Source: Staphylococcus phage S6. Taken from it: a stretch of 64,000 nt of DNA. The DNA lies in sequence record LC680885.1; one strand, written 5' to 3'. This document shows, piece by piece, positions 1 to 64,000 of this stretch. Under the pieces are notes generated by a model. The model was not told where the DNA came from, did not search any database, and was given only the letters and a program-made list of their open reading frames with translations. The translations under genes were made by a program, and so were the position numbers. Numbering within the stretch: position 1 is the first letter of the stretch; the number at the start of each line of letters is the position of its first letter.

Positions 1-3000
1 CAACACCATCAACGCCATTAGCTTCTACTTGTTTACCTCCACCAATGTACATTGTAACGTGTTCTATATTATCACATAAAATAATGTCACCTGGTTTAAG
101 GTCTTTGGGACTTTTAGCTTTAATTTTCTCAAAAGGCGTATCTCCATTCCAGAATGAATGAGTAGTGGCGTTTTTATCCATATCTAAACCAGCTTTTACA
201 TAAGCTCTAGCTATCAAACTAGAACAGTCAAAAGAATTAGCTCCTTGTCTGTTAGGTTGTGAATATTTTGCACCAACCTGTTTCTTAGCCCATGCAACAG
301 CTTTATCAATTTTGGCTTTTTGACTTCCGCCACCACCACCGCCTCTTTGTATAGGTGGATTGCCTTTAATTATTCCTGTTCTACGTGAGCTTTTGTTTTT
401 TCCTGATGTAGATGAAACCATGTTAGAAAATTTACTAATATCATTTGTATCAGCTATAACTGAACCGGCTCCACCTCCACCAGCTCCTCCACCTTTTTTC
501 TTAGTAGATTTTTTACCAGAACCACTGAATTGTTTGATAAAAGCATTACCAGAAGAAATACGTGACCCTAAAGCAGGAACGCCAGCTCTTTCATATTTAC
601 TTACCCAAGAAGCAGCTGCTTGTTCTACTGTTTTAGTAGTTTTAAGGTGAGATAAGGCAGCACTTTCTGATCCACTTAATTCTTTCCATAAATAATCTAA
701 TTGTAAGTCTAAATCAGACCATTTTTTACCTTTTTCTTTAGCATATTTCATTAAACCTTGTCTACGAGTATTATCCCATTGAGCAATACCAATACCATAA
801 CCAGAAATAGCACTATTAGCTTTTGCTTCATCAAATTTGGCATCTCCTTGAACACGATCAGCTTTCATTCCAGATTCATGTGCAAAGTTACCTAAAACAC
901 CAGCAGTTTGTTCATCAGAAAGTCCTTTATCTTTAAGGAAATTCCAAATTTTCTCTGCACCTTCACCTTCAATTCCGGCTGCATCACTTCCTGAAGATGA
1001 TGCTGAACTTGATGAAGATGATCCAGAGCCAGCCATAAAACCAGCCATGATATCATTCATCATTCCTCCGAGCTTGTCAAACCAGTCTCCAATAGTGTTA
1101 ACTACTTCTCCACCTGGTTCATTTATATCTAATTTAGATTTTTTCTTTTTCTTCTTACTTAGTAGAGAATAAAAAGGAGACATACGCATCATAGTTTCTG
1201 CTAATTTCTTAGGAGCCTTTTTAAGTTTACTCATAAGATTTTTAGGCATTAATTTATTCATTTGATGACCAATTCTACCCATTACTGATAATGGTGAATT
1301 TTTCATAGCTCCGTCTACATCTTTTTTAATGTCGTCTCTAGTTTTTCCTGCTGATTCTTCTACTTGTTTCTTAGCATCTTTGTTAGCTTTATCTGACATT
1401 CCATTCATTTCAGCTATTTCTTTTTTAGCTCTATCAGATGCTTCACTTTCAATTCCTTCTTGATATGAGCTTAATTCTTCTTTACTAGCTTCAGTCATTT
1501 CTTTACTCATATTTCCCATTTCTTCTTCATGACTAGAGAATTTGTCTTTTAACCATCCCCAACCAGATTTAATTAATCCAGTTCCTCCTTGAAGAAGCAT
1601 AGAAGTCATACCAGTTAAATTACTTAAGCCTTTACCGGCTAATGCTAAAGGAGCCATCATTAACATAGAAGCACCACCGACAACTTTTTTAATCAACCCA
1701 CCAAAGCCACTTGATTTTTCTTCCATAGCCATATCAGTTTGATCTCCAAAGCTTTTAGCCATACCTGTAGTTTTCTGAACCATGTTCATACCTAAACCAA
1801 ATGCTGGTTTTACAATTGATTTATATAATCCCATTCCAGCTAATCCTAATAAAGGAGTAGAAGCTAATAAAGGATTATCTTTAATAAAACCGCCTATAAT
1901 TGAAGATTTATCTACAGAACCACCCATTTTAGTATCAACTGAAGGATCAACTGCAAAATTTTCTCCACCAGGTTGAGTTGAATCTAATTTCTCTTGTTCT
2001 TTTTTAGTTTTAGAAGGATGATCATTGAATCCAATAATGCTACCTAATGTTTTAATTGGATGTTTTAATGATTCTATAGGATGAGTTATTGTTCTAATAA
2101 TATCTGGTCCAGCTAATGCCAATGATGCAATTTGTCCAATACCAGGTATAGCATTTACTCCAACACGAGCACCTACTTTAGCTCCTGCTTTAAGTAATCC
2201 TTTACCTACAGCTTTTTTAGCACCTTTTCCAGCAGCCATTTTAGCAGCTCTAGCTTTAAGTTTTCCTTTAAGTCTACTACCTGCACCAGCCATTAAAGCA
2301 CCACTAGCAGCAAATTTGCCAGTTAAAGAACCACCCATGCTAGTTACTTTACCACCTAATTTAGTATTAGATAATTTACCTATTTTTTCTTTAACAAGAT
2401 CTTTACCTTTGTTTTTATATTTATCAAATTTTTCTTTGAGATGTTTATTACCCTCAATAAAATCTTGAGCTTCTCCTACTTTATCTGCAAAATCTTTATC
2501 ATCTGAATTGTCAGAAGATTTAGCTTGTCCATTTTCTAAAGTTTGTTCATTAGGAATAATAGTAGATCTATTATCTTCATCTTTAATATTATCATTTCTT
2601 GTATTATCAGATTTTCTACTTTGATTTGTATTAGAAGATGCTGTAGAAGTATTTTTATTTAAAGTTTGCTCTCTAGGATCTATTTCTCTAGAAACATTAT
2701 CATTAGGTTGATTTACATCACTAATTATACCACTTGAATTACTGTCACTAGAATTACTGTTATATCTTTTCTCAGGTATTTTGCTATTTATTCTAGATAC
2801 AATTTGTTTAATTTCACTTATATCTTTATTAACGATATTGAAGTTAATATTATCGTATACTGCATCTTTATTAGTGCTAAGAATACCACTTCCATTTTCA
2901 TTATTTAATTTAGAAGTAATATTTTTAGAAGTACCTTTTCTTTTATTTTCATCATTAAGAGCATTTATAGAACTACTAGATAGTTTCTTCTTAATATCTT

Positions 3001-4603
3001 TAGATTCTTTATTTAATTGCATTCTAGTTTTAGTTAAACTAGTTTTAGCTTCTTTATCATTAAATAATTTATCTAGGAGAATATTAAATGGATCATTCGG
3101 GTCATTTGATTTAACCTGATCAAGTTCATTGCTTTTATTAATATTTTTAGAAATAATTTCTTTAATCTTAGATGTAGCTTTATTTTTGTTATCTTCATTA
3201 CTGAAAAGATCAATTCCCATTTCAGAAGCTATATTTTCAAATTCTTTAGTAAAACTAGATTCTTTGATAGTTTTATTAACTTTTTCTTCTATATCATCTT
3301 TAATAGATTTAGAAGTTTTAAATGAACCTGAATCATAGTCATAATGAATTTCTTGACCATCTTCTGAAGTTAAACCAACTATTTTGGATAAATAACCAGG
3401 TATAACTGTATTAAGTGTATTATGAGTTTCCACATCAAAAGCAACTTTTTGATGTCTATCTTTTCTGTTAGCAGTTGATATACCACCAGTTACACTATCA
3501 AATATTTTGTCAATTAATTTACTTTTACCTGATTTGACATCCTCAAGAAGATCATCTCTTCTTTTGTCTCTTTTTCGTTGTTTAGTACCATCTTTATCAT
3601 CTTTACCAAAAGGATTAATTTTTTTATTGGCAAATTTACCGACTGCTTTTTCTATAAAAGTATTTTCATTATTAAGGAAATCAAAAGCTTTACCTTTAGC
3701 TACATCGACTAAACCTAAACTTTTGATACCTTGTTTTTTAGAACCAATAACTTCTTTAAGTAATTCAGTTCCTTGTTTTTTAATAAAGTCTTTAGCTTTA
3801 TCTTTGAATCCTTCTTCTTGAGATCCTTCTAATATACTTGATAAAGTTATATTAGATAAGAATAGATCTTCTAATGAATTACTATTTTTAATTTCAGATA
3901 TATTTTTAATTTTAGTATTCTGTCTAATAGCATTACTAGTTTGAATTAAACCATTTAAATTCTGGAACATACTTTCTCTAATACTATCATTAGCTTCTCT
4001 CATTAAGTTAAGATTATCAATCATAGAAGTAAAACCAGTAGTATTTATTTGAGAAAGATTAGATACAGAAGAAGTTAATAGAGCTGTAGATTTAGCAGAA
4101 GAACCGCCATCATTAATAACTGTTGTGGAAGATACTATTCTAGATTTATTATCATCTTCTTCGTCAAAGTCATCAAATTCAAAATCACCATCTAAAGAAT
4201 CATCTGTGTCAGAATCCATATCTGAAAAACTATCGTCAAAACTAAAATCTTCAAAATCACCACCGACATCCATGCCCATGTTATTGAAGTTTTTTAATGA
4301 TTCTTTATCTTGGATTGTTTCTCCAGTTTTAAATGTATTCTTAGTAGATTCTAAAGCTTCTTTAGATAAATCTTTAGTAGATTCACTTATCTTTTGTAAT
4401 TGTTTTTTCTTTTTATTCTTTAATTCTTTGACAGCCTTTAATGGATTATTCTGATCCATCATACGCTTCATGTCATTAGATTTCATTTTATTTAAATTTT
4501 TATTAAATTCAATATCTATATATTTTCTAGAAGATTTAGAGGAGGAGTTATTTCTAAACTCCTTCTCTATCTTGCTAGTGTTAAATTTCTTATCTCTAGC
4601 CAA
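1..4603 (-). CDS. Giant virion/tail-associated cell-wall hydrolase protein, paralog A (C-terminus beyond left window edge); lysozyme-like domain + C-terminal NlpC/P60 endopeptidase domain
   Basis: Minus frame open from 4603 to position 1 (no minus ORF fragments listed there; listed + ORFs 360-4454 are low-complexity antisense). TTG start at 4601-4603 with AGGAGGTGG 9 nt upstream. My reverse-complement translation shows 'GVLGNFAHESGMKADRVQGD..GYGIGIAQWDNTRRQGLMKYAKEKG' (about 560-960, phage tail lysozyme-like) and 'AKYSQPNRQGANSFDCSSLIARAY...HVTMYIGGG' (1-330, NlpC/P60 Cys/His). Shares the 'HPIESLKHPIKTLGS' block and a Gly/Ala/Lys-rich region with the downstream 1992-aa paralog. Confidence 0.6.
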   Translation of the reverse strand, partial: MARDKKFNTSKIEKEFRNNSSSKSSRKYIDIEFNKNLNKMKSNDMKRMMDQNNPLKAVKELKNKKKKQLQKISESTKDLSKEALESTKNTFKTGETIQDKESLKNFNNMGMDVGGDFEDFSFDDSFSDMDSDTDDSLDGDFEFDDFDEEDDNKSRIVSSTTVINDGGSSAKSTALLTSSVSNLSQINTTGFTSMIDNLNLMREANDSIRESMFQNLNGLIQTSNAIRQNTKIKNISEIKNSNSLEDLFLSNITLSSILEGSQEEGFKDKAKDFIKKQGTELLKEVIGSKKQGIKSLGLVDVAKGKAFDFLNNENTFIEKAVGKFANKKINPFGKDDKDGTKQRKRDKRRDDLLEDVKSGKSKLIDKIFDSVTGGISTANRKDRHQKVAFDVETHNTLNTVIPGYLSKIVGLTSEDGQEIHYDYDSGSFKTSKSIKDDIEEKVNKTIKESSFTKEFENIASEMGIDLFSNEDNKNKATSKIKEIISKNINKSNELDQVKSNDPNDPFNILLDKLFNDKEAKTSLTKTRMQLNKESKDIKKKLSSSSINALNDENKRKGTSKNITSKLNNENGSGILSTNKDAVYDNINFNIVNKDISEIKQIVSRINSKIPEKRYNSNSSDSNSSGIISDVNQPNDNVSREIDPREQTLNKNTSTASSNTNQSRKSDNTRNDNIKDEDNRSTIIPNEQTLENGQAKSSDNSDDKDFADKVGEAQDFIEGNKHLKEKFDKYKNKGKDLVKEKIGKLSNTKLGGKVTSMGGSLTGKFAASGALMAGAGSRLKGKLKARAAKMAAGKGAKKAVGKGLLKAGAKVGARVGVNAIPGIGQIASLALAGPDIIRTITHPIESLKHPIKTLGSIIGFNDHPSKTKKEQEKLDSTQPGGENFAVDPSVDTKMGGSVDKSSIIGGFIKDNPLLASTPLLGLAGMGLYKSIVKPAFGLGMNMVQKTTGMAKSFGDQTDMAMEEKSSGFGGLIKKVVGGASMLMMAPLALAGKGLSNLTGMTSMLLQGGTGLIKSGWGWLKDKFSSHEEEMGNMSKEMTEASKEELSSYQEGIESEASDRAKKEIAEMNGMSDKANKDAKKQVEESAGKTRDDIKKDVDGAMKNSPLSVMGRIGHQMNKLMPKNLMSKLKKAPKKLAETMMRMSPFYSLLSKKKKKKSKLDINEPGGEVVNTIGDWFDKLGGMMNDIMAGFMAGSGSSSSSSASSSGSDAAGIEGEGAEKIWNFLKDKGLSDEQTAGVLGNFAHESGMKADRVQGDAKFDEAKANSAISGYGIGIAQWDNTRRQGLMKYAKEKGKKWSDLDLQLDYLWKELSGSESAALSHLKTTKTVEQAAASWVSKYERAGVPALGSRISSGNAFIKQFSGSGKKSTKKKGGGAGGGGAGSVIADTNDISKFSNMVSSTSGKNKSSRRTGIIKGNPPIQRGGGGGGSQKAKIDKAVAWAKKQVGAKYSQPNRQGANSFDCSSLIARAYVKAGLDMDKNATTHSFWNGDTPFEKIKAKSPKDLKPGDIILCDNIEHVTMYIGGGKQVEANGVDGV

Positions 4604-4626
4604 TTATTAGTTCCACCTCCTGCTAT

Positions 4627-7600
4627 CTATTTCAATTCTTCTAATAAACGGTCTAATTCTTTAGTAGAAGCTAATGTATTTCTATCTATATTAGCTAACA
4701 TTCTTACTAAATCATCTGAATACCATAATTTTTCATAATCATAGGTATAACCAGAGTTACCATTTTCAATTTTAGAATTTTTATGATTGTTTACAATTTT
4801 ATTATAATGGTTAGTTACTCGGTTTTTACCTTTTATAAATTCTTTATTCACATTTTCATTATTAATGACATTACTTTGTCCATTTTGATAGTTGTTATTA
4901 ACTGTTTTAGTATTTTTACTACCTTGATTATTGACATTGTTATTACCTCTATTAATATTAGAAAAACCACTATTAGCTAATGTTGGTAATTGGAATACCG
5001 GAGGATTTCCGATATTCTTATTATTAGTTATTTGAGATCTTGATTCTTGTGGTTTAGATGGCGATGCTGAAGAATCAGAACTATCTGAAGATTCTTCATC
5101 TCCAGAATCTTCACTTCCAGATCCTGATGAACCTGATCCGGATTCAGATTTCTTCTTACCGGCTTCAGATTTTTTCTTTTCTTGTTGTTCTTGATCGATC
5201 TTTTTAGCTTCTTCATAGTCAATACCGTATATCTGAGCATAACGTTTCATTAATCTATCATTTAATTCTTCTTGCTCGTCTTCATCCATACGGTTATCAT
5301 CACGACCAGTTATTGAACCATACCAAGTACCATTTTTGAAACTATATTCTGAAGCTCCTGGACCTGATTCACTATTTCCTTCTTTATCATCTTCATCACT
5401 TTTAGAAGCAGAAGAACTAGATCCTCCTCCGCCAATAGTCTCTTTAATTGTACTTGCTAAAGCTTTCTTACCTTTACTATTCGGATGAACACCTAAACCA
5501 TCATTTTCAATCATATCAGAACTGGCTTTACTATTCCAGTCTATTACTTTTGAATCTGAACTTTCAATAGCTTTATTAGTTGCTTCAATAATATCAGAAA
5601 TATCAGATCCTTTTCTCTTTTCAGGATCTACATACGTATTAACAAAGTATACATCTGCTTTGTCATACATATCTTCTATTTCTTTAACATTACCTGTAGT
5701 TAATCCTCCATTAGTACCTAATTGCACTATAATTGCATTTTTATCTTTATTGTATTTCTTTTTGTTGGATTCTAATACATTTTTACCATTAGGCGAAGGA
5801 CCTCCACTTGAATAAGTTCTTGAAGGAACTGCATTAATTTGAATTTTACTAACTGATTTTCTTATTTCAGAAGCAGCTCCTGCACCTATGGAGTCACCTA
5901 CCATAAATACTTTATTGTAGGATTTACCTCCACCGCCTCCACCAGTTACCGTTTTAGCTATTTTTCTAATGGCTTCAGGAGTATTACTGAATGGAAATCT
6001 ATCTTTAATAAAATTATCAACTCGTTTTTTAATCTTCTTAATATTGTATATATCTGAATTGTAAATCTTAGTTTTTTCTTTTTCTGCCTTTTCTTCAGTT
6101 TTCTTCTGATTATTTTCTAATTTATTTAAAAGAGCTCTATCATTTCTTACTTCTTTAGCTCTTTGTCTTTTAGCTTCTTTGACTTCTTGTGATTTATAAC
6201 CACCGTCTACCATTTTTACAGTAGGATCAAATGCAGCTCCACCTTTTTTACCTTTTTTAGATTTTCCAGCTTTACTACCTTTGTCTTCATCACTACCGCC
6301 TTTAGAACCTTTTAAAGGAGCTTTAATCCAAGGTGATGGATCTACAGAGTTTTTCTCCATAGCCCAACCGCCTGGTTTACCTTTATTTATTTGGAAGTGA
6401 AGGTGACCTGAACCAGCAGTATTAGCACCAGTGTTACCTGAGATTGCTATAACTTGTCCAATTTTAACTTTATCGCCCTTTTTAACTAATTGTTTAGTTA
6501 AATGCATATACGTACTATAGATGTTACCAGGTGATTTAACTTGAACAATATTACCTCCACCCGGATCGGTGTTTGATCTAATAACTGTACCTTCTACCAT
6601 ACATTTAACTTTTTGACCTGGAAGCATACCTATATCAATACCATAGTGCTTTCCTCCGTTAAATGATAAACCAGAATAGTTACCATATGGTTGCCAAATC
6701 GCAGCACTTGGTATTTTTTTCATCCAAGCACCAACTGTGCCATCTGGTATTTGATTAATAGAACCAGGTACAATTTTCTTAGTATTCATATCTACTTCGC
6801 CAGCTTCACCTGAAACTTCAGGTTCACCGTCTCCACCAGAATCGCCACCACTGGAATTTTTCATTTTAGACATTGCAACAACCATTTCTTCCATTTTAAC
6901 TAAGAAACGACTGAACCAATCTCCGATTTCTCCTTTACCATATTTAGAGAAATCAATTCCGCCTTTAGCTATTTGATACAAACTACCTAGAGGTGTACTC
7001 ATGAACATATCTTTTTGAATATCTTCTTCAGCTTTTGGTCCTGATTTCATTTTATTATCAGTAATTGTTTTAAACATATCTCCACCAACTTTAGCTAGTG
7101 GGAACATAGGAGATGCTCTAAACATTAGTTTAGAAGTACTTAATATTAATCTACCTAAACCTGTTTGATCTTCAGTATGTTTTTCTTCTTTACTTTTAGC
7201 TTCATCTTCTATTTTATCACCAGGATGTTCACCAATTCCGAAGAAACTACCTAATGTTTTAATTGGATGTTTTAATGATTCTATAGGATGTTTAATAGTT
7301 TTAATGATATCAGGAGCCCACATTGCTGCACCAATTACTGGTCCAACAAATGGTATGAATGGTAAGGCTGTTTTCAAACCTGCTTTTAATGCAAATTTTC
7401 CTCCAGCTTTCATTGCACCTTTACCAAATAATTTATTTTTAGCTTTACCTATAGCACCAAAAGCTTTTCCTCCAAGTTTCTTAGCTCCACCGAATAAACC
7501 TTTACCGATAGATTTAGCTCTGTTAAAACCTTTAGAAGCAAATTTACTTATTCCTTTAGTTGCAGCTGAAGCATTCTTTTTATTAAATATTTTAGATATA

Positions 7601-10600
7601 CCACTTTTAGCTACTTTTCCTATAGTTTTACCGGCACTTAATCCTTTTTTAACTAATCCTGCACCTTTACCTATAACCATTTTACCTAAAGATTTAACAG
7701 AAGGTAATTTATCTTTAGCAAATTTTCCAATACCTTTAAATACATTACCTATTTTTTTAGGAGCACCTTTAATACCTCTAAATAATTTTCCTAATCCAAA
7801 TTTTCCAGCTATATTTTTAATTCCGCCACCTATTTTACCTAACATGCCAGGCATACTAGTAAAGAATTTACCTATTCCGCTTGGTAATAATTTAGATAAT
7901 AATTTAGGTCCAAATTTAGCAGCTAAGAATCCTCCAGCACCCAACATTGCAGCGTTACCTAAGAATCCTCCAGCAGATGCTAAGAATCCTTTCTTACCAG
8001 GTTCTAGATCTTTTTTACCATTTTTACCTTTCATTAATGAACCTAATACAGCTGCAGAAGTTCCAGCAAATAAAACTGGCCCCATTTTACTAAAATCAAG
8101 CATACCATTCATCATTTTTTTAGCACCAATGGATTTTTCAGCTTCTCCACCTTTTCCAAAGTTTATATTGCCTCTAATGGATTCAGCAATTTCTTTTTTA
8201 TTGGAACCTGTTATTTTAGACATAACATCTTCCCCAGATTTTCCTGCATCGGCAGTTGAAAGGCCTTGTTTCATTCTTTCTAAAGCTCCAGCATCTTGAG
8301 AATCTTCCATATCTTTTTTAATAGTTGGATCATTGCCAAAAGCAGTTTTAACTAAATCGATTATTGTACTCTTAGCTTTCTTTTCTTTTTCCTCTCTAGT
8401 TAAATCATCTATCGTTTTGCTTGGTTCTTTAGTGTAAGCATCTTTATTAGCTTCATTATTATTAATTGATAATTTATTTAAACCAGGAATATTCTTCATT
8501 AAATCCATTAATGGATTATTATCTATAATACTAGATTGATTTATATTCTGATAAGGATATTCATCATCTTGATCTGGTTGAGTATTTTCTTGAGTTGAAT
8601 TAACTCTACTAGATGCAGAAGAAACCATATCTTTAATAGCACTTGTAGGATTTTCTTTGTATTCTTTAGCTTTACTAACAGCATTAGAAAGACTATTTAA
8701 TTTATCCATTACAGAAGCATGAGCTTCATTATTTCCGTTATTTCCACTTAGAATAGGGAAACTTTTACCTTTATCTATGATACTATTGATCGTATTAACT
8801 TTATTATTAATAAATTCTTTATTATTATTAATATTATCATTACTGAAATTATTATCTAATTTTCTTTCTATTTCTAAGAAAATATTTTTAATTTCTTCTA
8901 AATCACTATTTTCCCAGTTAATATTACCAAAATCTTTAATCTGATTAATATTATCATTATTATTAGATCTAGAATAAGTCGAATTAGATTTATTTAAACC
9001 TTCTATTTCAGTAAATGCCATTATTCTTGAATTATCTTTTTTATCAAGTGTTTTTGAAATAGATTTCTTAATATTGAATAAATCAGTATTAAATTTAGCT
9101 GAATTCTTTTCAAACACTTCAGATAATGACTCAGTATTAACATTTATATTTTTCTGATTAACTATTTCTTTAAGTTTAGAAGTTTTTTGGATAGGTTTGT
9201 CTATTTTAGTTAATTCAGCTAAAACTTCTTTAGTTCTTTCTTCATCATTATCTAATTTAGATAATAATTCTTTACCTAAATAAGTATCTTTAAAATTAAA
9301 TAACGAATCTGATTTAATCTTATCCAAATCTTTTTTCTTAGCCGAACCTCGATTTTCCCAAACACCTTTTCGGTAATTATAGATACTACCTAATTCAGCA
9401 TTATCTGCTAATCCGCCTGAACGACCTTCTTTTTTGGCTATCAAATTACCTTGAAGTCTAGATAAGAAGTCTGGTATAACTTTATTAATAGACGTATGAG
9501 ATTCCATATCAAATTGAACAGGAGTATCTTTTTTACGTTTATTTTTTAGAGAAATTCCACCCTTACCATCACCTAATACTTCTTCTTTAAATTGATCTAA
9601 TCTACCTGAAAGAGCATTTCCTAAATTAGATATATACTTATTATCATTACCAGTTAATCTTTCTAAACCTTTAGTAAGTTTACTATCTTCATCAAGATTT
9701 CTATTAATAAGCATAGAACCTATATTTTGTGGATCAAATCTTTTATTCAATCTATTAAATATATTTTTATTATCGCCTTCAGGATCATAACCACCAATAT
9801 CACCGTAAAGAAGCTTATTAAATGCAATTTTAGCTCCTTGAGTTGCAGCAAATTCAATAGGATTTTTAGCTACACCCATTAACATTGATTTAAGTTGGTC
9901 TCCTGACATCATACCCATTAATAAATTTTCAGGATTAGTTTTCTCATCCAAATATTTTAATAAACTAATATTACCATTCAATATAGAATGTAATTTACTT
10001 TGTTTATTTCTTTTGGTATTTTCTTCCATTATTGTATTTTGATATATACCATCCTGTATTGTACTTAAATTTGATAAAGCTGAATCTACGAGACTGTTAG
10101 TTGCTTGCATTGATAAAGAATAATTATTCAGTGCAATATTTGTTCCAACAAATCCTCTTTGATTTATCTCAGCTAAATTATTCATTGCTACTAGAGGTGA
10201 ATTTGTTATTTTAGATTTCTTTTTATCTGATAAACTAACAATTTCAGATTTAGTCCCATCAGGATTATCAATATATTCTGTTACTGATTCATATTCAGGT
10301 TTTTCATTAGATAATTTTTCATTACTACTTGAAAAAAGATCATTTTCATTAGATTTATTTTTTAGTGTTTTTAATAAATCATTAGTAGAACCTTTAACTT
10401 CAGAAAATTTCTTTAATCTTCTTTCATCATTGTTGAATAATTTTAAACCTGAATCTCCCACTATAGCATCTAATGATGGATTAGATTTTATAAACGCATT
10501 AAAAAGAATACGACCAGTATTTTTAGAAGCATTTTTAATGACAGTTGATTTATTATTATTTTCTAATTGTCTAATATTCTTTTTATTTCTATTATTTTTA

Positions 10601-10605
10601 GCCAA
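4627..10605 (-). CDS. Giant virion/tail-associated protein, paralog B (tape-measure-like): peptidase M23 domain + SGNH/GDSL hydrolase domain, cationic Gly/Lys-rich central region
   Basis: 1992-aa ORF. M23 block 'HYGIDIGMLPGQKVKC..YSTYMHLTK..GNTGANTAGSGHLHFQI' (about 6370-6700). SGNH block 'VFMVGDSIGAGAA..QLGTNGG..DGLGVHPNSKG' (about 5330-5930). Long 'GKxGxxK' low-complexity segment (about 7300-8300). Coiled-coil N-terminal half. Size and position are typical of a tape-measure or tail lysin. Confidence 0.75.
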   Translation of the reverse strand: MAKNNRNKKNIRQLENNNKSTVIKNASKNTGRILFNAFIKSNPSLDAIVGDSGLKLFNNDERRLKKFSEVKGSTNDLLKTLKNKSNENDLFSSSNEKLSNEKPEYESVTEYIDNPDGTKSEIVSLSDKKKSKITNSPLVAMNNLAEINQRGFVGTNIALNNYSLSMQATNSLVDSALSNLSTIQDGIYQNTIMEENTKRNKQSKLHSILNGNISLLKYLDEKTNPENLLMGMMSGDQLKSMLMGVAKNPIEFAATQGAKIAFNKLLYGDIGGYDPEGDNKNIFNRLNKRFDPQNIGSMLINRNLDEDSKLTKGLERLTGNDNKYISNLGNALSGRLDQFKEEVLGDGKGGISLKNKRKKDTPVQFDMESHTSINKVIPDFLSRLQGNLIAKKEGRSGGLADNAELGSIYNYRKGVWENRGSAKKKDLDKIKSDSLFNFKDTYLGKELLSKLDNDEERTKEVLAELTKIDKPIQKTSKLKEIVNQKNINVNTESLSEVFEKNSAKFNTDLFNIKKSISKTLDKKDNSRIMAFTEIEGLNKSNSTYSRSNNNDNINQIKDFGNINWENSDLEEIKNIFLEIERKLDNNFSNDNINNNKEFINNKVNTINSIIDKGKSFPILSGNNGNNEAHASVMDKLNSLSNAVSKAKEYKENPTSAIKDMVSSASSRVNSTQENTQPDQDDEYPYQNINQSSIIDNNPLMDLMKNIPGLNKLSINNNEANKDAYTKEPSKTIDDLTREEKEKKAKSTIIDLVKTAFGNDPTIKKDMEDSQDAGALERMKQGLSTADAGKSGEDVMSKITGSNKKEIAESIRGNINFGKGGEAEKSIGAKKMMNGMLDFSKMGPVLFAGTSAAVLGSLMKGKNGKKDLEPGKKGFLASAGGFLGNAAMLGAGGFLAAKFGPKLLSKLLPSGIGKFFTSMPGMLGKIGGGIKNIAGKFGLGKLFRGIKGAPKKIGNVFKGIGKFAKDKLPSVKSLGKMVIGKGAGLVKKGLSAGKTIGKVAKSGISKIFNKKNASAATKGISKFASKGFNRAKSIGKGLFGGAKKLGGKAFGAIGKAKNKLFGKGAMKAGGKFALKAGLKTALPFIPFVGPVIGAAMWAPDIIKTIKHPIESLKHPIKTLGSFFGIGEHPGDKIEDEAKSKEEKHTEDQTGLGRLILSTSKLMFRASPMFPLAKVGGDMFKTITDNKMKSGPKAEEDIQKDMFMSTPLGSLYQIAKGGIDFSKYGKGEIGDWFSRFLVKMEEMVVAMSKMKNSSGGDSGGDGEPEVSGEAGEVDMNTKKIVPGSINQIPDGTVGAWMKKIPSAAIWQPYGNYSGLSFNGGKHYGIDIGMLPGQKVKCMVEGTVIRSNTDPGGGNIVQVKSPGNIYSTYMHLTKQLVKKGDKVKIGQVIAISGNTGANTAGSGHLHFQINKGKPGGWAMEKNSVDPSPWIKAPLKGSKGGSDEDKGSKAGKSKKGKKGGAAFDPTVKMVDGGYKSQEVKEAKRQRAKEVRNDRALLNKLENNQKKTEEKAEKEKTKIYNSDIYNIKKIKKRVDNFIKDRFPFSNTPEAIRKIAKTVTGGGGGGKSYNKVFMVGDSIGAGAASEIRKSVSKIQINAVPSRTYSSGGPSPNGKNVLESNKKKYNKDKNAIIVQLGTNGGLTTGNVKEIEDMYDKADVYFVNTYVDPEKRKGSDISDIIEATNKAIESSDSKVIDWNSKASSDMIENDGLGVHPNSKGKKALASTIKETIGGGGSSSSASKSDEDDKEGNSESGPGASEYSFKNGTWYGSITGRDDNRMDEDEQEELNDRLMKRYAQIYGIDYEEAKKIDQEQQEKKKSEAGKKKSESGSGSSGSGSEDSGDEESSDSSDSSASPSKPQESRSQITNNKNIGNPPVFQLPTLANSGFSNINRGNNNVNNQGSKNTKTVNNNYQNGQSNVINNENVNKEFIKGKNRVTNHYNKIVNNHKNSKIENGNSGYTYDYEKLWYSDDLVRMLANIDRNTLASTKELDRLLEELK

Positions 10606-10679
10606 ACTTCAAATTCACCCCTAACATGATTTTCTTAATACATATATGTTTCTATCAGATTCATATAGATTAAATTAAA

Positions 10680-10749
10680 GGATAAAAAAAATAAAATATT
10701 CACCCTAACACAAATAATCCAATTAAGGACTAAATGTGTTAGGGTGAAT
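10680..10749 (-). terminator. Rho-independent terminator (15-bp stem 10698-10712/10735-10749, long loop; T-run on minus strand at 10680-10697)
   Basis: Inverted repeat 'attcaccctaacaca..tgtgttagggtgaat'. Read on the minus strand it is followed by 'aatattttatttttttt'. Lies between minus-strand genes 10755-11423 and 4627-10605. Confidence 0.5.
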
Positions 10750-10754
10750 TAATA

Positions 10755-11423
10755 TTATTTATTCTTGACTACATCTTGTATTTTATTCAATACACTATCT
10801 AAATTTTTAGTATAAACTAAATTAGTAAATAATACATCTAATAAAAATACTATCGTTTTATGAGTGATATAAAATAAATTATTAACTATTTTATCTTGTT
10901 CTTCTTCGCTAATTTCTTCTTTATCTTGATGATATTTTCTATTAGGTAATGAACGTCTACTTAATCCCATATATTCAACTAAATATTCATTTAATTTCGT
11001 TTTAATATCATCAAGTCTATCATAATCACTAATACTCTTATCGTTAGCTAAAAGAAGAGTTTTGTTATAATCGATATTACTTGTTTGAAGAAATTTATTG
11101 TCCATATATTTACTTAATAATGTTGAATTGATAGATATTAAGTAAAGAATAATATCTAATAATTCTTTTGATGCATTATTAATATATTCAAACTTCTGAG
11201 ACTGATTGTATTCAGGATTATTAGTAATTTGATTTATTTCATAATTAAATTCATGAATTTCTTCAACTATTTGAGGTATGAATCTATCTACCATTTGATG
11301 TAATTCCTCATTACCAAAATCGTAACGAGAAATTACATTTACATGATTTATATACATAGCACTTATATCTAATTCAATAGATTCTCTTTTCTTATAAAAA
11401 TGTTTCATTGACAATTCCTCCAT
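10755..11423 (-). CDS. hypothetical protein
   Basis: 222-aa ORF with an RBS-like 'ggaggaattg' context upstream. No recognisable motif. Confidence 0.5.
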   Translation of the reverse strand: MEELSMKHFYKKRESIELDISAMYINHVNVISRYDFGNEELHQMVDRFIPQIVEEIHEFNYEINQITNNPEYNQSQKFEYINNASKELLDIILYLISINSTLLSKYMDNKFLQTSNIDYNKTLLLANDKSISDYDRLDDIKTKLNEYLVEYMGLSRRSLPNRKYHQDKEEISEEEQDKIVNNLFYITHKTIVFLLDVLFTNLVYTKNLDSVLNKIQDVVKNK

Positions 11424-11437
11424 GTTTTTAATTGGTC

Positions 11438-12355
11438 TTATCTAAAACGTTTTTTGTATTCTTCTTCATATTTAGCATTGACATCTGAAACTTTAATATC
11501 TTTACCATCATCTGTTTTAAAGTTATCTTTATCAATTTCTTCACCTTTAATTACTTCTTTATCTTCATTTTCTACTTTAGCTACCATAGCAATATGAGGT
11601 GGTACAAATGATGCTTGTTTAACTGTTTCCATTTTAGCATTATGAATACGACCTTTAATTAATTTACGAGAGAAATGTACATTTTTCATAGTTAATGTTT
11701 TACCTTTAACTAATGCATTTTCTCTAAGTGCATCAATTTCATTAATAATATCACTTAATTCTTTTTTAGAATATCTATTATCTTCTAGATTTGTTACTAA
11801 GTCATTAATAAGTTCTTCTTTAGTATAAGATTTCTCACTGAATTTTTTAACATTTTTCTTTCTACTAGTCATTTTCTTTTTACCAACCTTCTGATTTGAT
11901 TTAGTTTTTGTACTTTGTTTCTTTTCTTTTAATACTGGATTCTTAACTTCTTCTTTAGTCTCTTCTTGCTTAGTTTCTACTTTATCCTCTTCTTGTTTAG
12001 TTTCTTTTTGCTTAATTTCTTTTGCTTTCTCTGGATTTAAACCTGAAGCTGTTACAGTTACTTTATCATAAGAACTTTCTGTTGGAATATCCTTAAGATT
12101 AATTTCAACATCTTTAAGTTCATCTGAATTGATGAAAATTTCTTTTTTATCATAATTAATCTTAATAACATCATCATCTTCAGGAATTAAAACTAAATTC
12201 TTTCTGTCATATTTCTCTGGAATAGTTTCGATATCAAATGTAATTGTATCTCCTTCATATCCTTGTTCTTCTGATAATTTAATCTTAGCTGACTCTAATA
12301 CAGTTAAATCCTCTTTTTCTTTTGTAACTTTCTTTCTTGTAATTGCCATATCCAA
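11438..12355 (-). CDS. hypothetical Lys/Glu-rich protein (possible virion/assembly protein)
   Basis: 305-aa ORF. Highly charged 'KQKETKQEEDKVETKQEETKEEVK' region. First gene after the divergent promoter region. Confidence 0.5.
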   Translation of the reverse strand: MDMAITRKKVTKEKEDLTVLESAKIKLSEEQGYEGDTITFDIETIPEKYDRKNLVLIPEDDDVIKINYDKKEIFINSDELKDVEINLKDIPTESSYDKVTVTASGLNPEKAKEIKQKETKQEEDKVETKQEETKEEVKNPVLKEKKQSTKTKSNQKVGKKKMTSRKKNVKKFSEKSYTKEELINDLVTNLEDNRYSKKELSDIINEIDALRENALVKGKTLTMKNVHFSRKLIKGRIHNAKMETVKQASFVPPHIAMVAKVENEDKEVIKGEEIDKDNFKTDDGKDIKVSDVNAKYEEEYKKRFR

Positions 12356-12395
12356 ATCTCTCCTTATATAAAATAATTTGAAGCTAATATTCTTA

Positions 12396-12441
12396 CTAAC
12401 TTCATTAAAATAATATATATTTATATTATTAATTGAAGTTT
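12396..12441. promoter_or_regulatory. Palindromic divergent promoter element carrying the conserved AT-rich motif on both strands
   Basis: 'aacttcattaaaataatatatatttatattattaattgaagtt' is an imperfect 43-bp palindrome. The + strand copy 12413-12441 ('atatatttatattattaattgaag') and the rc of 12396-12421 ('aaatatatattattttaatgaagtt') both match the motif found upstream of 8 other operons. Sits in the 330-bp AT-rich gap between the minus- and plus-strand blocks. Confidence 0.45.
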
Positions 12442-12701
12442 ATAAATTTTTATTATTAGAGTTTTTCTATGATCCAGAGTATTAATATATTTTATTAATT
12501 AAAAATATATTTATTAATAATATTTATATTAATATTAATTATTAAATTTATAATTACTTACTAATATAAGTAATATATTAATACAAAATTTTAAAAATTT
12601 ATAAATAAAAATTTTATAAAATCTGAATAACCAATTTATATTAATTAAAAAATCAATGACGTTTAAAAATATAATAAATTTGATTGAGGTGTATTAAGAT
12701 A

Positions 12702-13910
12702 ATGGGTTTAAATAAAAAACAAGAAGAAGGATTAAGATTAGCTAAAGAATGGTATAATAATGATAGTCATAGACCTTTTGTATTATCAGGTATTGCTGGA
12801 AGTGGGAAGTCATTTACAATGACTAAAATAATTGATTCTTTAGGCTTACATGAAGCTAATGTTTCTTTTATAGCATATACAGGAATGGCTGCAGGTGTAT
12901 TAGTCAAAAGAGGTTTGAATGCTACTACAATCCATAGAACTATTTATAATCATTTTATGGATGAAAAAACTGGTAAAGTGAATTTTAGATTAAAAGATGA
13001 ATTACCGAGAGATATTAAATTAATAATTATAGACGAAGTTTCAATGGTTCCTATGAAGATGATAGAAGAAATTCAAAGTTTTGGAATACCTATACTATGT
13101 TTAGGAGATCCAGCACAGCTTAAAAGTTTATCAGGAAGAAATGAATTACTAGATAAACCTGATATATTCTTAGATGAACCAGTAAGACAATCATTAGATA
13201 ATCCTATACTTGTTGCAGCTAATTTAGTTCGTAATGGTAAAGATTTAGAATATGGTTCATATGGAGATAATGTACATGTAATTACTTCAGATGAATTGAC
13301 TTTAGATATGTATCAGAATGCAGATCAAGTTCTAATGAGCTATAATAGAACAGTGGATCAATTTAATAGATTCTATAGAAGTCAAATATTAAATATTGAT
13401 GTTGAAAATAATCCATTTCCTAAAGAAGATGAAAAAATTATTTGTCTAAAGAATAATTGGTCTAAAGTAGTTAATGAAGGTAATATAACTCAGTACTTAA
13501 CTAATGGTTTGATTGGTAATATAACTAGATCTGGTAAAAAGAAACCTATGACTAAATCAACTCAGTTGGATTTTAAACCTAAAGGTTTTGAATTAGAAAG
13601 GTTTAGTAGAATATATTACGATGATTTAATTTTTGAAGGTACTATTGGAGATCAACAAGAACTATTTGATTTAAGATTCAAAGATAATGAAATTAATAAA
13701 ATATTTAAGAAACGATATGTAACTGAAATGTCTGATTTTGGTATGAAAGTAAATCCATTTAATTTTGCATACGGAATTACTATTCATAAATCTCAAGGTT
13801 CTGAATTTGATAATGTAATAGTATTTAGTGAAAATATGAGTAAAGATAGATTCAAGTCATTATATACAGCTATTACTCGTGCTAAAAAGAATTTGATTGT
13901 AGTTCAATAA
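12702..13910 (+). CDS. SF1B DNA helicase, Dda/RecD-like
   Basis: Walker A 'GIAGSGKSF', Walker B 'LIIIDEVSMV', C-terminal 'ITIHKSQGSEFDNVIV' (UvrD_C_2-like). ATG at 12702 with GAGGTG 9 nt upstream (track start 12684 is an upstream TTG). Confidence 0.75.
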   Translation: MGLNKKQEEGLRLAKEWYNNDSHRPFVLSGIAGSGKSFTMTKIIDSLGLHEANVSFIAYTGMAAGVLVKRGLNATTIHRTIYNHFMDEKTGKVNFRLKDELPRDIKLIIIDEVSMVPMKMIEEIQSFGIPILCLGDPAQLKSLSGRNELLDKPDIFLDEPVRQSLDNPILVAANLVRNGKDLEYGSYGDNVHVITSDELTLDMYQNADQVLMSYNRTVDQFNRFYRSQILNIDVENNPFPKEDEKIICLKNNWSKVVNEGNITQYLTNGLIGNITRSGKKKPMTKSTQLDFKPKGFELERFSRIYYDDLIFEGTIGDQQELFDLRFKDNEINKIFKKRYVTEMSDFGMKVNPFNFAYGITIHKSQGSEFDNVIVFSENMSKDRFKSLYTAITRAKKNLIVVQ

Positions 13911-13930
13911 TATGTATAAGGATGATATAA

Positions 13931-14182
13931 GTGGATAATAATAATGTAAGTAGTAAAATCAATAAAAATCAATTACAAACAGCAATGAATAATATGTCTA
14001 AAAATATAAATGGTATAAGTAGAAAGATAACAGGACAAGATAAAATTGATGAAATTAATAAACTTAAAAGAGAAAATGAAGAATTACATCGTTTTCTCTT
14101 TAAGATCTATCAAGATGATGAATTTGATAGGAAAGAATTGAAGAAAATTATATTTAAAGATGTAAATAAAAAATTTAAATAA
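13931..14182 (+). CDS. small coiled-coil protein, member 1 of an 8-gene array (ends ..KDVNKKFK)
   Basis: 83 aa, heptad-rich. Tightly packed with the following genes. Confidence 0.5.
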   Translation: MDNNNVSSKINKNQLQTAMNNMSKNINGISRKITGQDKIDEINKLKRENEELHRFLFKIYQDDEFDRKELKKIIFKDVNKKFK

Positions 14183-14184
14183 GG

Positions 14185-14391
14185 GTGATTAATTTGAATT
14201 CAGATATCCGAATAGATAGAAGTGGCCTTTATATACAATCTAATGAGAAGCAGATGAAAGGACAAATTAAAATTATAGAAGAAAACAAAAAATTAAAAGA
14301 TTTTATTATTGATATTAAAAATAATGGTGGCTATGATGAAAAGGAATTAAATAAAATAGTAAATGAAATTGTTAAGGAGAATTTAAAATAA
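14185..14391 (+). CDS. small coiled-coil protein (ends ..IVKENLK)
   Basis: 68 aa. Stop overlaps the next start (TAATG). Confidence 0.45.
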   Translation: MINLNSDIRIDRSGLYIQSNEKQMKGQIKIIEENKKLKDFIIDIKNNGGYDEKELNKIVNEIVKENLK

Positions 14392-14846
14392 TGTCAAATG
14401 AAAAAGTTATTGCTAAAGAATTAACGTTAGACCAGAAAATTAAAATGTTAGAACCAAAGATAGATGAAGAGACTTATTTAAGACCATTAAGTCAAGTGGA
14501 TGAGTCTTTTTATAATGAAGTTATTAAAGATGAATTAATTGAGAAAATTAATAATGAAGACCATAAATTTGAAAATAATTTCGATTATCATATATTTAAA
14601 AATGGACCAATACAATTACTAGGTTTCATTTATAAATTTGAATTTAATGAAAATGCAGTAAATGTTAAAAAAGAAAAACCTAATGAAGGTAATATCTATT
14701 TTGGAAGCTTTATATTAAATAATAAAAATAAAAAAGATGATTCAATATATTTACTTAGAGTTGATAGCAGCTTAGTTGATTTTAGTCTATTAGAAAATAA
14801 AAAATATAAAGAATTTGGTAGAAACTTATTTAAATTAATTAAATAG
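14391..14846 (+). CDS. hypothetical protein
   Basis: 151 aa. Translationally coupled to the neighbouring small genes. Confidence 0.5.
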   Translation: MSNEKVIAKELTLDQKIKMLEPKIDEETYLRPLSQVDESFYNEVIKDELIEKINNEDHKFENNFDYHIFKNGPIQLLGFIYKFEFNENAVNVKKEKPNEGNIYFGSFILNNKNKKDDSIYLLRVDSSLVDFSLLENKKYKEFGRNLFKLIK

Positions 14847-14857
14847 GAGTGATATAA

Positions 14858-15136
14858 ATGGATAAAGAAATCGAAGATTTAGCAGGAAAAATAAATAATC
14901 TAGAAATTGACCTTAAAGGGATGAATTACAGATTATCTAATGATAAACAAGTTATTGATTTTGAAATAAATAAAATTAATGAATATATTAAATTTTTACA
15001 TGAAGAAAATCAAAGCATCAAAAAAGAAAATATGTTGTTAAAAGAAGCAATAGTGTCTATTTCTAAACATACAGAATTTAAGAATGATTATATAAATAAA
15101 CTGTCTAAAGAAATTGTTAAAGAAAATTTTAAATAA
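14858..15136 (+). CDS. small coiled-coil protein (ends ..IVKENFK)
   Basis: 92 aa. ATG with AGGAG 9 nt upstream. Confidence 0.55.
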   Translation: MDKEIEDLAGKINNLEIDLKGMNYRLSNDKQVIDFEINKINEYIKFLHEENQSIKKENMLLKEAIVSISKHTEFKNDYINKLSKEIVKENFK

Positions 15137-15156
15137 TAAAGAGATGTGATTTTATT

Positions 15157-15432
15157 TTGAATAATGAAAAAAGTTTAATTAAGCGTATGGAAGATTTAGA
15201 AGAACGTACTAGAATGAATGAAATTAAATTAAATACTATGAAAGATAATTATCATTATATAAATGACATTATAGGCACATTAATTAATAGAATAGAAAAT
15301 TCTAATCAAACTAATGAAAAGAAATTAGATGAAATAAGATTAGAGTTAGTCCGTCTTTCTAACGAATTAAATTCACATTCTGAAGTAACTAAAAAGTATC
15401 TAAAGAATTTTATCAAAGATAATCTTAAATAA
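15157..15432 (+). CDS. small coiled-coil protein (ends ..FIKDNLK)
   Basis: 91 aa. TTG start in the track; an ATG follows shortly after. Confidence 0.45.
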   Translation: MNNEKSLIKRMEDLEERTRMNEIKLNTMKDNYHYINDIIGTLINRIENSNQTNEKKLDEIRLELVRLSNELNSHSEVTKKYLKNFIKDNLK

Positions 15433-15445
15433 AGGAATGAAGTGT

Positions 15446-15724
15446 ATGAAGACTATTAAAAGAATAATTGGTTCAGAAGAATTTATCAATACGGTAAAGA
15501 AAACTATAGCTAGAACTAAGAAAGCAGAAGAAAAATTTTATGATTTAAATAATAGAGTTGATAAAGCTTTATCTTTAGCTAGTAGAGTTGTTGAAGATAA
15601 TAAAGAAAAAGAAAGACAAATTAAAGAGCTAAAAGAAGCTTTATCTAAAGAAAAAATTAATAACAGAAGCATAAAATCCCGATATAATAGATTATTATAT
15701 AAAAATGGAAATGGAGGGAAATAA
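15446..15724 (+). CDS. small coiled-coil basic protein
   Basis: ATG at 15446 with AAAGGA 9 nt upstream (track start 15437 is too close to the RBS). Confidence 0.5.
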   Translation: MKTIKRIIGSEEFINTVKKTIARTKKAEEKFYDLNNRVDKALSLASRVVEDNKEKERQIKELKEALSKEKINNRSIKSRYNRLLYKNGNGGK

Positions 15725-15729
15725 TAATT

Positions 15730-15957
15730 ATGAACTCAAATATTAATTTTAATGATAATGGATCATCTATGGATGAACTATATTCAAGAATGCAACTTAG
15801 AGCCGCTAAACAAGTAGAAAAAGATATATTGGGAGATAATGAAAAAGATTCCCTAGAAAAAGAAGTAAAAGAACTTAGAGAACTTGTTCTTGAAGTAGCT
15901 AAAAAGTATGATGTTAAAGAAATAAAAGAATATCTAGTTAGAAAAAATATGAAATAG
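15730..15957 (+). CDS. small coiled-coil protein (ends ..LVRKNMK)
   Basis: 75 aa. Confidence 0.45.
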   Translation: MNSNINFNDNGSSMDELYSRMQLRAAKQVEKDILGDNEKDSLEKEVKELRELVLEVAKKYDVKEIKEYLVRKNMK

Positions 15958-15982
15958 TGTTTAAGAAAAGAGTTGAATAAAA

Positions 15983-16174
15983 TTGGTTGAAAATGATTTA
16001 GATATCTTTAAAGCAATTGAAAAAGCAACTAATAATATCTTAGATAAAAATGAAAAACTAAAAAGTGAGAATTTAGAACTTAAAGAATTGATATTAGATA
16101 TTTCTAAAGAATATAATATAAAAGATAAAAGAATAACTGAAATAAAAGTTGATCTAGCAAAAAATAAGAGGTAA
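15983..16174 (+). CDS. small coiled-coil protein
   Basis: 63 aa on the same strand as the array. The overlapping minus ORF 15961-16251 is Leu/Ile-rich low complexity. TTG start, so uncertain. Confidence 0.35.
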   Translation: MVENDLDIFKAIEKATNNILDKNEKLKSENLELKELILDISKEYNIKDKRITEIKVDLAKNKR

Positions 16175-16197
16175 TGACAAATTAATGTCATTACCTC
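16168..16197. terminator. Bidirectional hairpin terminator (12-bp stem 'gaggtaatgaca'/'tgtcattacctc')
   Basis: Perfect inverted repeat between convergent genes 15983-16174 (+) and 16211-18439 (-). Followed by 'aattatactgc', which is shared with the hairpin at 33746. Confidence 0.6.
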
Positions 16198-16210
16198 AAT
16201 TATACTGCTT

Positions 16211-18439
16211 TTAGTCATCATATTTATCTTTATATTCATAATAACTATCAAATTGAACTTCTAAACCTGAGAAAGCTGAAATGAATCCCATTCTACCTTC
16301 CATATTGATATTTTCAATATCTTTAAAATCAACATCTGGTTTACGATAATTGAAATTCTTATTTTTGTCTATAAATATTCTAATTCTATTTTCATTTTTA
16401 ATAATCTTGATATACTTGTTATTAATGTCTAATGGAACATGATTAGTTAAAAATAATTGTTTTTCTGATTCATCTTGGAATATTTCTTTAGGTTTTCCAA
16501 ATACTTTATCAATTTCATAGAAACCAGTTTTCATTATACGGTCAGGATCTTTCATTACATCTCCATCATTTAGATCAAAGTAAGGAACATCCCAATTTTC
16601 TTGTTGAGAAGCTATCCAAAGCATGTAACCTGAATTGAGTTGAGTGTTATAATCAAATACGATTCCTGCTCCACCAGTTTTATTTTTATTAATTACTTTA
16701 AATGTCATAATATAATTTTTAGGGAATTTAAAGTTTTGACTATACACATAATTTAATGCATCATCATCGAATTTAGTTGTTCCATCTATGAAGCTGATAT
16801 ATCCATAATTACCTAATGACTGTTTAGATAAAGTTTTATTATAAAATCCTGTATAAGTTTGAGTTTCTACAGGGAATGTACCATATGATCTTAATGCAAC
16901 TATCATAGGATTAAAGTATATTCCTGATCTACTCTCATCATAGAAATAATCAGAACCATCTGGATTTTTAAGTGAATAATTATACTCCAACTCAACATTA
17001 TACCAATCTTCTTTAGTTACGATAAATGTATTATCGAATTCTTCATGACTAATTCCAGCTATTTCAAATTCATCTAAACTAACTTGAATTATTTCATTTG
17101 GATCAACGTCATCAACAAAATTTGTTAATTTGACTTCTATTTCCATTCTCTTAATATTTTTCATATTGTACATCATATGTTTAAGATATGATTTTTGACC
17201 TTGAGTATTATAATTTTTATTATTTGAAGGGAATATATTTTCTACTTTTTTAACTTTACCTGTATTTGATGTTAATGTGATATCATAAACTAACTTAGCT
17301 GTAGGATGATTATTATCTTTAAAGTTAGTTGAATATCCCATATTAAAAGCAAAGAAATCATAATTTAATAAACGTTTAATATTCATTCTAGGATTTTCAT
17401 TTTCATCATCTAAAGTTATTTTAACAAATGATGCAGAATTTTCATCTTCTTTATCAGATTTACTTAAAATATCTCCTTTAACTTCATATAAACCGGTTTC
17501 TTGATTAAAACTTACTGAAGATAATCTTGTTGATTCAAGATTAGAATGACTTACATCTTCATCATTAGCTTTTCTTAAATCAAATATAGCTGTAGGTGCT
17601 TTAAATTGATAGTTCTCTGTAGCATTAATTATATTAAAACCTTTTCGATCTGTTATTTTTAATTTAGATGTACCATTTTGTAAAGGTGCAAATAAATATT
17701 TCTCTCCTGGTTTAAAATACATTTTACCTTGAAATTTACGTGAAAAACCTTTTTTGTAAAATAGATGTGGTAGAGTTTTTAAACCATCGTTATTAAGTGT
17801 AAATGGTTCTACTAAATCTTTATTATCTGTATCAGGTCTATAGAATTTATGCTCATGAACTTCATGTCTTTCTCTTAGATATCTATCAGAAGTGATATTT
17901 TCTAATTTATCTTCAAAATCAGTTTCAGGTACAAACGGTATAATTCTAGGATCGTTATAACCCGGAGTAACTCTACCGGATTTTTCTTCAGTACTTTTCA
18001 TCATGTGTTTAAAAATAGGCTTGGGATTATTTTCAGTGCCTAATATTTCATTTTCTTCATTAATAATCTTATTTAAATCATTAATGACAGTCTCTGGGAA
18101 AATTTTTACAGTATCTGTATTAAATTGATCTACTGTTTGCATATCATTAACAAAAAGTAAAAGATACCAAAGATCAGTAGTTCCATATAGTTCATTAGAT
18201 AGATATTCAGGCCGATAGTGATATGATTTTGATAAGTCATAATCTATTAAATCTCTTTTAAGTACATTTTCATATTTTTTTAGTAATGGTAAACTAAAGA
18301 CAGCTTGTTTTTCAAATAAATACCATTCTGATATATTATTAAGTAATATTTTATTCGTCTTGGAGTATTCTATTTCATCAGACATTTCAGGTACATCATT
18401 TCTACCCATATTGTTATTTCCTACGTCACGAATAAGCAA
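16211..18439 (-). CDS. hypothetical large protein (lone minus-strand gene; beta-rich C-terminal region, possible virion/receptor-binding-type protein)
   Basis: 742-aa ORF. C-terminal 'GGAGIVFDYNTQLNSGYMLWI...GRMGFISAFSGLEVQF' resembles a lectin or jelly-roll fold only weakly. Confidence 0.5.
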   Translation of the reverse strand: MLIRDVGNNNMGRNDVPEMSDEIEYSKTNKILLNNISEWYLFEKQAVFSLPLLKKYENVLKRDLIDYDLSKSYHYRPEYLSNELYGTTDLWYLLLFVNDMQTVDQFNTDTVKIFPETVINDLNKIINEENEILGTENNPKPIFKHMMKSTEEKSGRVTPGYNDPRIIPFVPETDFEDKLENITSDRYLRERHEVHEHKFYRPDTDNKDLVEPFTLNNDGLKTLPHLFYKKGFSRKFQGKMYFKPGEKYLFAPLQNGTSKLKITDRKGFNIINATENYQFKAPTAIFDLRKANDEDVSHSNLESTRLSSVSFNQETGLYEVKGDILSKSDKEDENSASFVKITLDDENENPRMNIKRLLNYDFFAFNMGYSTNFKDNNHPTAKLVYDITLTSNTGKVKKVENIFPSNNKNYNTQGQKSYLKHMMYNMKNIKRMEIEVKLTNFVDDVDPNEIIQVSLDEFEIAGISHEEFDNTFIVTKEDWYNVELEYNYSLKNPDGSDYFYDESRSGIYFNPMIVALRSYGTFPVETQTYTGFYNKTLSKQSLGNYGYISFIDGTTKFDDDALNYVYSQNFKFPKNYIMTFKVINKNKTGGAGIVFDYNTQLNSGYMLWIASQQENWDVPYFDLNDGDVMKDPDRIMKTGFYEIDKVFGKPKEIFQDESEKQLFLTNHVPLDINNKYIKIIKNENRIRIFIDKNKNFNYRKPDVDFKDIENINMEGRMGFISAFSGLEVQFDSYYEYKDKYDD

Positions 18440-18534
18440 AATTATTTCACTTCCATTCTTATTTTGTTATAATAAATGCATGTTAAAGTTCGAATGAGCA
18501 TATTAATAAAAAACTAAAAATTTCAACTAATATT

Positions 18535-18560
18535 TTAAATATATATTATTTTAATGAGAT
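18535..18560 (+). promoter_or_regulatory. Conserved promoter-like motif copy 1 ('ttaaatatatattattttaatgagat')
   Basis: Matches the recurring TTAAATATATATTATAAAAATGAG consensus. Lies 58 nt upstream of the 18618 start. Confidence 0.45.
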
Positions 18561-18617
18561 TGAGATGGAATTAATCTTAATACTCAAAAATAAAAATTTT
18601 TAATTACAAGGAGAGAT

Positions 18618-20168
18618 TTGGATATGGCAAAAGTAAAATACTCACAAACAAAATTATTGGTAAGAGGAGCATTTAGATCAGATGAAATTATCAACGTAGT
18701 TGGTGATGGCGGAATTGGTAAAACACAAATGATGAGAGATATTGCAGAAGAAGATAATATGAACTTCATTACTATCGCTGCAAATAACCTTAAAGAAGGG
18801 GAATTATCTTTACCAATGTTATCACAAAAAGATAATGAAGTTATCTATGCTCCAATGGATAAAATTAAGTTAGCTAATAGTCTTTTTGAGAGATATAAAG
18901 AGTATCAAAGAGAAGGTGGAAAACAATATTCACGTAAAGACCTTTCTTTAAAATCTGTTGATGAATTAAAAGAAATTTATGTGAAATTGACTGGTAAAGA
19001 TGTTGTTGATTATTATGAGGATACTCATGAAAACTATGTTAATAAAGTATTTAACAAAGCTAGAGTTAAAAATGTTAAATATAGTAAAAATGATTTAATG
19101 AAAAAATCATTTAATGAATTAAATGAAATCTTTGTAGAATTAACTGGTAAAGAATTAAGAGATAAAATTGGTAAAGGTTTCTATATCAAAGAAATTTTAG
19201 AAGCAGTTCCAAGACCTTATACTCTATTATTTATTGACGAAATTGGACGTACAGACCAACAAGTACAATCAGAGTTAATGAACTTCTTATTAGAACGTCA
19301 AGTAAATGGTTATCATTTACCACCTAACGTTAAGATTGCATTAGCACAAAACCCATCTTCAGACATGCCAGGATTTGAAGACTCAGAATACGCAGCAACT
19401 TCTATGGATAACGCAGTAAGTTCTCGTATTACATTTGTACACATGGTTCCTGATATTGAAAGTTGGGTAGACTTTGCTACTAAATATAAAGATGGTTCAG
19501 AAAAGCAAAATATTCATCCATCTATTGTTGAGTTCGTAACTGAAAAAGAAAGTACTGAATATTTATTCAGACCTCATAAAGAAGCTGGTAAAGACTTCAA
19601 TGATACTAACCCACGTTCTTGGGAAATGATTTCTAATATGTTATATGTATTAGAAGAAGATGATTTATTTAAATTCTCTAATAGTGAAGAAGAGAAACGT
19701 AAGAAGAAAGATACTTTACAATTCTTCACTGAAGGTAAAATTAATAGTGATTTAGCAAACTTATTTGTTAAATTCTATATTGAAAAACAAGCTAAATTAC
19801 CTCGTCCAAGTGATATTTTATTTGAATATGATAAAGGTAAAATGGTTCCTCGTAAAGAATTAGCTAAACAACACATTGAAGCTATTGAAAGTCAATCAAC
19901 TATTAGACAATTAACATTGAAAACTTCAATGATTAACTATCTTAAAAATAATCCTGATTTAGCTGAAGAACAAGTTATTCAAATTGCTGTAGAAGCTTTA
20001 TTATTAGGTAAAGTTGAAACTAATGCTACACCAATTAGATTAATTTCTAGACTTTCAGAATCTACTGAAGAGTCAGACCAAGAATTATATGAGAAATTCA
20101 CTGATAATGAATTATACAGTGATAAAGCATTTGCATTATACGAACAAATGGTAGGAAGCTTAGGATAA
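18618..20168 (+). CDS. AAA+ ATPase, MoxR-like (AAA_5-type)
   Basis: Walker A 'GDGGIGKTQ', Walker B 'LLFIDEIGRT', sensor 'IALAQNPSS'. An insertion of about 110 aa lies between Walker A and B. AGGAGAG RBS. Confidence 0.65.
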   Translation: MDMAKVKYSQTKLLVRGAFRSDEIINVVGDGGIGKTQMMRDIAEEDNMNFITIAANNLKEGELSLPMLSQKDNEVIYAPMDKIKLANSLFERYKEYQREGGKQYSRKDLSLKSVDELKEIYVKLTGKDVVDYYEDTHENYVNKVFNKARVKNVKYSKNDLMKKSFNELNEIFVELTGKELRDKIGKGFYIKEILEAVPRPYTLLFIDEIGRTDQQVQSELMNFLLERQVNGYHLPPNVKIALAQNPSSDMPGFEDSEYAATSMDNAVSSRITFVHMVPDIESWVDFATKYKDGSEKQNIHPSIVEFVTEKESTEYLFRPHKEAGKDFNDTNPRSWEMISNMLYVLEEDDLFKFSNSEEEKRKKKDTLQFFTEGKINSDLANLFVKFYIEKQAKLPRPSDILFEYDKGKMVPRKELAKQHIEAIESQSTIRQLTLKTSMINYLKNNPDLAEEQVIQIAVEALLLGKVETNATPIRLISRLSESTEESDQELYEKFTDNELYSDKAFALYEQMVGSLG

Positions 20169-20176
20169 CAATTATA

Positions 20177-20220
20177 GATAATGGAGATTATTAGTCTCCA
20201 TTATCTTCATTTATTTTTTT
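20177..20220 (+). terminator. Rho-independent terminator ('gataatggaga..tctccattatc' + T-run)
   Basis: 11-bp stem, 7-nt loop, followed by 'ttcatttattttttt'. Confidence 0.6.
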
Positions 20221-20232
20221 ATAATTAGGAGA

Positions 20233-22170
20233 GTGAATTTGATAATGAATGATAATAGAACAATTAAAGTAATTAGAAAAGAAATATTAGACGAAGTACA
20301 AGAATCGATTGTAAATGATAGACAGTTAGATAAAAAGAAATTAACGAAGCTTGGAGAAGAATTAATTGAAAATAGTATTTTTGTGTTGTATACTTCTGAT
20401 GTTGATATTTATGGAGTAATGTTAATGACTGTAGAAAAGATCATTGACATTGAAATTCCAGAACCAACTTTCTCAGTATTTGATGAAGAAAAAGGTTATA
20501 AGATTGGTATTAATCCAGTGTTATTAGCCACTATGGTTGATAAAGATGAAGAAATAGTTTCTATGTTCCTACATGAAGTTATCCATGTAGCTCATGGACA
20601 TTTAATTGAATTTAGAATGTTAAGAAATAAAGAAGATTCTCAATTAAAAATGTTAAGTCACTTAGGAATGGATTTATCAGTATTTGAAATTGAAGAAGAC
20701 TTCCAATTAGGTAAACGTGAAGCTAATACAAGTAAAAAAGTTTTACCTGAAATTGCACCTAATGTAGATAAGATTGAAAAGTATATTCAAGATAAATTTA
20801 ATAAAACAAATTTTAAATTAAATCATAATGATGCTTCTCACTATTATATTAAACAATTAGTAGATATCTACAAAGAAAATAATGAAGAAGATATGTTTGA
20901 TTCTATGGGTGAATCTATGCAAAATATGATTCAAGAATCTTCAGAAAAACAGAATGAACGTGATGAAGATTCATTGAATGAAGAAAATGAAATGTTGAAA
21001 GACATGTTAGAAGATTTAAAAGACATTGAAGATAAAAATGATTTATCTAGTAAATTAGAAGATAATAAACTAGAAGAAAACAAAGTTAATGATTTTGAAA
21101 ATAAAGCTCAAGATTATATGAATAAATTAGATGAAATGAATCAAAATGATGAAGAGAATAGTAATGATACTCAAAATCAGAAAAATATAGAAGAGAAAAT
21201 GAATGATTTACTAGATTCAATGAGAAATAATACTTCAGATAATAAATTTAATAGTAAAGATAATAATGATTTATCTGATAAAATACAAGAAATGAAATCA
21301 GATATATTAAATCAAATGATTCAGAATAATATGCAACAGGGTTCTCAAGGTATGCAAGGTGAAGATGGTGGAATGCAAGACGGACAAAATGTTTCTGATA
21401 TGGGAAGTAACATGACTATGTCATCTTCTTTAGATGGAAATTCTAAATATGCAGATAAATTTGATTCCAATCCTCTTGAAGGAGATGCTACAGAGGAAAG
21501 AATGAAAGACCAATTGTATGATTTATTAGAAAGTGCTAGTAGTAATAGTCGTGGTGATACACCTAATCATATTAAAGAACAAATTGAAATTCTAAAACGT
21601 AAACCTAAGATTAAATGGCAAGATTATCTTAAAGCTAAAGTAGGTAAAAAACGTTCTTCTAGTACGAAAACTATTTTAAGAAGAAATAGAAGACAACCTT
21701 ATCGTAGTGATGTACGTGGAACTTTACCTGGTAGAAAATTAGGTAAAGTATTTGCGGCTATTGACACTTCAGGTTCAATGGGTAGAAATGAAATTGAAGA
21801 AATTATTGCTGAATTGTATTATATTAGTAGTGATATGAAAATTGATTTAGTTTTATTATTCTTTTCAACTGGTGTTGAAGAAGTAGTTGAAGTAAACAGA
21901 CCAAATCAATTTAATGATTATGTAATGGGTCGTGGCGGAACTTACTTCAGTTCTGTATTTGATTTCTTAAATGAAACTGATAACAAACGTAAATATTCAG
22001 TATCAAAAGATGATACTCTATTATTCTTCTCAGATGGTTTTGGAGAACCTGAGGTGGAATACGGTGTATTAACTGATGTTGTTTGGGTTATTACTGAAGA
22101 TGAAAATAATCTTTCAGTTAGAGATCCAAAAGGTAAAGTACTAAAATTAGAAATAGATAATAAAAGATAA
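20233..22170 (+). CDS. vWA-domain protein with N-terminal HExxH metallopeptidase-like motif (DUF2201-like architecture)
   Basis: 'FLHEVIHVAHGHL' (HExxH..H) near the N-terminus. Long Asp/Glu/Asn-rich coiled middle. C-terminal vWA with MIDAS 'AIDTSGSMG'. Directly downstream of the MoxR-like ATPase. Confidence 0.6.
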   Translation: MNLIMNDNRTIKVIRKEILDEVQESIVNDRQLDKKKLTKLGEELIENSIFVLYTSDVDIYGVMLMTVEKIIDIEIPEPTFSVFDEEKGYKIGINPVLLATMVDKDEEIVSMFLHEVIHVAHGHLIEFRMLRNKEDSQLKMLSHLGMDLSVFEIEEDFQLGKREANTSKKVLPEIAPNVDKIEKYIQDKFNKTNFKLNHNDASHYYIKQLVDIYKENNEEDMFDSMGESMQNMIQESSEKQNERDEDSLNEENEMLKDMLEDLKDIEDKNDLSSKLEDNKLEENKVNDFENKAQDYMNKLDEMNQNDEENSNDTQNQKNIEEKMNDLLDSMRNNTSDNKFNSKDNNDLSDKIQEMKSDILNQMIQNNMQQGSQGMQGEDGGMQDGQNVSDMGSNMTMSSSLDGNSKYADKFDSNPLEGDATEERMKDQLYDLLESASSNSRGDTPNHIKEQIEILKRKPKIKWQDYLKAKVGKKRSSSTKTILRRNRRQPYRSDVRGTLPGRKLGKVFAAIDTSGSMGRNEIEEIIAELYYISSDMKIDLVLLFFSTGVEEVVEVNRPNQFNDYVMGRGGTYFSSVFDFLNETDNKRKYSVSKDDTLLFFSDGFGEPEVEYGVLTDVVWVITEDENNLSVRDPKGKVLKLEIDNKR

Positions 22171-22178
22171 TTCAAATT

Positions 22179-22218
22179 ACGTCAATGGATATTAATTTAT
22201 CCATTGACGTTTATATTT
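22179..22218 (+). terminator. Rho-independent terminator ('acgtcaatggat..atccattgacgt')
   Basis: 12-bp perfect stem followed by 'ttatattt'. Confidence 0.55.
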
Positions 22219-22247
22219 AAAATTTTTTACTTAAAGGAGATTAAACA

Positions 22248-24311
22248 ATGTTAAAAAAGACTACAGAAAATGAATTAGAAAAGTTATTCAATGTCACTAT
22301 TTATAATGAAGAATTTTCTAATTTAAAACCTATGTATAATAGAAAAGATACTGAAACTAGAACTAAATTAAATGACAATCAAAATTCTAGAGTGTATGAG
22401 AATTTAATAAATTTCATTAATTATTCTAAAGCAGGAATGACACACATGTTTTTAACTCGTTCTAATAAATATAGAGATAAATATATTGATTTTCTAAGAA
22501 ATAGACTTGGTAAGGAAGATTTATTAGATGAGGTTGAATTTGAATATACAGATAGATATTTCAGATCTTTCATATATAATATAGATATAATTAGAAGAAG
22601 TGAATATCAAACACATCAATCTATAGAAAATGACTCTAAATTAGAAGATTCATTCTTATTAAGAAATGGAAATACAAATATAGATAGCTTTAAAACGGAT
22701 AATGGTTTATCTATAGAATTTTTAGATAAAGATGTAAAGAAAGATTTTTTAGATAAGAACAAACAAATTAGTTTAGAATCTTTGCTAGCTATCGATACGA
22801 TGGTGTCTAATTCATTAAGAAAGAAATGGTTAAAATCAATTGAAAAAGAAGAATTACCTGATATGAATATTATATTTAAAGAAGTTCCAGAAGTAGTAAT
22901 TATACTAGCAAACAGTATATATGAAAGATCAAATTTCAAATTATCATATGTAGATAGAAGTGTTATTAATATACACGCAGACGTTTCAGATGTTTTTGAA
23001 TCAATACTAACTTTAACTTCTAATTTTAATTATAAATTAATATTAGATTTAATAGATGAAGATTACTTAAGTAAAAATTTAAATCATTTCAAAGCTTCTG
23101 AATTTTCTTTATCTGACAATAATGACATTGATAATATATTTAGTATAATCGGAATTATTAAAAAACAAACGGACGTTATTAATAAATTTATAGAAAAAAG
23201 CAAATCAGATAATCTAGAAGACAATATTAATTTAATAATTAAAGAAAATGAAATAGATGATGACTTTGGAGAAATATTAAAAGTTTATATTGATAGTGTA
23301 TTATCTAAATTTAGAGAATATATTGAAGATGATACCAATATATTAAAAGATTCATCTAAGGTTTTAATAGGTGAAAATCTATTTGATTTCTTTATGAAAT
23401 TAGATGATCTCGAAATTTTAATGATTAGAAATATATACAGAGTTTTAGATAGTAATGTATATAATCCTGTAATCAGAGATGTTAAAGAATCACAAGAAAA
23501 AGTTATGAATGGAATAGTAGATTATTTTAAAAATAATACTAAAAAATTATCTTTAGATTTATCTAATATCGATATAAGTAGATTGAAAGATAGTTCTTTC
23601 ACATTATTAAACGATTTCATAACAAATGGAGAAGTAAGTAATCTTCGTATGAAACCTAATGAAGCTAATATAGAGTATTTCTATAAATTAAGTGTGGATA
23701 AAGAATTAAACCGTGACATATTAAATAGTAATATACAATATATGAAACAGGAATTATTAAAAGGTTTTAATGATGATTCTAAAATGACTTCGAATGCTAT
23801 TATTGAATTTGATAATTTTAATATTAATTTTGCTGTAATAGAAAATAATTCATATAATAATGAAATAGAAATAATGATGCAAGGAGTTACTTTTAAGAAA
23901 AAATTAACTGATGAGGATATTGCTACTATCTTTTTATATTCACATAAAGAAGTTAGTATATATCAAGACAAAAAATTAGTTATCATGGATAGAAATTATT
24001 TCTCTAGAAGAGGTATAAATAAATTTATAAATAATATGAATAATGTCTTCACTGATTTAGATGGAGAAAGTTTATCTAAATATATGTCTTTAATTTATAA
24101 TTTATTATCTTTATCAGATAATTCTTTTGAGGAAGATAAAGCAATTTATAATACTCTATATTACAATAAATTTGAATATATTAATAAAGAAAATGAGTTA
24201 AAAGTTGATAGTTATATTAATATGATTAATAATAAAGATGTAACAGATGATTTTAAAAAGAAATTTAAAAAGGTAAGATCTAAGTATTTAGTTTCTAGAA
24301 TATTTATTTAA
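22248..24311 (+). CDS. hypothetical protein
   Basis: 687 aa. AAAGGAG RBS. No motif recognised. Confidence 0.55.
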   Translation: MLKKTTENELEKLFNVTIYNEEFSNLKPMYNRKDTETRTKLNDNQNSRVYENLINFINYSKAGMTHMFLTRSNKYRDKYIDFLRNRLGKEDLLDEVEFEYTDRYFRSFIYNIDIIRRSEYQTHQSIENDSKLEDSFLLRNGNTNIDSFKTDNGLSIEFLDKDVKKDFLDKNKQISLESLLAIDTMVSNSLRKKWLKSIEKEELPDMNIIFKEVPEVVIILANSIYERSNFKLSYVDRSVINIHADVSDVFESILTLTSNFNYKLILDLIDEDYLSKNLNHFKASEFSLSDNNDIDNIFSIIGIIKKQTDVINKFIEKSKSDNLEDNINLIIKENEIDDDFGEILKVYIDSVLSKFREYIEDDTNILKDSSKVLIGENLFDFFMKLDDLEILMIRNIYRVLDSNVYNPVIRDVKESQEKVMNGIVDYFKNNTKKLSLDLSNIDISRLKDSSFTLLNDFITNGEVSNLRMKPNEANIEYFYKLSVDKELNRDILNSNIQYMKQELLKGFNDDSKMTSNAIIEFDNFNINFAVIENNSYNNEIEIMMQGVTFKKKLTDEDIATIFLYSHKEVSIYQDKKLVIMDRNYFSRRGINKFINNMNNVFTDLDGESLSKYMSLIYNLLSLSDNSFEEDKAIYNTLYYNKFEYINKENELKVDSYINMINNKDVTDDFKKKFKKVRSKYLVSRIFI

Positions 24312-24333
24312 ATATATATTATATAATTGAGTT
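24308..24333 (+). promoter_or_regulatory. Conserved promoter-like motif copy 2 ('ttaaatatatattatataattgag')
   Basis: Overlaps the stop codon of the 22248-24311 gene. Followed by a hairpin 'aattgagttgg..caactcaatt'. Confidence 0.4.
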
Positions 24334-24383
24334 GGTAATTGAACTTATCAACTCAATTTAATTTTTAATTAATAGGAGATGAA

Positions 24384-25571
24384 ATGGATATGAGTAAAGC
24401 AATAAAAGATTTATTTATCAATTACAATATATCTTATATTGAAGTTAATGAAGATCATGAACTTAATGAAATTGATAAAGAAGAATTATTAAAAATATTA
24501 GATTTTGATATTAAATTTGAAAAGGAAGAAATTTTAATAAGTGATAATATTAAAATAAATAATTTTAACGGTAATAAGTTAATAAATTTTGTATTTAATT
24601 ATTACTATACAGATAATGAATCACTAAAAGTATTTTTAAAAGACGTTATCAAAGATATTATTATGTATGGATATAAAGAAGATAGAAAAATAAGTCTAAA
24701 TATAAATCAATTACCTTTAGTATTTTATATAAATAAATTTTGTAAAGATAATGACATTAAAAATATTAAATTCTTTTATACTTTTAAAAATTCTTATGGG
24801 AATTTTTCATTTGGTTTATTAAAAGAAGAACATCTAGATGAATTTATTGATGATATAGAAGAAATAAGCAATAATAAGTTCTTCAATTTAAATAGTGGAT
24901 TATTAGATAATGACTTAATAATTAATGGAAATGAAAAGAAATTTATGAAGCTAATATCAAGTTTAATAGATTTAGATATGTCACATAAGGGTAATATATT
25001 TAAATTAAAAATGATAAATTATTTTTATAAATTATTTAATAGTTATATTAATAGTAAAGAAGATTTAGAATATGCAGATGAATTAATGAAGTTTAAAATA
25101 GATAGTCTTAAATATGGTGAATTTAATAAATATTATCTATATGAAAGATTTATAATCGGTATAGATAATTTATATGAACAAGAATTCTTAGGATATAATA
25201 CAAGAATGAATTATAATTATTTTATTGATAAAATACAAAAAATTGAAGATGAAGATGAAGTTAAATATATTTCAAAAATTGTTTTCTTTACATTAATAGA
25301 TGATATTTATAATGAAGCATCATTCTTTTTATCTTTTAGAACAGTCAATAAATATACTGATATTGCAGTTAAAGAAATATTGAAATTGATTGAAGACAAT
25401 CTTACAGAAAATCAGAAGAAACAATTTGTCAGAGAATATATGAGTATGAAAGATAGTTCATTTTATGCTTCAAATGAAAAATATAATCAAACATCTACAC
25501 TTGTTAAAATGTCTAAAGGGAAATTGAAAAAATTAATTATGAATGAAACAGTTAAAAAGACATTTATTTAA
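24384..25571 (+). CDS. hypothetical protein
   Basis: 395 aa. AGGAG RBS. Confidence 0.5.
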   Translation: MDMSKAIKDLFINYNISYIEVNEDHELNEIDKEELLKILDFDIKFEKEEILISDNIKINNFNGNKLINFVFNYYYTDNESLKVFLKDVIKDIIMYGYKEDRKISLNINQLPLVFYINKFCKDNDIKNIKFFYTFKNSYGNFSFGLLKEEHLDEFIDDIEEISNNKFFNLNSGLLDNDLIINGNEKKFMKLISSLIDLDMSHKGNIFKLKMINYFYKLFNSYINSKEDLEYADELMKFKIDSLKYGEFNKYYLYERFIIGIDNLYEQEFLGYNTRMNYNYFIDKIQKIEDEDEVKYISKIVFFTLIDDIYNEASFFLSFRTVNKYTDIAVKEILKLIEDNLTENQKKQFVREYMSMKDSSFYASNEKYNQTSTLVKMSKGKLKKLIMNETVKKTFI

Positions 25572-25585
25572 AGGAGAATCAGCTT

Positions 25586-26299
25586 ATGTTAGTTAAAAAA
25601 GAAAAATTAAAGAATAGAAATGATATCAGAATAGATCATATTATAAGTATTAATTTAGATGATCCTTCTGCACTTAATATGGTTTCATTCCAATTATTAA
25701 TAGAAAGTAATATTCTGAGTTGTTATATTAATAACAACTTAGATACTACTTTATTTACTAAAAAAGAATTAGATAAATATAATAAATTCATAGATTTTGC
25801 TATTGATAATTTTGAATCAAATGGTTTATTTATAAATAAAAAACCAGATGAATTTCTAACTGGTTTAATAAGAAAAGCTTCTATTTCTAGATTATTTAAA
25901 ATGATCGATCCAATTGATAAAACTATCAGCAATGAAAATTTATTTATTACCAGATTAAAAAATATTAGACATAATATAAATGAAACTGATAGTAAAGATT
26001 TAGCTTACTTCTTATATACTAACTTTAGAGAAGATGTTCCGTTAGATAGATTAAAAGGTTTAATGTCTAACCCACATTTAACATCATTATTTGAGTATTT
26101 AATGAATGGTAATTTAATAATGGAGATTGATGAGCAATTGTTAAATAAATGGATTATGTTTATTGATTATGAAATAGATGGCCTTAAAGGATCCATTTAT
26201 CATAGATTAAGACATAGTTTAGTTAATGTAATCAATAAGTATAATAATATACAAGAAGCTAAAGGTTATTTAGGGTATGAAAGATTAGAATTAGAATAA
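25586..26299 (+). CDS. hypothetical protein
   Basis: 237 aa. AAGGAG RBS. Confidence 0.5.
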   Translation: MLVKKEKLKNRNDIRIDHIISINLDDPSALNMVSFQLLIESNILSCYINNNLDTTLFTKKELDKYNKFIDFAIDNFESNGLFINKKPDEFLTGLIRKASISRLFKMIDPIDKTISNENLFITRLKNIRHNINETDSKDLAYFLYTNFREDVPLDRLKGLMSNPHLTSLFEYLMNGNLIMEIDEQLLNKWIMFIDYEIDGLKGSIYHRLRHSLVNVINKYNNIQEAKGYLGYERLELE

Positions 26300-26332
26300 A
26301 CTTAAAAAGTTTAGTGAGAAGGGAAATTTTGA

Positions 26333-26992
26333 ATGAAAAAATTTAGAGATGAATTAATAAATCACTATACAAATTTATTGAGATTCAACGATGATTCTTT
26401 TTATTATAGATTAAAAATTAATTATTTGAATTTCGATTTCTCTAAAGATGTAAATTTAAGAAAAAATAATGTGTTTAAATTAAATTATAAAATCAGCTTT
26501 TTCCTATATTTTAAAATTTTAATAAAAGATTTTATTTCAAATAATTTAGATGAAAATGGTGTATCATTATTATTTTCAGATAGTGTTAATAATAATAATT
26601 TTATTTCTACATTATTTGTTAAGAATAATTCTGATATTGAATTGAAACTAGATTTGGGTGTGTATTATGAACTAGATGAAACTAAAATAGTTCTAATAGA
26701 TTTAAATGAAGAGTTTAATATAGAATATTCAGATGATAGTATTATAATTCATACAGATGAAGATAATTTTGAAAATGTAGTTTATTCTATTCTAAACAAA
26801 ATCAAATTCATCTTAGAAGGAAATATATATGCATTTAGCATATCTTTATTTGGCAATGGAAAAATAGGAGATAGTAATATATTTTATTTAGAAGAGATTG
26901 AAAATATATTTAACTCTAGAAAAAATAGTATAATTGAAGAACTTTCTGAAAGTGAAGTTAAAAAATATAAAATCAAAGAAGGGTTTAAATAG
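26333..26992 (+). CDS. paralog-family protein (conserved C-terminal tail ..SEVKKYKIKEGFK)
   Basis: 219 aa. C-terminal tail matches the KKYLVKNNFK family consensus. Confidence 0.5.
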   Translation: MKKFRDELINHYTNLLRFNDDSFYYRLKINYLNFDFSKDVNLRKNNVFKLNYKISFFLYFKILIKDFISNNLDENGVSLLFSDSVNNNNFISTLFVKNNSDIELKLDLGVYYELDETKIVLIDLNEEFNIEYSDDSIIIHTDEDNFENVVYSILNKIKFILEGNIYAFSISLFGNGKIGDSNIFYLEEIENIFNSRKNSIIEELSESEVKKYKIKEGFK

Positions 26993-26994
26993 TA

Positions 26995-27606
26995 ATGGGT
27001 GATATTAAATTTAATGAAGAATATATGTCAGTTAAAATTTATAAGTTAATTAATTTGTTTGAGTTTCAACAAACAACTCGTAAAAGAGCATTTTCAAACC
27101 ATAATTCTGAAAGTGATGAAAATGAGCTTAATATGTATATAGGTAAAAATGACAATAAAAATATGATTGACATTTTTACTAGTTCTTTCTTTTTATACAA
27201 TCAATTTAAAGATGTTTGCAGTTTAGTATTTAACAATGGTAATACTATTATTGCAGAAATTGAGATATTAAATAAAAATAAATTGTCAATTGAAATTAAT
27301 TCAGAAATCTTAATTGATGATAGTGAAATTAAAAATTTCATTATCAAAAATGATTTTAGTGTAGGAGATGGATTCTTAGGCTTAATTATTGAAAATGATA
27401 AAGAAAAAATTCTTAAATTATTTTTAGAATCATTGTCTGATAGTTATTTTTGGATAAACAAGAAAAGAAGTTTAAATATATCTGATTCTAAAAAAATTAA
27501 ATTTAAAAAATATTTAGAAGATTTATATAAAATGAAAGATTTTTATAGTAAAGAAATCACTGAAAAAGAATATAAAGAAAATATAGTAAAAGATAATTTC
27601 AAATAA
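26995..27606 (+). CDS. paralog-family protein (tail ..EITEKEYKENIVKDNFK)
   Basis: 203 aa. Tail motif present. Paralog of 27698-28339, with the same 'SKEITEKEYKENIVKDNFK'/'SKSITKKEYTDNLVKENFK' ending. Confidence 0.55.
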   Translation: MGDIKFNEEYMSVKIYKLINLFEFQQTTRKRAFSNHNSESDENELNMYIGKNDNKNMIDIFTSSFFLYNQFKDVCSLVFNNGNTIIAEIEILNKNKLSIEINSEILIDDSEIKNFIIKNDFSVGDGFLGLIIENDKEKILKLFLESLSDSYFWINKKRSLNISDSKKIKFKKYLEDLYKMKDFYSKEITEKEYKENIVKDNFK

Positions 27607-27697
27607 TATAATCCCAATACTTATTAATGTAATTAACAAATTTAAAAGATTAAAAATTATTTAGTTTACGAAAGATTAGAACTGGAGTGATATTTTA

Positions 27698-28339
27698 ATG
27701 GAAGAGATTTATCTTGATAAAAGATTTGATAGTGAATATTTTAAAATAAAAACTAGAGATATGATAAACTCTGTAAGATTTACTAAAGAACCAAACTTTG
27801 ATTTAATTATAAATAACCGTAAAGAAGAAAAAATTTTATATACTAAAAATGACAGTATTAGAAATTTATTTATTGAATCTTTTATCTTGTATTTAAATAA
27901 TATTACAGACGTTTATACATTTAGTATATCAATCAGTAATATTAAGTTAATTTTTAGTTTAAGATACAATCATACGAATAAAGATACCAAATTTTTAATT
28001 TATATAATAGAAAATGATAAATTTAATTATGAAAAAGATGTATCTGAATTAGAAAAAATATTAAATGACATATCTTCTTTAGTAAATAAAGAATACTATA
28101 TATCTAAAGGTAGTTTTATAATAGACTATTTAGATATAGAAAAAATTGATAAGATATTATATTACATTAATAAATTAGATGATCTTCGTATAATGTTAGA
28201 TGATTCAGAAAAAGAAGGAAAATCGTATTTAAGTTACAACTCTTTTCTTAAAGAACTTTATTTAAAAAGAAACCTATATTCTAAAAGTATTACTAAAAAG
28301 GAATATACTGATAATTTAGTTAAAGAAAATTTTAAATAA
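27698..28339 (+). CDS. paralog-family protein (tail ..SITKKEYTDNLVKENFK)
   Basis: 213 aa. Tail motif present. The 3' flank 'taatataatcccaatac' is duplicated at 27603. Confidence 0.55.
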   Translation: MEEIYLDKRFDSEYFKIKTRDMINSVRFTKEPNFDLIINNRKEEKILYTKNDSIRNLFIESFILYLNNITDVYTFSISISNIKLIFSLRYNHTNKDTKFLIYIIENDKFNYEKDVSELEKILNDISSLVNKEYYISKGSFIIDYLDIEKIDKILYYINKLDDLRIMLDDSEKEGKSYLSYNSFLKELYLKRNLYSKSITKKEYTDNLVKENFK

Positions 28340-28345
28340 TATAAT

Positions 28346-28376
28346 CCCAATACCTATTACATCAATAGGTATTGGG
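28346..28376. terminator. Bidirectional hairpin terminator ('cccaatacctat..ataggtattggg')
   Basis: 12-bp perfect stem between convergent genes 27698-28339 (+) and 28395-28691 (-). T-rich flanks on both strands. Confidence 0.6.
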
Positions 28377-28394
28377 AAAAATTTAAATTATTTT

Positions 28395-28691
28395 TTATTT
28401 CATGCTGTCTAATTCAGCTAATTTTAATTTAGCTTTAGTTGCATATTTTTGACGAATTATGTCACGCCATTTTTTACGAGCACGAGCAGCTTTTTGATAT
28501 TTAAAATAGATTGGATCTTGAGCTTCTTTAGCTGCAACTAATGCTAATTGGTTTAATCTACGTTTACGTTTAGTACGTTCATCTAAACGCATGATATTTT
28601 GTTCACGTAAAAGAGCTTCATCAGTTGCTTGCATAATTTGCTCTTCTAGTGGAGTAATGTTATTTTTCATAATGGAAGATCTTCCTTTCAA
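28395..28691 (-). CDS. small basic protein (lone minus-strand gene)
   Basis: 98 aa. Lys/Arg-rich 'KYQKAARARKKWRDIIRQKYATKAKLKLAE'. Own AGGAAG RBS. Isolated between hairpin terminators. Possible nucleic-acid binder. Confidence 0.45.
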   Translation of the reverse strand: MKGRSSIMKNNITPLEEQIMQATDEALLREQNIMRLDERTKRKRRLNQLALVAAKEAQDPIYFKYQKAARARKKWRDIIRQKYATKAKLKLAELDSMK

Positions 28692-28817
28692 TTATTTTTA
28701 TTATTCATTATAATGATTATAAGAAATATGTTTTATTTAAGAAATATGAAAAAATTATTGAACCATAATAACTTATCTTATATAAGTATGAATCTATAAG
28801 GAGATGAGAATTTATTT

Positions 28818-30752
28818 ATGTCTAATCAAGATAATAAATATGAACGTAAAAGAGCTATAACAGGATATTTAGAAAATTTAATCAAATTAATTAAAATAAG
28901 AAAACCTGATATTGATAATGAAAAGTTAATTAATACTTGTAGAGAGTATATTAAAAAACATGTAGATCCAGCTTTAATAGAAATATCTGGACAAAAAATG
29001 AATGTGGATACAACTTTAAGACAAATTATAGATAATAATTTAATTGTAACTGGTTCTGGTTCTATTTATCAGCCTCAATCACAAAGAAAAAATTTAAATG
29101 CAGACATGTTAAAAGACTTTATAGATTCTCGTAAAGTAGCTAAACATAATATGTTTATATATAAAGGTAAAGATGATGTTTTACATGATAAATATATGAA
29201 CGAACAAAAAACAATTAAGATCTTGGCTAACAGTTATTACGGTGCTATGATTCAAAAGAATAGTACATTCTATGATGCTAATTCAGGTCCAGCAACTACA
29301 TATAGTGGTGTTGATATTGTAACTACTTCAGCAATAGCTTTAGAAAGATTTATAGGTGGAAAAATATTCTTTATGAAAATTGATGAAATATATCATTATA
29401 TATTAAGAATAATCAATGAAGAATATAAAGATCATGATATTAAAATAAAAACAATTCCAACTGATATGGAAATTTTAGAAGGTTTAGTTTCTAATGTTGA
29501 AGAATCTTTTAGCGAAGAAGAATATCTTAAATTAGAAGAAGTATTTAGTAAATTAAGTCAAGAAGATAAAAATAAGGTATATTTCAAAAATAACTTATTT
29601 GGTTTAATTGATCATACTGATATATTTGAGAATAAAATTAGTAAAATGACTGGTAGAGAAGATTTCTTAGATCCGAACGAACCACCTGAAGATATGATTC
29701 CATTATTAGATGAATTATTTGAAATATTAAAAGATTGGGTTATATACAACTATCAAGATTATAATAGAATGTATAGAATGAATTACAAGAAACGTAGAAG
29801 TGTTCTCACAATTGACACAGATTCAAATTTCGTTCACTTAGATCCATTATACGAAAAAATGAAATCATTAAAACCTGAAGATTTTCCTTTAGCAGAAAAT
29901 GGTTTAGAAGATAAATTAGAAGAACGTGTAGGTAATATATCTATTATTAACTATCAAATAACTAAATTATTAGAATTATCTTACTATGGATTCTGTAAAG
30001 ATGTAGGATTAGAAGAAGAACATTTAGGTTTAATATCAATGAAAAATGAATTTTTACTTGATAAACAATTAACAACAGATAAAAAGAAAACTTATGCATC
30101 ATCAGTAATTCAACAAGAAGGTAATTTAATTCAACCTCCAGATTTAGATGTTAAAGGTATGGCTATTAGAAAAGTTAACACTAATAAACGTATTAGAGAA
30201 TTATTTACTGAAATATTACAAAAAGATATTTTAGAAAATAAAACTGGTGTAGATCGTATTAAGATAATACGTAAATTTAAAGATATTGAAGAAATGATTA
30301 AGAAATCATTAGATAATGGAGAAATTGAATTCTTAAAACCGTTTAAAGCTAATAATGCTGAAGTGTATAAAGATCCTTATTCTCAAATGGCTTATAGAGC
30401 TGCTTTAGCATGGAATATAATGTTCCCAGAAAAGGAAATAGCACTACCTGCTAAGATATTAGCAGTTAAATTAAATATTAGTACATTTGGAGATATTAAG
30501 AATAAGATAACTGATGAAAATACTTTAAATAGATTTAGAGAAGTATTTAAGAATGAAAGTTTAGTTAAAAATGGTTTAAATGTAATTGCAGTTGAAGGTA
30601 ATACAATTCCTGAAGAGTTTAGACCTTTTATTGACTATGATAGTATGATTGAAGATCATATTAAACCAGGTAAAGATATTATTGAATCTATAGGAGTTAG
30701 AGTATTGGAATCTTCAAATAGCTCATTTGTATCTAATATGATTAAATTCTAA
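28818..30752 (+). CDS. Family B DNA polymerase, C-terminal half (palm motifs B and C, KxY, thumb) encoded as a separate gene
   Basis: Motif B 'KILANSYYGAM' (K-x3-NSxYG). Motif C 'LTIDTDSNFVHL' (DTDS). 'TDKKKTYASSV' (KKRY-like). AAGGAGATG RBS. No exonuclease or motif A in this ORF. Confidence 0.75.
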   Translation: MSNQDNKYERKRAITGYLENLIKLIKIRKPDIDNEKLINTCREYIKKHVDPALIEISGQKMNVDTTLRQIIDNNLIVTGSGSIYQPQSQRKNLNADMLKDFIDSRKVAKHNMFIYKGKDDVLHDKYMNEQKTIKILANSYYGAMIQKNSTFYDANSGPATTYSGVDIVTTSAIALERFIGGKIFFMKIDEIYHYILRIINEEYKDHDIKIKTIPTDMEILEGLVSNVEESFSEEEYLKLEEVFSKLSQEDKNKVYFKNNLFGLIDHTDIFENKISKMTGREDFLDPNEPPEDMIPLLDELFEILKDWVIYNYQDYNRMYRMNYKKRRSVLTIDTDSNFVHLDPLYEKMKSLKPEDFPLAENGLEDKLEERVGNISIINYQITKLLELSYYGFCKDVGLEEEHLGLISMKNEFLLDKQLTTDKKKTYASSVIQQEGNLIQPPDLDVKGMAIRKVNTNKRIRELFTEILQKDILENKTGVDRIKIIRKFKDIEEMIKKSLDNGEIEFLKPFKANNAEVYKDPYSQMAYRAALAWNIMFPEKEIALPAKILAVKLNISTFGDIKNKITDENTLNRFREVFKNESLVKNGLNVIAVEGNTIPEEFRPFIDYDSMIEDHIKPGKDIIESIGVRVLESSNSSFVSNMIKF

Positions 30753-30774
30753 ATAATTGAATGAGGTATTTATT

Positions 30775-31353
30775 ATGGAAAAATACTATAAATTTAATTT
30801 ATTTGAGTGCATACTAAAAAATATTGGTATGCACTCAGATAAATATGAAAATTTGATAAGTAATATAAATAAAAATTTTACATCTTTATATTTTTATGAC
30901 TATGAGATTAATAATAGTGATATAGATAAATTGATATATGATAACATTCAAAAACAATTAATTGATGATAGTTATTTTTTATTTGAAATCAATAATAAAG
31001 AAGAAAGACTATTAGTTGATTTTGAAAATAACCTTTTATATGATAAATATAATGAGAAAATAGGAATGGTTTCTTTAAATAGGATTACTTCTTCTAGAGT
31101 AAATTTATTTTCAGATTTTGAGAATAAATATAGAGATTTAATATTTATGGAAAAAGAAGATATAAAATATGAAAATTTAATTGATATGGGATTTAATATT
31201 GTTACTACTTTTGAAATTTCTACCGTATGTAAAAATAAAATAAATAATTTTAGTTACTTTGGTTTTGATATTAAAGATAATAAAAATAATCTATTAATTG
31301 AATGTGATGAAAAAGAATTCAAAATTAATAAAGTTAAGAATAATTTTATATAA
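30775..31353 (+). CDS. hypothetical protein (ends ..KVKNNFI, weak family-like tail)
   Basis: ATG at 30775 with TGAGGT 7 nt upstream. The track start 30757 is a TTG. Confidence 0.45.
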   Translation: MEKYYKFNLFECILKNIGMHSDKYENLISNINKNFTSLYFYDYEINNSDIDKLIYDNIQKQLIDDSYFLFEINNKEERLLVDFENNLLYDKYNEKIGMVSLNRITSSRVNLFSDFENKYRDLIFMEKEDIKYENLIDMGFNIVTTFEISTVCKNKINNFSYFGFDIKDNKNNLLIECDEKEFKINKVKNNFI

Positions 31354-31411
31354 TTAGAAAAGTTAAAAGATAAATTTATTAATGATTATGAATAAGGAGA
31401 CTTTGAATTTT

Positions 31412-32131
31412 ATGTATAAAGAAGATGAAATGAATACAGGTCATATAGTTGCTGATTGTGATGAAGTTTTAGTAAATATTTCCCCTAAGATAGTTCAATT
31501 AATGCATGAAGATTTTGATTATTACAGTCAATTCTTTAGACTATCTCCAGAGTATAATTACGGTACTCATTACAATACAGTTCTTAATCGTCCTGAATAT
31601 TATATTGACCAATGGTTAGTAAGAAAAGATGTTTATGAAAGATTTTCTGAAGATGAAGTTAATGAAGCTAGAAATAGGTTACAAAATGAAATTATATTTA
31701 AAAAAGATTTATACGATACATTAGAACCAACAAATTTAGCTAAAAGTTTATCATATACAATCAATACACCTTTAATGAATAGATTATCAATTGTAACTAA
31801 AACTTCTGATAATAACTTAAAATCTAAAGAGAAATTTTTGAAAACTTTATTTAGAGGAAGTATGGAAAAGGTTGATATTTATTATCTTGAATCAGATGAA
31901 AAGAAATCAGATGTAATTAATACATTAGGTTATGTTACTAGAATATATGAGGATGAAGTTAGTAATATTAAAGACATTATTATGAATTGTGATAATGTTA
32001 TGCAAACTGGCATCGATATTCCTTCATTAGGATATAACCAAAAATTAGATGAAGCAACTATTATGAAAGCTAAAGAAAAAGAAATAGACTTAAATTATTT
32101 TAGTTATATGAGTAATAGTTTAGTTAATTAA
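31412..32131 (+). CDS. HAD-superfamily 5'(3')-deoxyribonucleotidase-like protein (possible dNMP phosphohydrolase)
   Basis: N-terminal 'GHIVADCDEVLVNI' matches the DxDx(V/T) phosphatase motif I (compare 'IAVDMDGVLADF' of NT5C-family enzymes). Start is uncertain (ATG 31382/31388/31412; AAGGAG at 31394). Confidence 0.4.
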   Translation: MYKEDEMNTGHIVADCDEVLVNISPKIVQLMHEDFDYYSQFFRLSPEYNYGTHYNTVLNRPEYYIDQWLVRKDVYERFSEDEVNEARNRLQNEIIFKKDLYDTLEPTNLAKSLSYTINTPLMNRLSIVTKTSDNNLKSKEKFLKTLFRGSMEKVDIYYLESDEKKSDVINTLGYVTRIYEDEVSNIKDIIMNCDNVMQTGIDIPSLGYNQKLDEATIMKAKEKEIDLNYFSYMSNSLVN

Positions 32132-32139
32132 TAATTATT

Positions 32140-32192
32140 GCCATGTTAAGTTTATAGCTTAACATGGCTTTTATATATTTATTTTTTTTTTT
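32140..32192 (+). terminator. Rho-independent terminator ('gccatgttaag..cttaacatggc' + long T-run)
   Basis: 11-bp stem, 7-nt loop, followed by 'ttttatatatttattttttttttt'. Confidence 0.7.
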
Positions 32193-32221
32193 ATAAAATA
32201 AGATTGGAAGTGAAATGTTAG

Positions 32222-33733
32222 ATGAAAATAGATATGATCAACGTTGATCAAATTATTACAGCCTATGAAGCTAAAGAAGTTACCAATCCTATTTTCTTTG
32301 ATTCAGGAACTTTACCTAAAGAAGACGGTTTATTCTCATATGAAATATTTGGTTTAATAGGTACTGATGAAAGAAAGAACAATGTGGGGTGGATTAATTT
32401 AGGTGGTAAATACTTAAATCCTGTAGCGTATAAAGCTATGAAAGAATTAGATAAGAATATAGATTTATGTATTCAAGGATCTGATTACTTTAAAATTGAA
32501 AAAGGACAATTAGTTCCAGATGAAAATGGTGAAACTGGATTAAATTTCCTATACGATAATTATGAAAATCTTAAATTTAGAAAAAATGATTCTCGTATCC
32601 GAAATGAAAAAATTGATATGCTTAAAAATACTCCTAAAGATAGAATATTTACAGATAAATGGCTTGTAATACCTGCTTTCTATCGTGACTTTAACCCTAA
32701 TGAAACTTCAGGAGAAATTCAAGATACTGAAGAAATAAATGATATGTATGCGAGTATTTTAAGATCTGTAGATTCAATTAGTTTTAACTCATTTGATTTT
32801 GTAGCTAATACGACTAAATATAATATTCAAAATAAATTATTTGAAATATACGTTAAATTAACTTCAGGTGAACTATCAGGTAAAACTGGTATGATGCAAA
32901 GAAATATTTTAGGTAAGACAGTAGATAATAGTACTCGTTCAGTTATTTCATCACCTAAAATCAATTCAAATAAATGGAATGAAATGCAAATTGAATTCGG
33001 TCAATTAGGTGTTCCATTAACTCAATTAGTAACATTGTTCTTACCTTTCTTTAGTAAATATATTATAGACTTTATTGAAATTCATAAAGATGCTTTCCAA
33101 ACTGCTACTGGAACTGATGAAAAGGAATTAACATTAGAAGAAGTATATGAACAATTTGATGATAAATCTATTAAGAATATGTTAGAATACTTTATTAAAG
33201 ACCCTAATGAAAGATTTAGTCCTATATATGTAAATGATAGACAAGGTAAACGTCATAAAGTTAAATTATTTGAAAATACTTTAGGTAGAACTTTTACTGT
33301 AATTGATTTACTTTATATAGCTGCTACAGAAATATGTGAAGATAAGTATGTGGTTTATTCAAGATATCCGATTGAAAATTTCTTGAATGTGGCTCCTGCT
33401 AAAATTAAAATACTAACTACAGTTGATACAATTCCAGAAATTACTTTAGATGATATTGTACTTAAAGATTATCCTAAAGTTGTTCATGAATATCCTGTTG
33501 ATGAAGATGTATTTATAGATACTGCTATTATACACAACAGTTATGCCGGAGCACTTGGTGCAGATTTTGACGGTGATATGATCTCTATTAGATCTTTATG
33601 GACAGTTGAAGCTAATAAAGAAGCTAATAAACTTCTTAATAAGAAAACTAACTATCTAAACTACACTGGTAATTCAGTACGTAATTTGGGTAACGAATCG
33701 GTACAAGCTTTATATTCATTAACTAAAGAATAA
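32222..33733 (+). CDS. Multisubunit RNA polymerase beta-prime-like subunit, N-terminal fragment (catalytic NADFDGD region)
   Basis: 'KEDGLFSYEIFGL' aligns to the beta-prime N-terminus 'ERDGLFCARIFGP'. 'LVIPAFYRDFNP...EINDMYASILR' aligns to 'LPVLPPDLRPL..DLNDLYRRVI'. 'HNSYAGALGADFDGDMISI' aligns to 'AAYNADFDGDQMAVH', and 'NESVQALYSLT' to 'QDVVLGLYYMT'. No zinc-finger Cys. The ORF ends before the bridge helix. Confidence 0.7.
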   Translation: MKIDMINVDQIITAYEAKEVTNPIFFDSGTLPKEDGLFSYEIFGLIGTDERKNNVGWINLGGKYLNPVAYKAMKELDKNIDLCIQGSDYFKIEKGQLVPDENGETGLNFLYDNYENLKFRKNDSRIRNEKIDMLKNTPKDRIFTDKWLVIPAFYRDFNPNETSGEIQDTEEINDMYASILRSVDSISFNSFDFVANTTKYNIQNKLFEIYVKLTSGELSGKTGMMQRNILGKTVDNSTRSVISSPKINSNKWNEMQIEFGQLGVPLTQLVTLFLPFFSKYIIDFIEIHKDAFQTATGTDEKELTLEEVYEQFDDKSIKNMLEYFIKDPNERFSPIYVNDRQGKRHKVKLFENTLGRTFTVIDLLYIAATEICEDKYVVYSRYPIENFLNVAPAKIKILTTVDTIPEITLDDIVLKDYPKVVHEYPVDEDVFIDTAIIHNSYAGALGADFDGDMISIRSLWTVEANKEANKLLNKKTNYLNYTGNSVRNLGNESVQALYSLTKE

Positions 33734-33745
33734 ATTTAAAAAAAT

Positions 33746-33776
33746 GAGGTAACGGACAATTATAGTTCGTTACCTC
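33746..33776 (+). terminator. Hairpin terminator ('gaggtaacg..cgttacctc') followed by 'tattatactgc'
   Basis: 9-bp stem, 13-nt loop. The stem sequence and 3' tail are related to the hairpin at 16168. Confidence 0.5.
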
Positions 33777-33808
33777 TATTATACTGCAAAAACGTATCTA
33801 ATGATATT

Positions 33809-33833
33809 TTAAATTTATATTATAATTATGAAG
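33809..33833 (+). promoter_or_regulatory. Conserved promoter-like motif copy 3 ('ttaaatttatattataattatgaag')
   Basis: Matches the consensus. Lies 45 nt upstream of the 33878 start. Confidence 0.4.
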
Positions 33834-33877
33834 TTGATAATTATTATCAACTAATTTAAATAAAAGGATGATTTAAT

Positions 33878-34177
33878 ATGAATGAAATTAAAATAATGGA
33901 TACTGAACTACTACAGGAAGCTGTAGAAGGAAAAGAGAATAACGGTGGAGGTTACGAACATACTCGTACCGTTTTCGAATTCCAAGGAAAACAAGGAGTT
34001 TTCGAAGACACTTCTTGTGGTGATTTCGGTAGCAGATTCTTCATGGAATGGGATGGAAAAATGGCTATGTGGGGAAGTATGATTGATGAAGAACTCGAAT
34101 ACAGTGAATTCGATGAACAAGAACAATCAGAACTTCTAAAGCATTTTAGAGTTCCTGTTTTTGAAGAAACAATCTAG
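33878..34177 (+). CDS. small acidic protein (locally GC-richer moron-like gene)
   Basis: 99 aa. Codon usage is visibly richer in G/C-ending codons (GAATTC, TTCGAA, GGTGGAGG) than its neighbours. Flanked by terminator hairpins on both sides and its own copy of the promoter motif. Confidence 0.5.
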   Translation: MNEIKIMDTELLQEAVEGKENNGGGYEHTRTVFEFQGKQGVFEDTSCGDFGSRFFMEWDGKMAMWGSMIDEELEYSEFDEQEQSELLKHFRVPVFEETI

Positions 34178-34211
34178 GACATTAATGTCCTAGATTTCTT
34201 TTATTTTTTTT
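34174..34211 (+). terminator. Rho-independent terminator (perfect 20-nt palindrome 'ctaggacattaatgtcctag' + T-run)
   Basis: Palindrome overlaps the stop codon and is followed by 'atttcttttattttttttc'. Confidence 0.7.
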
Positions 34212-34233
34212 CTAAAAATATTCTATTTTATGA

Positions 34234-34260
34234 TTAAATATATATTATAAAAATAGATGC
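34234..34260 (+). promoter_or_regulatory. Conserved promoter-like motif copy 4 ('ttaaatatatattataaaaatagatgc')
   Basis: Exact core TTAAATATATATTATAAAAAT, located just after the terminator. Confidence 0.45.
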
Positions 34261-34334
34261 AATTAAATATATTGAAAGATGTTGTTTTATATGTAAAGTT
34301 TTAGAAGAATTTAATAAGGGAGCTGAAATAGATA

Positions 34335-34817
34335 ATGATATATTACAAAAATAAAGTAAATGGTGAAATATACGAAGTTAATGATATTCATAGAAAAGAT
34401 GATGCATTTTATTATGTGTTTGGTAATGAATTTAAAAAAGAAAGAATAGGATTATATGAATCAGTGGGTAAAAAAATTGATTTATTTGATAAAGATAAAG
34501 GACATAAAGAATTAAACTTCCAATTAAATTATGACTCATCTAGATTATTTTTAGTTACACATATGAAATATGATAATAATAATCCTTTTGCACCTAAAGC
34601 AGTAGATTTAAAGAATCAAAATTTTGTCGCATCCGATTCTTCAGAAGATCTTTACTATATATTATATAAAAGAATGTGTAATGCAATAGATATACCTTTA
34701 TTAGATTATAATGTATTATTAAAAGAATTTAATTTTGATAATGAAGATATATTTAAAATAATATCAGAAGATTGTAAAGAAGTAAAAGATTTTAAAATTA
34801 GAAATCTTTTTAAATAA
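34335..34817 (+). CDS. paralog-family protein, subfamily C (tail ..KEVKDFKIRNLFK); paralog of 35551-36036
   Basis: 160 aa. The first ~35 aa 'MIYYKNKVNGEIYEVNDIHRKDDAFYYVFGNEFKKE' and the last ~22 aa are nearly identical to the 35551 gene at both DNA and protein level, while the middle has diverged. Confidence 0.6.
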   Translation: MIYYKNKVNGEIYEVNDIHRKDDAFYYVFGNEFKKERIGLYESVGKKIDLFDKDKGHKELNFQLNYDSSRLFLVTHMKYDNNNPFAPKAVDLKNQNFVASDSSEDLYYILYKRMCNAIDIPLLDYNVLLKEFNFDNEDIFKIISEDCKEVKDFKIRNLFK

Positions 34818-34832
34818 AAGGAGAAATTTTAA

Positions 34833-35534
34833 ATGGAAAATATTAAATTGTATAAAAATCTAGAAAACGGTGATAAATTTACTTTATCTAAAGATGAAAT
34901 TAATAATGGTAGATTTCTTTATAAAGTCATGAAACAAATAAAAAGTAATTTTTATCCATATTATAATTATGAAGACCAACCCATTACAACCAATGGAAAC
35001 TCTTATTTAATTAATAAACAACTGAATTTTCATTTTTATACACATTCTGATATTATTATAAATTTTAAAAATTTAATTGGAATAGATGAAGATATAATAA
35101 TTAAGAGTAATGAAAATAAAGAAAGAAATATTTCATCTTCAATTGTTTGTTTCTCTGATTCTAATACAAATAATGATAGAATTTATGAAAATATATTTCA
35201 AATTGTTTTGAACACAAAAAAGGCTAAGAAAATAAATCGTATGCTAGATAAATATAAAAGCGATAAATATGAAATATCTTCTTATACAATGGATAAAAAT
35301 GAAGTAATTTTTAAAGTTAGTTTCAAACAAGATTATTTGTCTGATAAGAGTAATGACGCTTATGATTCTCTAGATGAATTGATATATTATATGTTAAAGG
35401 ACCTTAGAATTAAGATCGACAATTCGTATATGTATTTTATGGATTATCTAAGATGGAATTTGGAATTTATTGCTGAAGAAATTACTGATAAGGAAGAAAT
35501 TAAAAAATACTTAATTAAAGAAAAATTTAAATAA
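34833..35534 (+). CDS. paralog-family protein (tail ..EITDKEEIKKYLIKEKFK)
   Basis: 233 aa. Canonical family tail. GGAG RBS. Confidence 0.6.
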   Translation: MENIKLYKNLENGDKFTLSKDEINNGRFLYKVMKQIKSNFYPYYNYEDQPITTNGNSYLINKQLNFHFYTHSDIIINFKNLIGIDEDIIIKSNENKERNISSSIVCFSDSNTNNDRIYENIFQIVLNTKKAKKINRMLDKYKSDKYEISSYTMDKNEVIFKVSFKQDYLSDKSNDAYDSLDELIYYMLKDLRIKIDNSYMYFMDYLRWNLEFIAEEITDKEEIKKYLIKEKFK

Positions 35535-35550
35535 GGAAGTGTAAATGGAT

Positions 35551-36036
35551 ATGATATATTACAAAAATAAAGTAAATGGTGAAATATATGAAGTTAATAA
35601 TATTCATAGAAAAGATGATGCATTTTATTATGTATTCAATAATGAATTTAAAAAAGAGAATTCGTCTTTTTATAAATCTTATGGTAAAAAGATTGATTTA
35701 TATGATGAAGACGTAGGAATTATAAAATTGGAGTTTTTCTTAATTTATGATTTTATTAATCTTCATTTAACTACACACTTTTCTTGGGATTTTAATAATA
35801 TTCCTTTTATACCTAAAAATATAGAATTAACAAATCAAAATTTTGTCATATCAGACTCTTCAATTGATCTTTATTATTTATTCTATAAAAGAATATGTGA
35901 TGTGATAGATATAAATATGGCACATTATAATATTCCATTAGGAAAATTTAATTTTGATAATGGAGATATATTTGAAATAATATCAGAAGATTGCAAAGAA
36001 GTAAAAGATCTTAAAGTTAGAAATCATTTTAGATAA
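35551..36036 (+). CDS. paralog-family protein, subfamily C (tail ..KEVKDLKVRNHFR)
   Basis: ATG at 35551 with AAGGAAG 10 nt upstream (track start 35545 is too close to the RBS). Paralog of 34335-34817. Confidence 0.6.
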   Translation: MIYYKNKVNGEIYEVNNIHRKDDAFYYVFNNEFKKENSSFYKSYGKKIDLYDEDVGIIKLEFFLIYDFINLHLTTHFSWDFNNIPFIPKNIELTNQNFVISDSSIDLYYLFYKRICDVIDINMAHYNIPLGKFNFDNGDIFEIISEDCKEVKDLKVRNHFR

Positions 36037-36041
36037 GGAGA

Positions 36042-36227
36042 TTGATAAATATGAGAAAAGAAATTAGAAAAAATGAAAGTAAACAATTGACTTTACAAGA
36101 AAAATGGGAAATTGATGCAGAATTATACAGAGAGAAAAATAAAGACAAGAAAAAAATAAAAGGGCCAATTATAGGAAAGAAAGTTTCTAAAGAAGAAATG
36201 GAAAGAATCTTAAAAGGAGAAGAATAA
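36042..36227 (+). CDS. small basic protein
   Basis: 61 aa, Lys-rich. AAGGAG RBS. Stop overlaps the next start. Confidence 0.4.
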   Translation: MINMRKEIRKNESKQLTLQEKWEIDAELYREKNKDKKKIKGPIIGKKVSKEEMERILKGEE

Positions 36228-36228
36228 A

Positions 36229-36882
36229 ATGTTTAATCACAATATCTTACTATATAAACCTATTAGCATTGATTATAATGATTTTATTGAGTTAAACAAA
36301 GAAAAATATAAAAATGATAGAGAATATATTAAAATGATAAATGTATTTAACTTAATGGAACTGTTAAAAATAGACTCTTTTAAAGATAAAACTTTCTTTG
36401 AAACTGAATGTAAATTAAAATTAAGAGGTTATGATGAATATAAAAATATAAAAGTGGTTTACAATCAATCATTAGACAGTGATCCAATATTCTCTAATTT
36501 AAAAAACTTTAATGCAGAATTAGATATTATAAGTAAAGAAAGAGATAATACTTATATGACTGAAGAATTATTATATGAATACAATATGATGAAAATGAGC
36601 ACATGTATAAATGATAAAGCTAACACTATTACAATTAAAATAAAAAATTTCATTAATTCAAATAAAGAAAATTTTAATAACGATTTTGAATTCCTTATTA
36701 AAGAATTTGAAAATAATTTATTAAAGAATTTAACAGACCTCCATAAATATGAAGACTTACAACTTCTAATTAATAGTGAATATCACAGTTTAAAAGATAT
36801 TAGTGTATATAATGAAAAAATATTTAGACCTGCTACTGATAAAGAGTTTAAGAATTATTTAGTTAAAAAAGGATTTAGATGA
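36229..36882 (+). CDS. paralog-family protein (tail ..TDKEFKNYLVKKGFR)
   Basis: 217 aa. Family tail. AAGGAG RBS. Confidence 0.55.
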   Translation: MFNHNILLYKPISIDYNDFIELNKEKYKNDREYIKMINVFNLMELLKIDSFKDKTFFETECKLKLRGYDEYKNIKVVYNQSLDSDPIFSNLKNFNAELDIISKERDNTYMTEELLYEYNMMKMSTCINDKANTITIKIKNFINSNKENFNNDFEFLIKEFENNLLKNLTDLHKYEDLQLLINSEYHSLKDISVYNEKIFRPATDKEFKNYLVKKGFR

Positions 36883-36891
36883 AAATATGTA

Positions 36892-36917
36892 TTAAATATA
36901 TATTATAAAAATGAGAT
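36892..36917 (+). promoter_or_regulatory. Conserved promoter-like motif copy 5 ('ttaaatatatattataaaaatgagat') followed by hairpin 36913-36943
   Basis: Exact consensus. A 13-bp hairpin 'gagataatgaatt..aattcattatctc' overlaps its 3' end. Confidence 0.45.
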
Positions 36918-36975
36918 AATGAATTAATATAATTCATTATCTCTATATTAATTTAATTAGGAGAGTGAAAAAGAT

Positions 36976-37584
36976 ATGGATTTAAAAGAGAATAAATTTT
37001 ATTATAATAAAGATATTAATGAGCTTTTTATAATTGGTAAGGATGAAAGTGATATTAACGATAAGATAAATAAATTCTATTATAAAAAATTATTAGAAAA
37101 AAATTTAGATTATCATGGTTTAATTAATAATCTTTATTATAATAGAAATATAAATTTTGATTTAATGGATGATGACGATATATATTTTAGTAATATGTAT
37201 AATGGAATTAGAGAATATATTAAGGTGAGTTATGTAGAATTTTCATGTACAAATTTTGAAGATAATGAAGTAATATTACAGTTAGATACTTTTATTGATA
37301 AAAGCAATGATAAAAATCTTTTAGAAGTTCATAAAGATTCGCATGGTGTTACCATAACAATGGTAAAAGGTTTTTATGAAAAAGATCTTATAAATTATAA
37401 TGAATACAAAAATATTTTAGACAAATTATCTGATCTGTTTGACACAATGCTTAAAGAAGAAAATGATGGAAATATTAAAATCTTTATAAATGATATTGAT
37501 ATATTTGAACCTTATGCATATTTTAGAGAGTTAGAAGACGAAAGAGGAATTAAAAATATTTTGGTTAAGAAAAATTTTATATAA
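36976..37584 (+). CDS. paralog-family protein (tail ..ELEDERGIKNILVKKNFI)
   Basis: 202 aa. AGGAGAG RBS. Confidence 0.55.
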   Translation: MDLKENKFYYNKDINELFIIGKDESDINDKINKFYYKKLLEKNLDYHGLINNLYYNRNINFDLMDDDDIYFSNMYNGIREYIKVSYVEFSCTNFEDNEVILQLDTFIDKSNDKNLLEVHKDSHGVTITMVKGFYEKDLINYNEYKNILDKLSDLFDTMLKEENDGNIKIFINDIDIFEPYAYFRELEDERGIKNILVKKNFI

Positions 37585-37598
37585 AGGAGATAGATATA

Positions 37599-38219
37599 AT
37601 GGATGTAAATGAATATATAAATAATCATGATTTTTATAGAGTTGGGAATGACGGTCAAGTATTTGTATTTAATAAAGATATATCAAAAGATGAATTAAAT
37701 TCTAAAATATTTACTAAATTATTTTCATGCGAAAATATAGGAATTATACTGTCTGAATGTGGTCATTATATAATAGATGGAAATAATATATTCTTAAGAA
37801 ATAATGATAAAATATTATTAGTCGAAAATATGACTATTGATATAAGTTTATTTAAAGATGATCTAATTGAATTAAATTTTATATTAAATATTGAATCTGA
37901 TCTTTATTCAAAAATTGGTCCTTTTGAAAAAGATAATCATGATCCTTTTTATTATTATAATACTATTATTCAAATAGAAAATAAAGATAACTTTCAACAT
38001 GAATTAATTTCTCATATAACAAATCATTTTAATAAAATGAGTGATGTTGATTTAATGCTTTTAACTACTAAAAATGAAATTAGATTTAATAAAGATTATA
38101 GTATTAATAAAAAATGTATTGATTTTAAATGTAATTTTAATGAAATTTATAAAATATTTAATAAATTAGAAGATGAAAAAGAAATTAAGAAATATATAGT
38201 AAGAGAAAATTTTAAATAA
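37599..38219 (+). CDS. paralog-family protein (tail ..LEDEKEIKKYIVRENFK)
   Basis: 206 aa. AAGGAG RBS. Confidence 0.55.
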   Translation: MDVNEYINNHDFYRVGNDGQVFVFNKDISKDELNSKIFTKLFSCENIGIILSECGHYIIDGNNIFLRNNDKILLVENMTIDISLFKDDLIELNFILNIESDLYSKIGPFEKDNHDPFYYYNTIIQIENKDNFQHELISHITNHFNKMSDVDLMLLTTKNEIRFNKDYSINKKCIDFKCNFNEIYKIFNKLEDEKEIKKYIVRENFK

Positions 38220-38232
38220 GGATAGAATAAAT

Positions 38233-38796
38233 ATGAATTTAGATAATATTGTAATATTAAAAAAGAAAAATGATGGTAAATTTGACAATAACAAATTTAT
38301 AGAATTTAATCATAATAATATTAATAATGATGAAATATTAAGTCTTTCTTTAATTACTCTATATACGAGCGTGTATGCATTTTATATAAAAAGTGATGTA
38401 AAACCTGACAATTTTGTTAGTTATTTAGCTAATTTTTATTTAGAAATAGATGGGCATTTAAAAGGACCTTTAAATATAACACATGATGAAAATAATAGAA
38501 TACTTATAATTTATAAAGGAAGACTACCACAAGATATTTTTGAGATTAGAGAATTTAACGTAAATACTAAATTATATGCATACTTAATTAAAGGTGGTAA
38601 TTACAATACGGTAGAAGATGATCTAATCAAATCAATAATCAATGGTTCAGAGTATATAATAAATAATGAAAGAATTAAGCCAAAAATTATTATTAATGGA
38701 GCATATAAGGATATTACAAATGTATTAAATTATTTTGAAAAACTTACTGATGAAAAAGAAATTAAAAAATATCTAATTAAAAAAAATTTTAAGTAG
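38233..38796 (+). CDS. paralog-family protein (tail ..LTDEKEIKKYLIKKNFK)
   Basis: 187 aa. AAGGA RBS. Confidence 0.55.
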   Translation: MNLDNIVILKKKNDGKFDNNKFIEFNHNNINNDEILSLSLITLYTSVYAFYIKSDVKPDNFVSYLANFYLEIDGHLKGPLNITHDENNRILIIYKGRLPQDIFEIREFNVNTKLYAYLIKGGNYNTVEDDLIKSIINGSEYIINNERIKPKIIINGAYKDITNVLNYFEKLTDEKEIKKYLIKKNFK

Positions 38797-38813
38797 AATA
38801 AGGAGGATTAAAT

Positions 38814-39437
38814 TTGGATAAGTCATTATATGTATCGGATATATTCGATGAGAAAGTTATAGGAAGAAAGGATCTTAATAAAGATGAACTTTTTGATTTG
38901 TCATTTAATACAATTTTAAATAATTCTGCTGACACTAGATTTAATAAAGAAGGAATTAGGTTAATGTTATCATTTTCAAAAGGATTAATTTTAAAATTTG
39001 ATTATGCAGACAAATATTTTTATGTGAAAGATTTTATATTTTTAATAGAAAAAGTTGATGGTAACTATGAATTTAATTTTACATTAAGTATTCCAGAATT
39101 TGCAGACAGTGAAATTGAAATTGAATTAGGAATTTTTGAATCGGATAAAGGTCATAGAGAATTTTATTTTAATGATTTTTCTTATTATAAAGAAGGAAAA
39201 ACTTTATTAGAAAGAGCTAAAGAATATTTAATATACGATATTTTTAATAATTATGGTGTTATTTTTAGTATTTTTTCATTAAAAGACAAAAATAGAATTT
39301 TAACAGACGATAATTTTATCATAGATAATAATGATATAGATGAATTTTATAGTCTAAAAAATATAGATAACGTATTTAGAGAAGTAACAAACGAAAAAGA
39401 AATTAAAGAATACTTAGTTCAGAAAGGATTTAGATAA
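38814..39437 (+). CDS. paralog-family protein (tail ..VTNEKEIKEYLVQKGFR)
   Basis: 207 aa. TTG start after AAGGAGG. Its final codons (AAAGGA) serve as the RBS of the next gene. Confidence 0.5.
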   Translation: MDKSLYVSDIFDEKVIGRKDLNKDELFDLSFNTILNNSADTRFNKEGIRLMLSFSKGLILKFDYADKYFYVKDFIFLIEKVDGNYEFNFTLSIPEFADSEIEIELGIFESDKGHREFYFNDFSYYKEGKTLLERAKEYLIYDIFNNYGVIFSIFSLKDKNRILTDDNFIIDNNDIDEFYSLKNIDNVFREVTNEKEIKEYLVQKGFR

Positions 39438-39438
39438 A

Positions 39439-40050
39439 ATGAAAATAGACTTAGAATCTTATGAATACTATTACCATGATGAAGAAAAAATATTAGTTCC
39501 AGTATCATTAGATATGAAGAAAGAAAATGCAAATGAGTTAATGACGTTTGAATATTATAAGAAAGTTTTTAAAAGTTTTAATCATAATATATTTCATAAA
39601 AGAATTCATGATGATAATATACTATTTAGTACTCGATTAAATAAAGTGATTAACAAAAGTACTGGTATATCAATACCTACTTATGATTTATATATACATT
39701 TTGAAATAGATAACTCATTAAATATTATTTCCTTAGAATTAAGTTTTTCAATGGATACAAATCACTTTGATTTATTTAGAACATTCTATAAAGATAAAAT
39801 AGAAGTTATAAATTTTTCAAAGACAGATTTTTTAAAATATAATCAAAATGTAGATAATTTAGAAGATAAAATGGCATGTCTATTAGCTAAATTATTCTTT
39901 GATATGCACAATGATGAAAATGAAGATATTGAAATATATGTAGACAATTTTTACCATGAATCACTAGACATAGCTAAGCCATATAAATATTTTAGATTGA
40001 TGGGAGAAAAAGAAATAAAAAATCTAGCAACTAAAAAAACTTTTAAATAA
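39439..40050 (+). CDS. paralog-family protein (tail ..GEKEIKNLATKKTFK)
   Basis: 203 aa. ATG lies 10 nt after the AAAGGA formed by the K-G codons of the upstream gene. Confidence 0.55.
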   Translation: MKIDLESYEYYYHDEEKILVPVSLDMKKENANELMTFEYYKKVFKSFNHNIFHKRIHDDNILFSTRLNKVINKSTGISIPTYDLYIHFEIDNSLNIISLELSFSMDTNHFDLFRTFYKDKIEVINFSKTDFLKYNQNVDNLEDKMACLLAKLFFDMHNDENEDIEIYVDNFYHESLDIAKPYKYFRLMGEKEIKNLATKKTFK

Positions 40051-40107
40051 TTTAATTAACTTTCTTTTATATTAATAAATACAATGAAAGAGAGTTGAAT
40101 ATAATAA

Positions 40108-40887
40108 ATGTCTGAAACTAATGAAATTGATTTAATATCACAAATCAATGATATGATGGATGAATATAAGATGTTAGTAAAATTTAAAGATAAAATGGAA
40201 AATAAAGAAATTCAATTAGAAAATCGTATACAGGATTTAACTAAGAATTTGAAATATCCTAAACATACATTCGTATCTAATATGGAAGCTAACATTATTA
40301 GTGTAGAAAAAGAAATTAAAGACACTATTATGCAAATGAAAAATGTTAAAAAAGATATTATTGACTTAACTATGAAAGCTCAGAAAATGGCTGAAGATGA
40401 TGAATCTGAAGATAATTATAAAACTCTTGCTAAAAATGTACTTAATGAGCTTAATAATATGTCTAATAAAGATATTTTAAACAGTATGATGGAACCTGAA
40501 GAAGTAAATGATGAAGATACTGATTTTAGTGAAGAATTAGATGCAAAATTGTCACAATTAGATGAAGAAGAGAAATCTATTAATAAAGAAGTAGATCAAA
40601 AAGAAGAATTGAGTCAAGAAATTAATGAACTAGATCAACAAGATTTATCTTCTATATTAAAAGTCTATAAAGGTACATTACAATTCTTTGTTGTAGGAGA
40701 TTCTCCTGAAGAATATGAATTAGTAGTTGCTGATATGGATATGAATATTATTGAAGAAGATGAAATGGAAGATGAATACCCAGAATTATTTACTATGACT
40801 AGAGATCTTATCTTTGAAGATGTTGAAGGTAATGATGAAATAGTTAAAGATGAATTTGGAAATATTTATCAAAAAGCAGAATTTTAA
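40108..40887 (+). CDS. highly acidic coiled-coil protein
   Basis: 259 aa. Runs such as 'EEDEMEDEYPELF', 'DEDTDFSEELD'. GAGAG RBS. Confidence 0.55.
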   Translation: MSETNEIDLISQINDMMDEYKMLVKFKDKMENKEIQLENRIQDLTKNLKYPKHTFVSNMEANIISVEKEIKDTIMQMKNVKKDIIDLTMKAQKMAEDDESEDNYKTLAKNVLNELNNMSNKDILNSMMEPEEVNDEDTDFSEELDAKLSQLDEEEKSINKEVDQKEELSQEINELDQQDLSSILKVYKGTLQFFVVGDSPEEYELVVADMDMNIIEEDEMEDEYPELFTMTRDLIFEDVEGNDEIVKDEFGNIYQKAEF

Positions 40888-40895
40888 ATTATTTT

Positions 40896-40929
40896 ACCCC
40901 ATAATATATTAATACAATATATTATGGGT
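40896..40929 (+). terminator. Hairpin terminator ('accccataatatat..atatattatgggt')
   Basis: Near-perfect 14-bp stem followed by an AT-rich T tract. Confidence 0.5.
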
Positions 40930-40956
40930 ATTTATTATATATGAAGGCTATGTGTT

Positions 40957-41322
40957 ATGGGATTTGAGTTAACGATATATGGAATAAATAAAAGTAAGCA
41001 AAGAGATTTACAATGGTATATTAATCATCATAGATATACTAAAGAGAAGAATCATTTATTTGAATTGGAATTATATAAACCACATGAACTTTTTGATGTA
41101 TTAAAATATAAAGTAATTAATTATAAAAATGAAGATGGTTTTGATATTCAAGTAATAGATGAAAATACTTTAAAAGAGTTAATGGAAAATGAATTAAGAG
41201 AAAATAATTTTGAATATGGCTTAACTCAATATTATGAACTTATGACTGAAATATCCAGAAATAAATATTTTATAAATAATGATAAATTTGATTTTTACCT
41301 AATTTTAGATACATCATTTTAA
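40957..41322 (+). CDS. hypothetical protein
   Basis: 121 aa. Confidence 0.45.
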   Translation: MGFELTIYGINKSKQRDLQWYINHHRYTKEKNHLFELELYKPHELFDVLKYKVINYKNEDGFDIQVIDENTLKELMENELRENNFEYGLTQYYELMTEISRNKYFINNDKFDFYLILDTSF

Positions 41323-41343
41323 TAATAGGAGAGTGAAATAGAT

Positions 41344-41469
41344 ATGTTAAAAAGATTATACAATTTATTAACTAAGAAAAAATTTGAAAGAAGATTATAC
41401 GACTTTAGATTTAATTATCAAGATCATGAACATTTAAATCAAGTTCATAGAGATTCAAATAATATTTAA
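41344..41469 (+). CDS. small ORF (41 aa) not in the supplied track
   Basis: ATG at 41344 with AGGAGAGTG 8 nt upstream. Encodes 'MLKRLYNLLTKKKFERRLYDFRFNYQDHEHLNQVHRDSNNI'. Verified in-frame stop at 41467-41469. Confidence 0.4.
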   Translation: MLKRLYNLLTKKKFERRLYDFRFNYQDHEHLNQVHRDSNNI

Positions 41470-41488
41470 TATGAAAGGATGATTATTA

Positions 41489-41890
41489 ATGCTATCAGAA
41501 TACAGATTAAATTCAAGTAAAGAAGACATTAAACAGCTATTAAGAGATTATGGTTTTAAAAAAGATTCTTATACTAAAGCTTTATTATATAGAAAACGTG
41601 TAACTGACCCAAATGATATTTTATTTATAGTGGCCGAAGTAGTTATTGAAACTAATTCAGATCTAGTTAAATTAAATTACTATGATAGTAAACATAATAG
41701 ATTTAATCCTTCTAATGAATCACCAGAAGTTCAAAAAGGTTTAAGTATATTAGAAGATATGAAAGAAAAAGAATTATTAATTGAACCAGAGTTAACTCAA
41801 AATGAAGAAGAAAAAGAAGTTCTTGATAGACTTAAAGAACAACGTGAAGAAATGGAAAATGGTCAAGTATCACCCAATTCTGAAAATTAG
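41489..41890 (+). CDS. hypothetical protein
   Basis: 133 aa. AAAGGATG RBS. Confidence 0.5.
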   Translation: MLSEYRLNSSKEDIKQLLRDYGFKKDSYTKALLYRKRVTDPNDILFIVAEVVIETNSDLVKLNYYDSKHNRFNPSNESPEVQKGLSILEDMKEKELLIEPELTQNEEEKEVLDRLKEQREEMENGQVSPNSEN

Positions 41891-41891
41891 A

Positions 41892-41917
41892 ATAAATATA
41901 TATTATAAAAATGTTAT
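41892..41917 (+). promoter_or_regulatory. Conserved promoter-like motif copy 6 ('ataaatatatattataaaaatgttat') + hairpin 'tcccaatacta..tagtattggga'
   Basis: Begins 2 nt after the stop of the 41489 gene. Hairpin at about 41917-41945. AAAGGAG RBS of the 41971 gene follows. Confidence 0.45.
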
Positions 41918-41970
41918 CCCAATACTATTAAATTAGTATTGGGATTATTATAATAAAAGGAGTTAAGTAA

Positions 41971-42747
41971 ATGGAGAAAATTAAAAAATACTACATTAGT
42001 AAATCGAAAGATGAATTTATGGAATTAACTTTCAATGAAAATGAAACACTCTATTTTGACTTTAAGTGGAAAGTTTTAAGTGAGCTATTCACTACAATGC
42101 AAATAAATTATAATAAGAGATTTCTTATATCTCATGAAGAACATGATGACAATGGTTTAGTTGGTCTTAGAATAAATTTCAATGCTTTTCCCACAGTTAA
42201 ATACAAATATAAGGGTAAGAAAAATAAAATGGAACTTCTTATATACGCTATAATACGCTTTAGTCTAAATGAAGAAGACGATAATTATATTAAGTTTAAA
42301 GCTGTTCCTTTATATAATAATAGTGAAATAGGGAAAAGATTATTTAGTAAAAGATCTGGTATATTTGATGATAATGGTGAACTAAATTTACCGCATGACT
42401 TTAATGAAGAAGTTATGATTCGTTTTTTAAAATATTTTAAAAGTCATATACAAAAAGGTAAAAGACCTTTAGAACTCAAGGATGATTTACACAAGATGTT
42501 TACTACTACAAATAAATTAATTTTTGAATTACTAGATCAGATACAAGATCATTCAGATATTGAATTTCTTATTGCACCCGATTGGGATTTTAGTGGTAAA
42601 GAAATGGAAAAAGAAAAAGGTTTTAGTTTTGAAAAAGAATATGATAAGTATATCAGTTTAAATGATTTCGATGTTGATGCATATTTTAGAGAAATAACTG
42701 ATGAGAAAGAGATTAAAAAATTTAAAGTTAAGAAAGGATTTTCCTAA
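41971..42747 (+). CDS. paralog-family protein (tail ..EITDEKEIKKFKVKKGFS)
   Basis: 258 aa. Also has the internal 'QIQDHSDIEFLIAPDW' block shared with the 44346 member ('QIRDHFDIEFFVSDG'). Confidence 0.6.
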   Translation: MEKIKKYYISKSKDEFMELTFNENETLYFDFKWKVLSELFTTMQINYNKRFLISHEEHDDNGLVGLRINFNAFPTVKYKYKGKKNKMELLIYAIIRFSLNEEDDNYIKFKAVPLYNNSEIGKRLFSKRSGIFDDNGELNLPHDFNEEVMIRFLKYFKSHIQKGKRPLELKDDLHKMFTTTNKLIFELLDQIQDHSDIEFLIAPDWDFSGKEMEKEKGFSFEKEYDKYISLNDFDVDAYFREITDEKEIKKFKVKKGFS

Positions 42748-42748
42748 T

Positions 42749-43567
42749 ATGAAAAATAATACAAAATATTTTATAGATAAAAAAAGAGATGAATTAATTG
42801 AAATTGATAAAGAATATCTTAATCGATATGAGTATATTGCACACGTATTAACTGTCATTGATATGAATAAGCTTTTATATATTGAAGATCATGCTAGATC
42901 CTTTATAAATGGTATTAATATTGAAGAAAATGATGTGGGAAATGGATTGACTTTTAATAATATAGAAATTCATAATAATATCCATTTCAAAAATATAAAT
43001 AGTAAAAATAATGCGTATAAAAATTTTAATACCGATTTTTATATAAACTTCTTTATTGATAGAATGGATAAAGTTAAAACTCAGAATTTTAAGTTAAAAT
43101 TTAATTTTTATAATTCAATATATAAAGAATATTTTAATAAAATTACCAATAATTTATTAAATGAAGATAATTTAGTCAATGAAGGAGTAAATAAAGAAAT
43201 AAGATCTCTTATGAATTTTGAATTATTTAAAAAAGAGTTATATAATACTAAATACAATAATAGTGAATATTTAAATCTTTTTGAAAATTCATCATATATG
43301 AAGGACAATGTTATTGGATTTATAAATAAATTTGAAGGATTATTTTCTAGTGTAATATACCAAAATAACCTTAGTGTATTAATGACTCTTTATGAAATAA
43401 AATACATGTATGAAGATGACATAGATTTTTATATTAATTTTTATAATGAAAATTATGGTTTAGTTAATATATTAGAATTAATCGAAAGTGATGAAAATGA
43501 TTTATTTAAAGAAATTAAAACAGAAAAAGAAATGAAAGCGTTTAAAGTTAGAAAAGGATTCAAATAA
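42749..43567 (+). CDS. paralog-family protein (tail ..EIKTEKEMKAFKVRKGFK)
   Basis: ATG at 42749 lies 2 nt after the upstream stop. The RBS AAAGGA is formed by the K-G-F codons of the upstream gene (track start 42701 is an internal overlap). Confidence 0.55.
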   Translation: MKNNTKYFIDKKRDELIEIDKEYLNRYEYIAHVLTVIDMNKLLYIEDHARSFINGINIEENDVGNGLTFNNIEIHNNIHFKNINSKNNAYKNFNTDFYINFFIDRMDKVKTQNFKLKFNFYNSIYKEYFNKITNNLLNEDNLVNEGVNKEIRSLMNFELFKKELYNTKYNNSEYLNLFENSSYMKDNVIGFINKFEGLFSSVIYQNNLSVLMTLYEIKYMYEDDIDFYINFYNENYGLVNILELIESDENDLFKEIKTEKEMKAFKVRKGFK

Positions 43568-43588
43568 TATAAAGAAAGGATTTTTGTA

Positions 43589-44329
43589 ATGGAATATAAT
43601 AATTACTATAGATATAAATTAGATGGAAAAATACTTCACTTTGATATGGATAGAACTGATTTACGTAGAGATAAATTGGCTGAAATATTTACTAAAGTTA
43701 AGATGGAATATATTTATAAAGATAAAAAAATGATTAAAAAAGCAAGAAACTTTATTTACCGATCTAATCTTTCTTTAGAGTATTCTCATTTTAAAGATAA
43801 AGTATTTGTAATCAAACAAATTTCTAAAATGCTAAGTAAAAACAATGTAAGGGATTTATTAATTTACGATACGGATCTTAGTTTAGAATTTAATTCTATT
43901 TTAGACGGTGGTATATTTAAAAAAGATTTTCCAGAAGGATCCTTTTATGAAAAAATAGAAAGTAATATGAATAGAAAATATTTAATTTTAAGTGATAATA
44001 TAAGACACACTAGTGAAAGTTTTGTTGATTTATATGATAAAGATTATATTTTAAATTTTGAAGAAGTAGAATTGCTAGTCAAAGAATTTAATAAAACTCT
44101 TTTAAATTATCTTATGGATTTAATGAGTTATGGAAATCTAGAATTAAAAGTTAGAAAATCGGAGTTAGCATATTTTATGACAGGAATATATACAAAAATG
44201 GAAGAAAACGAAGATAAGTTATTCCCTATATTTGATTATAAATTTTTACTTAATGAATCTGGATTATTTGAAGAGATTACAGATGAGAAAGTTATTAAAG
44301 AATATTTAGTGAAAAATAATTTTAAATAA
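43589..44329 (+). CDS. paralog-family protein (tail ..EEITDEKVIKEYLVKNNFK)
   Basis: 246 aa. Last ~80 nt are nearly identical at DNA level to the ends of the next two genes. Confidence 0.6.
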   Translation: MEYNNYYRYKLDGKILHFDMDRTDLRRDKLAEIFTKVKMEYIYKDKKMIKKARNFIYRSNLSLEYSHFKDKVFVIKQISKMLSKNNVRDLLIYDTDLSLEFNSILDGGIFKKDFPEGSFYEKIESNMNRKYLILSDNIRHTSESFVDLYDKDYILNFEEVELLVKEFNKTLLNYLMDLMSYGNLELKVRKSELAYFMTGIYTKMEENEDKLFPIFDYKFLLNESGLFEEITDEKVIKEYLVKNNFK

Positions 44330-44345
44330 AAAGGAGATCAATGTA

Positions 44346-45128
44346 ATGAGTATAAATAAAAGTCATAAAAAATATTTTTTGAGTAAAATGACAGATGATT
44401 TATTTGAAGTTACTAACTTATACAGATATAATATAAATGAAGATTATTTATATCTACCTCAATTACTTTCTAATTTACAAGTAAAAAGTAATGAAGAAAT
44501 AAATATACTTTCTGAAGAGATTGTTGGTAAAGATGATAATGGAGAGAATTTATGGTCAGGAACTATATCAGCTGGATATATTTTTCCAGTTATCAAATAT
44601 AATGTTAATAATAAAAAGACAACGAATATACTTATTATTGATTTTGATATTATTTTCAACGAATCAATAGAAAATGAAAACTATTTAAAAGTTAGAATTG
44701 AAAATCCATACTCTTCAGGTATAAATTCAATAATTTTTAATAGCGTTATTGGCAATATATTAGATGAATCCAATTCTTTAAAAGTACCTTTTAGATTTCA
44801 TATAAATAGCATGGAAGATTTAATATCAGATTTTAATAATGGTACAGAAAATGATTTTAGAAATAATAAAGATTTATACCAAATATTAGTTGAAGTAAAT
44901 AGTTCTATATTGGAAATTTTATCACAAATTAGAGATCATTTTGATATAGAATTCTTTGTATCAGATGGTTGTTTCTCGCACATACCAGAGAATGATAAAA
45001 GAGATAATGATGATATAGATGATAAATACTATAATTTATTTGACGAGTATAAAATGTCTGGAGTATTTGAAGAGATTACAGATGAAAAGATTATTAAAAA
45101 ATATTTAGTGAAAAATAATTTTAAATAA
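44346..45128 (+). CDS. paralog-family protein (tail ..EEITDEKIIKKYLVKNNFK)
   Basis: 260 aa. N-terminal 'KKYFLSKMTDDLFEV' is shared with the 45144 gene ('KKYFLCKINDELFEV'). Confidence 0.6.
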   Translation: MSINKSHKKYFLSKMTDDLFEVTNLYRYNINEDYLYLPQLLSNLQVKSNEEINILSEEIVGKDDNGENLWSGTISAGYIFPVIKYNVNNKKTTNILIIDFDIIFNESIENENYLKVRIENPYSSGINSIIFNSVIGNILDESNSLKVPFRFHINSMEDLISDFNNGTENDFRNNKDLYQILVEVNSSILEILSQIRDHFDIEFFVSDGCFSHIPENDKRDNDDIDDKYYNLFDEYKMSGVFEEITDEKIIKKYLVKNNFK

Positions 45129-45143
45129 AAGGAGATTAATATA

Positions 45144-45941
45144 ATGGGTGTAATTAAAAGTAATAAAAAATACTTCCTATGTAAAATAAATGATGAATTA
45201 TTTGAAGTTGATAAGAACAATAGAGATTCATTTTTATATGACTATTTACCTTTAATAATAGCTGAAAAAATAATTAATTCAACTGAAAAAGATTCATATG
45301 AAACTAGTGCATTGGATGTTTATTATAAAAAAGAAGATAACATAATTGAAGGGAATTTAAAATTTTTAGCAAGATGTTTACTTCCCGTCCTGTATAATTT
45401 CAATAATAAAAATTCATTTAAAACAGTTATGACTATCGCAGATTTTAAATTTAAAAGAGATGCTAATAAATCTACTTTTAGTATAGATAAAAATAGTGTT
45501 AATGATAAAATACTATTTCAAATGAGACCTTTAGGAAATGAAATTGATGATATTTTATTTAATAGTATTATAAGTGACCTTTTAAATGAAAATGACGAAA
45601 TAGAAATGAAACAAATGTTATTAATTGGTAATTTTGAAAAATTGTTAAGTGAAATTGATAATCAAAATATAAAACATCATGATGATTTTAAAATTTTAAT
45701 CAAAGATATATTCAATATTTATCTTAATTTATTAAACTCATTAAGTCATCATTTTAATATTGAATTTTTCTTTTCTGAATCTTCTTTTCTAGACATGTTA
45801 AATATTTATGATTATGATATTATTAATAATAAAGATAGTTATAAAATAAATATTTTTGAAGATGATTTAGATGGAATATTTGAAGAGATTACAGATGAAA
45901 AATTTGTTAGAGAATATTTAGTGAAAAATAATTTCAAATAA
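45144..45941 (+). CDS. paralog-family protein (tail ..EEITDEKFVREYLVKNNFK)
   Basis: 265 aa. AAGGAG RBS. Confidence 0.6.
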   Translation: MGVIKSNKKYFLCKINDELFEVDKNNRDSFLYDYLPLIIAEKIINSTEKDSYETSALDVYYKKEDNIIEGNLKFLARCLLPVLYNFNNKNSFKTVMTIADFKFKRDANKSTFSIDKNSVNDKILFQMRPLGNEIDDILFNSIISDLLNENDEIEMKQMLLIGNFEKLLSEIDNQNIKHHDDFKILIKDIFNIYLNLLNSLSHHFNIEFFFSESSFLDMLNIYDYDIINNKDSYKINIFEDDLDGIFEEITDEKFVREYLVKNNFK

Positions 45942-45997
45942 AATTAAAAATTTATAGTAACGGAAATATATTTATCAATAGGAGTTGAAACTGGATA

Positions 45998-48733
45998 ATG
46001 AAGATTAAAAGATTAAAGTTAAAGAATTTTATCGGTATTTATGCTGGTATGGGATTAAAAGAAGTTGAAATTGATTTTAGTAAAAGTAAAAATAATATGA
46101 TTATGCTTCTTGGAGATAACGCTTCAGGTAAGACGACAGTTATGTCTAATCTTAATCCATATAGAGAAACTAATGATCAACGTAAAACTATAGTATTAGA
46201 AGATGAAAAAGGTATAAAAGAGATTGATTATATTAAGGGTAATGATGTTTATGAAATTAAACATCATTATGGTAAAAACAGTTCTCAAAATAAATCATTC
46301 ATTAAGAAAAATGGTGAAGAACTTAATGAAAATGGTGGTATTAAATTATTCAATGAAATAGTAGATAAAGAATTAGGTGTATCTAAAGAATACTTTACTG
46401 TAGGTCGTTTAGGCGATAACGTATCAAACTTCATTGACTATACTACAGGTGATCGTAAATCATATATCAATAAATTTGTACCTAATATTGATAGATACTT
46501 AGAAGCTTATAAAGTAGCTAATGAGAAATTAAAAATTATTACTAAAGATTTAAAATCACTTAGATTTGATTTAGACAAATATAAAGAATTTGATGAAATC
46601 AAAAAAGAAAAAGAGAATTTAGAAACTTTAATTGATCAATTACAAAATGAACTTGATGAAGCTAATAAAGATAAAACAACTCATGAAACTAAAATGAATT
46701 CTATCATGGAAGATAAGTACAAAGAGATTCATCCAACTGAATATAAAAATCAATTAATTAATGAAATTAATGAACTTAATCAAGAATTAGAAAAAGAAAG
46801 AAAGTTAAAAGAAGATAATGAGAATTTAAATAAATATACTATTGAATCCGCTAATGAGAAAAAAGATAAAATAGATACTATATTAAATAATACTAATAAT
46901 GAGTTGACTTCTGTTGAAAAAGATAAAGAGAATAATCAAGATAAATTAGATGATTTAATCAGTAGAAAATCTAAAATAGAATCTCGTATGAATGCTATCA
47001 AATTTAATGAAGATTATGATGCTTCTGATGAAATTGATTCAATTCTTGAAGGATATAAAGAAGATTTAGAAGGTATTAAAGATGATGTAGATATTTCTAG
47101 AGGGTCTTTTGTAAGTGAATTCGGTTTACAAATTAAAGATAATATTAAAGAGGATTCATTAAGATTATATGTAAATGATTTAATTTCTAAGGTAGATAAT
47201 TTTAAAGAATTTATTAATGATAATGAATTTAAATATGGTTCTATTCGTGGAGATTTTGAAAGTGAAATTAAAGATAATAATGAAAAAATTTCTATGAACC
47301 AGAATGAATTTAATGAAATTAATACTAAGCTTAATCAAATTAAAGGCAAATCAGACTTATTAAAAATATTAGATCAAAAAGATCATGATCACTATAATGA
47401 ATGTGTATTTGTTCCTTTAGTAGCTGACTTTAAAGACAATGAATTTGATTCAATCTCTGAATTAGAAAATAAAGGTAATCAACTTTATAAAGATAATCAA
47501 GAATTAGAAAAAGATAATAAATTATTATCTAATCATATTGACTTATTACGTAAATTTAATGACATACTTACTAGTAGAAATAGTTTAATTGAATATATTG
47601 GTTTTGAAATGATTGATATTGATAGTATTGAAGAAATATTTACAAATGGTAATACATTCTCTAGTGAACTAAATAGACTTAATTCATTAATTGAAAAGAC
47701 AAATGAAATTCGTACTAATGAAACTAATAGAGATAAATTGACTATTGAATTAGAGAGAAAAGAAAATGCTCTTAAAGAAGATTATTCTAATAAGAAAATA
47801 TTAGATCAATATAAAGAAGATAAAGAAGATTTAGTTAAACAAATTGAAGAAATTAAAAATAAAAATAATGAAATTTCTGAGAATCTTAATTATCTTAATG
47901 GTCGTAAAGAAAAAGCAATTACTAACTTAAATATTATTAATGAATTTATTAATCTAACAGAGAGATCTGAAGAAATTAAATTAAAAATGAAAGATAAAAA
48001 TGATATAGTTGATGACATTGATAAGGATCTTTCAAAATTAAGTAATTTATATGAACTTAATCAAAAAGCAGACAATAAAATTCAATCTATTAAAGATAAT
48101 TTAACTATGAAGAAAAATGATTTAGAATCTACTAAAGAAAAATACTTTGCAGTTAATTCTATTATTACTAAGATTGATGAAATTGAATCAGTGTTATGGA
48201 AATATAATATGGTGGTAGATTCATTAAATCCTAAGAAAGACTCTATACCATTAATATTCATTACTAATTATCTTAAAGATATTGCAGTAAGTACTAATGA
48301 ATTACTTTCAGTTGCTTATAATAATTCATTTAAAATTGACTTTGACTTAACAGATAAAGATTTCTTTATTAATGTGTATAAAGGTAATGGAACTGAGCTG
48401 AAAGATATTAAAGAAGCTTCTCAAGGAGAAACAGCTTTAACTAATATTAGTTTATCTTTATCATTATTAAACAAAGTATCTCAAGATTATAATATTCTAT
48501 ATTTAGATGAAATGGATTCAACGTTAGATTCTAATAATAGAAGAAGATTTGTTGATGTAATTGATAGACAAATTGAATTAATGGGTCTAGAGCAAGTATT
48601 CTTAATTAGTCATAATGATGAATTCTATAGTGCTAATATTGACTTAATTTTACTTAAAGGATATGAAAGTAAAATTGATATTAATAATGAAGAAATGATG
48701 CAAGGTAAAAATGTATTATTTAAAGTAAACTAA
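45998..48733 (+). CDS. Rad50/SbcC-like recombination/repair ATPase (T4 gp46-like)
   Basis: N-terminal Walker A 'LLGDNASGKTTVMSNL'. Long coiled-coil. C-terminal signature 'ASQGETAL', Walker B 'ILYLDEMDS', H-loop 'FLISHNDEF'. Confidence 0.75.
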   Translation: MKIKRLKLKNFIGIYAGMGLKEVEIDFSKSKNNMIMLLGDNASGKTTVMSNLNPYRETNDQRKTIVLEDEKGIKEIDYIKGNDVYEIKHHYGKNSSQNKSFIKKNGEELNENGGIKLFNEIVDKELGVSKEYFTVGRLGDNVSNFIDYTTGDRKSYINKFVPNIDRYLEAYKVANEKLKIITKDLKSLRFDLDKYKEFDEIKKEKENLETLIDQLQNELDEANKDKTTHETKMNSIMEDKYKEIHPTEYKNQLINEINELNQELEKERKLKEDNENLNKYTIESANEKKDKIDTILNNTNNELTSVEKDKENNQDKLDDLISRKSKIESRMNAIKFNEDYDASDEIDSILEGYKEDLEGIKDDVDISRGSFVSEFGLQIKDNIKEDSLRLYVNDLISKVDNFKEFINDNEFKYGSIRGDFESEIKDNNEKISMNQNEFNEINTKLNQIKGKSDLLKILDQKDHDHYNECVFVPLVADFKDNEFDSISELENKGNQLYKDNQELEKDNKLLSNHIDLLRKFNDILTSRNSLIEYIGFEMIDIDSIEEIFTNGNTFSSELNRLNSLIEKTNEIRTNETNRDKLTIELERKENALKEDYSNKKILDQYKEDKEDLVKQIEEIKNKNNEISENLNYLNGRKEKAITNLNIINEFINLTERSEEIKLKMKDKNDIVDDIDKDLSKLSNLYELNQKADNKIQSIKDNLTMKKNDLESTKEKYFAVNSIITKIDEIESVLWKYNMVVDSLNPKKDSIPLIFITNYLKDIAVSTNELLSVAYNNSFKIDFDLTDKDFFINVYKGNGTELKDIKEASQGETALTNISLSLSLLNKVSQDYNILYLDEMDSTLDSNNRRRFVDVIDRQIELMGLEQVFLISHNDEFYSANIDLILLKGYESKIDINNEEMMQGKNVLFKVN

Positions 48734-48769
48734 AATTTGTTATTAAAAATTTGAGAGGAGTAGATCTAT

Positions 48770-49057
48770 TTGATTCTTAATGTTAATAAAACTTTAGATG
48801 CTAAATTGGAAAAAGAAATGCAGGATGATATTAGAACTGCATTCATTGATAGTACGTTATCACCAATCCTTTATAAAAAATTAGAAGATTTATGTGAAAT
48901 TCATGATAAAGATATAAAACTTTATTATAACCATGATATGATAGAATTTAAAGAATTAAGAAAAAGTTTGATTAGATTTTATAAAGAAAATAATTTAGAT
49001 GAAGACGAATTCATTATAAAGATTAAAAAAGAAGTTATTAAAGATACATTTAAATAG
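48770..49057 (+). CDS. small protein with family-like tail (..KKEVIKDTFK)
   Basis: 95 aa. GAGGAG RBS. Too small, and lacking motifs, to be an Mre11/SbcD nuclease. Confidence 0.45.
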   Translation: MILNVNKTLDAKLEKEMQDDIRTAFIDSTLSPILYKKLEDLCEIHDKDIKLYYNHDMIEFKELRKSLIRFYKENNLDEDEFIIKIKKEVIKDTFK

Positions 49058-49073
49058 AAAAGGACGGTTTTAT

Positions 49074-49226
49074 ATGGATAAAAAGAAATTATGGATATTG
49101 ACAGGTATAACTTTTTTAACATCTCTCACAGTAAATTTCATTATTTTATATTATAAAGATAAATATAAAATGGATGATATTGATACAGCAGAAGATCCAT
49201 TTATGAAAGGTCCATTATTTATATAA
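49074..49226 (+). CDS. small predicted membrane protein (50 aa), not in the supplied track
   Basis: ATG at 49074. Hydrophobic stretch 'LWILTGITFLTSLTVNFIILYY'. In-frame stop at 49224-49226. Followed by the hairpin terminator at 49236-49278. Confidence 0.35.
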   Translation: MDKKKLWILTGITFLTSLTVNFIILYYKDKYKMDDIDTAEDPFMKGPLFI

Positions 49227-49235
49227 TTTAAATAT

Positions 49236-49278
49236 TGCCAAACATTCTTTAAATAGAGTGTTTGGCATTTTATATTTT
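49236..49278 (+). terminator. Rho-independent terminator ('tgccaaaca..tgtttggca' + T-run)
   Basis: 9-bp stem, 14-nt loop, followed by 'ttttatatttt'. Confidence 0.5.
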
Positions 49279-49349
49279 AATTTTTTATGAAATTTAAGTA
49301 ACGATTAAATTATCAAAGTAGCAATTGAATTGAGGAGTGTTCAAAGATA

Positions 49350-51071
49350 ATGGGTAGATTTATTAAATCAACATATTTAAATAAAAAAGAGACACATTCA
49401 GGAAAAGAAAAAGTAGTAATGGTAGTTAAAGAAGAAGACGGTAATAAAAAACATATGGAAATAACTGATCCAATGATGCATTATTATGTAACTAAAGATG
49501 AACATTGGTTACCACCTAATAAAATTGTAGGTTCTATTGAAAAAGATAAAGTAAGAACTGTTACTTGTAAGCATAAAGATATTATCAAATCAGTAGTTAA
49601 AGAAGCTGGTAATGCTCAAGATAAAGCAGAATATGATAGAATTATGAAATCAGGTAATTGGCAAGAATATAGAAAATTAAAAGATTTTCATTTATTAAAT
49701 AATGCTCATGGATCTGATATTAATATAGAAGATTATAATATTAATGAGTATATTAAAAAGAATTTAGATAGTAAAGTCGGTATAGATATATGTCTATTCG
49801 ATATTGAGGTTGATGGTTCTCAAGTAACAGGCTTCCCAGATCCTGAAAAGGCTGAAGCAGAGATAAATATTATAACTGTAGTGGATTGGAGTAAGAAAAA
49901 AGTATTAACATTCGCTCTTAAATATGACACTGATACTTATAGAGAAACTATGGAAGATCAGGATAAGTTAATTAAAGACTTAAATGAAATCTATAATAAT
50001 GAAAATAGTGAAATTGGTAAAGATTTAGGTTTAGAATTTGAAATATATGAATTAGATACAGAAATGCAAGTAATTAAATCTTTCTTATACTATATTAATG
50101 AAATTAGTAAACCTGATATATGTACAGCATGGAATCTAGATTATGACTTCCCTGCAATATTTGAACGTATTAGAGCTAATGGAGAAGATCCTGCAGATTA
50201 TTTCTGTTCTAAAGAATTTGAAGATAAGAAAGCATATTATAAATTAGATAAAAACGCTACAGATATGGCTAATAGATCTTCTACATTTGAGACTAATTCT
50301 TATACTAACTGGATTGACCAATTAGCTTTATATGCAAATATTAATAAACCTAATGGTGCTTTGGAATCAGTTAAGTTAAATGATATTGGAGAAAAAGAAG
50401 CGAGAGTTACTAAAGATGTTTATGAAGGTTCTATTTCTGATTTACATTTTAGAGATTATTACACATTTATACTTTATAATATTAAAGATACTGTATTAGC
50501 TGCATTAATTGAACATAACACTAATATGTTTGATTTATTATTCTCTATTGTAGATATGACTAGAACAAGACCTAGTAAAGCACTTAAGAAAACTATTTGT
50601 TTAAGAAATCGTAGTTCAGTATTCTTTGAAAATCAAGGATACGTATTAAGTAATAACCACTCAAAATTATTATCAGATCCGAATGCAGATAAAATTCGTG
50701 GTGGATTTGTAGCAGATATGATGTTAATTGAACGTAATGGTGATACATTAGTTAAAGGTAGAGATATTAGATCTAATAGATTATTTAGTAATGTTTGTGA
50801 CTTTGACTTGAGTGCTCTATATCCATCTATTATTAGAGCATATAATATAACACCTGAAGGACATGTGGGTAAAATGAATATTCTTGATAAAGATAGAATA
50901 ACAGTGCCTAAGTATGAGGAAGATAAAGATAACTATGATTTTAATACTGAATTCGTAAGTAAGTTTAACAGTCAAGATAGTGTTGCTTTTGCTCAAGAAT
51001 TTCATGGTTTACCTCCTCTTATTAAAGCATCTGATGACATTATTAAAGAATTAGAGGAGGAAATTGGTTAA
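49350..51071 (+). CDS. Family B DNA polymerase, N-terminal half (3'-5' exonuclease domain + palm motif A) encoded as a separate gene
   Basis: Exo I 'ICLFDIEVDG'. Exo II 'AWNLDYDFPAIF'. Exo III 'YTFILYNIKDTV'. Motif A 'DFDLSALYPSII'. The ORF ends about 75 aa after motif A, and no motif B or C follows it. The next ORF starts at an overlapping ATGA. Confidence 0.75.
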   Translation: MGRFIKSTYLNKKETHSGKEKVVMVVKEEDGNKKHMEITDPMMHYYVTKDEHWLPPNKIVGSIEKDKVRTVTCKHKDIIKSVVKEAGNAQDKAEYDRIMKSGNWQEYRKLKDFHLLNNAHGSDINIEDYNINEYIKKNLDSKVGIDICLFDIEVDGSQVTGFPDPEKAEAEINIITVVDWSKKKVLTFALKYDTDTYRETMEDQDKLIKDLNEIYNNENSEIGKDLGLEFEIYELDTEMQVIKSFLYYINEISKPDICTAWNLDYDFPAIFERIRANGEDPADYFCSKEFEDKKAYYKLDKNATDMANRSSTFETNSYTNWIDQLALYANINKPNGALESVKLNDIGEKEARVTKDVYEGSISDLHFRDYYTFILYNIKDTVLAALIEHNTNMFDLLFSIVDMTRTRPSKALKKTICLRNRSSVFFENQGYVLSNNHSKLLSDPNADKIRGGFVADMMLIERNGDTLVKGRDIRSNRLFSNVCDFDLSALYPSIIRAYNITPEGHVGKMNILDKDRITVPKYEEDKDNYDFNTEFVSKFNSQDSVAFAQEFHGLPPLIKASDDIIKELEEEIG

Positions 51072-51853
51072 TGTCTATTATTATTGAAGAATCAAAAATA
51101 GTGAATAAATTAGTAATGACTTTTGAAGAAATATCTAAGCTATTCAATAATATTGTTGATGGAAGTAAGTATATTAGTTTAAATAAAAATATTATAACAA
51201 ATCATTCTAAGTCAGATGATAATCCTAATTCAGTTGAAGTGGAAATTATAGAAGATAATCCAATTTACGATTATCTTCTACCTATTGAAAATTGTGTTTT
51301 TAGTGTAGAAGACTTTATTGAAGTAAGAAAAAATAAGGGAGATAAAATTGTTAAAGTTGAATTTTTCAATGAAATCGATAATAGTGGTATTAAAATAACT
51401 AGAGAATCTGATTTAGAAACTACTATTAATGGTGATGAGTTTGATGAAGATTTATTAGATGAAGAATTAAATTATTCATTGGATGCTATTAATTATTTTA
51501 GTTCTTTTGAACCAAGTCTAAATTTCAAATTAGATAATGATAGTTTATTGGAAATTAAGGAAAGAAAACCTTCTGAGTTCTTTAAGTTTATATTCACTGA
51601 AGATGATGTTATTGTTAAAGATCCTTATTATATTTATAATGAAGAAGACTACCTTATTGATTTTAGAACTTCTAAAAAGTATTTATTAGGATTAAAATAT
51701 AAAAAGACTAAAGGAGAAACAGTTTGTCCATTAGTTAAAATAGATGTATACGCCCCAGAAACAACTGTATATAGTGAATTGATTATGATAAAATTTTCAA
51801 TTTACCAAGACAAATTTGTTGCAAAATTGAAGAATTTAGTTTATAATATATAA
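51071..51853 (+). CDS. hypothetical protein
   Basis: 260 aa. Start overlaps the stop of the polymerase N-half (GGAGGAAATTGGTTAATG). No polymerase motifs. Confidence 0.5.
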   Translation: MSIIIEESKIVNKLVMTFEEISKLFNNIVDGSKYISLNKNIITNHSKSDDNPNSVEVEIIEDNPIYDYLLPIENCVFSVEDFIEVRKNKGDKIVKVEFFNEIDNSGIKITRESDLETTINGDEFDEDLLDEELNYSLDAINYFSSFEPSLNFKLDNDSLLEIKERKPSEFFKFIFTEDDVIVKDPYYIYNEEDYLIDFRTSKKYLLGLKYKKTKGETVCPLVKIDVYAPETTVYSELIMIKFSIYQDKFVAKLKNLVYNI

Positions 51854-51917
51854 TGTGAAAAAATACTTATAAATTAAGAGAAAATTCTAAAAAGTATTGA
51901 AAAGGAGTGTTTTGAAT

Positions 51918-54362
51918 TTGGCTGATGAGAATAAAACTCAGAGAAGTATAAATAATCTCAACAGAGATATGGTCAGAGGATTAGGCGATGAAGAAAATCC
52001 TAAGAACTTATCTGACAATATAAATGATTTTGATGATAGGCTAAAAAAGATAAGACGTAAAAGTAATCATGGTAATAGTAATGGTGATATTCTATCTTTA
52101 GCATCTAAAGTAAACGGTAAAAGTAGAAATGTTAGAAAATCTAATACCGGTGATGATAAAAAAGATTTCATTAAAGATTTTATAGAAGAGAATATTGAAA
52201 ATCAAGATTTTTCATCTGAAATTGCTAGGGTGTCTAGATACGATGACTATAGAATTATAGATAAATTTATACCTGAAATATCAACAAGTATTGATGTATT
52301 CGCTACTTCTATTATTGCACCTGACGATACTTCTAAATTATCATTGATGTATCGTTATGGTGATACAAATAATAAAGATGAATCAGAAAATAAAGAAGTT
52401 TTAAATGAATTAGATAGAATTGTAAAGAAATACAATTTGGATAATTTAACATATACTTCTATCCGTGAAGGTTTATTATTAGGAGACGTATTCTATATCA
52501 TTAAAGATACTAAATCTGATTTTGAAGAAATACTTAATGAGAATGATGATGTATTAGGAAGAGAAACAAGAGAAGAACAAAAAGTGATTAATGAATCATT
52601 TATAGATCAGAATCTTAAAGAATCTGATTTAGATATTGTCATTAATGAATTTAATAATCAATTTGAAAAACCTATCAAAGATGAAGAGCAGTTAAATGAA
52701 CAAAGAGCTAATTTTAAAAATGAGATACTAAAGAGTATTAATGAAAATGTATCTTTCTTTGAAAATTCTTCTGAATTACTATCTGATATAGGTAAATACA
52801 AAGGTTCTAATGATTTACAAGCATTTTTAAATAAAGCAGATGACAAAAATAAATCTAGTAAATTAAAATCTGGTTCTGTATATTTCAGATCTGTTGAACC
52901 TGAAGATATGATTAAATTAGAAATTGATGGTATGTGTATTGGTTATCTTTATATTGAACCTGATTCTGGAACTGATTTAAGAGGTGGAGCTAATCCTCTA
53001 TTATCTGCTATGAATAATTTAATGGGAGACGGTTATCAGAAGCAAGGTCAAACAGGATCATTCTCAGGTGGTATGGGAGTTACTAACTTAGATCCTGTTA
53101 CTGGTAATGTTGCAGGAAATAATATGTCTAGTAATTCCAAAAATCCTAATTCAGGAATGAATGCTACATCTGGATCATATTATGAAAATGGAAATACTGT
53201 TATGGCGTATCAAGGTTTAGTTGATGTTATAGTTAAAGGTATATCTCAAAAAATCAATATGGACTTCATTAATAAAAATGATTCATTTAAAGATATCATA
53301 TATAGATTAATACGTAAGAATTATATTATTGAAAATGGTATTAAAATGACTTTCTTAGAAGCTGATGAAGTATTTCATCACAAATTAGACAGTCAAAAAA
53401 CTTATGGAGTTTCTAAACTTAATAAATCATTATTCTTTGCTAAATTATATTTAAGTACATTAATAACTACAATGATGGTTAAATTAAATCAATCAAGAGA
53501 TAGACGTGTATTTAGAGTTAATGCAGGTTTAGATGATGATTATGAGGGAACTGTAGAAGAAATAATTCGTAATGTAAGACAAAATGAAATGTCTACAGGT
53601 TTATTTGGTGATGGAACTTCAGTTCAAACATTGTTCAATCAAGTAGGTAACTTAGAAAACATGTACATTCCTCAAAATAAAGAAGGTACTTCACCTTTAG
53701 AAATAGATACAATTTCTGGTATCCAAGTTGATATTAATGATGAATTCTTAGAATGGCTTAAGAAATCAGTTATATCAGGTACAGGAGTTCCTTTAAACTA
53801 TATTGATGCTGAAACTGAAACTGATTATGCACGTTCATTATCAATGCAGAATAATAACTTTGTAAGACGTGTAGTTAACTATCAAAAATCTTTCGGGGAA
53901 TTCTATACTGAAGTTTTAAGAAAGCTTTACTATCTAGAAAATGTAAATAGCAAAGATAAAAAGTATAATGAAGAACTAAATAATAGACTACAAGAAATTG
54001 AAGCTTACTTCCCAGCACCTGTATTCTTAAACTTAGGAAACCTTAATGAAGAAGTTGGAGCTGTTACACAAATGATAGACTTCTTAGTTCCTTTATACAC
54101 TTCAGAAGCTACTGGTGACGAAGAAGAAGATGATAATGAAAAATTAAAACGTCTATTCCGTAAAGAATTAGTTCAACAAGAATTCATGTCTAATTTAGAT
54201 TATGATAGATACGAAGACATTATTAACAATATTAAAGATGAAATAAATAAAGATAAAAAGAAAAATGACATGGTAAATAGCAATAATGCTGATGAAGACG
54301 ATTTATCTTCTTCAGATGATTCTGAAAATAATTCAGACGATAATTTTGAGGATGATTTCTAA
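51918..54362 (+). CDS. hypothetical large protein with acidic C-terminal tail
   Basis: ORF to 54362. TTG at 51918 with AAAGGAG 10 nt upstream (track start 51897 is a GTG inside the RBS). Gly/Asn-rich insert 'GGMGVTNLDPVTGNVAGNNMSSNSKNPNSGMN'. C-terminus 'DEDDLSSSDDSENNSDDNFEDDF'. Confidence 0.5.
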   Translation: MADENKTQRSINNLNRDMVRGLGDEENPKNLSDNINDFDDRLKKIRRKSNHGNSNGDILSLASKVNGKSRNVRKSNTGDDKKDFIKDFIEENIENQDFSSEIARVSRYDDYRIIDKFIPEISTSIDVFATSIIAPDDTSKLSLMYRYGDTNNKDESENKEVLNELDRIVKKYNLDNLTYTSIREGLLLGDVFYIIKDTKSDFEEILNENDDVLGRETREEQKVINESFIDQNLKESDLDIVINEFNNQFEKPIKDEEQLNEQRANFKNEILKSINENVSFFENSSELLSDIGKYKGSNDLQAFLNKADDKNKSSKLKSGSVYFRSVEPEDMIKLEIDGMCIGYLYIEPDSGTDLRGGANPLLSAMNNLMGDGYQKQGQTGSFSGGMGVTNLDPVTGNVAGNNMSSNSKNPNSGMNATSGSYYENGNTVMAYQGLVDVIVKGISQKINMDFINKNDSFKDIIYRLIRKNYIIENGIKMTFLEADEVFHHKLDSQKTYGVSKLNKSLFFAKLYLSTLITTMMVKLNQSRDRRVFRVNAGLDDDYEGTVEEIIRNVRQNEMSTGLFGDGTSVQTLFNQVGNLENMYIPQNKEGTSPLEIDTISGIQVDINDEFLEWLKKSVISGTGVPLNYIDAETETDYARSLSMQNNNFVRRVVNYQKSFGEFYTEVLRKLYYLENVNSKDKKYNEELNNRLQEIEAYFPAPVFLNLGNLNEEVGAVTQMIDFLVPLYTSEATGDEEEDDNEKLKRLFRKELVQQEFMSNLDYDRYEDIINNIKDEINKDKKKNDMVNSNNADEDDLSSSDDSENNSDDNFEDDF

Positions 54363-54370
54363 TATTAACA

Positions 54371-54406
54371 TTTGAATAACGGATTAAATACAATTCGTTA
54401 TTCAAA
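54371..54406 (+). terminator. Hairpin terminator ('tttgaataacg..cgttattcaaa')
   Basis: 11-bp stem, 14-nt loop. Its 3' arm overlaps promoter-motif copy 7. Confidence 0.55.
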
Positions 54407-54426
54407 TTTATATTATATAAGTGTAG
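54402..54426 (+). promoter_or_regulatory. Conserved promoter-like motif copy 7 ('tcaaatttatattatataagtgtag')
   Basis: Variant of the consensus. Lies 37 nt upstream of the 54463 start. Confidence 0.4.
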
Positions 54427-54462
54427 TACATAATATTTATTTATAAGGAGAATGAATTAGAT

Positions 54463-56376
54463 ATGACAAATGAAGAAATTGTTTTAGATTTAAAATTAGG
54501 TAAGTATAATGATTATTTACACTCAGATAATTATTTTGAAATTTTAGAAGATTTAAAGAAAGATATTATTAGTAATCCTCAAAAAAGAATGGAAGACTAT
54601 TTTGAAGACAATATATCTAAAAGTAATTATTTCACTTTATTAGTATTAGGTAAACCTTTTAGAGATATGAATAAAGAGTTTACGGAAGAATACTTAGTTA
54701 ATCCAACTGATATTGAAGATTATTATGATTATTTTGACAAAGTTGTTGTTAATTTTATTCATGAAGGACATGATCCAATAAAAGTTAGTCAATCTATTGC
54801 ATTTATTATTGATGAATTAACTATATTTTCAAATGAATATATTTTACCTTTAGATGGACCATCTATTTCATTATACGATATTATGAGATTGGCTAATGAA
54901 GATAAAGAAGTAGAAAAATTAATTAACTTTGATAAAGAAGATATTGACCCTAGCTTAAACTATCAGCAAATTATCAATGAAGTTCAAAAACCTAATATGC
55001 ATAAATTAATTGATCGTATTAAATCTGATAAAGAAAATGATTATAAAACTTTCTTACATTCAGGAACAGGTATTAATAAGATACAATTGAATGAGGTTTT
55101 AAGTTTCGTAGGATACAAACCAGATATTCGTGGCGATGTTGTAACTGATATTATTGATACCTCATTCATGCGTGGTTTAAAAGATACAACACAATTTGCT
55201 ATTGATGCAGAATCTTCATTAAACGCATTAATGAACTCTAAGAATAAAGTACGTGAATCAGGATACTTAAACCGTAAAATTACTTTATTAACTTCAGATT
55301 TAAAATTATCAGAAAATGAAGATTGTGAAAGTAAACATTTTGTTTACGTTAATATGAATAGTCAAGATAAATTAGATAGATTTAATGATAGATTCTATTA
55401 TGATGATACAGATCAAGAATTAAAATTAATTAATTCTAAAGAAGATAGTCATTTAATAGGACAGATTGTTCCATTACGTTCTCCTATTACATGTGCTGAA
55501 TCTAAAGGAAAAATATGTCAAACTTGTTATGGTAAACGTTTATATAACATTAATAGAAACTTATCTGTAGGTATATTAGCTACTTTAAGATTAACAGAAC
55601 CTATGACTCAAAAATTACTATCAACAAAACACTTACAAGCTGTACAGTTATCTGAATTCTCTTGGCCAGATATCTTTAAAGAACACTTTGAATTCTCTGG
55701 AGACAATATTGTTCCACGTAATGAAAAGACTAAGGTTATTATTGATGAAATGGTTATTAATGAAGATTATGAATATGGAAGATATAAAGCTAACAGTTTT
55801 AAATTTAAAGTAGGTACTAAAACTCATACTGTTAAATCACCTGTAACTCTTAAAATACCAGATCAAAATATTGAAACTATGGATAAGTTTTACGATGAAG
55901 ATGAAAATGCATTTATATTCAGTATGAAAGACTTAAAAGAGAATTTCTTATTCAATATTAAAATTAAAAATGAAGGTGTTGCTGACCCACTTCTTAAAAT
56001 ACGTTCTATATTAGAAAGTACTAAATACATTAGAAATGATTATGAAGAAAATAACTATCAAGCAATGTTCAATGATGTAACAGATTTATTACTTAAATCA
56101 GGTACAGACGTTATGAGTGTTCATTTAGAGACTATTATTAGAAACATGGTATTCTTAAATGAAGATTATAAAGAAAGAACTAAATATAGAGATCCTGAAT
56201 TTGAACCTGATATTGAATTGAAAAATGTAGGTAGTGCTATTTTAAGTTCACCTTCACCAGTTCAATCATTAATCTTTGAAAAGATTAAAGCTCAGTTAAG
56301 CACTGATGAAACTAATAACTTCTTCAGTAAAGATGGGGATTCAATGTTCGATCCGTTATTTGATTTTGATATTTAA
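54463..56376 (+). CDS. Multisubunit RNA polymerase beta-prime-like subunit, C-terminal fragment (bridge helix + trigger-loop region)
   Basis: 'NKVRESGYLNRKITLLTSDL' aligns to the bridge helix 'TANSGYLTRRLVDVAQD'. 'RSPITCAESKGKICQTCYGKRL...VGILATLRLTEPMTQKLLSTKH' aligns to region G '[21 protein letters not shown]...[22 protein letters not shown]'. AAGGAGAATG RBS. Confidence 0.7.
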   Translation: MTNEEIVLDLKLGKYNDYLHSDNYFEILEDLKKDIISNPQKRMEDYFEDNISKSNYFTLLVLGKPFRDMNKEFTEEYLVNPTDIEDYYDYFDKVVVNFIHEGHDPIKVSQSIAFIIDELTIFSNEYILPLDGPSISLYDIMRLANEDKEVEKLINFDKEDIDPSLNYQQIINEVQKPNMHKLIDRIKSDKENDYKTFLHSGTGINKIQLNEVLSFVGYKPDIRGDVVTDIIDTSFMRGLKDTTQFAIDAESSLNALMNSKNKVRESGYLNRKITLLTSDLKLSENEDCESKHFVYVNMNSQDKLDRFNDRFYYDDTDQELKLINSKEDSHLIGQIVPLRSPITCAESKGKICQTCYGKRLYNINRNLSVGILATLRLTEPMTQKLLSTKHLQAVQLSEFSWPDIFKEHFEFSGDNIVPRNEKTKVIIDEMVINEDYEYGRYKANSFKFKVGTKTHTVKSPVTLKIPDQNIETMDKFYDEDENAFIFSMKDLKENFLFNIKIKNEGVADPLLKIRSILESTKYIRNDYEENNYQAMFNDVTDLLLKSGTDVMSVHLETIIRNMVFLNEDYKERTKYRDPEFEPDIELKNVGSAILSSPSPVQSLIFEKIKAQLSTDETNNFFSKDGDSMFDPLFDFDI

Positions 56377-56389
56377 AACAATATAATTC

Positions 56390-56421
56390 AACCAAACTTC
56401 TATTAACTTAGGAGTTTGGTT
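56390..56421 (+). terminator. Hairpin terminator ('aaccaaact..agtttggtt')
   Basis: 9-bp stem, 14-nt loop, located after the beta-prime C-fragment gene. Confidence 0.5.
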
Positions 56422-56449
56422 ATATATAATAACTTTGGAGGTTTTTAAT

Positions 56450-56740
56450 ATGGAAAATATACCAGAATATAGTTTATTAGGGAAATATAATTTTAATTAT
56501 GATAAAGAGAAATTAATAATGTCTATAATAAAAAATTGTCATATTGTCTTTAACACTCTTAATGAGGATGGAGAAAGAGATATTTATTTATTATCTGATT
56601 TAGAAATTAGTGACGATGGAATATTTTCTTTTGTATTAACTAAAGATGATTTACCAGTATCAGTTCATAATTTCTCAATTAAAGAAGTATATAATTTTGA
56701 TGAACTTAATAAATTAATAGTGAAAGAAATTAATTCTTAA
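56450..56740 (+). CDS. hypothetical protein
   Basis: ATG at 56450 with TGGAGGT 7 nt upstream (track start 56435 is a TTG). Confidence 0.5.
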   Translation: MENIPEYSLLGKYNFNYDKEKLIMSIIKNCHIVFNTLNEDGERDIYLLSDLEISDDGIFSFVLTKDDLPVSVHNFSIKEVYNFDELNKLIVKEINS

Positions 56741-56807
56741 AAAATTAATTTTTTATAATAACTGATAGATATAAAATTTTAAAGCAAAAAGGAGAATTTA
56801 ATTTAAC

Positions 56808-57254
56808 ATGGAAATTTTCAAATTAAAAGAATTAGAAGGTAAACAAGAACAAACAATCGAATTAACTGGTGATGATAAAAACCTTAAAGAAATTAGAGAG
56901 GCATTCTTTAACAGTCAATCAGGTACTTATATGGTAAATAAAACTATCAATGACAATATTGAAGAGTTCTTCAAACATTCTGAAGACGGAGTAACTGTAG
57001 ATGATGTTTATAAACTTAATGTAATTGTTGAAGATGATAAACAAATTACTTTAGTTAAAGCTGAAAAAGATGATCAATTTAAGAAAGGTTGTTTCTACAT
57101 GGTATTTGACTTAATGGGTTCTGTACCTGTTTATACTGATTTAGAAAATCCTGAAGCTACATTTGATTTGTCTGGTATGTTTAAAGAAGATGGATTTAAT
57201 TTCTTTGAAACTATTGCAGAAGTATTCCCTACTACTATTGAGCTTAAACAATAA
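56808..57254 (+). CDS. hypothetical protein
   Basis: 148 aa. AAAGGAG RBS. Confidence 0.5.
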   Translation: MEIFKLKELEGKQEQTIELTGDDKNLKEIREAFFNSQSGTYMVNKTINDNIEEFFKHSEDGVTVDDVYKLNVIVEDDKQITLVKAEKDDQFKKGCFYMVFDLMGSVPVYTDLENPEATFDLSGMFKEDGFNFFETIAEVFPTTIELKQ

Positions 57255-57271
57255 AGAAAGAAGCTGATAAT

Positions 57272-58819
57272 ATGGTAGTATTAAATGAAACAAGAAAAAT
57301 AAAAGTATCTGTATATCCTACTCGTATATTAGTTGAAAATTACGAGTTAGGATTTTGTTCTGCAATAGAAAGTTATCTATCAGTATGGGATAAAATATAT
57401 CATAAACATACTTATAAAGCTTTCAAATATGATGAAGAAAATAAAACTATATCTTTTCCAGCAGGTATTAATACTAAATTATTATTACAGTCATTAAAAA
57501 ATCATGGAGAAATTGATTATCAAGATTTTAGAGCAGTTGAAAATTTATTCTTTAAACCTAAGCCAAATTATGATGTTAAAATGAATTTTAAACCTAGAGA
57601 TCTTTTACAAAGAAAAGCTATAGAATTTTTAAATTCATTTAGTATATATGATCCATCAACACAAAAATTTCTTTCATTACAAACTGGTGAAGGTAAAACT
57701 TTCTGTGCTTTAAAATCAGTTATTGACAGAGAATTAGTACCTATGATTTTTGTTAATAACAATAAACTTAAAGAACAATGGGAAGAAAAAATAAAAGAGT
57801 ACACTAATGTTGATGATGAAAAGATATATGTGATTCAAGGGAGATCAAGTATTAATAAATTATTTAAAATGAAATCTAAAGAGAGAAATAAAATAGATTT
57901 CTATATAGTAATGTATAAAACGTTAAATTCTTTTATTCAAGAAGATGAAGAAAGATTACAAGAATTACTATTAAAAACTAAAGTAGGTATTAAAATATTT
58001 GATGAAGCACATTTAGATTTTCGAAGTTTAACTAATATTGATATACAAACAGATTTACCATCAATATACTTATCAGCTACACCTAGAAGATCTGACAAAT
58101 CAGAGAATATGGTATTTAGTAATATATTCTTAAAAACACCTATATTTAGTTCTGATAATTACGATAGACAAATCGCTAATAATAGAAAAATACCATCTAA
58201 ATATCATGATGTATTTATTATCAGATGGAATAGTAATCCTAAAGAAATTGAATTAGCTGATTTCATGAAAGCTTCTAAACGTAATGGTCTTAATGTAAAT
58301 CATTATAGTAAATACTTAATTGAAGAAGATAAAAGAAGAAAAGAATACTTTGATATTGTATTCAATATTATTAATAATGTCATTATGAAAGAAGAAGTTA
58401 AAAAGACTGTAGTTATGTTTAAATTAAAGAATATGATAGACGATTTTTATTCATATTTAGAAGATAAACTTGGACCTGAAGGATTAGAATTCTTAAACTG
58501 TATTAGATATTATGATGGTATTGATAAAGAAGAAAAAGATAAAGTATTAGAATCTAACTTAATTATTACTACTGATTTATCTTTAGGAACTGGAATAGAT
58601 ATACCTGATTTAAAAGCTGTAATTAATACAGTTCCTTTATCAAGTGAAAGTAAAGTAACTCAAATTATGGGTAGATTAAGATATATTGAAAATGAAAAAT
58701 TAATGTTCTTTGATCTAATTGATCATGGATTTAAGAAATTAGTTTCTCAAGGAAGTAATAGATTAAGAAATGTATATAAGAAGAAAGCTTTAAATATAAC
58801 TGATTTTAAAATTAAATAA
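57272..58819 (+). CDS. SF2 DEAH-box helicase
   Basis: Motif I 'LQTGEGKTF'. Motif II 'IFDEAHLDF'. Motif III-like 'YLSATP'. C-terminal 'TDLSLGTGIDIPD...QIMGRLRY' (motifs V and VI). Confidence 0.7.
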   Translation: MVVLNETRKIKVSVYPTRILVENYELGFCSAIESYLSVWDKIYHKHTYKAFKYDEENKTISFPAGINTKLLLQSLKNHGEIDYQDFRAVENLFFKPKPNYDVKMNFKPRDLLQRKAIEFLNSFSIYDPSTQKFLSLQTGEGKTFCALKSVIDRELVPMIFVNNNKLKEQWEEKIKEYTNVDDEKIYVIQGRSSINKLFKMKSKERNKIDFYIVMYKTLNSFIQEDEERLQELLLKTKVGIKIFDEAHLDFRSLTNIDIQTDLPSIYLSATPRRSDKSENMVFSNIFLKTPIFSSDNYDRQIANNRKIPSKYHDVFIIRWNSNPKEIELADFMKASKRNGLNVNHYSKYLIEEDKRRKEYFDIVFNIINNVIMKEEVKKTVVMFKLKNMIDDFYSYLEDKLGPEGLEFLNCIRYYDGIDKEEKDKVLESNLIITTDLSLGTGIDIPDLKAVINTVPLSSESKVTQIMGRLRYIENEKLMFFDLIDHGFKKLVSQGSNRLRNVYKKKALNITDFKIK

Positions 58820-58839
58820 TGAAAGGTTGTTGAGGTATT

Positions 58840-59550
58840 GTGTCCATTATATCTCGTGGAGAGGCTATTGATAATTATCAATACCTCAATGAATTATTTA
58901 TAAGTTTTAGAAAAGAAATTAATGAATTTTTATCTAGTGAGATATTTAAGATTAATCATACTGATTTTAAAAACTCTATTATAGGTAGTGTTAATTCAGA
59001 ATTTAAAGTTAAGGAAGAAAAAGATTCAATATGCTTATTATTAGAAGATAAATTTATTGAATTCGACCTTTATGAAGGATTTATTATCCTTTACAACTTT
59101 AAAGAGAATATTAGTTTAATGAAAGAAAAAATTGATATCCAAAAATCTATAATAGAAAATAAATTAGATACTAGATATAATTCTAATAATAAACTTAAAA
59201 ATAAGAATAAAAAGCTTAATAATGAAATAACTGAAAAGAATAATGAACTTAATGAAAGAATTAAATTAGGTGTTTTAACTAATGCATTACTAAATATGTT
59301 AAGAATGCCCAATTCATTTAAATTAAAAGAAGAAATAGATGAACTTAATAAAAGTATTGAGAAAAATAATCTAATTATAGAGAATAATGATAGTAATATA
59401 AAATTATTAGAAGAAGATAAGAAAGATATTAGTAAATATGATTTTAGGTTTGCCAATGATAAATATCTATTCAATAAGATTAGTGAGTTTGTACAGTACT
59501 TTAAAAACGAATATGGTTTTGAATTTTATATTAAAAATGATACTATATAA
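58840..59550 (+). CDS. hypothetical coiled-coil protein
   Basis: 236 aa. GTG start after TGAGGT. Confidence 0.45.
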   Translation: MSIISRGEAIDNYQYLNELFISFRKEINEFLSSEIFKINHTDFKNSIIGSVNSEFKVKEEKDSICLLLEDKFIEFDLYEGFIILYNFKENISLMKEKIDIQKSIIENKLDTRYNSNNKLKNKNKKLNNEITEKNNELNERIKLGVLTNALLNMLRMPNSFKLKEEIDELNKSIEKNNLIIENNDSNIKLLEEDKKDISKYDFRFANDKYLFNKISEFVQYFKNEYGFEFYIKNDTI

Positions 59551-59561
59551 GGAGTAAATAT

Positions 59562-60218
59562 ATGAATAGAGAATTAAGCAAATTAAGTTTAGAAGAGTTG
59601 AATGATTTAAAAGAAGAAATCAATAGATTTTTCAATAATGATTTATTTAAATTTCCAAGAAAAGGACTTGTAGAACATTTAACTTTACCTGTAGAACATT
59701 ATAATCTTTTAATAAGAAATATAATAGAAGATAGTGAATTGAAATTTACTTTTGTTGGTGCTGATATGATTATTTTTGATTTAAATGATTTGAAGGTGAA
59801 GATGTCTAATAAATATAAACATAACCTTCAATTAGCCAAAAAATCTCTATACTATAATTATGACGGTTTTTCAGATAGAGAAAGACTTTCAGATGTAATA
59901 AAAAACGAAAAAGAGTTAATAGAAGAAAGGTTTTTATTTGAAAATAATATAAAAGCTATTAATAATGAAATATCAAATATAGAGAATAAATTTGGTATTA
60001 AATTTATTTTTAGTGAAAATTTTGAAGGATACGAAATAGAAATAAATGAAAAATCTGATGAAGCAGAAATTTATATTTTAAAAAATAAAGAAGAAACTGA
60101 AAAAGATAATATAATTGAAGATAATAAAGTTACTAAAGAAAGTAATGAACATGAAATTACACATAGTAAAAAAGATTCTTTAATTAAAAGAATAATTAAG
60201 AGAGTGGTGAAATTTTAA
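59562..60218 (+). CDS. hypothetical protein
   Basis: 218 aa. AAGGAG RBS. Confidence 0.5.
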   Translation: MNRELSKLSLEELNDLKEEINRFFNNDLFKFPRKGLVEHLTLPVEHYNLLIRNIIEDSELKFTFVGADMIIFDLNDLKVKMSNKYKHNLQLAKKSLYYNYDGFSDRERLSDVIKNEKELIEERFLFENNIKAINNEISNIENKFGIKFIFSENFEGYEIEINEKSDEAEIYILKNKEETEKDNIIEDNKVTKESNEHEITHSKKDSLIKRIIKRVVKF

Positions 60219-60818
60219 ATGACTGAAGAAAAATTACCTGCATTAAATATTATTGCTTCTGCAGTAACTACTACACCTAAGACTAATACAGAGTTTATTA
60301 ATATGACATTTATGGTGGATAATCCTAAATTTAAAGATATGTATTTAGAATTTTCTGACATTGATTTATCAGAAGTATTTAAAAACGAAATGCTTAAAGA
60401 AGCTTATGAAAACGGTCAATTAGCAGAGTATACTAAAATTGATCAGACTTTAGATAATTACAATATTAGAATGATTAAAGATGATACAGTTATACAAATA
60501 CAACGTATTAGAGATTACTTTGAAGAATTATCTGAATATGCTGATAAATTAATATTCTGGGTTGATGAGATTACTTTATGGTCTCAGTTAATAGAATTAG
60601 TTTATGGAGGTTCATCAGATAACACATATGAATTACCTTCATATATTGACTTCCAACCTATTGACATAAAATCAGTAGTTAGAATGTCAGCTATAAGAGA
60701 TAATGATTATTCATATGCAGAAGAATTAATGGGAACAAGTGAATCACTAACAGATTCATCTTTATCAATTTCATCATTCTTATTAACATTCATTAAAAAT
60801 GCTGGAATATTAAAATAA
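60219..60818 (+). CDS. hypothetical protein
   Basis: 199 aa. Start overlaps the upstream stop (TAAATG). Confidence 0.5.
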   Translation: MTEEKLPALNIIASAVTTTPKTNTEFINMTFMVDNPKFKDMYLEFSDIDLSEVFKNEMLKEAYENGQLAEYTKIDQTLDNYNIRMIKDDTVIQIQRIRDYFEELSEYADKLIFWVDEITLWSQLIELVYGGSSDNTYELPSYIDFQPIDIKSVVRMSAIRDNDYSYAEELMGTSESLTDSSLSISSFLLTFIKNAGILK

Positions 60819-60822
60819 ATTT

Positions 60823-60847
60823 TTAAATATATATTATAAAGATGTAT
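60823..60847 (+). promoter_or_regulatory. Conserved promoter-like motif copy 8 ('ttaaatatatattataaagatgtat') + palindrome 'tattaataatagaatattattaata'
   Basis: Begins 5 nt after the stop of the 60219 gene. GGAGAG RBS of the 60889 gene lies downstream. Confidence 0.45.
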
Positions 60848-60888
60848 TAATAATAGAATATTATTAATATAAATAATTTAAATGGAGA

Positions 60889-62145
60889 GTGTCAGATATT
60901 ATGTTAACAAATTTTAAAGATCATTTACACAGAGGCGGAAACCTTTCAGTTTCAATTTATACTTTATTTACTAGAAAGAATAAAAATACTGGTAATGCTA
61001 TTCATGGTGAATATATTAATACGTATCAATCAAGTCAATATAACAATGTACCTTTCTTAAGTGAAATTGAAAATAATGGTAATCATTATATTTCTTTCTC
61101 TTATAACAAATTTCAACAAGGTCAAGCACCTATTCGTGAAGATGTATTAATTAGTTATCCACATTTACAAGAATTTAATAATTTCTTAAAAGCAACTTAT
61201 ACAAGTATTAGTGAGAATTTTAATAATATTTTCTCTAATAATCAAGTTAATCCAGATTACCAACAACATATTTGGCAATCACCAAAATTAGTGTCTGGTA
61301 AAGAAATTGCTATTGCTCCTGCAGTAATTCAAAATAATAGAACTAATAATTTTGAAATTGGTTTTAATATTATGGTAAATGATACTAATAAATATGATTT
61401 TGTATCAGCTAATACATTTATCAGTTTAGTTAATTTATTAGTTAGAATTACTAATGATCCATTAACATTCAGAAATCAATGTGTACAAGCTGAAATGCAA
61501 GCTAAAGAAATTGAAAATAATCAGTTATTAAAAGGGTTATTAAGAGCTCAAGGTTTACCTACAGACATGAGTAATCATCATATGGATGAAAAATCAGCTC
61601 AAGGTAATGCTCCACGTAATAATAACTTTAATAATAACAATGGTGGAGGTTTCAATAACAATAATCAATTCGGTAATTTTGGTGGTAATAACGGAAATTT
61701 TAACCAAGCTCCACAACAAAATAAATTTAATCAACAACAATCTAATAACCAATCTCAAGGAAATTCTTTTGGAAATTTTAATCAACCTCAACAACAACAG
61801 AATCAACAATCGGTACAACAGAATGACAATCCTTTCAATGTGAGTCCGCAACAATCAGCACCACAACAAAGTAATAGTAGTAATCCATTTGATGTTGGTC
61901 AAACGGATCAAATTAGTGATGATGATTTACCATTTGAAACTAAAGGAACTCCACAACAAGATGATAGACAAATTGATAAATCTAACATGTTTAAAGATGC
62001 TGAAGTTAACAAAGAATCAGGTTCTTTAGAAGACTTATCAAATACCGTAAATAATGAAAGTGAAGGTAAAGCTAGTTCTTTACTAGACGATTTCATTAAA
62101 AAAGGTAAAGAATCAGAACAAGAAGATGACGATTTAGGAATTTAA
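60889..62145 (+). CDS. SSB-like protein candidate: globular N-domain, Q/N/G-rich disordered linker, 'DDDLPF' acidic-tip-like motif and acidic C-terminus
   Basis: 418 aa. Low-complexity 'NNNFNNNNGGGFNNNNQFGNFGGNNGNFNQAPQQNKFNQQQSNNQSQGN..'. Then 'ISDDDLPFETKG' (compare the bacterial SSB tip DDDIPF). The sequence ends '..EQEDDDLGI'. Confidence 0.35.
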   Translation: MSDIMLTNFKDHLHRGGNLSVSIYTLFTRKNKNTGNAIHGEYINTYQSSQYNNVPFLSEIENNGNHYISFSYNKFQQGQAPIREDVLISYPHLQEFNNFLKATYTSISENFNNIFSNNQVNPDYQQHIWQSPKLVSGKEIAIAPAVIQNNRTNNFEIGFNIMVNDTNKYDFVSANTFISLVNLLVRITNDPLTFRNQCVQAEMQAKEIENNQLLKGLLRAQGLPTDMSNHHMDEKSAQGNAPRNNNFNNNNGGGFNNNNQFGNFGGNNGNFNQAPQQNKFNQQQSNNQSQGNSFGNFNQPQQQQNQQSVQQNDNPFNVSPQQSAPQQSNSSNPFDVGQTDQISDDDLPFETKGTPQQDDRQIDKSNMFKDAEVNKESGSLEDLSNTVNNESEGKASSLLDDFIKKGKESEQEDDDLGI

Positions 62146-62156
62146 GAATTAAATAA

Positions 62157-62217
62157 TATATGATCTAATATGGATAAACATCTGTATTAGATCATATATA
62201 CCTTTTATTTTTTATAA
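62157..62217 (+). terminator. Rho-independent terminator (14-bp stem 'tatatgatctaata'/'tattagatcatata' + T-run)
   Basis: Perfect inverted repeat 62157-62170/62185-62198, followed by 'taccttttattttttat'. Confidence 0.65.
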
Positions 62218-62229
62218 AAAATAAATAAA

Positions 62230-63081
62230 GTGAGTGAATATTATATGGCAAATAAAAAGGATCTAAGTGAGTTAGAAAGAATTATAAGTAGTATGGACAC
62301 TATTGATGTTAGAGAAGTTTTTAAAGATGTAAGAAGTTCAGATAATGTTAATGAAGAAGATGATTTAAATTCATCTAAATATAAAGGTGATATTAAAGGT
62401 TTAGTAACTAAAGAAGAGTATGAAAGTCTTCCATATTTAGGTAAACGTGTTATTCAGTTTATGGAAAATATTGCAGCTGATAAAGAAAATTTAGACTTTG
62501 AATCTTATTTTGAAAGATATGCAAAAGCATATGGTAAAGATGAAATTGATTCATTTAAAAACACTATGTATAGACTTAAAAGTAGTAAGGTTTTTACAAT
62601 ACAATCATTAATGACAATTACTGAAGCTATTGATTATAAAGTTCATATAATAACTGAAGAATTTAAAGGTATGGATGAATTAAGATTATATGAACCTAAA
62701 CGTAAAGTTAAATCTTCTAGATTTATGGGTAAATTAAAATTTGATTTAATGCCAGATGTTATATATGAAGACTTTATATTAGAGTTTGTAGAGTTTTTAG
62801 AAGAATTAGGAAAAGAAGGATATACTTTTGAGATGTTATTCGGAGAACTTGAAAATACTTCTGATGAGAAAAATCCTATAAGTAAAATTAAATCATCTAT
62901 GGATAAAATGATTAAGCAAGGTAAACTTACTTGGAAGACTATGGAAACTATAACAGAATCTTTAGGTATGAATATTAAAGTTGATTTTATAAAAGAAGTT
63001 ATTGATACTGATGAAGTCAATAAAATTGATGCTTCTAATCAAATACAACTAGAAGATGATAATATAATTCATAAGAAATAA
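62230..63081 (+). CDS. hypothetical protein
   Basis: 283 aa. GTGAGTG RBS-like context. Confidence 0.5.
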   Translation: MSEYYMANKKDLSELERIISSMDTIDVREVFKDVRSSDNVNEEDDLNSSKYKGDIKGLVTKEEYESLPYLGKRVIQFMENIAADKENLDFESYFERYAKAYGKDEIDSFKNTMYRLKSSKVFTIQSLMTITEAIDYKVHIITEEFKGMDELRLYEPKRKVKSSRFMGKLKFDLMPDVIYEDFILEFVEFLEELGKEGYTFEMLFGELENTSDEKNPISKIKSSMDKMIKQGKLTWKTMETITESLGMNIKVDFIKEVIDTDEVNKIDASNQIQLEDDNIIHKK

Positions 63082-63087
63082 AATATA

Positions 63088-63140
63088 TCCCCTAACCTTA
63101 TTAATTTAAGGTTAGGGGAATTTATATCATTTTTTTTTTA
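63088..63140. terminator. Bidirectional terminator (13-bp stem 'tcccctaacctta'/'taaggttagggga' + T9 run)
   Basis: Perfect hairpin 63088-63119 between convergent genes. Followed by 'atttatatcattttttttttatt' on the + strand, and T-rich on the minus side too. Confidence 0.7.
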
Positions 63141-64000
63141 TTCTGTTGTAGTTTCTTCTGGAGTTTCTTCTACTTGTGAAGTAGAAATAGTAACACTAAC
63201 ATCTTTACTTACACTATCAGAAGTGACTTTAACTTTAGCAGTTCCTGCAGCTTTAGCAGTTACAAGACCACTGTTGTTAACTGAAGCATACTCAGATCCT
63301 TCAGTAATAGAGTAACTTACAGAGTTTGTAGATGGTTGAATTTTAACGTCTAACTGTTGAGTTGATTCTGCATCTATGTTAACTTCTTCTGGAGTAACAG
63401 TTAGACTCTTAGTCTTTAAACGGCTTACATTAACCTCTACATTTTTAGAAACATCATCTGATTTAACTGTAACGTTTGCAGTTCCTTCAGAAATACCAGT
63501 AATATTTCCGTTATTATCAACTGAAGCAAATTCAGAACCGTCTTTTAATTCAAAGCTTACTTTTCTTCCTTCTGGTTCAGTAGTAACCTCTAATTTCTGA
63601 GTTTGTTCTGCTTCAATATTAACTGTCTCTGGAGTAACAGTTATACTTTTAGTTTGATTAATGCTTTCAAATTTTCCATCTTTAGGATCATAAACAGAAT
63701 ATTCAATTTTCTTATCAATTTCGTTTTGTATAGTTTCCTCATCTAAAATGCGGATATTGAAATTAACAATATTGTCTTGAATACTTCTCTCAATTACTTT
63801 AACTAAAATTTCACCAGTCTTACTAAAGAATAATAAACGATTTTTATCTGCTTGATATCTAGCATAACTTTCATCACTAACATTTACAGATAATAATTGT
63901 AATAGATTTTCTTTAGCTACAGGAGTGACTTCTTTAGTATCGAAATCTTTATAACCTAAGATTTTATCTAAAGGTAAAGCAGATTCTTTAAGAACGTTAA
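63138..64000 (-). CDS. Big_2 (bacterial Ig-like group 2) repeat protein, C-terminal part (N-terminus beyond right window edge); likely virion surface/decoration or tail fiber protein
   Basis: Stop at 63138-63140 (tta). Reverse translation shows tandem repeats 'LTVTPEEVNIDAESTQQLDVKIQPSTNSVSYSITEGSEYASVNNSGLVTAKAAGTAKVKVTS..' typical of Big_2. Near-identical DNA repeats 'tctggagtaacagtta(g/t)act(c/t)ttag' at 63389 and 63629. Confidence 0.55.
   Translation of the reverse strand, partial: NVLKESALPLDKILGYKDFDTKEVTPVAKENLLQLLSVNVSDESYARYQADKNRLLFFSKTGEILVKVIERSIQDNIVNFNIRILDEETIQNEIDKKIEYSVYDPKDGKFESINQTKSITVTPETVNIEAEQTQKLEVTTEPEGRKVSFELKDGSEFASVDNNGNITGISEGTANVTVKSDDVSKNVEVNVSRLKTKSLTVTPEEVNIDAESTQQLDVKIQPSTNSVSYSITEGSEYASVNNSGLVTAKAAGTAKVKVTSDSVSKDVSVTISTSQVEETPEETTTE

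Follow-up and report, generated by a model that had tools for sequence, protein, structure and literature searches.

A gene very probably encoding the N-terminal β′ subunit of a virion RNA polymerase in an AR9/PBS1-like Staphylococcus jumbo phage

The gene at 32222–33733 and its flanking signals

The window analyzed is a stretch of 64,000 nucleotides from Staphylococcus phage S6 (LC680885.1). The open reading frame (ORF) on its plus strand at 32222–33733 has the extent originally assigned to it, starts at an ATG and encodes a protein of 503 residues. The gene is an ortholog of AR9 g145, MarsHill gp113 and DC4 gp23. Its product can be assigned with high confidence to a virion-packaged multisubunit RNA polymerase (vRNAP) from an AR9/PBS1-like Staphylococcus jumbo phage, in which it makes up the N-terminal third of the catalytic, β′-like subunit.

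The initial annotation described four blocks shared with bacterial β′, all of which are found where it placed them. The N-terminal block DGLFSYEIFG (32324–32353, plus strand; residues 35–44, with DGLF at 35–38 and IFG at 42–44) aligns with bacterial DGLFcekIFG, and Gly36, Phe43 and Gly44 are invariant in an alignment of 44 family members. The lid-region block LVIPAFYRDFNP (32663–32698, plus strand; residues 148–159) is the counterpart of bacterial viPPdLRP, to which viPafyRD is aligned when the family profile is compared with bacterial β′; Pro151, Arg155 and Asp156 are present in all 44 homologs. It is accompanied by the block GKTVDNSTRSVIS (32912–32950, plus strand; residues 231–243), the counterpart of bacterial LLGKRVDYSARSVI, in which Gly231, Lys232, Asp235, Val241 and Ile242 are each at least 90% conserved. 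The catalytic loop GADFDGD (33557–33577, plus strand; residues 446–452, or 446–453 with the following Met) carries the three Mg-binding aspartates of a DxDGD metal-binding loop (Asp448, Asp450 and Asp452), and all 44 homologs retain these three as well as Gly451. The loop had been titled NADFDGD, which needs correction: where bacteria have Asn, this protein has Gly446, and among the 44 family members Gly is found in 38, Asn in four and Asp in two. The C-terminal block ALYSLT (33707–33724, plus strand; residues 496–501) lies two residues before the stop codon at the conserved end of the subunit. It corresponds to bacterial LGL(Y/F)(Y/F)(M/L)T, and in the profile alignment aLYsLT pairs with LGLFFLT.

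The N-terminal Zn-binding cysteines of bacterial RpoC are Cys70, Cys72, Cys85 and Cys88 in E. coli. The 503-residue protein contains two cysteines, Cys83 and Cys372, and no Cys-rich column was found in the N-terminal region of the 44-sequence alignment; the Zn-finger cysteines are therefore absent, as originally proposed. The protein also ends well before the bridge helix, at approximately residue 515 of E. coli β′ and ∼50 residues past DFDGD, again in agreement with the first description.

Upstream of the gene, a terminator-like hairpin (32140–32168, plus strand) with a 13-bp stem followed by TTTTATATAT would end the preceding transcription unit; its predicted fold (−18.7 kcal/mol, z = −5.6) coincides with a terminator annotation in Madawaska. 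A ribosome-binding site, GGAAGTGA (32206–32213, plus strand), is located 8 nt before the ATG, and an RBS is annotated at the same position in Madawaska. Downstream, a strong hairpin with a 12-bp stem (33746–33776, plus strand) starts 12 nt past the stop codon and is the probable 3′ end of the transcript. Its fold (−18.5 kcal/mol, z = −5.8) was reached by none of 200 shuffles, and it was missed by a terminator scan because it has no clean T-run.

The early-promoter 13-mer described below was not found upstream of the gene, and sigma-70-type promoter matches around it are not enriched (23, compared to 24.2 in shuffles). A weak candidate for a late promoter, AACA-N7-TA, occurs at 32161–32174 (plus strand). 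The late AACA-type consensus has been published (PMC5312081), and it recurs exactly, as AACA-N6-TA, at −33 of AR9 g145, likewise preceded by a terminator, whereas the window counterpart has a 7-nt spacer. AACA-type motifs arise by chance ∼1.5 times per kb, so the off-consensus copy is not statistically meaningful; we rejected a call of AACA-N6-T(A/G) upstream of the ORF, as the motif is too short and its spacing is wrong. Published RNA-seq of SA1 places 'ORF177' in the late class and four other RNAP genes in the middle class. The SA1 ortholog (QPI17095, 96% identical) was mapped to ORF177 by accession order. The gene may thus be transcribed late, by the non-virion RNAP (nvRNAP).

Homology, subunit boundaries and assignment to the virion polymerase

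A profile of the 44 family sequences matches bacterial β′ chains of the PDB with E ∼1e-22 over three collinear stretches (profile positions 12–45, 144–308 and 436–503 against β′ 20–54, 312–485 and 522–590, Streptomyces numbering), which places the protein in the β′/RpoC superfamily, as a relative of the N-terminal half of β′. The full-length model PHROG 2986, of the virion β′-N type, is matched with E = 2.6e-110 (residues 1–499 against model positions 8–535 of 539), and more than 200 homologs of conserved length were found. Pfam by itself returns a single match of 37 residues to RNA_pol_Rpb1_2 (PF00623; residues 437–473, E = 8.7e-6, 26.5 bits against a cut-off of 25.3), which looks marginal, so the PHROGs and the family profile were required. 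An AlphaFold model of the protein (pLDDT 82.7, pTM 0.52) was matched by Foldseek to β′/γ chains with probability 1.00, the best matches being the AR9 nvRNAP β′-N, bacterial β′ and cyanobacterial γ (E between 1e-20 and 1e-17). TM-scores are low (0.31–0.37) because a model of the lone subunit misses the inter-domain arrangement of the complex, and the search was judged on E-values and probabilities instead. The initial annotation had allowed that DFDGD could be a chance motif if no significant profile match to RpoC existed. That the motif and the other blocks are a chance likeness in an AT-rich, low-complexity protein, as the short Pfam match taken alone might suggest, can be dismissed, because the profile aligns to β′ with clear significance in three collinear stretches; the PHROG match, the fold search and the length-conserved homologs point the same way. 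These data uphold the view of the protein as a diverged, stand-alone N-terminal β′ fragment with the catalytic Asp triad.

Compared to bacterial β′ and to γ (RpoC1) of cyanobacteria and plastids, the N-terminal half is homologous, including the lid, the rudder, the double-psi β-barrel (DPBB) and the DxDGD Mg site, and γ is likewise a naturally separated N-terminal β′ fragment. The phage protein differs in lacking the Zn-finger cysteines, in the Gly that replaces the Asn of NADFDGD and in its low identity (∼16–18%); according to the literature, the phage enzyme also works without α, ω or σ homologs. Its last residues align to positions 455–521 of the 624 of cyanobacterial γ, so that it ends ∼100 residues earlier, an approximate figure that derives from local alignments. 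The gene is named 'rpoC1 / subunit gamma' in the DC4 GenBank record, an automatic name, and 'hypothetical protein' in the PALS_2 record. We do not adopt the RpoC1/γ label, since the cyanobacterial split point is not matched and the best matches are to phage rather than cyanobacterial proteins.

The ORF product runs from the β′ N-terminus through the DPBB and stops shortly after it, at a split point conserved throughout the family, near E. coli β′ residue 515: 34 of the 44 homologs share their last alignment column with the 503-residue protein, and the others extend by at most 19 residues. The partner subunits were checked in the DC4 genome, which is 99% identical over the ORF. There, gp68 (phrog_2962, 408 residues) is the β′-mid subunit with the bridge helix. 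It starts at approximately β′ residue 594, where the ORF product stops at ∼590 (Streptomyces numbering), and reaches only to ∼900–1000 of ∼1300 residues. This piece is encoded by a separate DC4 gene ∼47 kb away, outside the window, and DC4 also encodes a β-type subunit of 1416 residues (gp67). The proposal that β′ is split into two genes is thus wrong for the virion enzyme: its β′ is divided among three, N, mid and C (Korn et al., bioRxiv 10.1101/2020.12.14.422802; Sokolova et al., PMC7598289), the third of which we take from the literature.

Another RNAP gene in the window, at 54463–56376 (plus strand; 637 residues, phrog_3015), is the ortholog of AR9 gp154 and encodes the β′-C subunit of the nvRNAP, as judged from its matches to PDB 7S00 chain D (E = 1.2e-81, residues 45–632) and to Pfam RNA_pol_Rpb1_5 (E = 1.3e-9). 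As it belongs to the non-virion enzyme, we rejected it as a partner of the 32222–33733 product. No further RNAP pieces were found among the 20 larger ORFs of the window that were scanned, which include every ORF of at least 395 residues. In the PALS2 and DC4 papers, the ORF of 687 residues at 22248–24311 is called an 'omega' subunit of the RNAP; we do not retain this assignment, as neither Pfam nor PHROG nor PDB matches support it.

Introns split many genes of these phages, and in AR9, MarsHill and Madawaska group I introns with homing endonucleases break up the orthologs themselves, so the ORF could in principle be just exon 1 of a longer β′ gene, its stop before the bridge helix being an intron or intein artefact. 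However, the known introns lie inside the 503-codon frame. Site 1 (33380–33385, plus strand), between residues 387 and 388/389 and adjoining an invariant R-Y-P motif, is interrupted in AR9 g145 and MarsHill gp113. Site 2 (33569–33577, plus strand), inside the DFDGD codons (residues 450–452), is occupied by homing-endonuclease introns in AR9 g145, MarsHill gp113 and Madawaska gp113. Thus, AR9 g145 is broken by two introns (with endonucleases g146 and g147), MarsHill has two and Madawaska has one, whereas the window allele is continuous at both sites; Rfam and tRNA scans of the whole window found nothing. The spliced products share the ...SLT(K/R)E end of the ORF, most of the diverse homologs stop at one column, and the bridge helix is encoded by a distant gene of its own. 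Additionally, the gene is followed by the strong hairpin and then by an early promoter for an unrelated ORF of 99 residues. An exon origin of the reading frame is, therefore, barely conceivable.

The ORF is the ortholog of AR9 g145, of the virion set, and not of AR9 gp270, of the non-virion set. AR9 g145, whose GenBank note reads 'virion RNAP subunit', is 44% identical (tblastn), with E ∼1e-105 for exon 1 alone and the other exons collinear, so that the match extends over all 503 residues; the PBS1 counterpart is gene 35. The two phages infect different host genera, yet their genes share the ...YSLT(K/R)E end, the terminator-then-AACA arrangement upstream and the neighborhood, in which genes for the DNA-polymerase catalytic subunit and a 5′(3′)-deoxyribonucleotidase precede β′-N. 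The ortholog in MarsHill and Madawaska is annotated as 'viral RNA polymerase beta-prime subunit, N-terminal'.

The alternative that the ORF encodes β′-N of the nvRNAP, which would be made after infection and would read late AACA-type promoters in uracil DNA, draws on its significant similarity to gp270, the solved AR9 non-virion subunit (E = 1e-11 with the single sequence, 4.5e-28 with the family profile). Both are stand-alone N-terminal fragments of the same β′ fold without a Zn finger, and gp270 likewise has Gly/Ser before D(F/Y)DGD. The top structural match is indeed gp270 (PDB 7S00/7S01 chain d), and LC-MS of DC4 virions reported gp67 as the only RNAP subunit, with gp23 not listed. The lead of 7S00 chain d in the PDB lists, however, reflects the absence of any vRNAP structure: no PDB chain is closer than gp270, and as of a 2020 review no jumbo-phage vRNAP had been purified. 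By structural alignment gp270 is only ∼19% identical, compared to 44% for g145, and is a deep paralog of 448 rather than 503 residues that acts in the late-promoter enzyme with the specificity subunit gp226. Its ortholog in this phage group is a different gene, DC4 gp179 (E = 3e-69), which is 25% identical to the 503-residue protein; the near-identical DC4 genome thus has a non-virion β′-N of its own. Expression argues in the same direction, as the SA1 ortholog is late and the nvRNAP-type genes are middle. Assignment to the nvRNAP is consequently very unlikely.

Among the relatives, the virion β′-N proteins of phiKZ-like phages (Chimalliviridae and relatives) share the PHROG, the architecture and the two-RNAP strategy. 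They are far more distant (26–32% identity over ∼85–90% of the length, ∼300 phage records), and these phages have thymine DNA, a phage nucleus and other early-promoter sequences. The closest relatives are Staphylococcus jumbo phages with published genomes that carry the same gene: DC4 (gp23), PALS_2, SA1, MarsHill and Madawaska (gp113 in both) and Machias. Identity to vB_SauM-UFV_DC4 and PALS_2 is 99% for the window and 100% for the protein; the counterparts of the protein in SA1, MarsHill and Madawaska are 96–98% identical to it. Together with the PHROG and g145 matches, this bears out the placement of the window in an AR9/PBS1-like jumbo phage with its own multisubunit RNAPs.

Early promoters and the transcription program

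The window contains nine exact copies of the early-promoter 13-mer, AAATWTATATTAT-N6-G, against 0.61 expected. All nine sites are intergenic and correctly oriented (Fisher p = 6e-5 for placement), and eight of the nine have G at +1. The 13-mer is identical to the AR9 early consensus, AAATATATATTAT-(6N)-G+1, which was mapped experimentally (PMC5312081); the two genomes thus have the same element, AAATATATATTAT-N6-G. The signal is limited to the count of the exact 13-mer and its intergenic placement: the 8-mer TATATTAT has no overall enrichment in this AT-rich window (40 against 35.4 expected), nor has the 13-mer with one mismatch (17 against 12.8).

The site nearest to the β′-N gene, AAATTTATATTAT-N6-G at 33811–33830 (plus strand), starts a separate early unit with the next gene (33878–34177). 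The site at 54404–54423 (plus strand) is 40 nt upstream of the non-virion β′-C gene, a predicted target of the vRNAP. One core lies on the minus strand (12410–12422), upstream of the minus-strand gene at 11438–12355. The remaining cores are on the plus strand, at 18537–18549 upstream of an AAA-ATPase gene (18618–20168), at 24310–24322 upstream of 24384–25571, at 34236–34248 upstream of 34335–34817 (with A, not G, at +1), at 36894–36906 upstream of 36976–37584, at 41894–41906 upstream of 41971–42747, and at 60825–60837 upstream of 60889–62145.

Work on AR9, phiKZ and SA1 suggests how the subunit may act. The β′-N gene would be read late by the nvRNAP, and its product would join β′-mid, β′-C, β-N and β-C, with no α, ω or σ. 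Within this assembly, β′-N would contribute the aspartate triad that binds the catalytic Mg2+, as well as clamp, lid and rudder elements. The assembled vRNAP would be packaged in the phage head and, once injected along with the uracil-containing DNA, would start at AAATWTATATTAT-N6-G early promoters, including the one before the non-virion β′-C gene. Early transcription would then set off the cascade without a need for the host RNAP.

By the same analogy, we infer that transcription in this phage is likely to be insensitive to rifampicin and independent of the host RNAP, as initially suggested. PBS2, AR9 and phiKZ, which yield progeny without the host RNAP, are the basis for this view (PMC7598289, PMC5312081). 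It is unlikely, though a reading of some weight, that the enzyme exists and that some genes nevertheless need the host RNAP, which would make infection at least partly sensitive to rifampicin. The jumbo phages RSL2 and RSF1 fail to multiply in rifampicin although they have all RNAP genes, the yield of AR9 falls ∼10-fold in the drug, the DC4 paper lists a putative sigma-70-like gene, and we found no rifampicin experiment on any Staphylococcus jumbo phage in the literature. Against such partial dependence, the AR9-identical 13-mer precedes replication and nvRNAP genes of the window, and sigma-70-type matches around the β′-N gene are at the shuffle level.

The vRNAP has no recognizable σ-like subunit, and its 13-bp element is identical to that of AR9 even though the β′-N proteins are just 44% identical. 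Promoter reading by the core itself was called 'an unprecedented situation' by the AR9 authors. One rather doubtful explanation is that the split β/β′ core recognizes promoters by itself, with conserved, family-specific surfaces of β′-N reading the promoter directly. Candidate surfaces would be the N-terminal region that lacks the Zn finger, or the clamp and lid elements. The change from Asn to Gly in the catalytic loop may possibly reflect a different selection of ribonucleotides.

Implications for the phage group

The gene is already known: it has been annotated and published for near-identical phages, being described in the MarsHill/Madawaska and DC4 papers (the latter lists gp23 as RNAP β′), and deposited proteins are 100% identical. 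Its practical value is modest, although the allele in the window, being free of introns in comparison with the broken genes of AR9, MarsHill and Madawaska, would make recombinant expression of a Gram-positive vRNAP simpler. The phage group is of interest for generalized transduction in S. aureus and for the therapy candidates PALS2, DC4 and SA1. Through this gene, the window can be recognized as DNA of an AR9/PBS1-like Staphylococcus jumbo phage, probably with a uracil genome, that brings its own transcription machinery. The gene belongs, very probably, to the virion polymerase, about which less is understood than about the other jumbo-phage enzyme.

Sequence and structure of the β′-N subunit

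The gene under study (32222..33733, +) starts with ATG and encodes a 503-residue protein. All four β′ blocks named in the initial annotation were found in it: DGLF (residues 35–38) with IFG (residues 42–44), LVIPAFYRDFNP (residues 148–159), GADFDGDM (residues 446–453), and ALYSLT (residues 496–501), which ends two residues ahead of the stop. The catalytic loop, headed NADFDGD in that annotation, is actually G-A-D-F-D-G-D. Glycine stands in place of the bacterial Asn in 38 of the 44 members of the family alignment, in which D448, D450, G451 and D452 are invariant. The only cysteines are C83 and C372, and in the N-terminal part of the 44-sequence alignment no column is conserved for Cys; the Zn-finger cysteines of bacterial β′ are thus missing, as had been noted. 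Compared to bacterial β′, the protein has neither the Zn finger nor the Asn of NADFDGD.

Pfam returns one short match barely over the gathering score (RNA_pol_Rpb1_2, residues 437–473, E = 8.7e-6). PHROG 2986, “RNA polymerase beta subunit”, covers the entire protein (E = 2.6e-110), and a large protein database contains 215 homologs, nearly all of 500–550 residues. A profile of 44 diverse homologs matches bacterial β′ chains of the PDB with E ∼1e-22, its positions 12–45, 144–308 and 436–503 being collinear with residues 20–54, 312–485 and 522–590 of Streptomyces β′; all blocks of the initial annotation, which had made its assignment depend on a significant match to RpoC, fall inside these three stretches. 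The AlphaFold2 model (mean pLDDT 82.7) matches the β′-N of the AR9 non-virion RNA polymerase (nvRNAP), E. coli β′ and cyanobacterial γ with E of 1e-20 to 1e-17 and a probability of 1.00. Thus, based on the PHROG and profile matches, the invariant residues and the model, the resemblance to β′ is clearly beyond chance. The Asp triad that binds Mg is present in the subunit, together with the lid and rudder-type regions of β′.

Polymerase assignment and division of β′

AR9/PBS1-like jumbo phages encode two multisubunit RNA polymerases (PMC7598289; bioRxiv 10.1101/2020.12.14.422802), and sequence comparisons place 32222..33733 in the virion (vRNAP) set. Its counterpart in Bacillus phage AR9 is g145, annotated “virion RNAP subunit; β′ N-terminus”; exon 1 of g145 alone matches with E ∼1e-105 and the remaining two exons are collinear, compared to only E = 1e-11 for the non-virion β′-N, AR9 gp270 (PDB 7S00/7S01 chain d). 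In the near-identical phage DC4 (vB_SauM-UFV_DC4), in which partner polymerase genes were examined, the gp270 ortholog is a separate gene (gp179, E = 3e-69) with only 25% identity to the S6 protein. The orthologs in MarsHill and Madawaska are labeled “viral RNA polymerase beta-prime subunit, N-terminal”, and the gene order DNA-polymerase catalytic subunit, 5′(3′)-deoxyribonucleotidase, β′-N is common to the window, AR9 and SA1. LC-MS of DC4 virions detected one polymerase subunit, gp67, and not gp23, the β′-N counterpart (DC4 paper); gp67 is classed as β-type (phrog_14872/3148).

The protein ends at the same alignment column in 34 of 44 homologs, the others being longer by at most 19 residues. 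Judged from this alignment, the C-terminal end is a fixed property of the β′-N family. The gene is flanked by two strong hairpins, one with a T-run (32140–32168, z = −5.6) and one at 33746–33776 (z = −5.8), and is followed by the early promoter of an unrelated 99-residue ORF. Rfam identified no intron in the window. In DC4, β′ continues in gp68 (408 residues, phrog_2962, 5644–6870 of locus L006), ∼47 kb from the β′-N gene and beyond the window. Residues 66–308 of gp68 align to Streptomyces β′ 659–900, bridge helix included, which places its start near residue 594, the S6 ORF ending near 590. As gp68 does not extend to the end of β′, there must be a third β′ piece, in agreement with the published five-polypeptide vRNAP core of β′-N, β′-mid, β′-C, β-N and β-C (PMC7598289; bioRxiv 10.1101/2020.12.14.422802). 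Thus, the split proposed initially is genuine and the stop precedes the bridge helix, but the “two genes” become three for the vRNAP.

The split lies near E. coli β′ residue 515. The end of the ORF (33707–33733) reaches γ residue 521 of 624 and thus falls ∼100 residues short of the cyanobacterial γ/β′ junction, an estimate that is approximate because it was taken from local alignments; according to a 2020 review, the two split sites coincide (PMC7598289).

The sole other polymerase gene in the window, 54463..56376 (+), was rejected as a partner since it encodes the nvRNAP β′-C, an ortholog of AR9 gp154 (PDB 7S00 chain D, E = 1.2e-81). Pieces of β′ from both the vRNAP and the nvRNAP thus occur in the window.

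Relatives, introns and gene content

The ORF is 99.2% and 99.1% identical at the DNA level to those of DC4 and PALS_2, and the proteins are 100% identical. Next come SA1, MarsHill, Madawaska, LY01, Machias, PB50 and AH12, and the nearest relatives outside Staphylococcus phages are Bacillus phages Goe21, BpSp, AR9 and PBS1 and Listeria phage LPJP1 (44–45% identity). The window is AT-rich (GC 0.19–0.36), in line with the 25% GC of the DC4 genome (DC4 paper). These relatives and the low GC bear out the initial assignment to a jumbo phage of the AR9/PBS1 type. The gene belongs to an already known family, that of jumbo-phage vRNAP β′-N subunits. Its protein is identical to deposited sequences and the gene of these phages has been described (DC4 paper; bioRxiv 10.1101/2020.12.14.422802).

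AR9 g145, MarsHill gp113 and Madawaska gp113 contain group I introns, whereas the S6 allele has none. The AR9 and MarsHill introns occupy two identical sites, after residue 387 and inside the DFDGD codons, and that of Madawaska only the second; the empty S6 sites are at 33380–33385, adjoining an invariant R-Y-P, and 33569–33577. The introns carry homing endonucleases, and the pair of sites is common to a Bacillus and a Staphylococcus phage. In MarsHill and Madawaska, an additional gene of 1305 nt (gp111) separates the DNA-polymerase and nucleotidase-like genes (gp110–gp112); it has no counterpart at 30757–32131 or in DC4.

The family-B DNA polymerase is also encoded by two distant genes, ∼18.6 kb apart: a catalytic part (28818–30752, +, phrog_2927), syntenic with the separate AR9 “DNA-polymerase catalytic subunit” gene g152, and an N-terminal part (49350–51071, +, phrog_3011). 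For the 687-residue ORF at 22248–24311 (+), which the PALS2 and DC4 papers name polymerase “omega” subunit, neither Pfam nor PHROG nor the PDB gave a match, and by sequence that annotation looks unsupported. A 645-residue protein (20233–22170, +) is similar in its C-terminal half to an HNH-endonuclease PHROG (E = 4e-34); the corresponding gene is listed as a metallopeptidase in the DC4 paper. A 1991-residue tape-measure-like protein (4627–10605, −) contains an internal metallo-endopeptidase-type domain (residues ∼1300–1450) with matches to several peptidase PHROGs at E values as low as 6e-24. Several small groups of paralogs in tandem or nearly so, some preceded by early promoters, occur in 26995–28339 (pair 26995/27698), 34335–36036 (pair 34335/35545, 67% identity), 36976–40050 (pairs 36976/39439 and 37599/38814) and 43589–45941 (trio 43589/44346/45144).

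Early promoters and the proposed transcription program

The AR9 early-promoter consensus mapped by dRNA-seq is AAATATATATTAT-(6N)-G+1 (PMC5312081). The window contains nine copies of the identical 13-mer AAATWTATATTAT (12410, 18537, 24310, 33811, 34236, 36894, 41894, 54404 and 60825), compared to 0.61 expected, a count reached in none of 100 shuffles. Every copy is intergenic and points into the downstream gene, and eight have G at +1, six nucleotides downstream. Two copies at 12410(−)/12417(+), which overlap and face away from each other where the coding strand switches, suggest a divergent promoter pair. The copy at 54404–54423 lies 40 nt ahead of the nvRNAP β′-C gene, as expected for a cascade from the vRNAP to nvRNAP genes. 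No copy was found upstream of 32222.

In published SA1 RNA-seq, ORF177, which we equated with the 96%-identical ortholog QPI17095 through accession order, is of the late class and four other polymerase genes are of the middle class. A late-type AACA element in the terminator stem upstream of the S6 ORF is a candidate only, as its spacing is off-consensus and the motif is frequent; in AR9, an exact AACA-N6-TA precedes g145 in the same terminator layout.

By analogy with work on AR9, phiKZ and SA1, the β′-N subunit would be made late, join the other four vRNAP polypeptides in an enzyme lacking α, ω and σ, and be packaged in the virion; the injected vRNAP would then transcribe the early genes. 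The nine 13-mers, the copy before nvRNAP β′-C and the lack of one before 32222, taken with the late class of SA1 ORF177, fit this mechanism. Rifampicin independence has been documented in PBS2 and phiKZ and, at reduced yield, in AR9, and not in every polymerase-encoding jumbo phage (PMC7598289, PMC5312081); we found no such test in Staphylococcus jumbo phages in the literature. The 13-bp promoter that a σ-less vRNAP would recognize is conserved between Bacillus and Staphylococcus phages, and its recognition is a matter of the whole family rather than of this locus.

What the first reader, a model, noticed from the sequence alone, without database searches (positions are those of the whole stretch)
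34234..34260. Conserved ~25-nt AT-rich intergenic motif TTAAATATATATTATAAAAATGAG present at >=9 loci: candidate phage-RNAP promoter
Copies on the plus strand are at 18535, 24308, 33809, 34234, 36892, 41892, 54402 and 60823, plus 12413. A minus-strand copy is at 12396-12421, within the palindrome. Most begin within a few nt of an upstream stop codon or terminator. Several are immediately followed by a dissimilar GC-rich hairpin (24334, 36913, 41917, 60848) before the RBS. The core 'TATATTAT' plus A-tract does not look like a sigma-A -35/-10 pair. Given the phage-encoded multisubunit RNAP, it is a good candidate for a phage-polymerase-specific promoter. This resembles the AT-rich 'TATATTAC'-type early promoters reported for phiKZ-like phages. 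The motif-plus-hairpin pairing could be a 5' stabiliser or an RNase III site.
Basis: seen in the sequence. Interest (0 to 1): 0.6.

Follow-up and report, generated by a model that had tools for sequence, protein, structure and literature searches.

The report
Jumbo-phage early promoters with hairpin leaders
The repeated AT-rich motif is the already described early promoter read by the RNA polymerase that AR9-like jumbo phages carry in their virions; what looks undescribed is that in the Staphylococcus phages most copies are followed by a hairpin starting at the predicted first transcribed base.

Summary
The window comes from a Staphylococcus jumbo phage, 98.5% identical to vB_SauM-UFV_DC4 over the 6 kb compared and in the MarsHill/Madawaska clade related to Bacillus phage AR9.

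The motif is real. AAATWTATATTAT-N6-G occurs 8 times against 0.04 expected, and the 13-mer 9 times. All nine copies lie in the 5.9% non-coding fraction and point at the downstream gene.

It matches the mapped AR9 early (virion RNA polymerase) promoter AAATATATATTAT-(6N)-G+1. The same motif was already reported upstream of 29 MarsHill genes. The tenth copy (12413, + strand) is a chance-level match.

The hairpin observation is also real and systematic. I placed the start site by the AR9 rule and pooled the window with the rest of UFV_DC4. Of 26 sites, 18 have a stable hairpin starting within +1..+5, and 14 start exactly at +1. The figure is 8.7% for random windows and 0 of 17 for AR9. The stems covary between related phages, contain G·U pairs on the sense strand, and lack U-tracts.

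My best reading is a clade-specific 5'-terminal stem-loop that stabilises early mRNAs. That function is inferred, not shown.

The parts
12380..12433 (-). Early promoter plus leader hairpin for the gene at 12355-11438 (hypothetical, Madawaska gp089 homologue). A at -30 = 12433. 13-mer = 12422-12410. Predicted TSS G = 12403. Hairpin +1..+24 = 12403-12380.
   Evidence: Exact consensus match. The 13-mer and G+1 are invariant in 6 phages, while the stem shows one compensatory pair and three wobble changes. Coordinates.
18526..18585 (+). Early promoter (A at -30 = 18526; 13-mer 18537-18549; TSS G 18556) plus hairpin +1..+30 (18556-18585). It lies upstream of the AAA ATPase gene at 18618-20168.
   Evidence: The SA1 orthologue, ORF169, is in the early RNA-seq cluster (PMC9414953; ORF numbers mapped).
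24299..24354 (+). Early promoter (13-mer 24310-24322, overlapping the stop codon of the upstream gene; TSS G 24329) plus hairpin +1..+26 (24329-24354).
   Evidence: Complementarity continues 4 bp upstream, into -4..-1.
33800..33852 (+). Early promoter, variant AAATTTATATTAT (33811-33823; TSS G 33830), plus hairpin +3..+23 (33832-33852).
   Evidence: (three compensated pairs versus SA1). The whole promoter-to-RBS cassette is duplicated elsewhere in the UFV_DC4 genome.
34225..34255 (+). Early promoter at the reported coordinate (13-mer 34236-34248). The +1 position, 34255, is A, with G at +2. There is no leader hairpin and the leader is 80 nt. A canonical terminator (34171-34196 plus a T-run) lies just upstream.
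   Evidence: The A at +1 is conserved in Madawaska, MarsHill and SA1.
36883..36943 (+). Early promoter (13-mer 36894-36906; TSS G 36913) plus a 14-bp hairpin +1..+31 (36913-36943).
   Evidence: Orthologues keep the stem through G·U changes and loop replacement. A related hairpin sequence recurs at three other promoters in UFV_DC4.
41883..41945 (+). Early promoter (13-mer 41894-41906; TSS G 41913) plus a 12-bp hairpin +4..+33 (41916-41945).
   Evidence: (C-G to U-A compensatory change in SA1). The Machias record annotates the orthologous hairpin as a 'terminator'.
54393..54423 (+). Early promoter, variant AAATTTATATTAT (54404-54416; TSS G 54423), without a leader hairpin. It lies upstream of the non-virion RNA polymerase beta' gene at 54463-56376.
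   Evidence: The SA1 orthologue ORF201 is a 'middle' gene. An AR9-late-like AACA-N6-TA sits at 54367.
60814..60870 (+). Early promoter (13-mer 60825-60837; TSS G 60844) plus an all-A/U/G·U hairpin +1..+27 (60844-60870).
   Evidence: The hairpin is kept in SA1 with a changed stem, weakened in LY01 and lost in PB50.

Best explanation
These are early promoters of a Staphylococcus AR9-like jumbo phage, read by the multisubunit RNA polymerase that the virion injects with the (uracil-containing) DNA.

The recognition element spans about -30 to +1:
- a conserved A at -30
- TT at -21/-20
- AAATWTATATTAT at -19..-7
- an A-rich 6-nt spacer ending in T at -1
- initiation at G+1

Each promoter heads an early or continuously expressed operon, including the gene for a subunit of the second (non-virion) polymerase. 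Promoter identity: confidence about 0.9. It rests on sequence identity to the mapped AR9 promoters; no 5' ends have been mapped in this phage.

In the Staphylococcus clade most of these transcripts would begin with a 6-14-bp stem-loop whose first pair involves +1..+5. I infer that this is a 5'-terminal stabiliser. By leaving no single-stranded 5' end, it would hinder RNA pyrophosphohydrolase (RppH) and the 5'-exonuclease RNase J1/J2, and so prolong early mRNA life. This part is inference, with confidence about 0.5.
For: Promoter:
- AAATWTATATTAT-N6-G occurs 8 times against 0.04 expected.
- All 9 exact 13-mers are intergenic and co-oriented with the downstream gene.
- The sequence is identical to the AR9 consensus AAATATATATTAT-(6N)-G+1, mapped by dRNA-seq. 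AR9 early transcripts accumulate without protein synthesis (PMC5312081).
- The motif was already reported for MarsHill.
- The phage encodes virion and non-virion polymerase subunits. A virion polymerase subunit was detected in UFV_DC4 virions (PMC10638138).
- The 13-mer and G+1 are invariant across orthologous sites in 8 phages, while the flanks drift.
- Pooling the window with the rest of UFV_DC4 gives 26 sites: G+1 in 25, T-1 in 25, A-30 in 24. AR9 has A at -30 in 16 of 17 annotated promoters.
- SA1 RNA-seq classes fit. The ATPase gene behind promoter 18537 is early. The virion polymerase beta' gene and the RecD-like gene, which lack a good motif, are late. The non-virion beta' gene is middle.

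Hairpin:
- 18 of 26 leaders have a hairpin starting within +1..+5 with dG of -5 kcal/mol or lower, and 14 start exactly at +1. The figures for random G-start windows are 8.7% and 4.5%; for AR9 the figure is 0 of 17 (Fisher p = 1e-13 and 3e-6).
- BpSp also lacks the hairpins.
- Orthologues show compensatory and wobble changes.
- The sense-strand fold is more stable than the antisense fold in 28 of 32 cases, with 1 reversed and 3 ties.
- The 8 nt after the stem hold on average 3.05 T and 4.8 A, so there is no U-tract.
- By my reading of the gene tables, 4 of the 5 promoters in divergent regions, which have no upstream co-directional gene to terminate, still carry the hairpin.
- In B. subtilis a hairpin at or near the 5' end stabilises mRNAs, and RppH needs at least 2 unpaired 5' nucleotides (PMC3997798).
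Against: - No transcript 5' ends, rifampicin tests or in vitro transcription exist for any Staphylococcus jumbo phage. The TSS is transferred from AR9.
- The TATTAT-N6-G geometry is also that of a sigma-A -10 element.
- 8 of 26 promoters lack the hairpin, including the one at the reported coordinate and the one driving the non-virion polymerase gene. AR9 and BpSp manage without hairpins although Bacillus also has RNase J1, so the hairpin is dispensable for the promoter and its benefit is unclear.
- In two ortholog groups the palindrome runs 4-8 bp upstream of +1.
- One or two hairpins meet a loose terminator rule. The Machias annotators called one a terminator.
- Some promoter-plus-hairpin units are paralogous copies, so part of the exact +1 register may be inherited rather than independently selected.
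- G·U asymmetry would also fit a hairpin in the non-template DNA strand.
Confidence: 0.85

Rival explanations
1. The hairpins are intrinsic terminators or insulators for the upstream operon. The promoter sits between the stop codon and the terminator, and the hairpin ends read-through transcripts rather than protecting new ones.
For: - Four window promoters start within 11 nt of, or overlap, the upstream stop codon, with no other terminator in between.
- A loose consensus scan flags 24325-24358 and 36913-36943 as terminator-like on the + strand.
- The Machias record annotates the 41916-type hairpin as a terminator.
- At 24310 and at SA1 16343 the stem extends upstream of +1, which matters only in read-through RNA.
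Against: - A terminator there would also abort transcripts started 1-30 nt upstream.
- The 8 nt after the stems average 3.05 T and 4.8 A, and none has 5 or more T. Canonical terminators in the same window do have T-runs (34171-34196, 32140-32168).
- By my reading of the gene tables, 4 of 5 promoters in divergent intergenic regions, with nothing co-directional upstream, still carry the hairpin.
- Stems are registered to +1 at single-nucleotide precision: 14 of 26 against 4.5% at random.
Confidence: 0.12
2. The motif is a host sigma-A promoter (a -10-like TATTAT, 6 nt, then the start site), so that early genes are read by S. aureus RNA polymerase.
For: TATTAT differs from TATAAT at one position, and the distance to the conserved G equals the sigma-A -10 to +1 distance (sequence). 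The AR9 authors could not fully exclude a minor role for the host polymerase.
Against: - No -35 hexamer is conserved at 16-18 nt. Conservation instead covers -21..-13 and a single A at -30.
- None of the strongest 60 sigma-70-type calls is a + strand call at a motif site, and such calls are at chance level overall: 208 against 196 expected.
- The identical motif in AR9 fires without protein synthesis, and AR9 can grow with host transcription blocked.
- The DNA is presumed to be uracil-substituted.
Confidence: 0.04
3. The hairpin is a processing or recognition site: for RNase III, or for a phage or host RNA-binding or DNA-binding protein. Alternatively it is a non-template-strand DNA hairpin that helps promoter opening or escape by the virion polymerase.
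For: The hairpins lie at a fixed place relative to the promoter. A related stem sequence, GAG[GA]TAATG...CATTA[CT]CTCTAATAT, recurs at four promoters. G·U asymmetry fits non-template DNA as well as RNA, because the DNA carries uracil.
Against: - Stem sequences are mostly unrelated between promoters: only 3 pairs reach 60% identity or more. This argues against a sequence-specific protein.
- Stems have 6-14 pairs (mean 10.7), shorter than the roughly two helical turns typical of RNase III substrates (established knowledge).
- The same promoter works in AR9 without any hairpin, so the hairpin is not needed for recognition.
- There is no Rfam match in the window.
Confidence: 0.1

Closest known systems
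Early (virion RNA polymerase) promoters of Bacillus phage AR9 / PBS1, consensus AAATATATATTAT-(6N)-G+1 (Lavysh et al. 2017, PMC5312081)
   Same: The 13-mer is identical, as are the 6-nt spacer and G at +1. Both are intergenic, upstream of early and continuously expressed genes. Both share a conserved A at -30. Both phages are related and encode split beta/beta' virion and non-virion polymerases.
   Different: AR9 leaders are short (about 30-40 nt in most of those sampled) and unstructured: 0 of 17 have a 5'-proximal hairpin, against 18 of 26 here. AR9 sites tolerate more variation in positions -19..-14. The TSS is mapped in AR9 and only inferred here.
Predicted early promoter of Staphylococcus phage MarsHill (Korn et al., bioRxiv 10.1101/2020.12.14.422802, Fig. 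5)
   Same: It is the same clade and the same motif, found by MEME upstream of 29 genes. I count 26 exact copies in the window plus the rest of UFV_DC4.
   Different: That paper does not mention leader hairpins: the words hairpin, stem-loop and terminator are absent from its text. The UFV_DC4 paper did no promoter analysis. Whether the Korn logo shows the -30 A could not be checked.
phiKZ-group early promoters (core TATATTAC; OBP/N1M2 ...ATATTAT...GTG)
   Same: They have an AT-rich core centred near -10 and a start site a few nt downstream, are read by an injected multisubunit polymerase, and drive the non-virion polymerase genes.
   Different: The flanking consensus differs. The hosts are Gram-negative and the phages are only distantly related (about 30% identity in the polymerase subunit).
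5'-terminal stem-loop mRNA stabilisers of Gram-positive bacteria (references cited in review PMC3997798 include the B. subtilis aprE leader)
   Same: A hairpin sits at or within a few nt of the 5' end, upstream of a strong RBS. The stated requirement of RppH for at least 2 unpaired 5' nucleotides matches stems that start at +1.
   Different: Here the feature is attached systematically to one promoter class of a virus, and no half-life has been measured.
Intrinsic (rho-independent) terminators
   Same: Both are stable stem-loops in intergenic DNA after a stop codon.
   Different: There is no U-tract and the tails are A-rich. The stems lie downstream of a promoter and are registered to its +1.

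Membership tests
AR9-type early (virion RNAP) promoter | Consensus AAATATATATTAT centred near -13 | tested here: met
   There are 9 exact matches to AAATWTATATTAT in the window and 26 in the window plus the rest of UFV_DC4.
AR9-type early (virion RNAP) promoter | Conserved G start site exactly 6 nt after the 13-mer | tested here: met
   G is at that position in 8 of 9 window sites and 25 of 26 pooled sites. This shows sequence conservation only, not a mapped 5' end.
AR9-type early (virion RNAP) promoter | Intergenic, co-oriented with and upstream of early or continuously expressed genes, and absent before virion-protein genes | tested here: met
   All 9 sites are intergenic and co-oriented. 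None precedes the tape-measure, baseplate, portal or virion-polymerase beta' genes. The SA1 RNA-seq classes for ORF169, 159, 177 and 201 agree.
AR9-type early (virion RNAP) promoter | Phage encodes a virion-packaged multisubunit RNA polymerase | tested here: met
   The virion RNAP beta' gene is at 32222-33733 by homology to annotated relatives. A virion RNAP subunit was detected in UFV_DC4 virions.
AR9-type early (virion RNAP) promoter | Primary transcript 5' ends at +1 appear within minutes, independent of protein synthesis and of host RNA polymerase | not testable with these tools
   This needs dRNA-seq or primer extension with chloramphenicol and rifampicin. No such data were found for Staphylococcus jumbo phages.
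5'-terminal stem-loop mRNA stabiliser | Stable hairpin within a few nt of the transcript 5' end | tested here: met
   18 of 26 leaders qualify and 14 start at +1, relative to the inferred TSS. Covariation and G·U pairs support an RNA-level structure.
5'-terminal stem-loop mRNA stabiliser | Removing or displacing the hairpin shortens mRNA half-life, dependent on RNase J/RppH | not testable with these tools
   This is an experimental test.
Intrinsic terminator | G+C-rich stem immediately followed by a U-tract | tested here: not met
   The tails average 3.05 T in 8 nt, none has 5 or more T in the first 8 nt, and most start with A. Only 1-2 pass a looser rule.
Sigma-A (sigma-70 type) promoter | -35 TTGACA-like hexamer 16-18 nt upstream of a TATAAT-like -10 | tested here: not met
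   No -35 hexamer is conserved; only the A at -30 is conserved. None of the strongest 60 sigma-70-type calls is a + strand call at a motif site.
Rfam RNA families | Match at gathering score | tested here: not met
   The whole window, both strands, gives 0 matches.

The most novel reading that the evidence does not exclude
The Staphylococcus branch of AR9-like jumbo phages has added a transcript-start-registered 5' stem-loop to most virion-polymerase early promoters. This forms a promoter-plus-leader module that can be copied between genes. It would shield early phage mRNAs from 5'-end-dependent decay (RppH, RNase J1/J2). It could also mark phage RNA as protected while host mRNA is degraded. 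The Bacillus relatives AR9 and BpSp use the same promoter without it.
Probability: 0.45. Interest if true: 0.5.

Novelty: new member of a known kind. Interest (0 to 1): 0.3.

Why it matters
The promoter itself adds little. It confirms that this phage uses the AR9-type early transcription programme, and it gives nine start sites for annotating early operons, including the one for the non-virion polymerase beta' gene.

Two details could be useful to people working on jumbo-phage transcription:
- The conserved positions outside the published 13-mer (A at -30, TT at -21/-20, T at -1) are shared in part with AR9. They define the footprint that any future structure of the sigma-less virion polymerase must explain.
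- The start-registered leader hairpins are present in the Staphylococcus clade and absent in the Bacillus relatives. They offer a simple, testable case of a virus tuning mRNA stability at the level of a whole promoter class.

The hairpins also give independent, if indirect, support for initiation at the conserved G.

Tried and rejected
- Loose motif matches. With 2 mismatches the 14-mer core is at chance (28 found, 28.2 expected). With 1 mismatch the 13-mer is at chance (17 found, 12.8 expected). Only exact copies count, and the copies at 12413(+) and 54430(-) were dropped.
- IMG/VR scan for the 14-mer plus G.
- Rfam scan of the window: no matches.
- The AR9 genome paper (PMC13189113) is not held. 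I therefore could not check whether the -30 A or any leader structure was described there.
- SA1 RNA-seq supplements contain no per-gene table. Only the few ORFs named in the text could be mapped, so hairpin versus expression class could not be tested.
- Scan for the AR9 late-promoter motif AACA-N6-T[AG]. It gave 3 hits in the gaps searched, which total about 3 kb; at 0.48 motifs per kb per strand I estimate about 1.4 would arise by chance. This is suggestive only.
- Sigma-70 reading: considered and rejected (and the position matrix).
- Folding with upstream sequence included. Global folds in this AT-rich DNA are noisy. I used them only to ask whether stems extend upstream of +1: they clearly do in two ortholog groups, and by one to a few weak A-U pairs in two more.

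Full report
**What the window is.** A 6-kb stretch around the finding is 98.5% identical to Staphylococcus phage vB_SauM-UFV_DC4. It is 83-97% identical to eight other Staphylococcus jumbo phages: PALS_2, Madawaska, MarsHill, PB50, LY01, SA1, Machias and AH12. G+C content across the window is 19-36%. The annotated relatives place the following genes in the window:
- a tape-measure gene (4627-10605, - strand)
- a baseplate wedge gene (16211-18439, - strand)
- the N-terminal virion RNA polymerase beta' gene (32222-33733)
- the portal gene (51897-54362)
- a non-virion RNA polymerase beta' gene (54463-56376)

A tblastn search with the last gene also hits PBS1 and the phiKZ non-virion subunit gp074. 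These phages are relatives of Bacillus phage AR9 and are presumed to carry uracil in place of thymine.

- The pattern AAATWTATATTAT-N6-G matches exactly 8 times against 0.04 expected.
- A ninth exact 13-mer, at the reported coordinate (34236-34248), has A at the +1 position.
- All nine copies lie in the 5.9% of the span that is non-coding. All point at the downstream gene, and the G lies 40-80 nt before the ORF start.
- An unsupervised count of 9-mers shared among the 26 intergenic gaps returns only fragments of this motif at the top.

Relaxed matches are at chance level. That copy is a by-product of the self-complementary TATATA core of the - strand promoter. It is broken in SA1, Machias and AH12, while the - strand copy is invariant. 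The gene it would serve, a RecD-like helicase, is a late gene in SA1.

**What the motif is.** Differential RNA-seq and primer extension defined 41 AR9 early promoters with the consensus AAATATATATTAT-(6N)-G+1. These are active 5 min after infection and do not need protein synthesis, so they are assigned to the injected virion polymerase (PMC5312081). The window motif is that sequence, with the same spacer length and the same G. Korn et al. had already found the motif by MEME upstream of 29 MarsHill genes and called it the early promoter. The UFV_DC4 paper did not look at promoters, but it did detect a virion polymerase subunit in virions.

**Conservation.** I collected orthologous regions from seven relatives. 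The 13-mer and G+1 are invariant within ortholog groups, while the flanks and spacers drift. Pooling the window with the remaining 200 kb of UFV_DC4 gives 26 exact sites, close to the 29 reported for MarsHill. Among them G+1 occurs in 25, T-1 in 25, T-20 in 24 and A-30 in 24. The A at -30 is also present in 16 of 17 annotated AR9 promoters in the first 100 kb of that genome. The recognised element therefore spans about -30 to +1, wider than the published 13-mer. I could not check whether the published logos already show this.

**Fit with expression data.** SA1 ORF numbers map onto its GenBank protein accessions (ORF n = QPI16918+n, checked on six named genes).
- The ATPase gene behind the 18537-type promoter is in the early cluster.
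- The virion polymerase beta' gene, which has a terminator but no early motif upstream, is late.
- The non-virion beta' gene is 'middle'. It has an early motif and also an AR9-late-like AACA-N6-TA 37 nt further upstream. In AR9 such tandem promoters give continuous expression.

**The hairpins.** I placed +1 by the AR9 rule. Seven of the nine window leaders then begin with a strong hairpin whose first paired base is +1 (five sites), +3 or +4. The two exceptions are 34236 and 54404.

In the 26-site set, 18 have a first helix starting within +1..+5 with dG of -5 kcal/mol or lower, and 14 start exactly at +1. In 3000 random G-start windows of the same genome the figures are 8.7% and 4.5% (Fisher p = 1e-13). 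For AR9 the figure is 0 of 17 (p = 3e-6). Median dG of the first 45 nt is -9.15 kcal/mol here against -2.0 in AR9. Bacillus pumilus phage BpSp has the promoter but not the hairpin.

Stem sequences differ between promoters. Within ortholog groups they keep pairing through compensatory and wobble changes:
- one G-C to A-U change plus three wobble changes at the 12403 site
- C-G to U-A at 41916
- three compensated pairs at 33832

Among 32 strong hairpins, the sense strand folds better than the antisense in 28, worse in 1 and equally in 3, because of G·U pairs. Orthologues are not independent, so these counts overstate the sample size.

**What the hairpins do.** They are not canonical terminators. 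The 8 nt after the stem average 3.05 T and 4.8 A, and none has 5 or more T. Genuine terminators in the window carry T-runs. A terminator there would also kill the promoter's own transcripts. By my reading of the gene tables, four of the five promoters in divergent regions, which have nothing upstream to terminate, still have the hairpin.

With 6-14 pairs (mean 10.7) the stems are short for RNase III. Their sequence diversity argues against a specific binding protein. AR9 shows that the promoter does not need them.

A hairpin at or near the 5' end is an established mRNA stabiliser in B. subtilis, and RppH needs at least two unpaired 5' nucleotides (PMC3997798). The best-supported mechanism is therefore protection of early mRNAs from 5'-end-dependent decay. 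This is inference.

**Caveats on the hairpins.**
- The TSS is not mapped in these phages.
- Eight of 26 promoters lack the hairpin.
- In two ortholog groups complementarity runs 4-8 bp upstream of +1.
- One or two stems meet a loose terminator rule.
- Some promoter-plus-leader units are paralogous. These are the 33811 cassette and the GAG[GA]TAATG stem family, so part of the +1 register may be inherited.
- A non-template DNA hairpin would show the same strand asymmetry.

**Verdict.** The promoter is an AR9-type virion-polymerase early promoter already described for sister phages, so the finding is ordinary in kind. The start-registered leader hairpin and the -30 position were not mentioned in the papers I could search. 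They are modest refinements, and both are testable.

Noticed in passing
window 33811-33875 vs L131 (UFV_DC4 record position about 98253, - strand): A promoter-to-RBS cassette of about 65 nt (variant 13-mer, spacer, hairpin, A-rich tail, GGATG) is 93% identical at two loci. Their upstream flanks and downstream coding sequences are unrelated, so a regulatory module has been copied between genes.
   Followed up: partly
window 36913-36943; UFV_DC4 record about 147447, 175940, 181990 (L132/L133): The related leader stem GAG[GA]TAATG...CATTA[CT]CTC, followed by TAATAT, recurs at four different early promoters. This suggests a family of paralogous leaders.
   Followed up: no
window 10639-10650 (-), 18473-18484 (-), 54367-54378 (+): The AR9 late-promoter consensus AACA-N6-TA occurs upstream of the tape-measure and baseplate-wedge genes. 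It also occurs 37 nt upstream of the early promoter of the non-virion RNAP beta' gene, a possible early-plus-late tandem as in AR9 continuously expressed genes. From the motif density I estimate about 1.4 chance hits, against 3 seen.
   Followed up: partly
window 54374-54403: A hairpin (GAATAACG ... CGTTATTC, 14-nt loop) lies directly upstream of the 54404 promoter and after the portal gene. It keeps pairing through a compensatory change in PB50 and SA1 (AATG/CATT). It has no T-run and its function is unknown.
   Followed up: no
window 32222-33733: The virion RNAP beta' N-terminal gene is one uninterrupted ORF here, as in SA1. In Madawaska and MarsHill it is split by an intron carrying a homing endonuclease gene, and in Machias it is joined from three pieces.
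   Followed up: no
window 30757-32131 vs L001 29880-32638: Gene content differs from Madawaska and MarsHill in this stretch. An early promoter with a strong leader hairpin present there (L001 30515) has no counterpart in the window. In the corresponding stretch SA1 has a 5'(3')-deoxyribonucleotidase gene with its own promoter (L124 20793).
   Followed up: no
window about 12523: The UFV_DC4 GenBank record starts at about window position 12523, inside the divergent intergenic region that holds the - strand promoter. The window therefore spans that record's arbitrary ends.
   Followed up: partly
L131 1144-1237 (UFV_DC4 record 52143-52236): A tRNA-Phe gene is annotated in UFV_DC4. By the coordinate offset it falls at about window 64.7 kb, just beyond the window's end, so it is not in the window.
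   Followed up: no

Follow-up and report, generated by a model that had tools for sequence, protein, structure and literature searches.

Why do consecutive genes of a jumbo phage, whose products otherwise have little sequence in common, end in the same short peptide? The window, a 64,000-nucleotide stretch of Staphylococcus phage S6 (LC680885.1), belongs to a uracil-DNA jumbo phage of Staphylococcus in the PALS_2/DC4/MarsHill clade. The tandem array that a sequence-only reading had described at 34335-45941 is real, lies on the plus strand, and carries the described C-terminal tail on every family member. Sixteen members had been counted; the array holds 14 family genes and four unrelated ones (36042, 40108, 40957, and 41489). 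Scores in bits are those of a tail PSSM trained on 12 core tails.

34335..34817, plus strand: family member, 160 aa; divergent tail EDCKEVKDFKIRNLFK, 17.9 bits; 65% identical paralog of 35545
34833..35534, plus strand: family member, 233 aa; tail TDKEEIKKYLIKEKFK
35545..36036, plus strand: family member, 163 aa; tail EDCKEVKDLKVRNHFR, 19.3 bits
36042..36227, plus strand: unrelated 61-aa gene within the array, without tail
36229..36882, plus strand: family member, 217 aa; tail ATDKEFKNYLVKKGFR
36976..37584, plus strand: family member, 202 aa; tail EDERGIKNILVKKNFI
37599..38219, plus strand: family member, 206 aa; tail EDEKEIKKYIVRENFK
38233..38796, plus strand: family member, 187 aa; canonical tail TDEKEIKKYLIKKNFK, 39.8 bits
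38814..39437, plus strand: family member, 207 aa, TTG start; tail TNEKEIKEYLVQKGFR
39439..40050, plus strand: family member, 203 aa; tail MGEKEIKNLATKKTFK
40108..40887, plus strand: unrelated acidic 259-aa gene within the array, without tail
40957..41322, plus strand: unrelated 121-aa gene within the array, without tail
41489..41890, plus strand: unrelated 133-aa gene within the array, without tail
41971..42747, plus strand: family member, 258 aa; tail TDEKEIKKFKVKKGFS; KKY[YF] / QIxDHxDIEF subgroup
42749..43567, plus strand: family member, 272 aa from the ATG at 42749; tail KTEKEMKAFKVRKGFK
43589..44329, plus strand: family member, 246 aa; body unrelated by sequence to that of 44346, last 66 nt 93% identical to it
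44346..45128, plus strand: family member, 260 aa; AlphaFold model with pLDDT 71
45144..45941, plus strand: family member, 265 aa, final array gene, followed by an SbcC-like ATPase gene

The family proteins are soluble, mostly acidic, and 75-400 aa long, with highly divergent bodies. The longest open reading frame of gene 42749 begins at 42701 and overlaps the preceding gene. The embedded 259-aa and 133-aa genes are kept in all relatives.

The tail is formed by about 20 C-terminal residues with the consensus F-x-E-I-T-D-E-K-E-I-K-K-Y-L-V-K-x-N-F-K-stop. It is composed of an F-x-E-I strand, an N-capped short helix (T-D-E-K-E-I-K-K-Y-L), and the end V-K-x-N-F-K-COOH, and contains seven conserved hydrophobic positions. 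The variants KNNFK, KENFK, KKGFR, and KKTFK, noted earlier, are all found. The terminal residue is basic, the penultimate one is aromatic, and their place relative to the free C-terminus is invariant. Position -2 is Phe and position -6 is V, I, or T in all 77 array genes of six phages, none of which has an extended or truncated tail. Read-through of the array stop codons would mostly add just 1-14 codons.

The PSSM was scanned across all six frames of the window with a threshold of 8 bits. Eight of the 11 non-training matches above the threshold lie directly 5' of a stop codon, and all 11 are on the plus strand. In the related phage DC4, C-terminal scores exceed 8 bits in 35 of 260 genes, compared with 10 of 76,978 internal positions, and 29 of the 30 best six-frame matches directly precede a stop codon. 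An unbiased test found at least six of the last 12 residues common to 249 gene pairs, against 5-6 pairs at control positions. The six-frame scans of the window and DC4 found no out-of-frame or minus-strand copies of the tail. At least six tail genes of the window are located outside the array:

15730..15957, plus strand: short helical member, 75 aa; tail YDVKEIKEYLVRKNMK, 26.8 bits
24384..25571, plus strand: weak member, 395 aa; tail KLKKLIMNETVKKTFI, 9.5 bits
26333..26992, plus strand: member, 219 aa; tail LSESEVKKYKIKEGFK, 21.6 bits
26995..27606, plus strand: member, 203 aa; tail ITEKEYKENIVKDNFK, 20.3 bits, the dominant form in the second DC4 region
27698..28339, plus strand: member, 213 aa; tail ITKKEYTDNLVKENFK, 14.8 bits; terminator-like hairpin 3' of the gene
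30757..31353, plus strand: member, 198 aa; tail CDEKEFKINKVKNNFI, 21.4 bits; flanked by DNA polymerase and deoxyribonucleotidase genes
14185-14391, 14858-15136, and 15157-15432, plus strand: three possible short helical members ending VKENLK, VKENFK, and IKDNLK, all below 8 bits
48770..49057, plus strand: possible short member, 95 aa, ending VIKDTFK, below 8 bits

The DC4 annotation places the start of gene 30757..31353 18 nt downstream, and an unrelated gene, 14391-14846, sits among the short helical genes. The window contains 20 secure and four weak tail genes (14185, 14858, 15157, and 48770), fewer than the 25-30 estimated before; together they take up 22% of the window (about 14.3 kb), well short of the supposed half of its coding capacity. 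The 687-aa gene 22248-24311 was considered and rejected, as its tail-like ending overlaps an early promoter that imposes it and is probably no family tail.

Resemblance among the peptides could be a by-product of DNA, with the conserved 3' end serving as a regulatory or recombination signal such as a promoter, RBS context, terminator, or cassette boundary. The next start codon lies 1-90 nt downstream of the tail, three tails are 90-93% identical as DNA, unequal crossover at tails is evident, and the promoter within 22248-24311 does impose a tail-like end on a non-member. However, pairs of tails with a common residue use the same codon 2,965 times, where genome codon usage predicts 2,877 (ratio 1.03). 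In 28 pooled ortholog pairs, the dS of the last 20 codons (0.39-0.46) is as high as that of the bodies (0.43), whereas dN is halved, giving a dN/dS of 0.22-0.27 against 0.49, a constraint just about twice that on the bodies. Substitutions in the tail are conservative (K/R, I/V, F/Y), and each of the three stop codons occurs. The spacing between a stop and the next start is variable, from overlap to over 90 nt; in several cases a promoter or terminator, not a gene, comes after the tail, and out-of-frame and minus-strand copies were not found. We consider this DNA-level explanation hardly credible. Selection maintains the tail module at the protein level, as the sequence-only reading had assumed; codon usage and dN/dS do not support the DNA-only alternative that it had named as its refutation.

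The 3' ends of genes 43589, 44346, and 45144 had been described as near-identical over about 80 nt. The identity is indeed high (90-93%), but it covers about 66 nt and stops abruptly on the upstream side, beyond which the bodies show a background identity of about 23%. A tail-RBS-next-gene junction is duplicated, and some orthologs bear tails swapped with those of neighboring genes. The near-identical ends and the duplicated junction confirm the earlier suggestion of recent gene conversion, which on this evidence copies tails between unrelated neighboring genes.

Comparison of the locus between related phages revealed the expected copy-number and cassette variation: the arrays of six phages contain 12-15 members, with gains and losses. 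Orthologs of 36229..36882 have tails that are 94-100% identical and bodies that are just about 41% identical. The divergent relative L016 (SbcC 60% identical) has kept the array, and all of its tails have shifted together: all 13 carry Asn at -9, and their basic residue stands at -3 instead of -5. Tail identity is higher within than between genomes (permutation p < 0.0002), which also holds for two ortholog lineages older than the split. Gene conversion alone, with no shared partner, can yield such lineage-specific tail "dialects". The tail is absent from the whole genome of Bacillus phage AR9, in which the array slot is occupied by five unrelated small genes, whereas the Staphylococcus clade has the tail family there. 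Searches of 5.8 billion proteins returned 11 homologs and those of 1.84 billion representatives returned 10, every one of which bears the tail; Pfam, PHROGs, PADLOC, PDB, BFVD, and IMG/VR gave no matches outside the clade. As previously stated, no described family can be assigned, and by these searches the tail proteins are a clade-restricted orphan multigene family with about 20 members in the window.

The bodies without tails are mutually unalignable by BLASTP, and hhalign of tail-less ortholog-group profiles identified 54 of 55 pairs as unrelated and one as related. Body dN/dS is 0.31-0.63, compared with 0.04-0.05 for embedded and flanking genes, an approximately tenfold weaker constraint. 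The KKYFLxKxxDELFEV and QI[QR]DHxDIEF blocks cited as proof of true paralogy exist, but are confined to the 41971/42749/44346/45144 subgroup. Body homology can be demonstrated within subgroups only, so true paralogy is supported in part. An N-terminal Y-[YF]-K...G...h-x-h motif, searched for with a post hoc regex, accompanies the tail in 13 of 15 cases versus 25 of 245 (Fisher 1.6e-10), but failed cross-validation outside the array, in the second genomic region.

In the AlphaFold model of the 44346 protein, the tail forms a strand (241-244) and a helix (247-254), and block 241-250 has the top pLDDT (87); the tail and the N-terminal hairpin (pLDDT 82) are the most confident segments. This predicted arrangement fits packing of the tail against its own body just as well as docking. 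The role of the tail could be purely structural: one ancestral fold would have decayed in sequence except for its folding core, the C-terminal strand-helix-strand, possibly clasped to the N-terminal β-hairpin, so that the tail holds the protein together and has no outside reader. The model confidence, the conserved hydrophobic positions, the hairpin-like motif that goes with the tail inside the array, weak between-group hhalign matches in register at the N-termini, and demonstrable growth by tandem duplication agree with this. Nevertheless, body homology is missing from nearly all profile comparisons, BFVD cross-subfamily structural matches have a TM of about 0.2, and the N-terminal motif failed cross-validation. 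Tail DNA was transplanted between genes with unrelated bodies with neither gene lost, and helical proteins of 75-95 aa without the hairpin also bear the tail. A packing helix should tolerate extra C-terminal residues somewhere, and no array gene has any; independent packing in 13 bodies is hard to invoke for a basic residue that moved family-wide. We regard the structural explanation as unlikely, although it deserves more weight than the other alternatives.

Docking to one shared partner, among the earlier suggestions, fits best because the C-terminal register is invariant, tails are interchangeable between unrelated bodies, and the lineage shift is family-wide. A common docking handle is the likeliest role of the tail. 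The following elements suggest when the array is expressed:

34236..34255, plus strand: AR9-type early promoter, AAATATATATTAT-N6, 5' of the first array gene; A instead of G at the predicted +1
36894..36913, plus strand: AR9-type early promoter, exact AAATATATATTAT-N6-G, 5' of 36976; hairpin 36913-36943 directly 3'
41894..41913, plus strand: AR9-type early promoter, exact consensus, 5' of 41971
40898..40928, plus strand: terminator-like hairpin, 3' of 40108-40887

The three promoters match the experimentally defined early promoter of AR9. Of the 14 plus-strand copies of TATATTAT, 10 fall between genes, where 6.4% would be expected (p ~1e-9). Hairpin 40898..40928 has TATATTAT without the AAATA prefix and is therefore probably not a promoter. 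Given this likeness to AR9, the array genes are probably expressed early.

We put at about even the chance that the genes encode an orphan early effector-like family with an autonomous C-terminal docking module. As AR9-type early promoters precede the array, its transcription probably begins with infection and is carried out by the injected virion RNA polymerase. The tail with its free carboxyl end would be read by one common partner, a candidate phage or host machine such as a protease or unfoldase, chaperone, or scaffold, while each variable body would provide its own target or activity, as in host-takeover or anti-defence effectors. Such a diversifying role is plausible in view of the early promoters, raised dN/dS, and turnover. 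Tandem duplication and unequal crossover at tails cause gains, losses, and reshuffling, while gene conversion and a common constraint would hold the tails of one phage in one dialect. About one-seventh of the genes of such a jumbo phage (35-38 of 260 in DC4) belong to this private, fast-evolving family with one common terminal peptide.

A special case of the shared partner would be a tail that acts as a C-terminal degron or processing site, through which a single protease or unfoldase, from phage or host, clears or activates the early cohort at the late switch. C-terminal degrons and tethering peptides include the ssrA tag and the ClpX-binding tail of SspB, which act likewise. The fixed place at the free C-terminus, the aromatic and basic final residues, the apparent co-expression of the cohort from early promoters, and the several zincin-type proteases annotated in AR9-group phages fit such a tag. 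However, the tail ends in F-K instead of hydrophobic residues or alanine, to our knowledge resembles no known Gram-positive degron, and with 20 conserved residues and a folded helix exceeds what degrons usually need. We consider timed removal or activation improbable.

Still less probable is that the tail directs members into the prohead for ejection into the next host, like the internal proteins of phage T4. Hypervariable proteins with a common short terminal peptide in a variable locus fit the overall logic of packaging, and jumbo phages package many ejection proteins. However, capsid targeting, suggested earlier, is disfavored by the early promoters heading the array and by the lack of members among the 15 virion proteins of the shallow DC4 proteome; late genes encode 41 of 43 AR9 virion proteins, and at least 35 packaged species would be a large load. 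The tail is C-terminal and nothing in it resembles a prohead-protease site; the packaging signal of T4, by contrast, is N-terminal and cleaved.

The plus-strand array at 34335-45941 contains, according to the ORF listing, 14 genes of 160-272 aa that end in a common tail of about 20 residues. The tail is composed of a strand F-x-E-I, a helix T-D-E-K-E-I-K-K-Y-L, and the terminal residues V-K-x-N-F-K-COOH. The rest of each protein is called its body, and genes are named by their start coordinates. Four array genes in the ORF listing lack the tail:

36042-36227, plus strand, gene without tail
40108-40887, plus strand, gene without tail
40957-41322, plus strand, gene without tail
41489-41890, plus strand, gene without tail

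Outside the array, the tail closes genes ending at 15957, 25571, 26992, 27606, 28339, and 31353, and weaker forms close those ending at 14391, 15136, 15432, and 49057. The sequence-only reading had described a plus-strand tandem array with a common tail, and the ORF listing upholds it at a smaller size: 14 members in place of sixteen, about 20 secure and 4 weak tail genes in the window in place of 25-30, and about 22% of the window bases in place of close to half. The GC content of the window is mostly 19-27%, and nearly all genes from 12.6 kb on are on the plus strand. All tail genes concerned are annotated as hypothetical proteins; the paper on phages MarsHill, Madawaska, and Machias and that on phage DC4 mention neither a paralog family nor a common C-terminal motif.

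The segment 34000-46000 matches nine Staphylococcus jumbo phages and nothing else in a megablast search of 50,697 phage records. The best relatives are PALS_2 (94.8% identity over 87% of the query) and vB_SauM-UFV_DC4 (98.2% over 58%), followed by MarsHill, Madawaska, Machias, SA1, and others. The clade is related to Bacillus phages AR9 and PBS1, is presumed to have uracil DNA, and encodes two multisubunit RNA polymerases. Two of the embedded genes without tail, 40108-40887 (259 aa) and 41489-41890 (133 aa), are present in every relative, including a divergent metagenomic contig, L016. Their products match no Pfam entry and might be partners of the tail family. The 259-aa protein is very acidic and, judged by its sequence, looks like a coiled coil. 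The embedded gene 40957-41322 (121 aa) is shared by the window, PALS_2, and SA1; DC4, MarsHill, and Machias have an ORF of 42-56 aa instead.

The tail is strictly C-terminal. A position-specific scoring matrix (PSSM) trained on 12 core tails was scanned across the six reading frames of the window and gave 11 non-training matches above 8 bits, eight of them directly before a stop codon and none on the minus strand. In the complete DC4 genome (loci L002-L007), 29 of the 30 matches of at least 13.8 bits abut a stop codon. Scores above 8 bits are reached by the C-termini of 35 of the 260 DC4 genes and by 10 of 76,978 internal positions. Counted without bias, 249 DC4 gene pairs have at least 6 of the last 12 residues in common, against 5-6 at control positions. 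Counting back from the C-terminus, all 77 array-family genes of six phages have Phe at -2 and V/I/T at -6, and 76 of them have K/R at -10. None of the 77 tails is extended or truncated, though read-through of the stop codon would usually add just 1-14 codons.

The strong DC4 matches are all on the plus strand and fall into two regions, 1.6-37 kb and 164-200 kb. The second region holds a cluster at 164306-199743 (L005/L006) of about 15 tail genes of 138-297 aa, which have the variant tail ITEKEYKxxLVKxxFK and often begin with MKYYKLxxxG. Tail genes are therefore located in two plus-strand regions of the genome that lie apart. The sole strong internal match in DC4, EDEEGNKMIIPKENFK at 33400-33448 (15.7 bits), lies in UFVDC4_00042, an array member that is missing from the window and also has a normal C-terminal tail. 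The internal match may be a relic of gene fusion.

Constraint on the tail acts on the peptide. Synonymous variation is free (Val as GTT, GTA, or GTG; Leu as TTA, CTA, TTG, or CTT; all three stop codons in use), and replacements are conservative (K/R, I/V, F/Y). Among 35 DC4 tails, same-residue pairs have the same codon 2,965 times, where genome codon usage predicts 2,877. When window genes are paired with their orthologs in MarsHill, Machias, or SA1 (28 pairs), dS is 0.39-0.46 in the last 20 codons, no lower than the 0.43 of the body, and dN/dS is 0.22-0.27 as compared with 0.49 in the body. The tail of 36229 differs from its SA1 ortholog by a dN of 0.023 and a dS of 1.56. Overall, orthologs are 82% identical in the tail and 70% in the body, and tails are still 94-100% identical where bodies are down to about 41%. 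The spacing between the stop codon and the next start varies from an overlap to more than 90 nt, and after several tails comes a promoter or terminator and no gene. The codon, substitution, identity, and spacing data therefore identify the tail as a peptide under purifying selection and not as a promoter, ribosome-binding site, or terminator. An explanation at the DNA level, such as a non-coding cassette of the promoter-early stem-loop (PeSL) kind, was ruled out by the codon identity and by the equal dS of tail and body. The sequence-only reading would have been refuted had tail conservation vanished once DNA-level similarity was discounted; the peptide-level constraint stands.

The copy-number and cassette variation for which a comparison of related phages had been proposed is borne out: the array slot of six phages holds 12-15 members, with gains, losses, and replacements, and the embedded 259-aa and 133-aa genes are constant. 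Relative to MarsHill (L001), the bodies have dN/dS of 0.31-0.63; the two embedded genes and the SbcC gene have 0.04-0.05, and for the embedded pair this means strong purifying selection. Adjacent array genes differ about 40-fold in dS from MarsHill, from 0.03 to 1.1 (35545, 0.03; 36229, 1.1; 39439, 0.92), and this spread therefore indicates a mosaic history in which single cassettes were replaced by divergent alleles.

Over their last 66 nt, 43589, 44346, and 45144 are 90-93% identical, with the rare codons GAG and GTG in common. Identity collapses about 22 codons before the stop codon, and the bodies are about 23% identical, equal to background. The near-identity of these gene ends by duplication or conversion, claimed previously for about 80 nt, thus holds as gene conversion over the shorter length. 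The junctions 43589-to-44346 and 44346-to-45144 are alike over the tail, the ribosome-binding site, and the first ~25 codons of the next gene, and the 45144-to-SbcC junction is alike over the tail only. This pattern is the trace left by unequal crossover and gene conversion whose breakpoints lay at the tails. Tails have been exchanged between genes with sequence-unrelated bodies: some orthologs bear the tail of a neighbour, such as MarsHill 7627, whose LVQKGFK ending resembles that of 38814 of the window.

The most distant homolog, P0018, is encoded on the 17-kb contig L016 from sample ERR10857033. The contig has the same array, with 13-14 tail genes, and an SbcC-like protein 60% identical to that of the window. 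Its tails keep Phe at -2, Lys at -10, and Lys at -13, and otherwise follow a dialect, a lineage-specific set of residues. Asn at -9 is present in 13 of 13 L016 tails and is mixed in the window; Lys at -3 in 10 of 13, as compared with 1 of 14; and a basic residue at -5 in 4 of 13, as compared with 13 of 14. The commoner residue at -6 is Ile in L016 and Val in the window. Tail identity is higher within the two genomes (0.47 and 0.55) than between them (0.43; permutation p < 0.0002). In the ortholog lineages 37599/L016_5507 and 44346/L016_10001, which predate the split, each tail is in the dialect of its own genome. The tail set shifts as a whole between lineages, and the dialects of window and L016 are a case of concerted evolution, the source of which can be gene conversion, co-evolution with one common partner, or both.

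The bodies, in contrast to what had been read as a family of true paralogs, mostly show no sequence relationship to each other. With the last 20-22 residues cut, BLASTP links just 34335 with 35545 (65% identity) and 41971, 44346, and 45144 with one another. Profile-profile comparison (hhalign) of 11 ortholog groups from six phages found one related pair among 55, groups 0 and 5, which adds 42749 to the 41971/44346/45144 group, and the other 54 comparisons were negative. Homology of the bodies is thus detectable within these two sets only. The N-terminal block KKYFLxKxxDELFEV and the internal block QI[QR]DHxDIEF, cited in support of it, exist and are confined to 41971/42749/44346/45144. A hairpin-like N-terminal pattern, Y-[YF]-K...G/D...h-x-h, is found in most array members and some DC4 members of the second region, and co-occurs with the tail in 13/15 as compared with 25/245 (Fisher 1.6e-10, for a regular expression chosen post hoc). 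An N-terminal PSSM trained on array genes found just one second-region DC4 member at its N-terminus, and internal noise scored similarly. The hairpin is therefore treated as a feature of array subfamilies only, and its failed recovery in the second DC4 region speaks against it as a hallmark of the superfamily. Short helical proteins of 75-95 aa without the hairpin carry the tail too.

An AlphaFold2 model of 44346 (15-sequence alignment; pLDDT 71, pTM 0.65) contains the N-terminal hairpin, a β-sheet, a long helix, a C-terminal strand F-E-E-I at 241-244, a helix E-K-I-I-K-K-Y-L at 247-254, and an extended end. Confidence is highest, at 87, in block 241-250. The model of 37599 (5-sequence alignment) has a pLDDT of 37 and is unusable for fold comparison. 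Foldseek against the PDB gave a best E of 0.17, and BFVD matches were the tail family's own members only. No significant profile or fold match was found in Pfam-A, PHROGs, PADLOC, or solved structures, in agreement with the view that the family cannot be assigned to any described one. A likeness of E-I-K-K-Y-L-V-K-K-G-F to half-SAP/HeH was considered and dropped; neither Pfam nor the PDB supports it. Family members have no transmembrane segments and are mostly acidic (net charge -2 to -22), with net-basic tails (0 to +5). A membrane-targeting C-terminal amphipathic helix of the MinD/FtsA type was ruled out on the low hydrophobic moment, which a crude calculation puts at 0.08-0.34 for array tails; of the two references, FtsA reaches 0.57 and E. 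coli MinD just 0.27.

The main rival to a tail that works as a separate module is a single decayed fold of which tail and N-terminal hairpin are the conserved folding core. The many conserved hydrophobic residues of the tail agree with a folding core, as does the high confidence predicted for it in the 44346 model. A folding core is harder to reconcile with the transplantation of tails between unrelated bodies, the tail-bearing mini-proteins devoid of the hairpin, the invariant register to the C-terminus, and a basic residue that has moved throughout the family. We infer that one common partner reads the tail as an autonomous module, and that the bodies are diversifying early effectors.

The early promoter of AR9, used by the injected virion RNA polymerase, has the experimental consensus AAATATATATTAT-(6N)-G (PMC5312081). 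Motifs of this type are predicted upstream of 29 MarsHill genes. The sequence TATATTAT is not significantly enriched over the whole window (40 copies, 35 expected); on the plus strand between 18.4 and 63 kb, 10 of its 14 copies are intergenic, and intergenic sequence makes up 6.4% (p ~1e-9). Three promoters are predicted at the array:

34236-34255, plus strand, AR9-type early promoter, consensus except for the +1 base, upstream of 34335
36894-36913, plus strand, AR9-type early promoter with exact consensus, upstream of 36976
41894-41913, plus strand, AR9-type early promoter with exact consensus, upstream of 41971

The array is therefore predicted to consist of three early operons. The TATATTAT copy at 40918 was rejected as a promoter, as it is part of a terminator-like hairpin and has no AAATA prefix. 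A hairpin with a 14-bp stem (36913-36943) starts at the predicted +1 of promoter 36894-36913, and the early transcript would therefore open with a stem-loop, reminiscent of the PeSL cassettes of T4-type phages. Palindromic hairpins with the common arm ATCCCAATAC...GTATTGGGAT are located at 28345-28377, after gene 27698-28339, and at 41916-41945, just 3' of promoter 41894-41913; a half copy follows 27606. This recurrent hairpin may be a repeated terminator or 5'-leader element. At 24300-24329, the early promoter AAATATATATTAT of gene 24384 overlaps with the stop codon of 22248-24311, a 687-aa gene, and probably imposes the ...YLVSRIFI ending of this gene; the ending would then not be a family tail.

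Packaging of the members into virions, among the roles suggested previously in the form of capsid targeting, is disfavoured because the predicted promoters at 34236, 36894, and 41894 are early and would not provide late expression with head proteins, because 41 of 43 AR9 virion proteins are late (PMC5312081), and because no member is among the 15 proteins of the shallow DC4 virion proteome (PMC10638138). A signal for import into a phage nucleus was rejected, as AR9-like phages lack chimallin and nuclear import uses no terminal signals.

The tail family is real, restricted to the clade, and without known relatives. Single-sequence searches of 5.8 billion proteins returned 11 homologs of 44346 and 3 of 37599, and 10 came from an exhaustive profile search among 1.84 billion representatives. 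All homologs found carry the tail, and those with source names belong to Staphylococcus jumbo phages. A tblastn search with the 22-residue tail (E <= 10) found just the nine Staphylococcus jumbo phages. A 45-aa version of the tail profile gave 78 scored candidates from the 5.8-billion-protein collection and none at E <= 10, because a 20-residue motif cannot be significant at that database size. An IMG/VR scan with the family alignment gave 63 pattern matches, none of them confirmed. AR9 has no tail gene among its 286 genes, and its last-12-residue pair statistic equals background. Its slot between the genes for virion RNA polymerase β′ (g145) and SbcC (g139) is occupied by five unrelated small genes that span about 3 kb; the 11.6-kb array has therefore expanded specifically in the clade, at a hotspot syntenic with AR9. 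The virion RNA polymerase β′ N-terminal gene (32222-33733) is uninterrupted in the window and split into three exons in MarsHill and Machias. An intervening sequence of the MarsHill gene contains a homing endonuclease gene, and PALS_2 has an additional 569-aa gene immediately 3' of its copy.

The tail is common to about 14% of the phage's genes, and the tail-bearing genes are probably an early-gene cohort. We tentatively consider, as less likely than not, that the tail is a phage-private C-terminal address tag, with one receptor reading F-K-COOH and the preceding helix, and about 35 otherwise unrelated early proteins as its clients. Such a receptor would be encoded by the phage or the host and might belong to a machine such as an unfoldase/protease, the GroEL-like chaperonin of the phage, or a factory for replication or transcription. 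The tag would evolve together with its receptor, and because of this all tails of a lineage would change dialect jointly.

To our knowledge, jumbo-phage early genes are mostly unexplained, and their lineage-specific expansions are usually listed and no more. A portable, strictly C-terminal peptide under purifying selection is a single experimental handle on the whole early cohort, and its partner could be a hub through which Staphylococcus jumbo phages run their infection programme. These are transducing phages and therapy candidates, and the tail could tag engineered cargo for delivery to that hub. The variable bodies provide a set of proteins that probably act in S. aureus in host takeover or against its defences. 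In the Staphylococcus uracil-DNA jumbo phages, no uracil-DNA glycosylase inhibitor can be identified, and candidates tested negative (PMC10303552); the orphan early family is a candidate pool for one. The locus is also a clear case of array evolution via unequal crossover and gene conversion at a coding boundary. If the tail were indeed an address tag, no other linear signal that sorts or docks a cohort of phage early proteins would have been described before it. Viruses are already known to have paralog expansions specific to a lineage, and address peptides at protein ends, as in T4 internal proteins, poxvirus ANK/PRANC proteins, and phage G (PMC7824862). Papers on the clade and a full-text search gave no description of a strictly C-terminal peptide of about 20 residues that sits on unalignable bodies and evolves in concert.

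The S6 array resembles the internal-protein locus of T-even phages, which is plastic, encodes divergent small proteins with one short terminal address peptide, and varies among related phages. In T4, the internal-protein signal lies at the N-terminus, spans about 10 residues, and is removed by the prohead protease; the proteins that bear it are late and packaged. In contrast, the S6 tail is C-terminal (77/77), about 20 residues long, encoded behind predicted early promoters, and without sequence relationship to the T4 signal, and none of its bearers was found among the 15 DC4 virion proteins.

Multigene families of this type are known from other viruses, such as the poxvirus ankyrin/PRANC (F-box-like) proteins and MGF360/505 of ASFV. 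The C-terminal module of the poxvirus proteins docks all members onto one host machine. Bacillus phage G has a zinc-ribbon expansion of about 35 copies (PMC7824862). The S6 family shares with these three the lineage-specific tandem expansion, a variable target-binding part with a conserved C-terminal module, fast evolution, and changing copy number. Unlike the ankyrin, F-box-like, and zinc-ribbon families, body and tail in S6 match no domain model, and the partner is hypothetical.

The ClpX-binding tail of SspB and the ssrA tag are short peptides at the extreme C-terminus, each read by one machine. The S6 tail likewise has an invariant register to the free carboxyl end, a likeness of logic and not of sequence; the S6 module is longer and partly helical, and its docking is hypothetical. 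PeSL cassettes of T4-type phages are early genes shuffled by recombination at short boundary repeats, which are non-coding regulatory DNA. The S6 array similarly has early modules reshuffled at gene boundaries, and early promoters followed by hairpins, but its repeated boundary is coding and constrained as a peptide.
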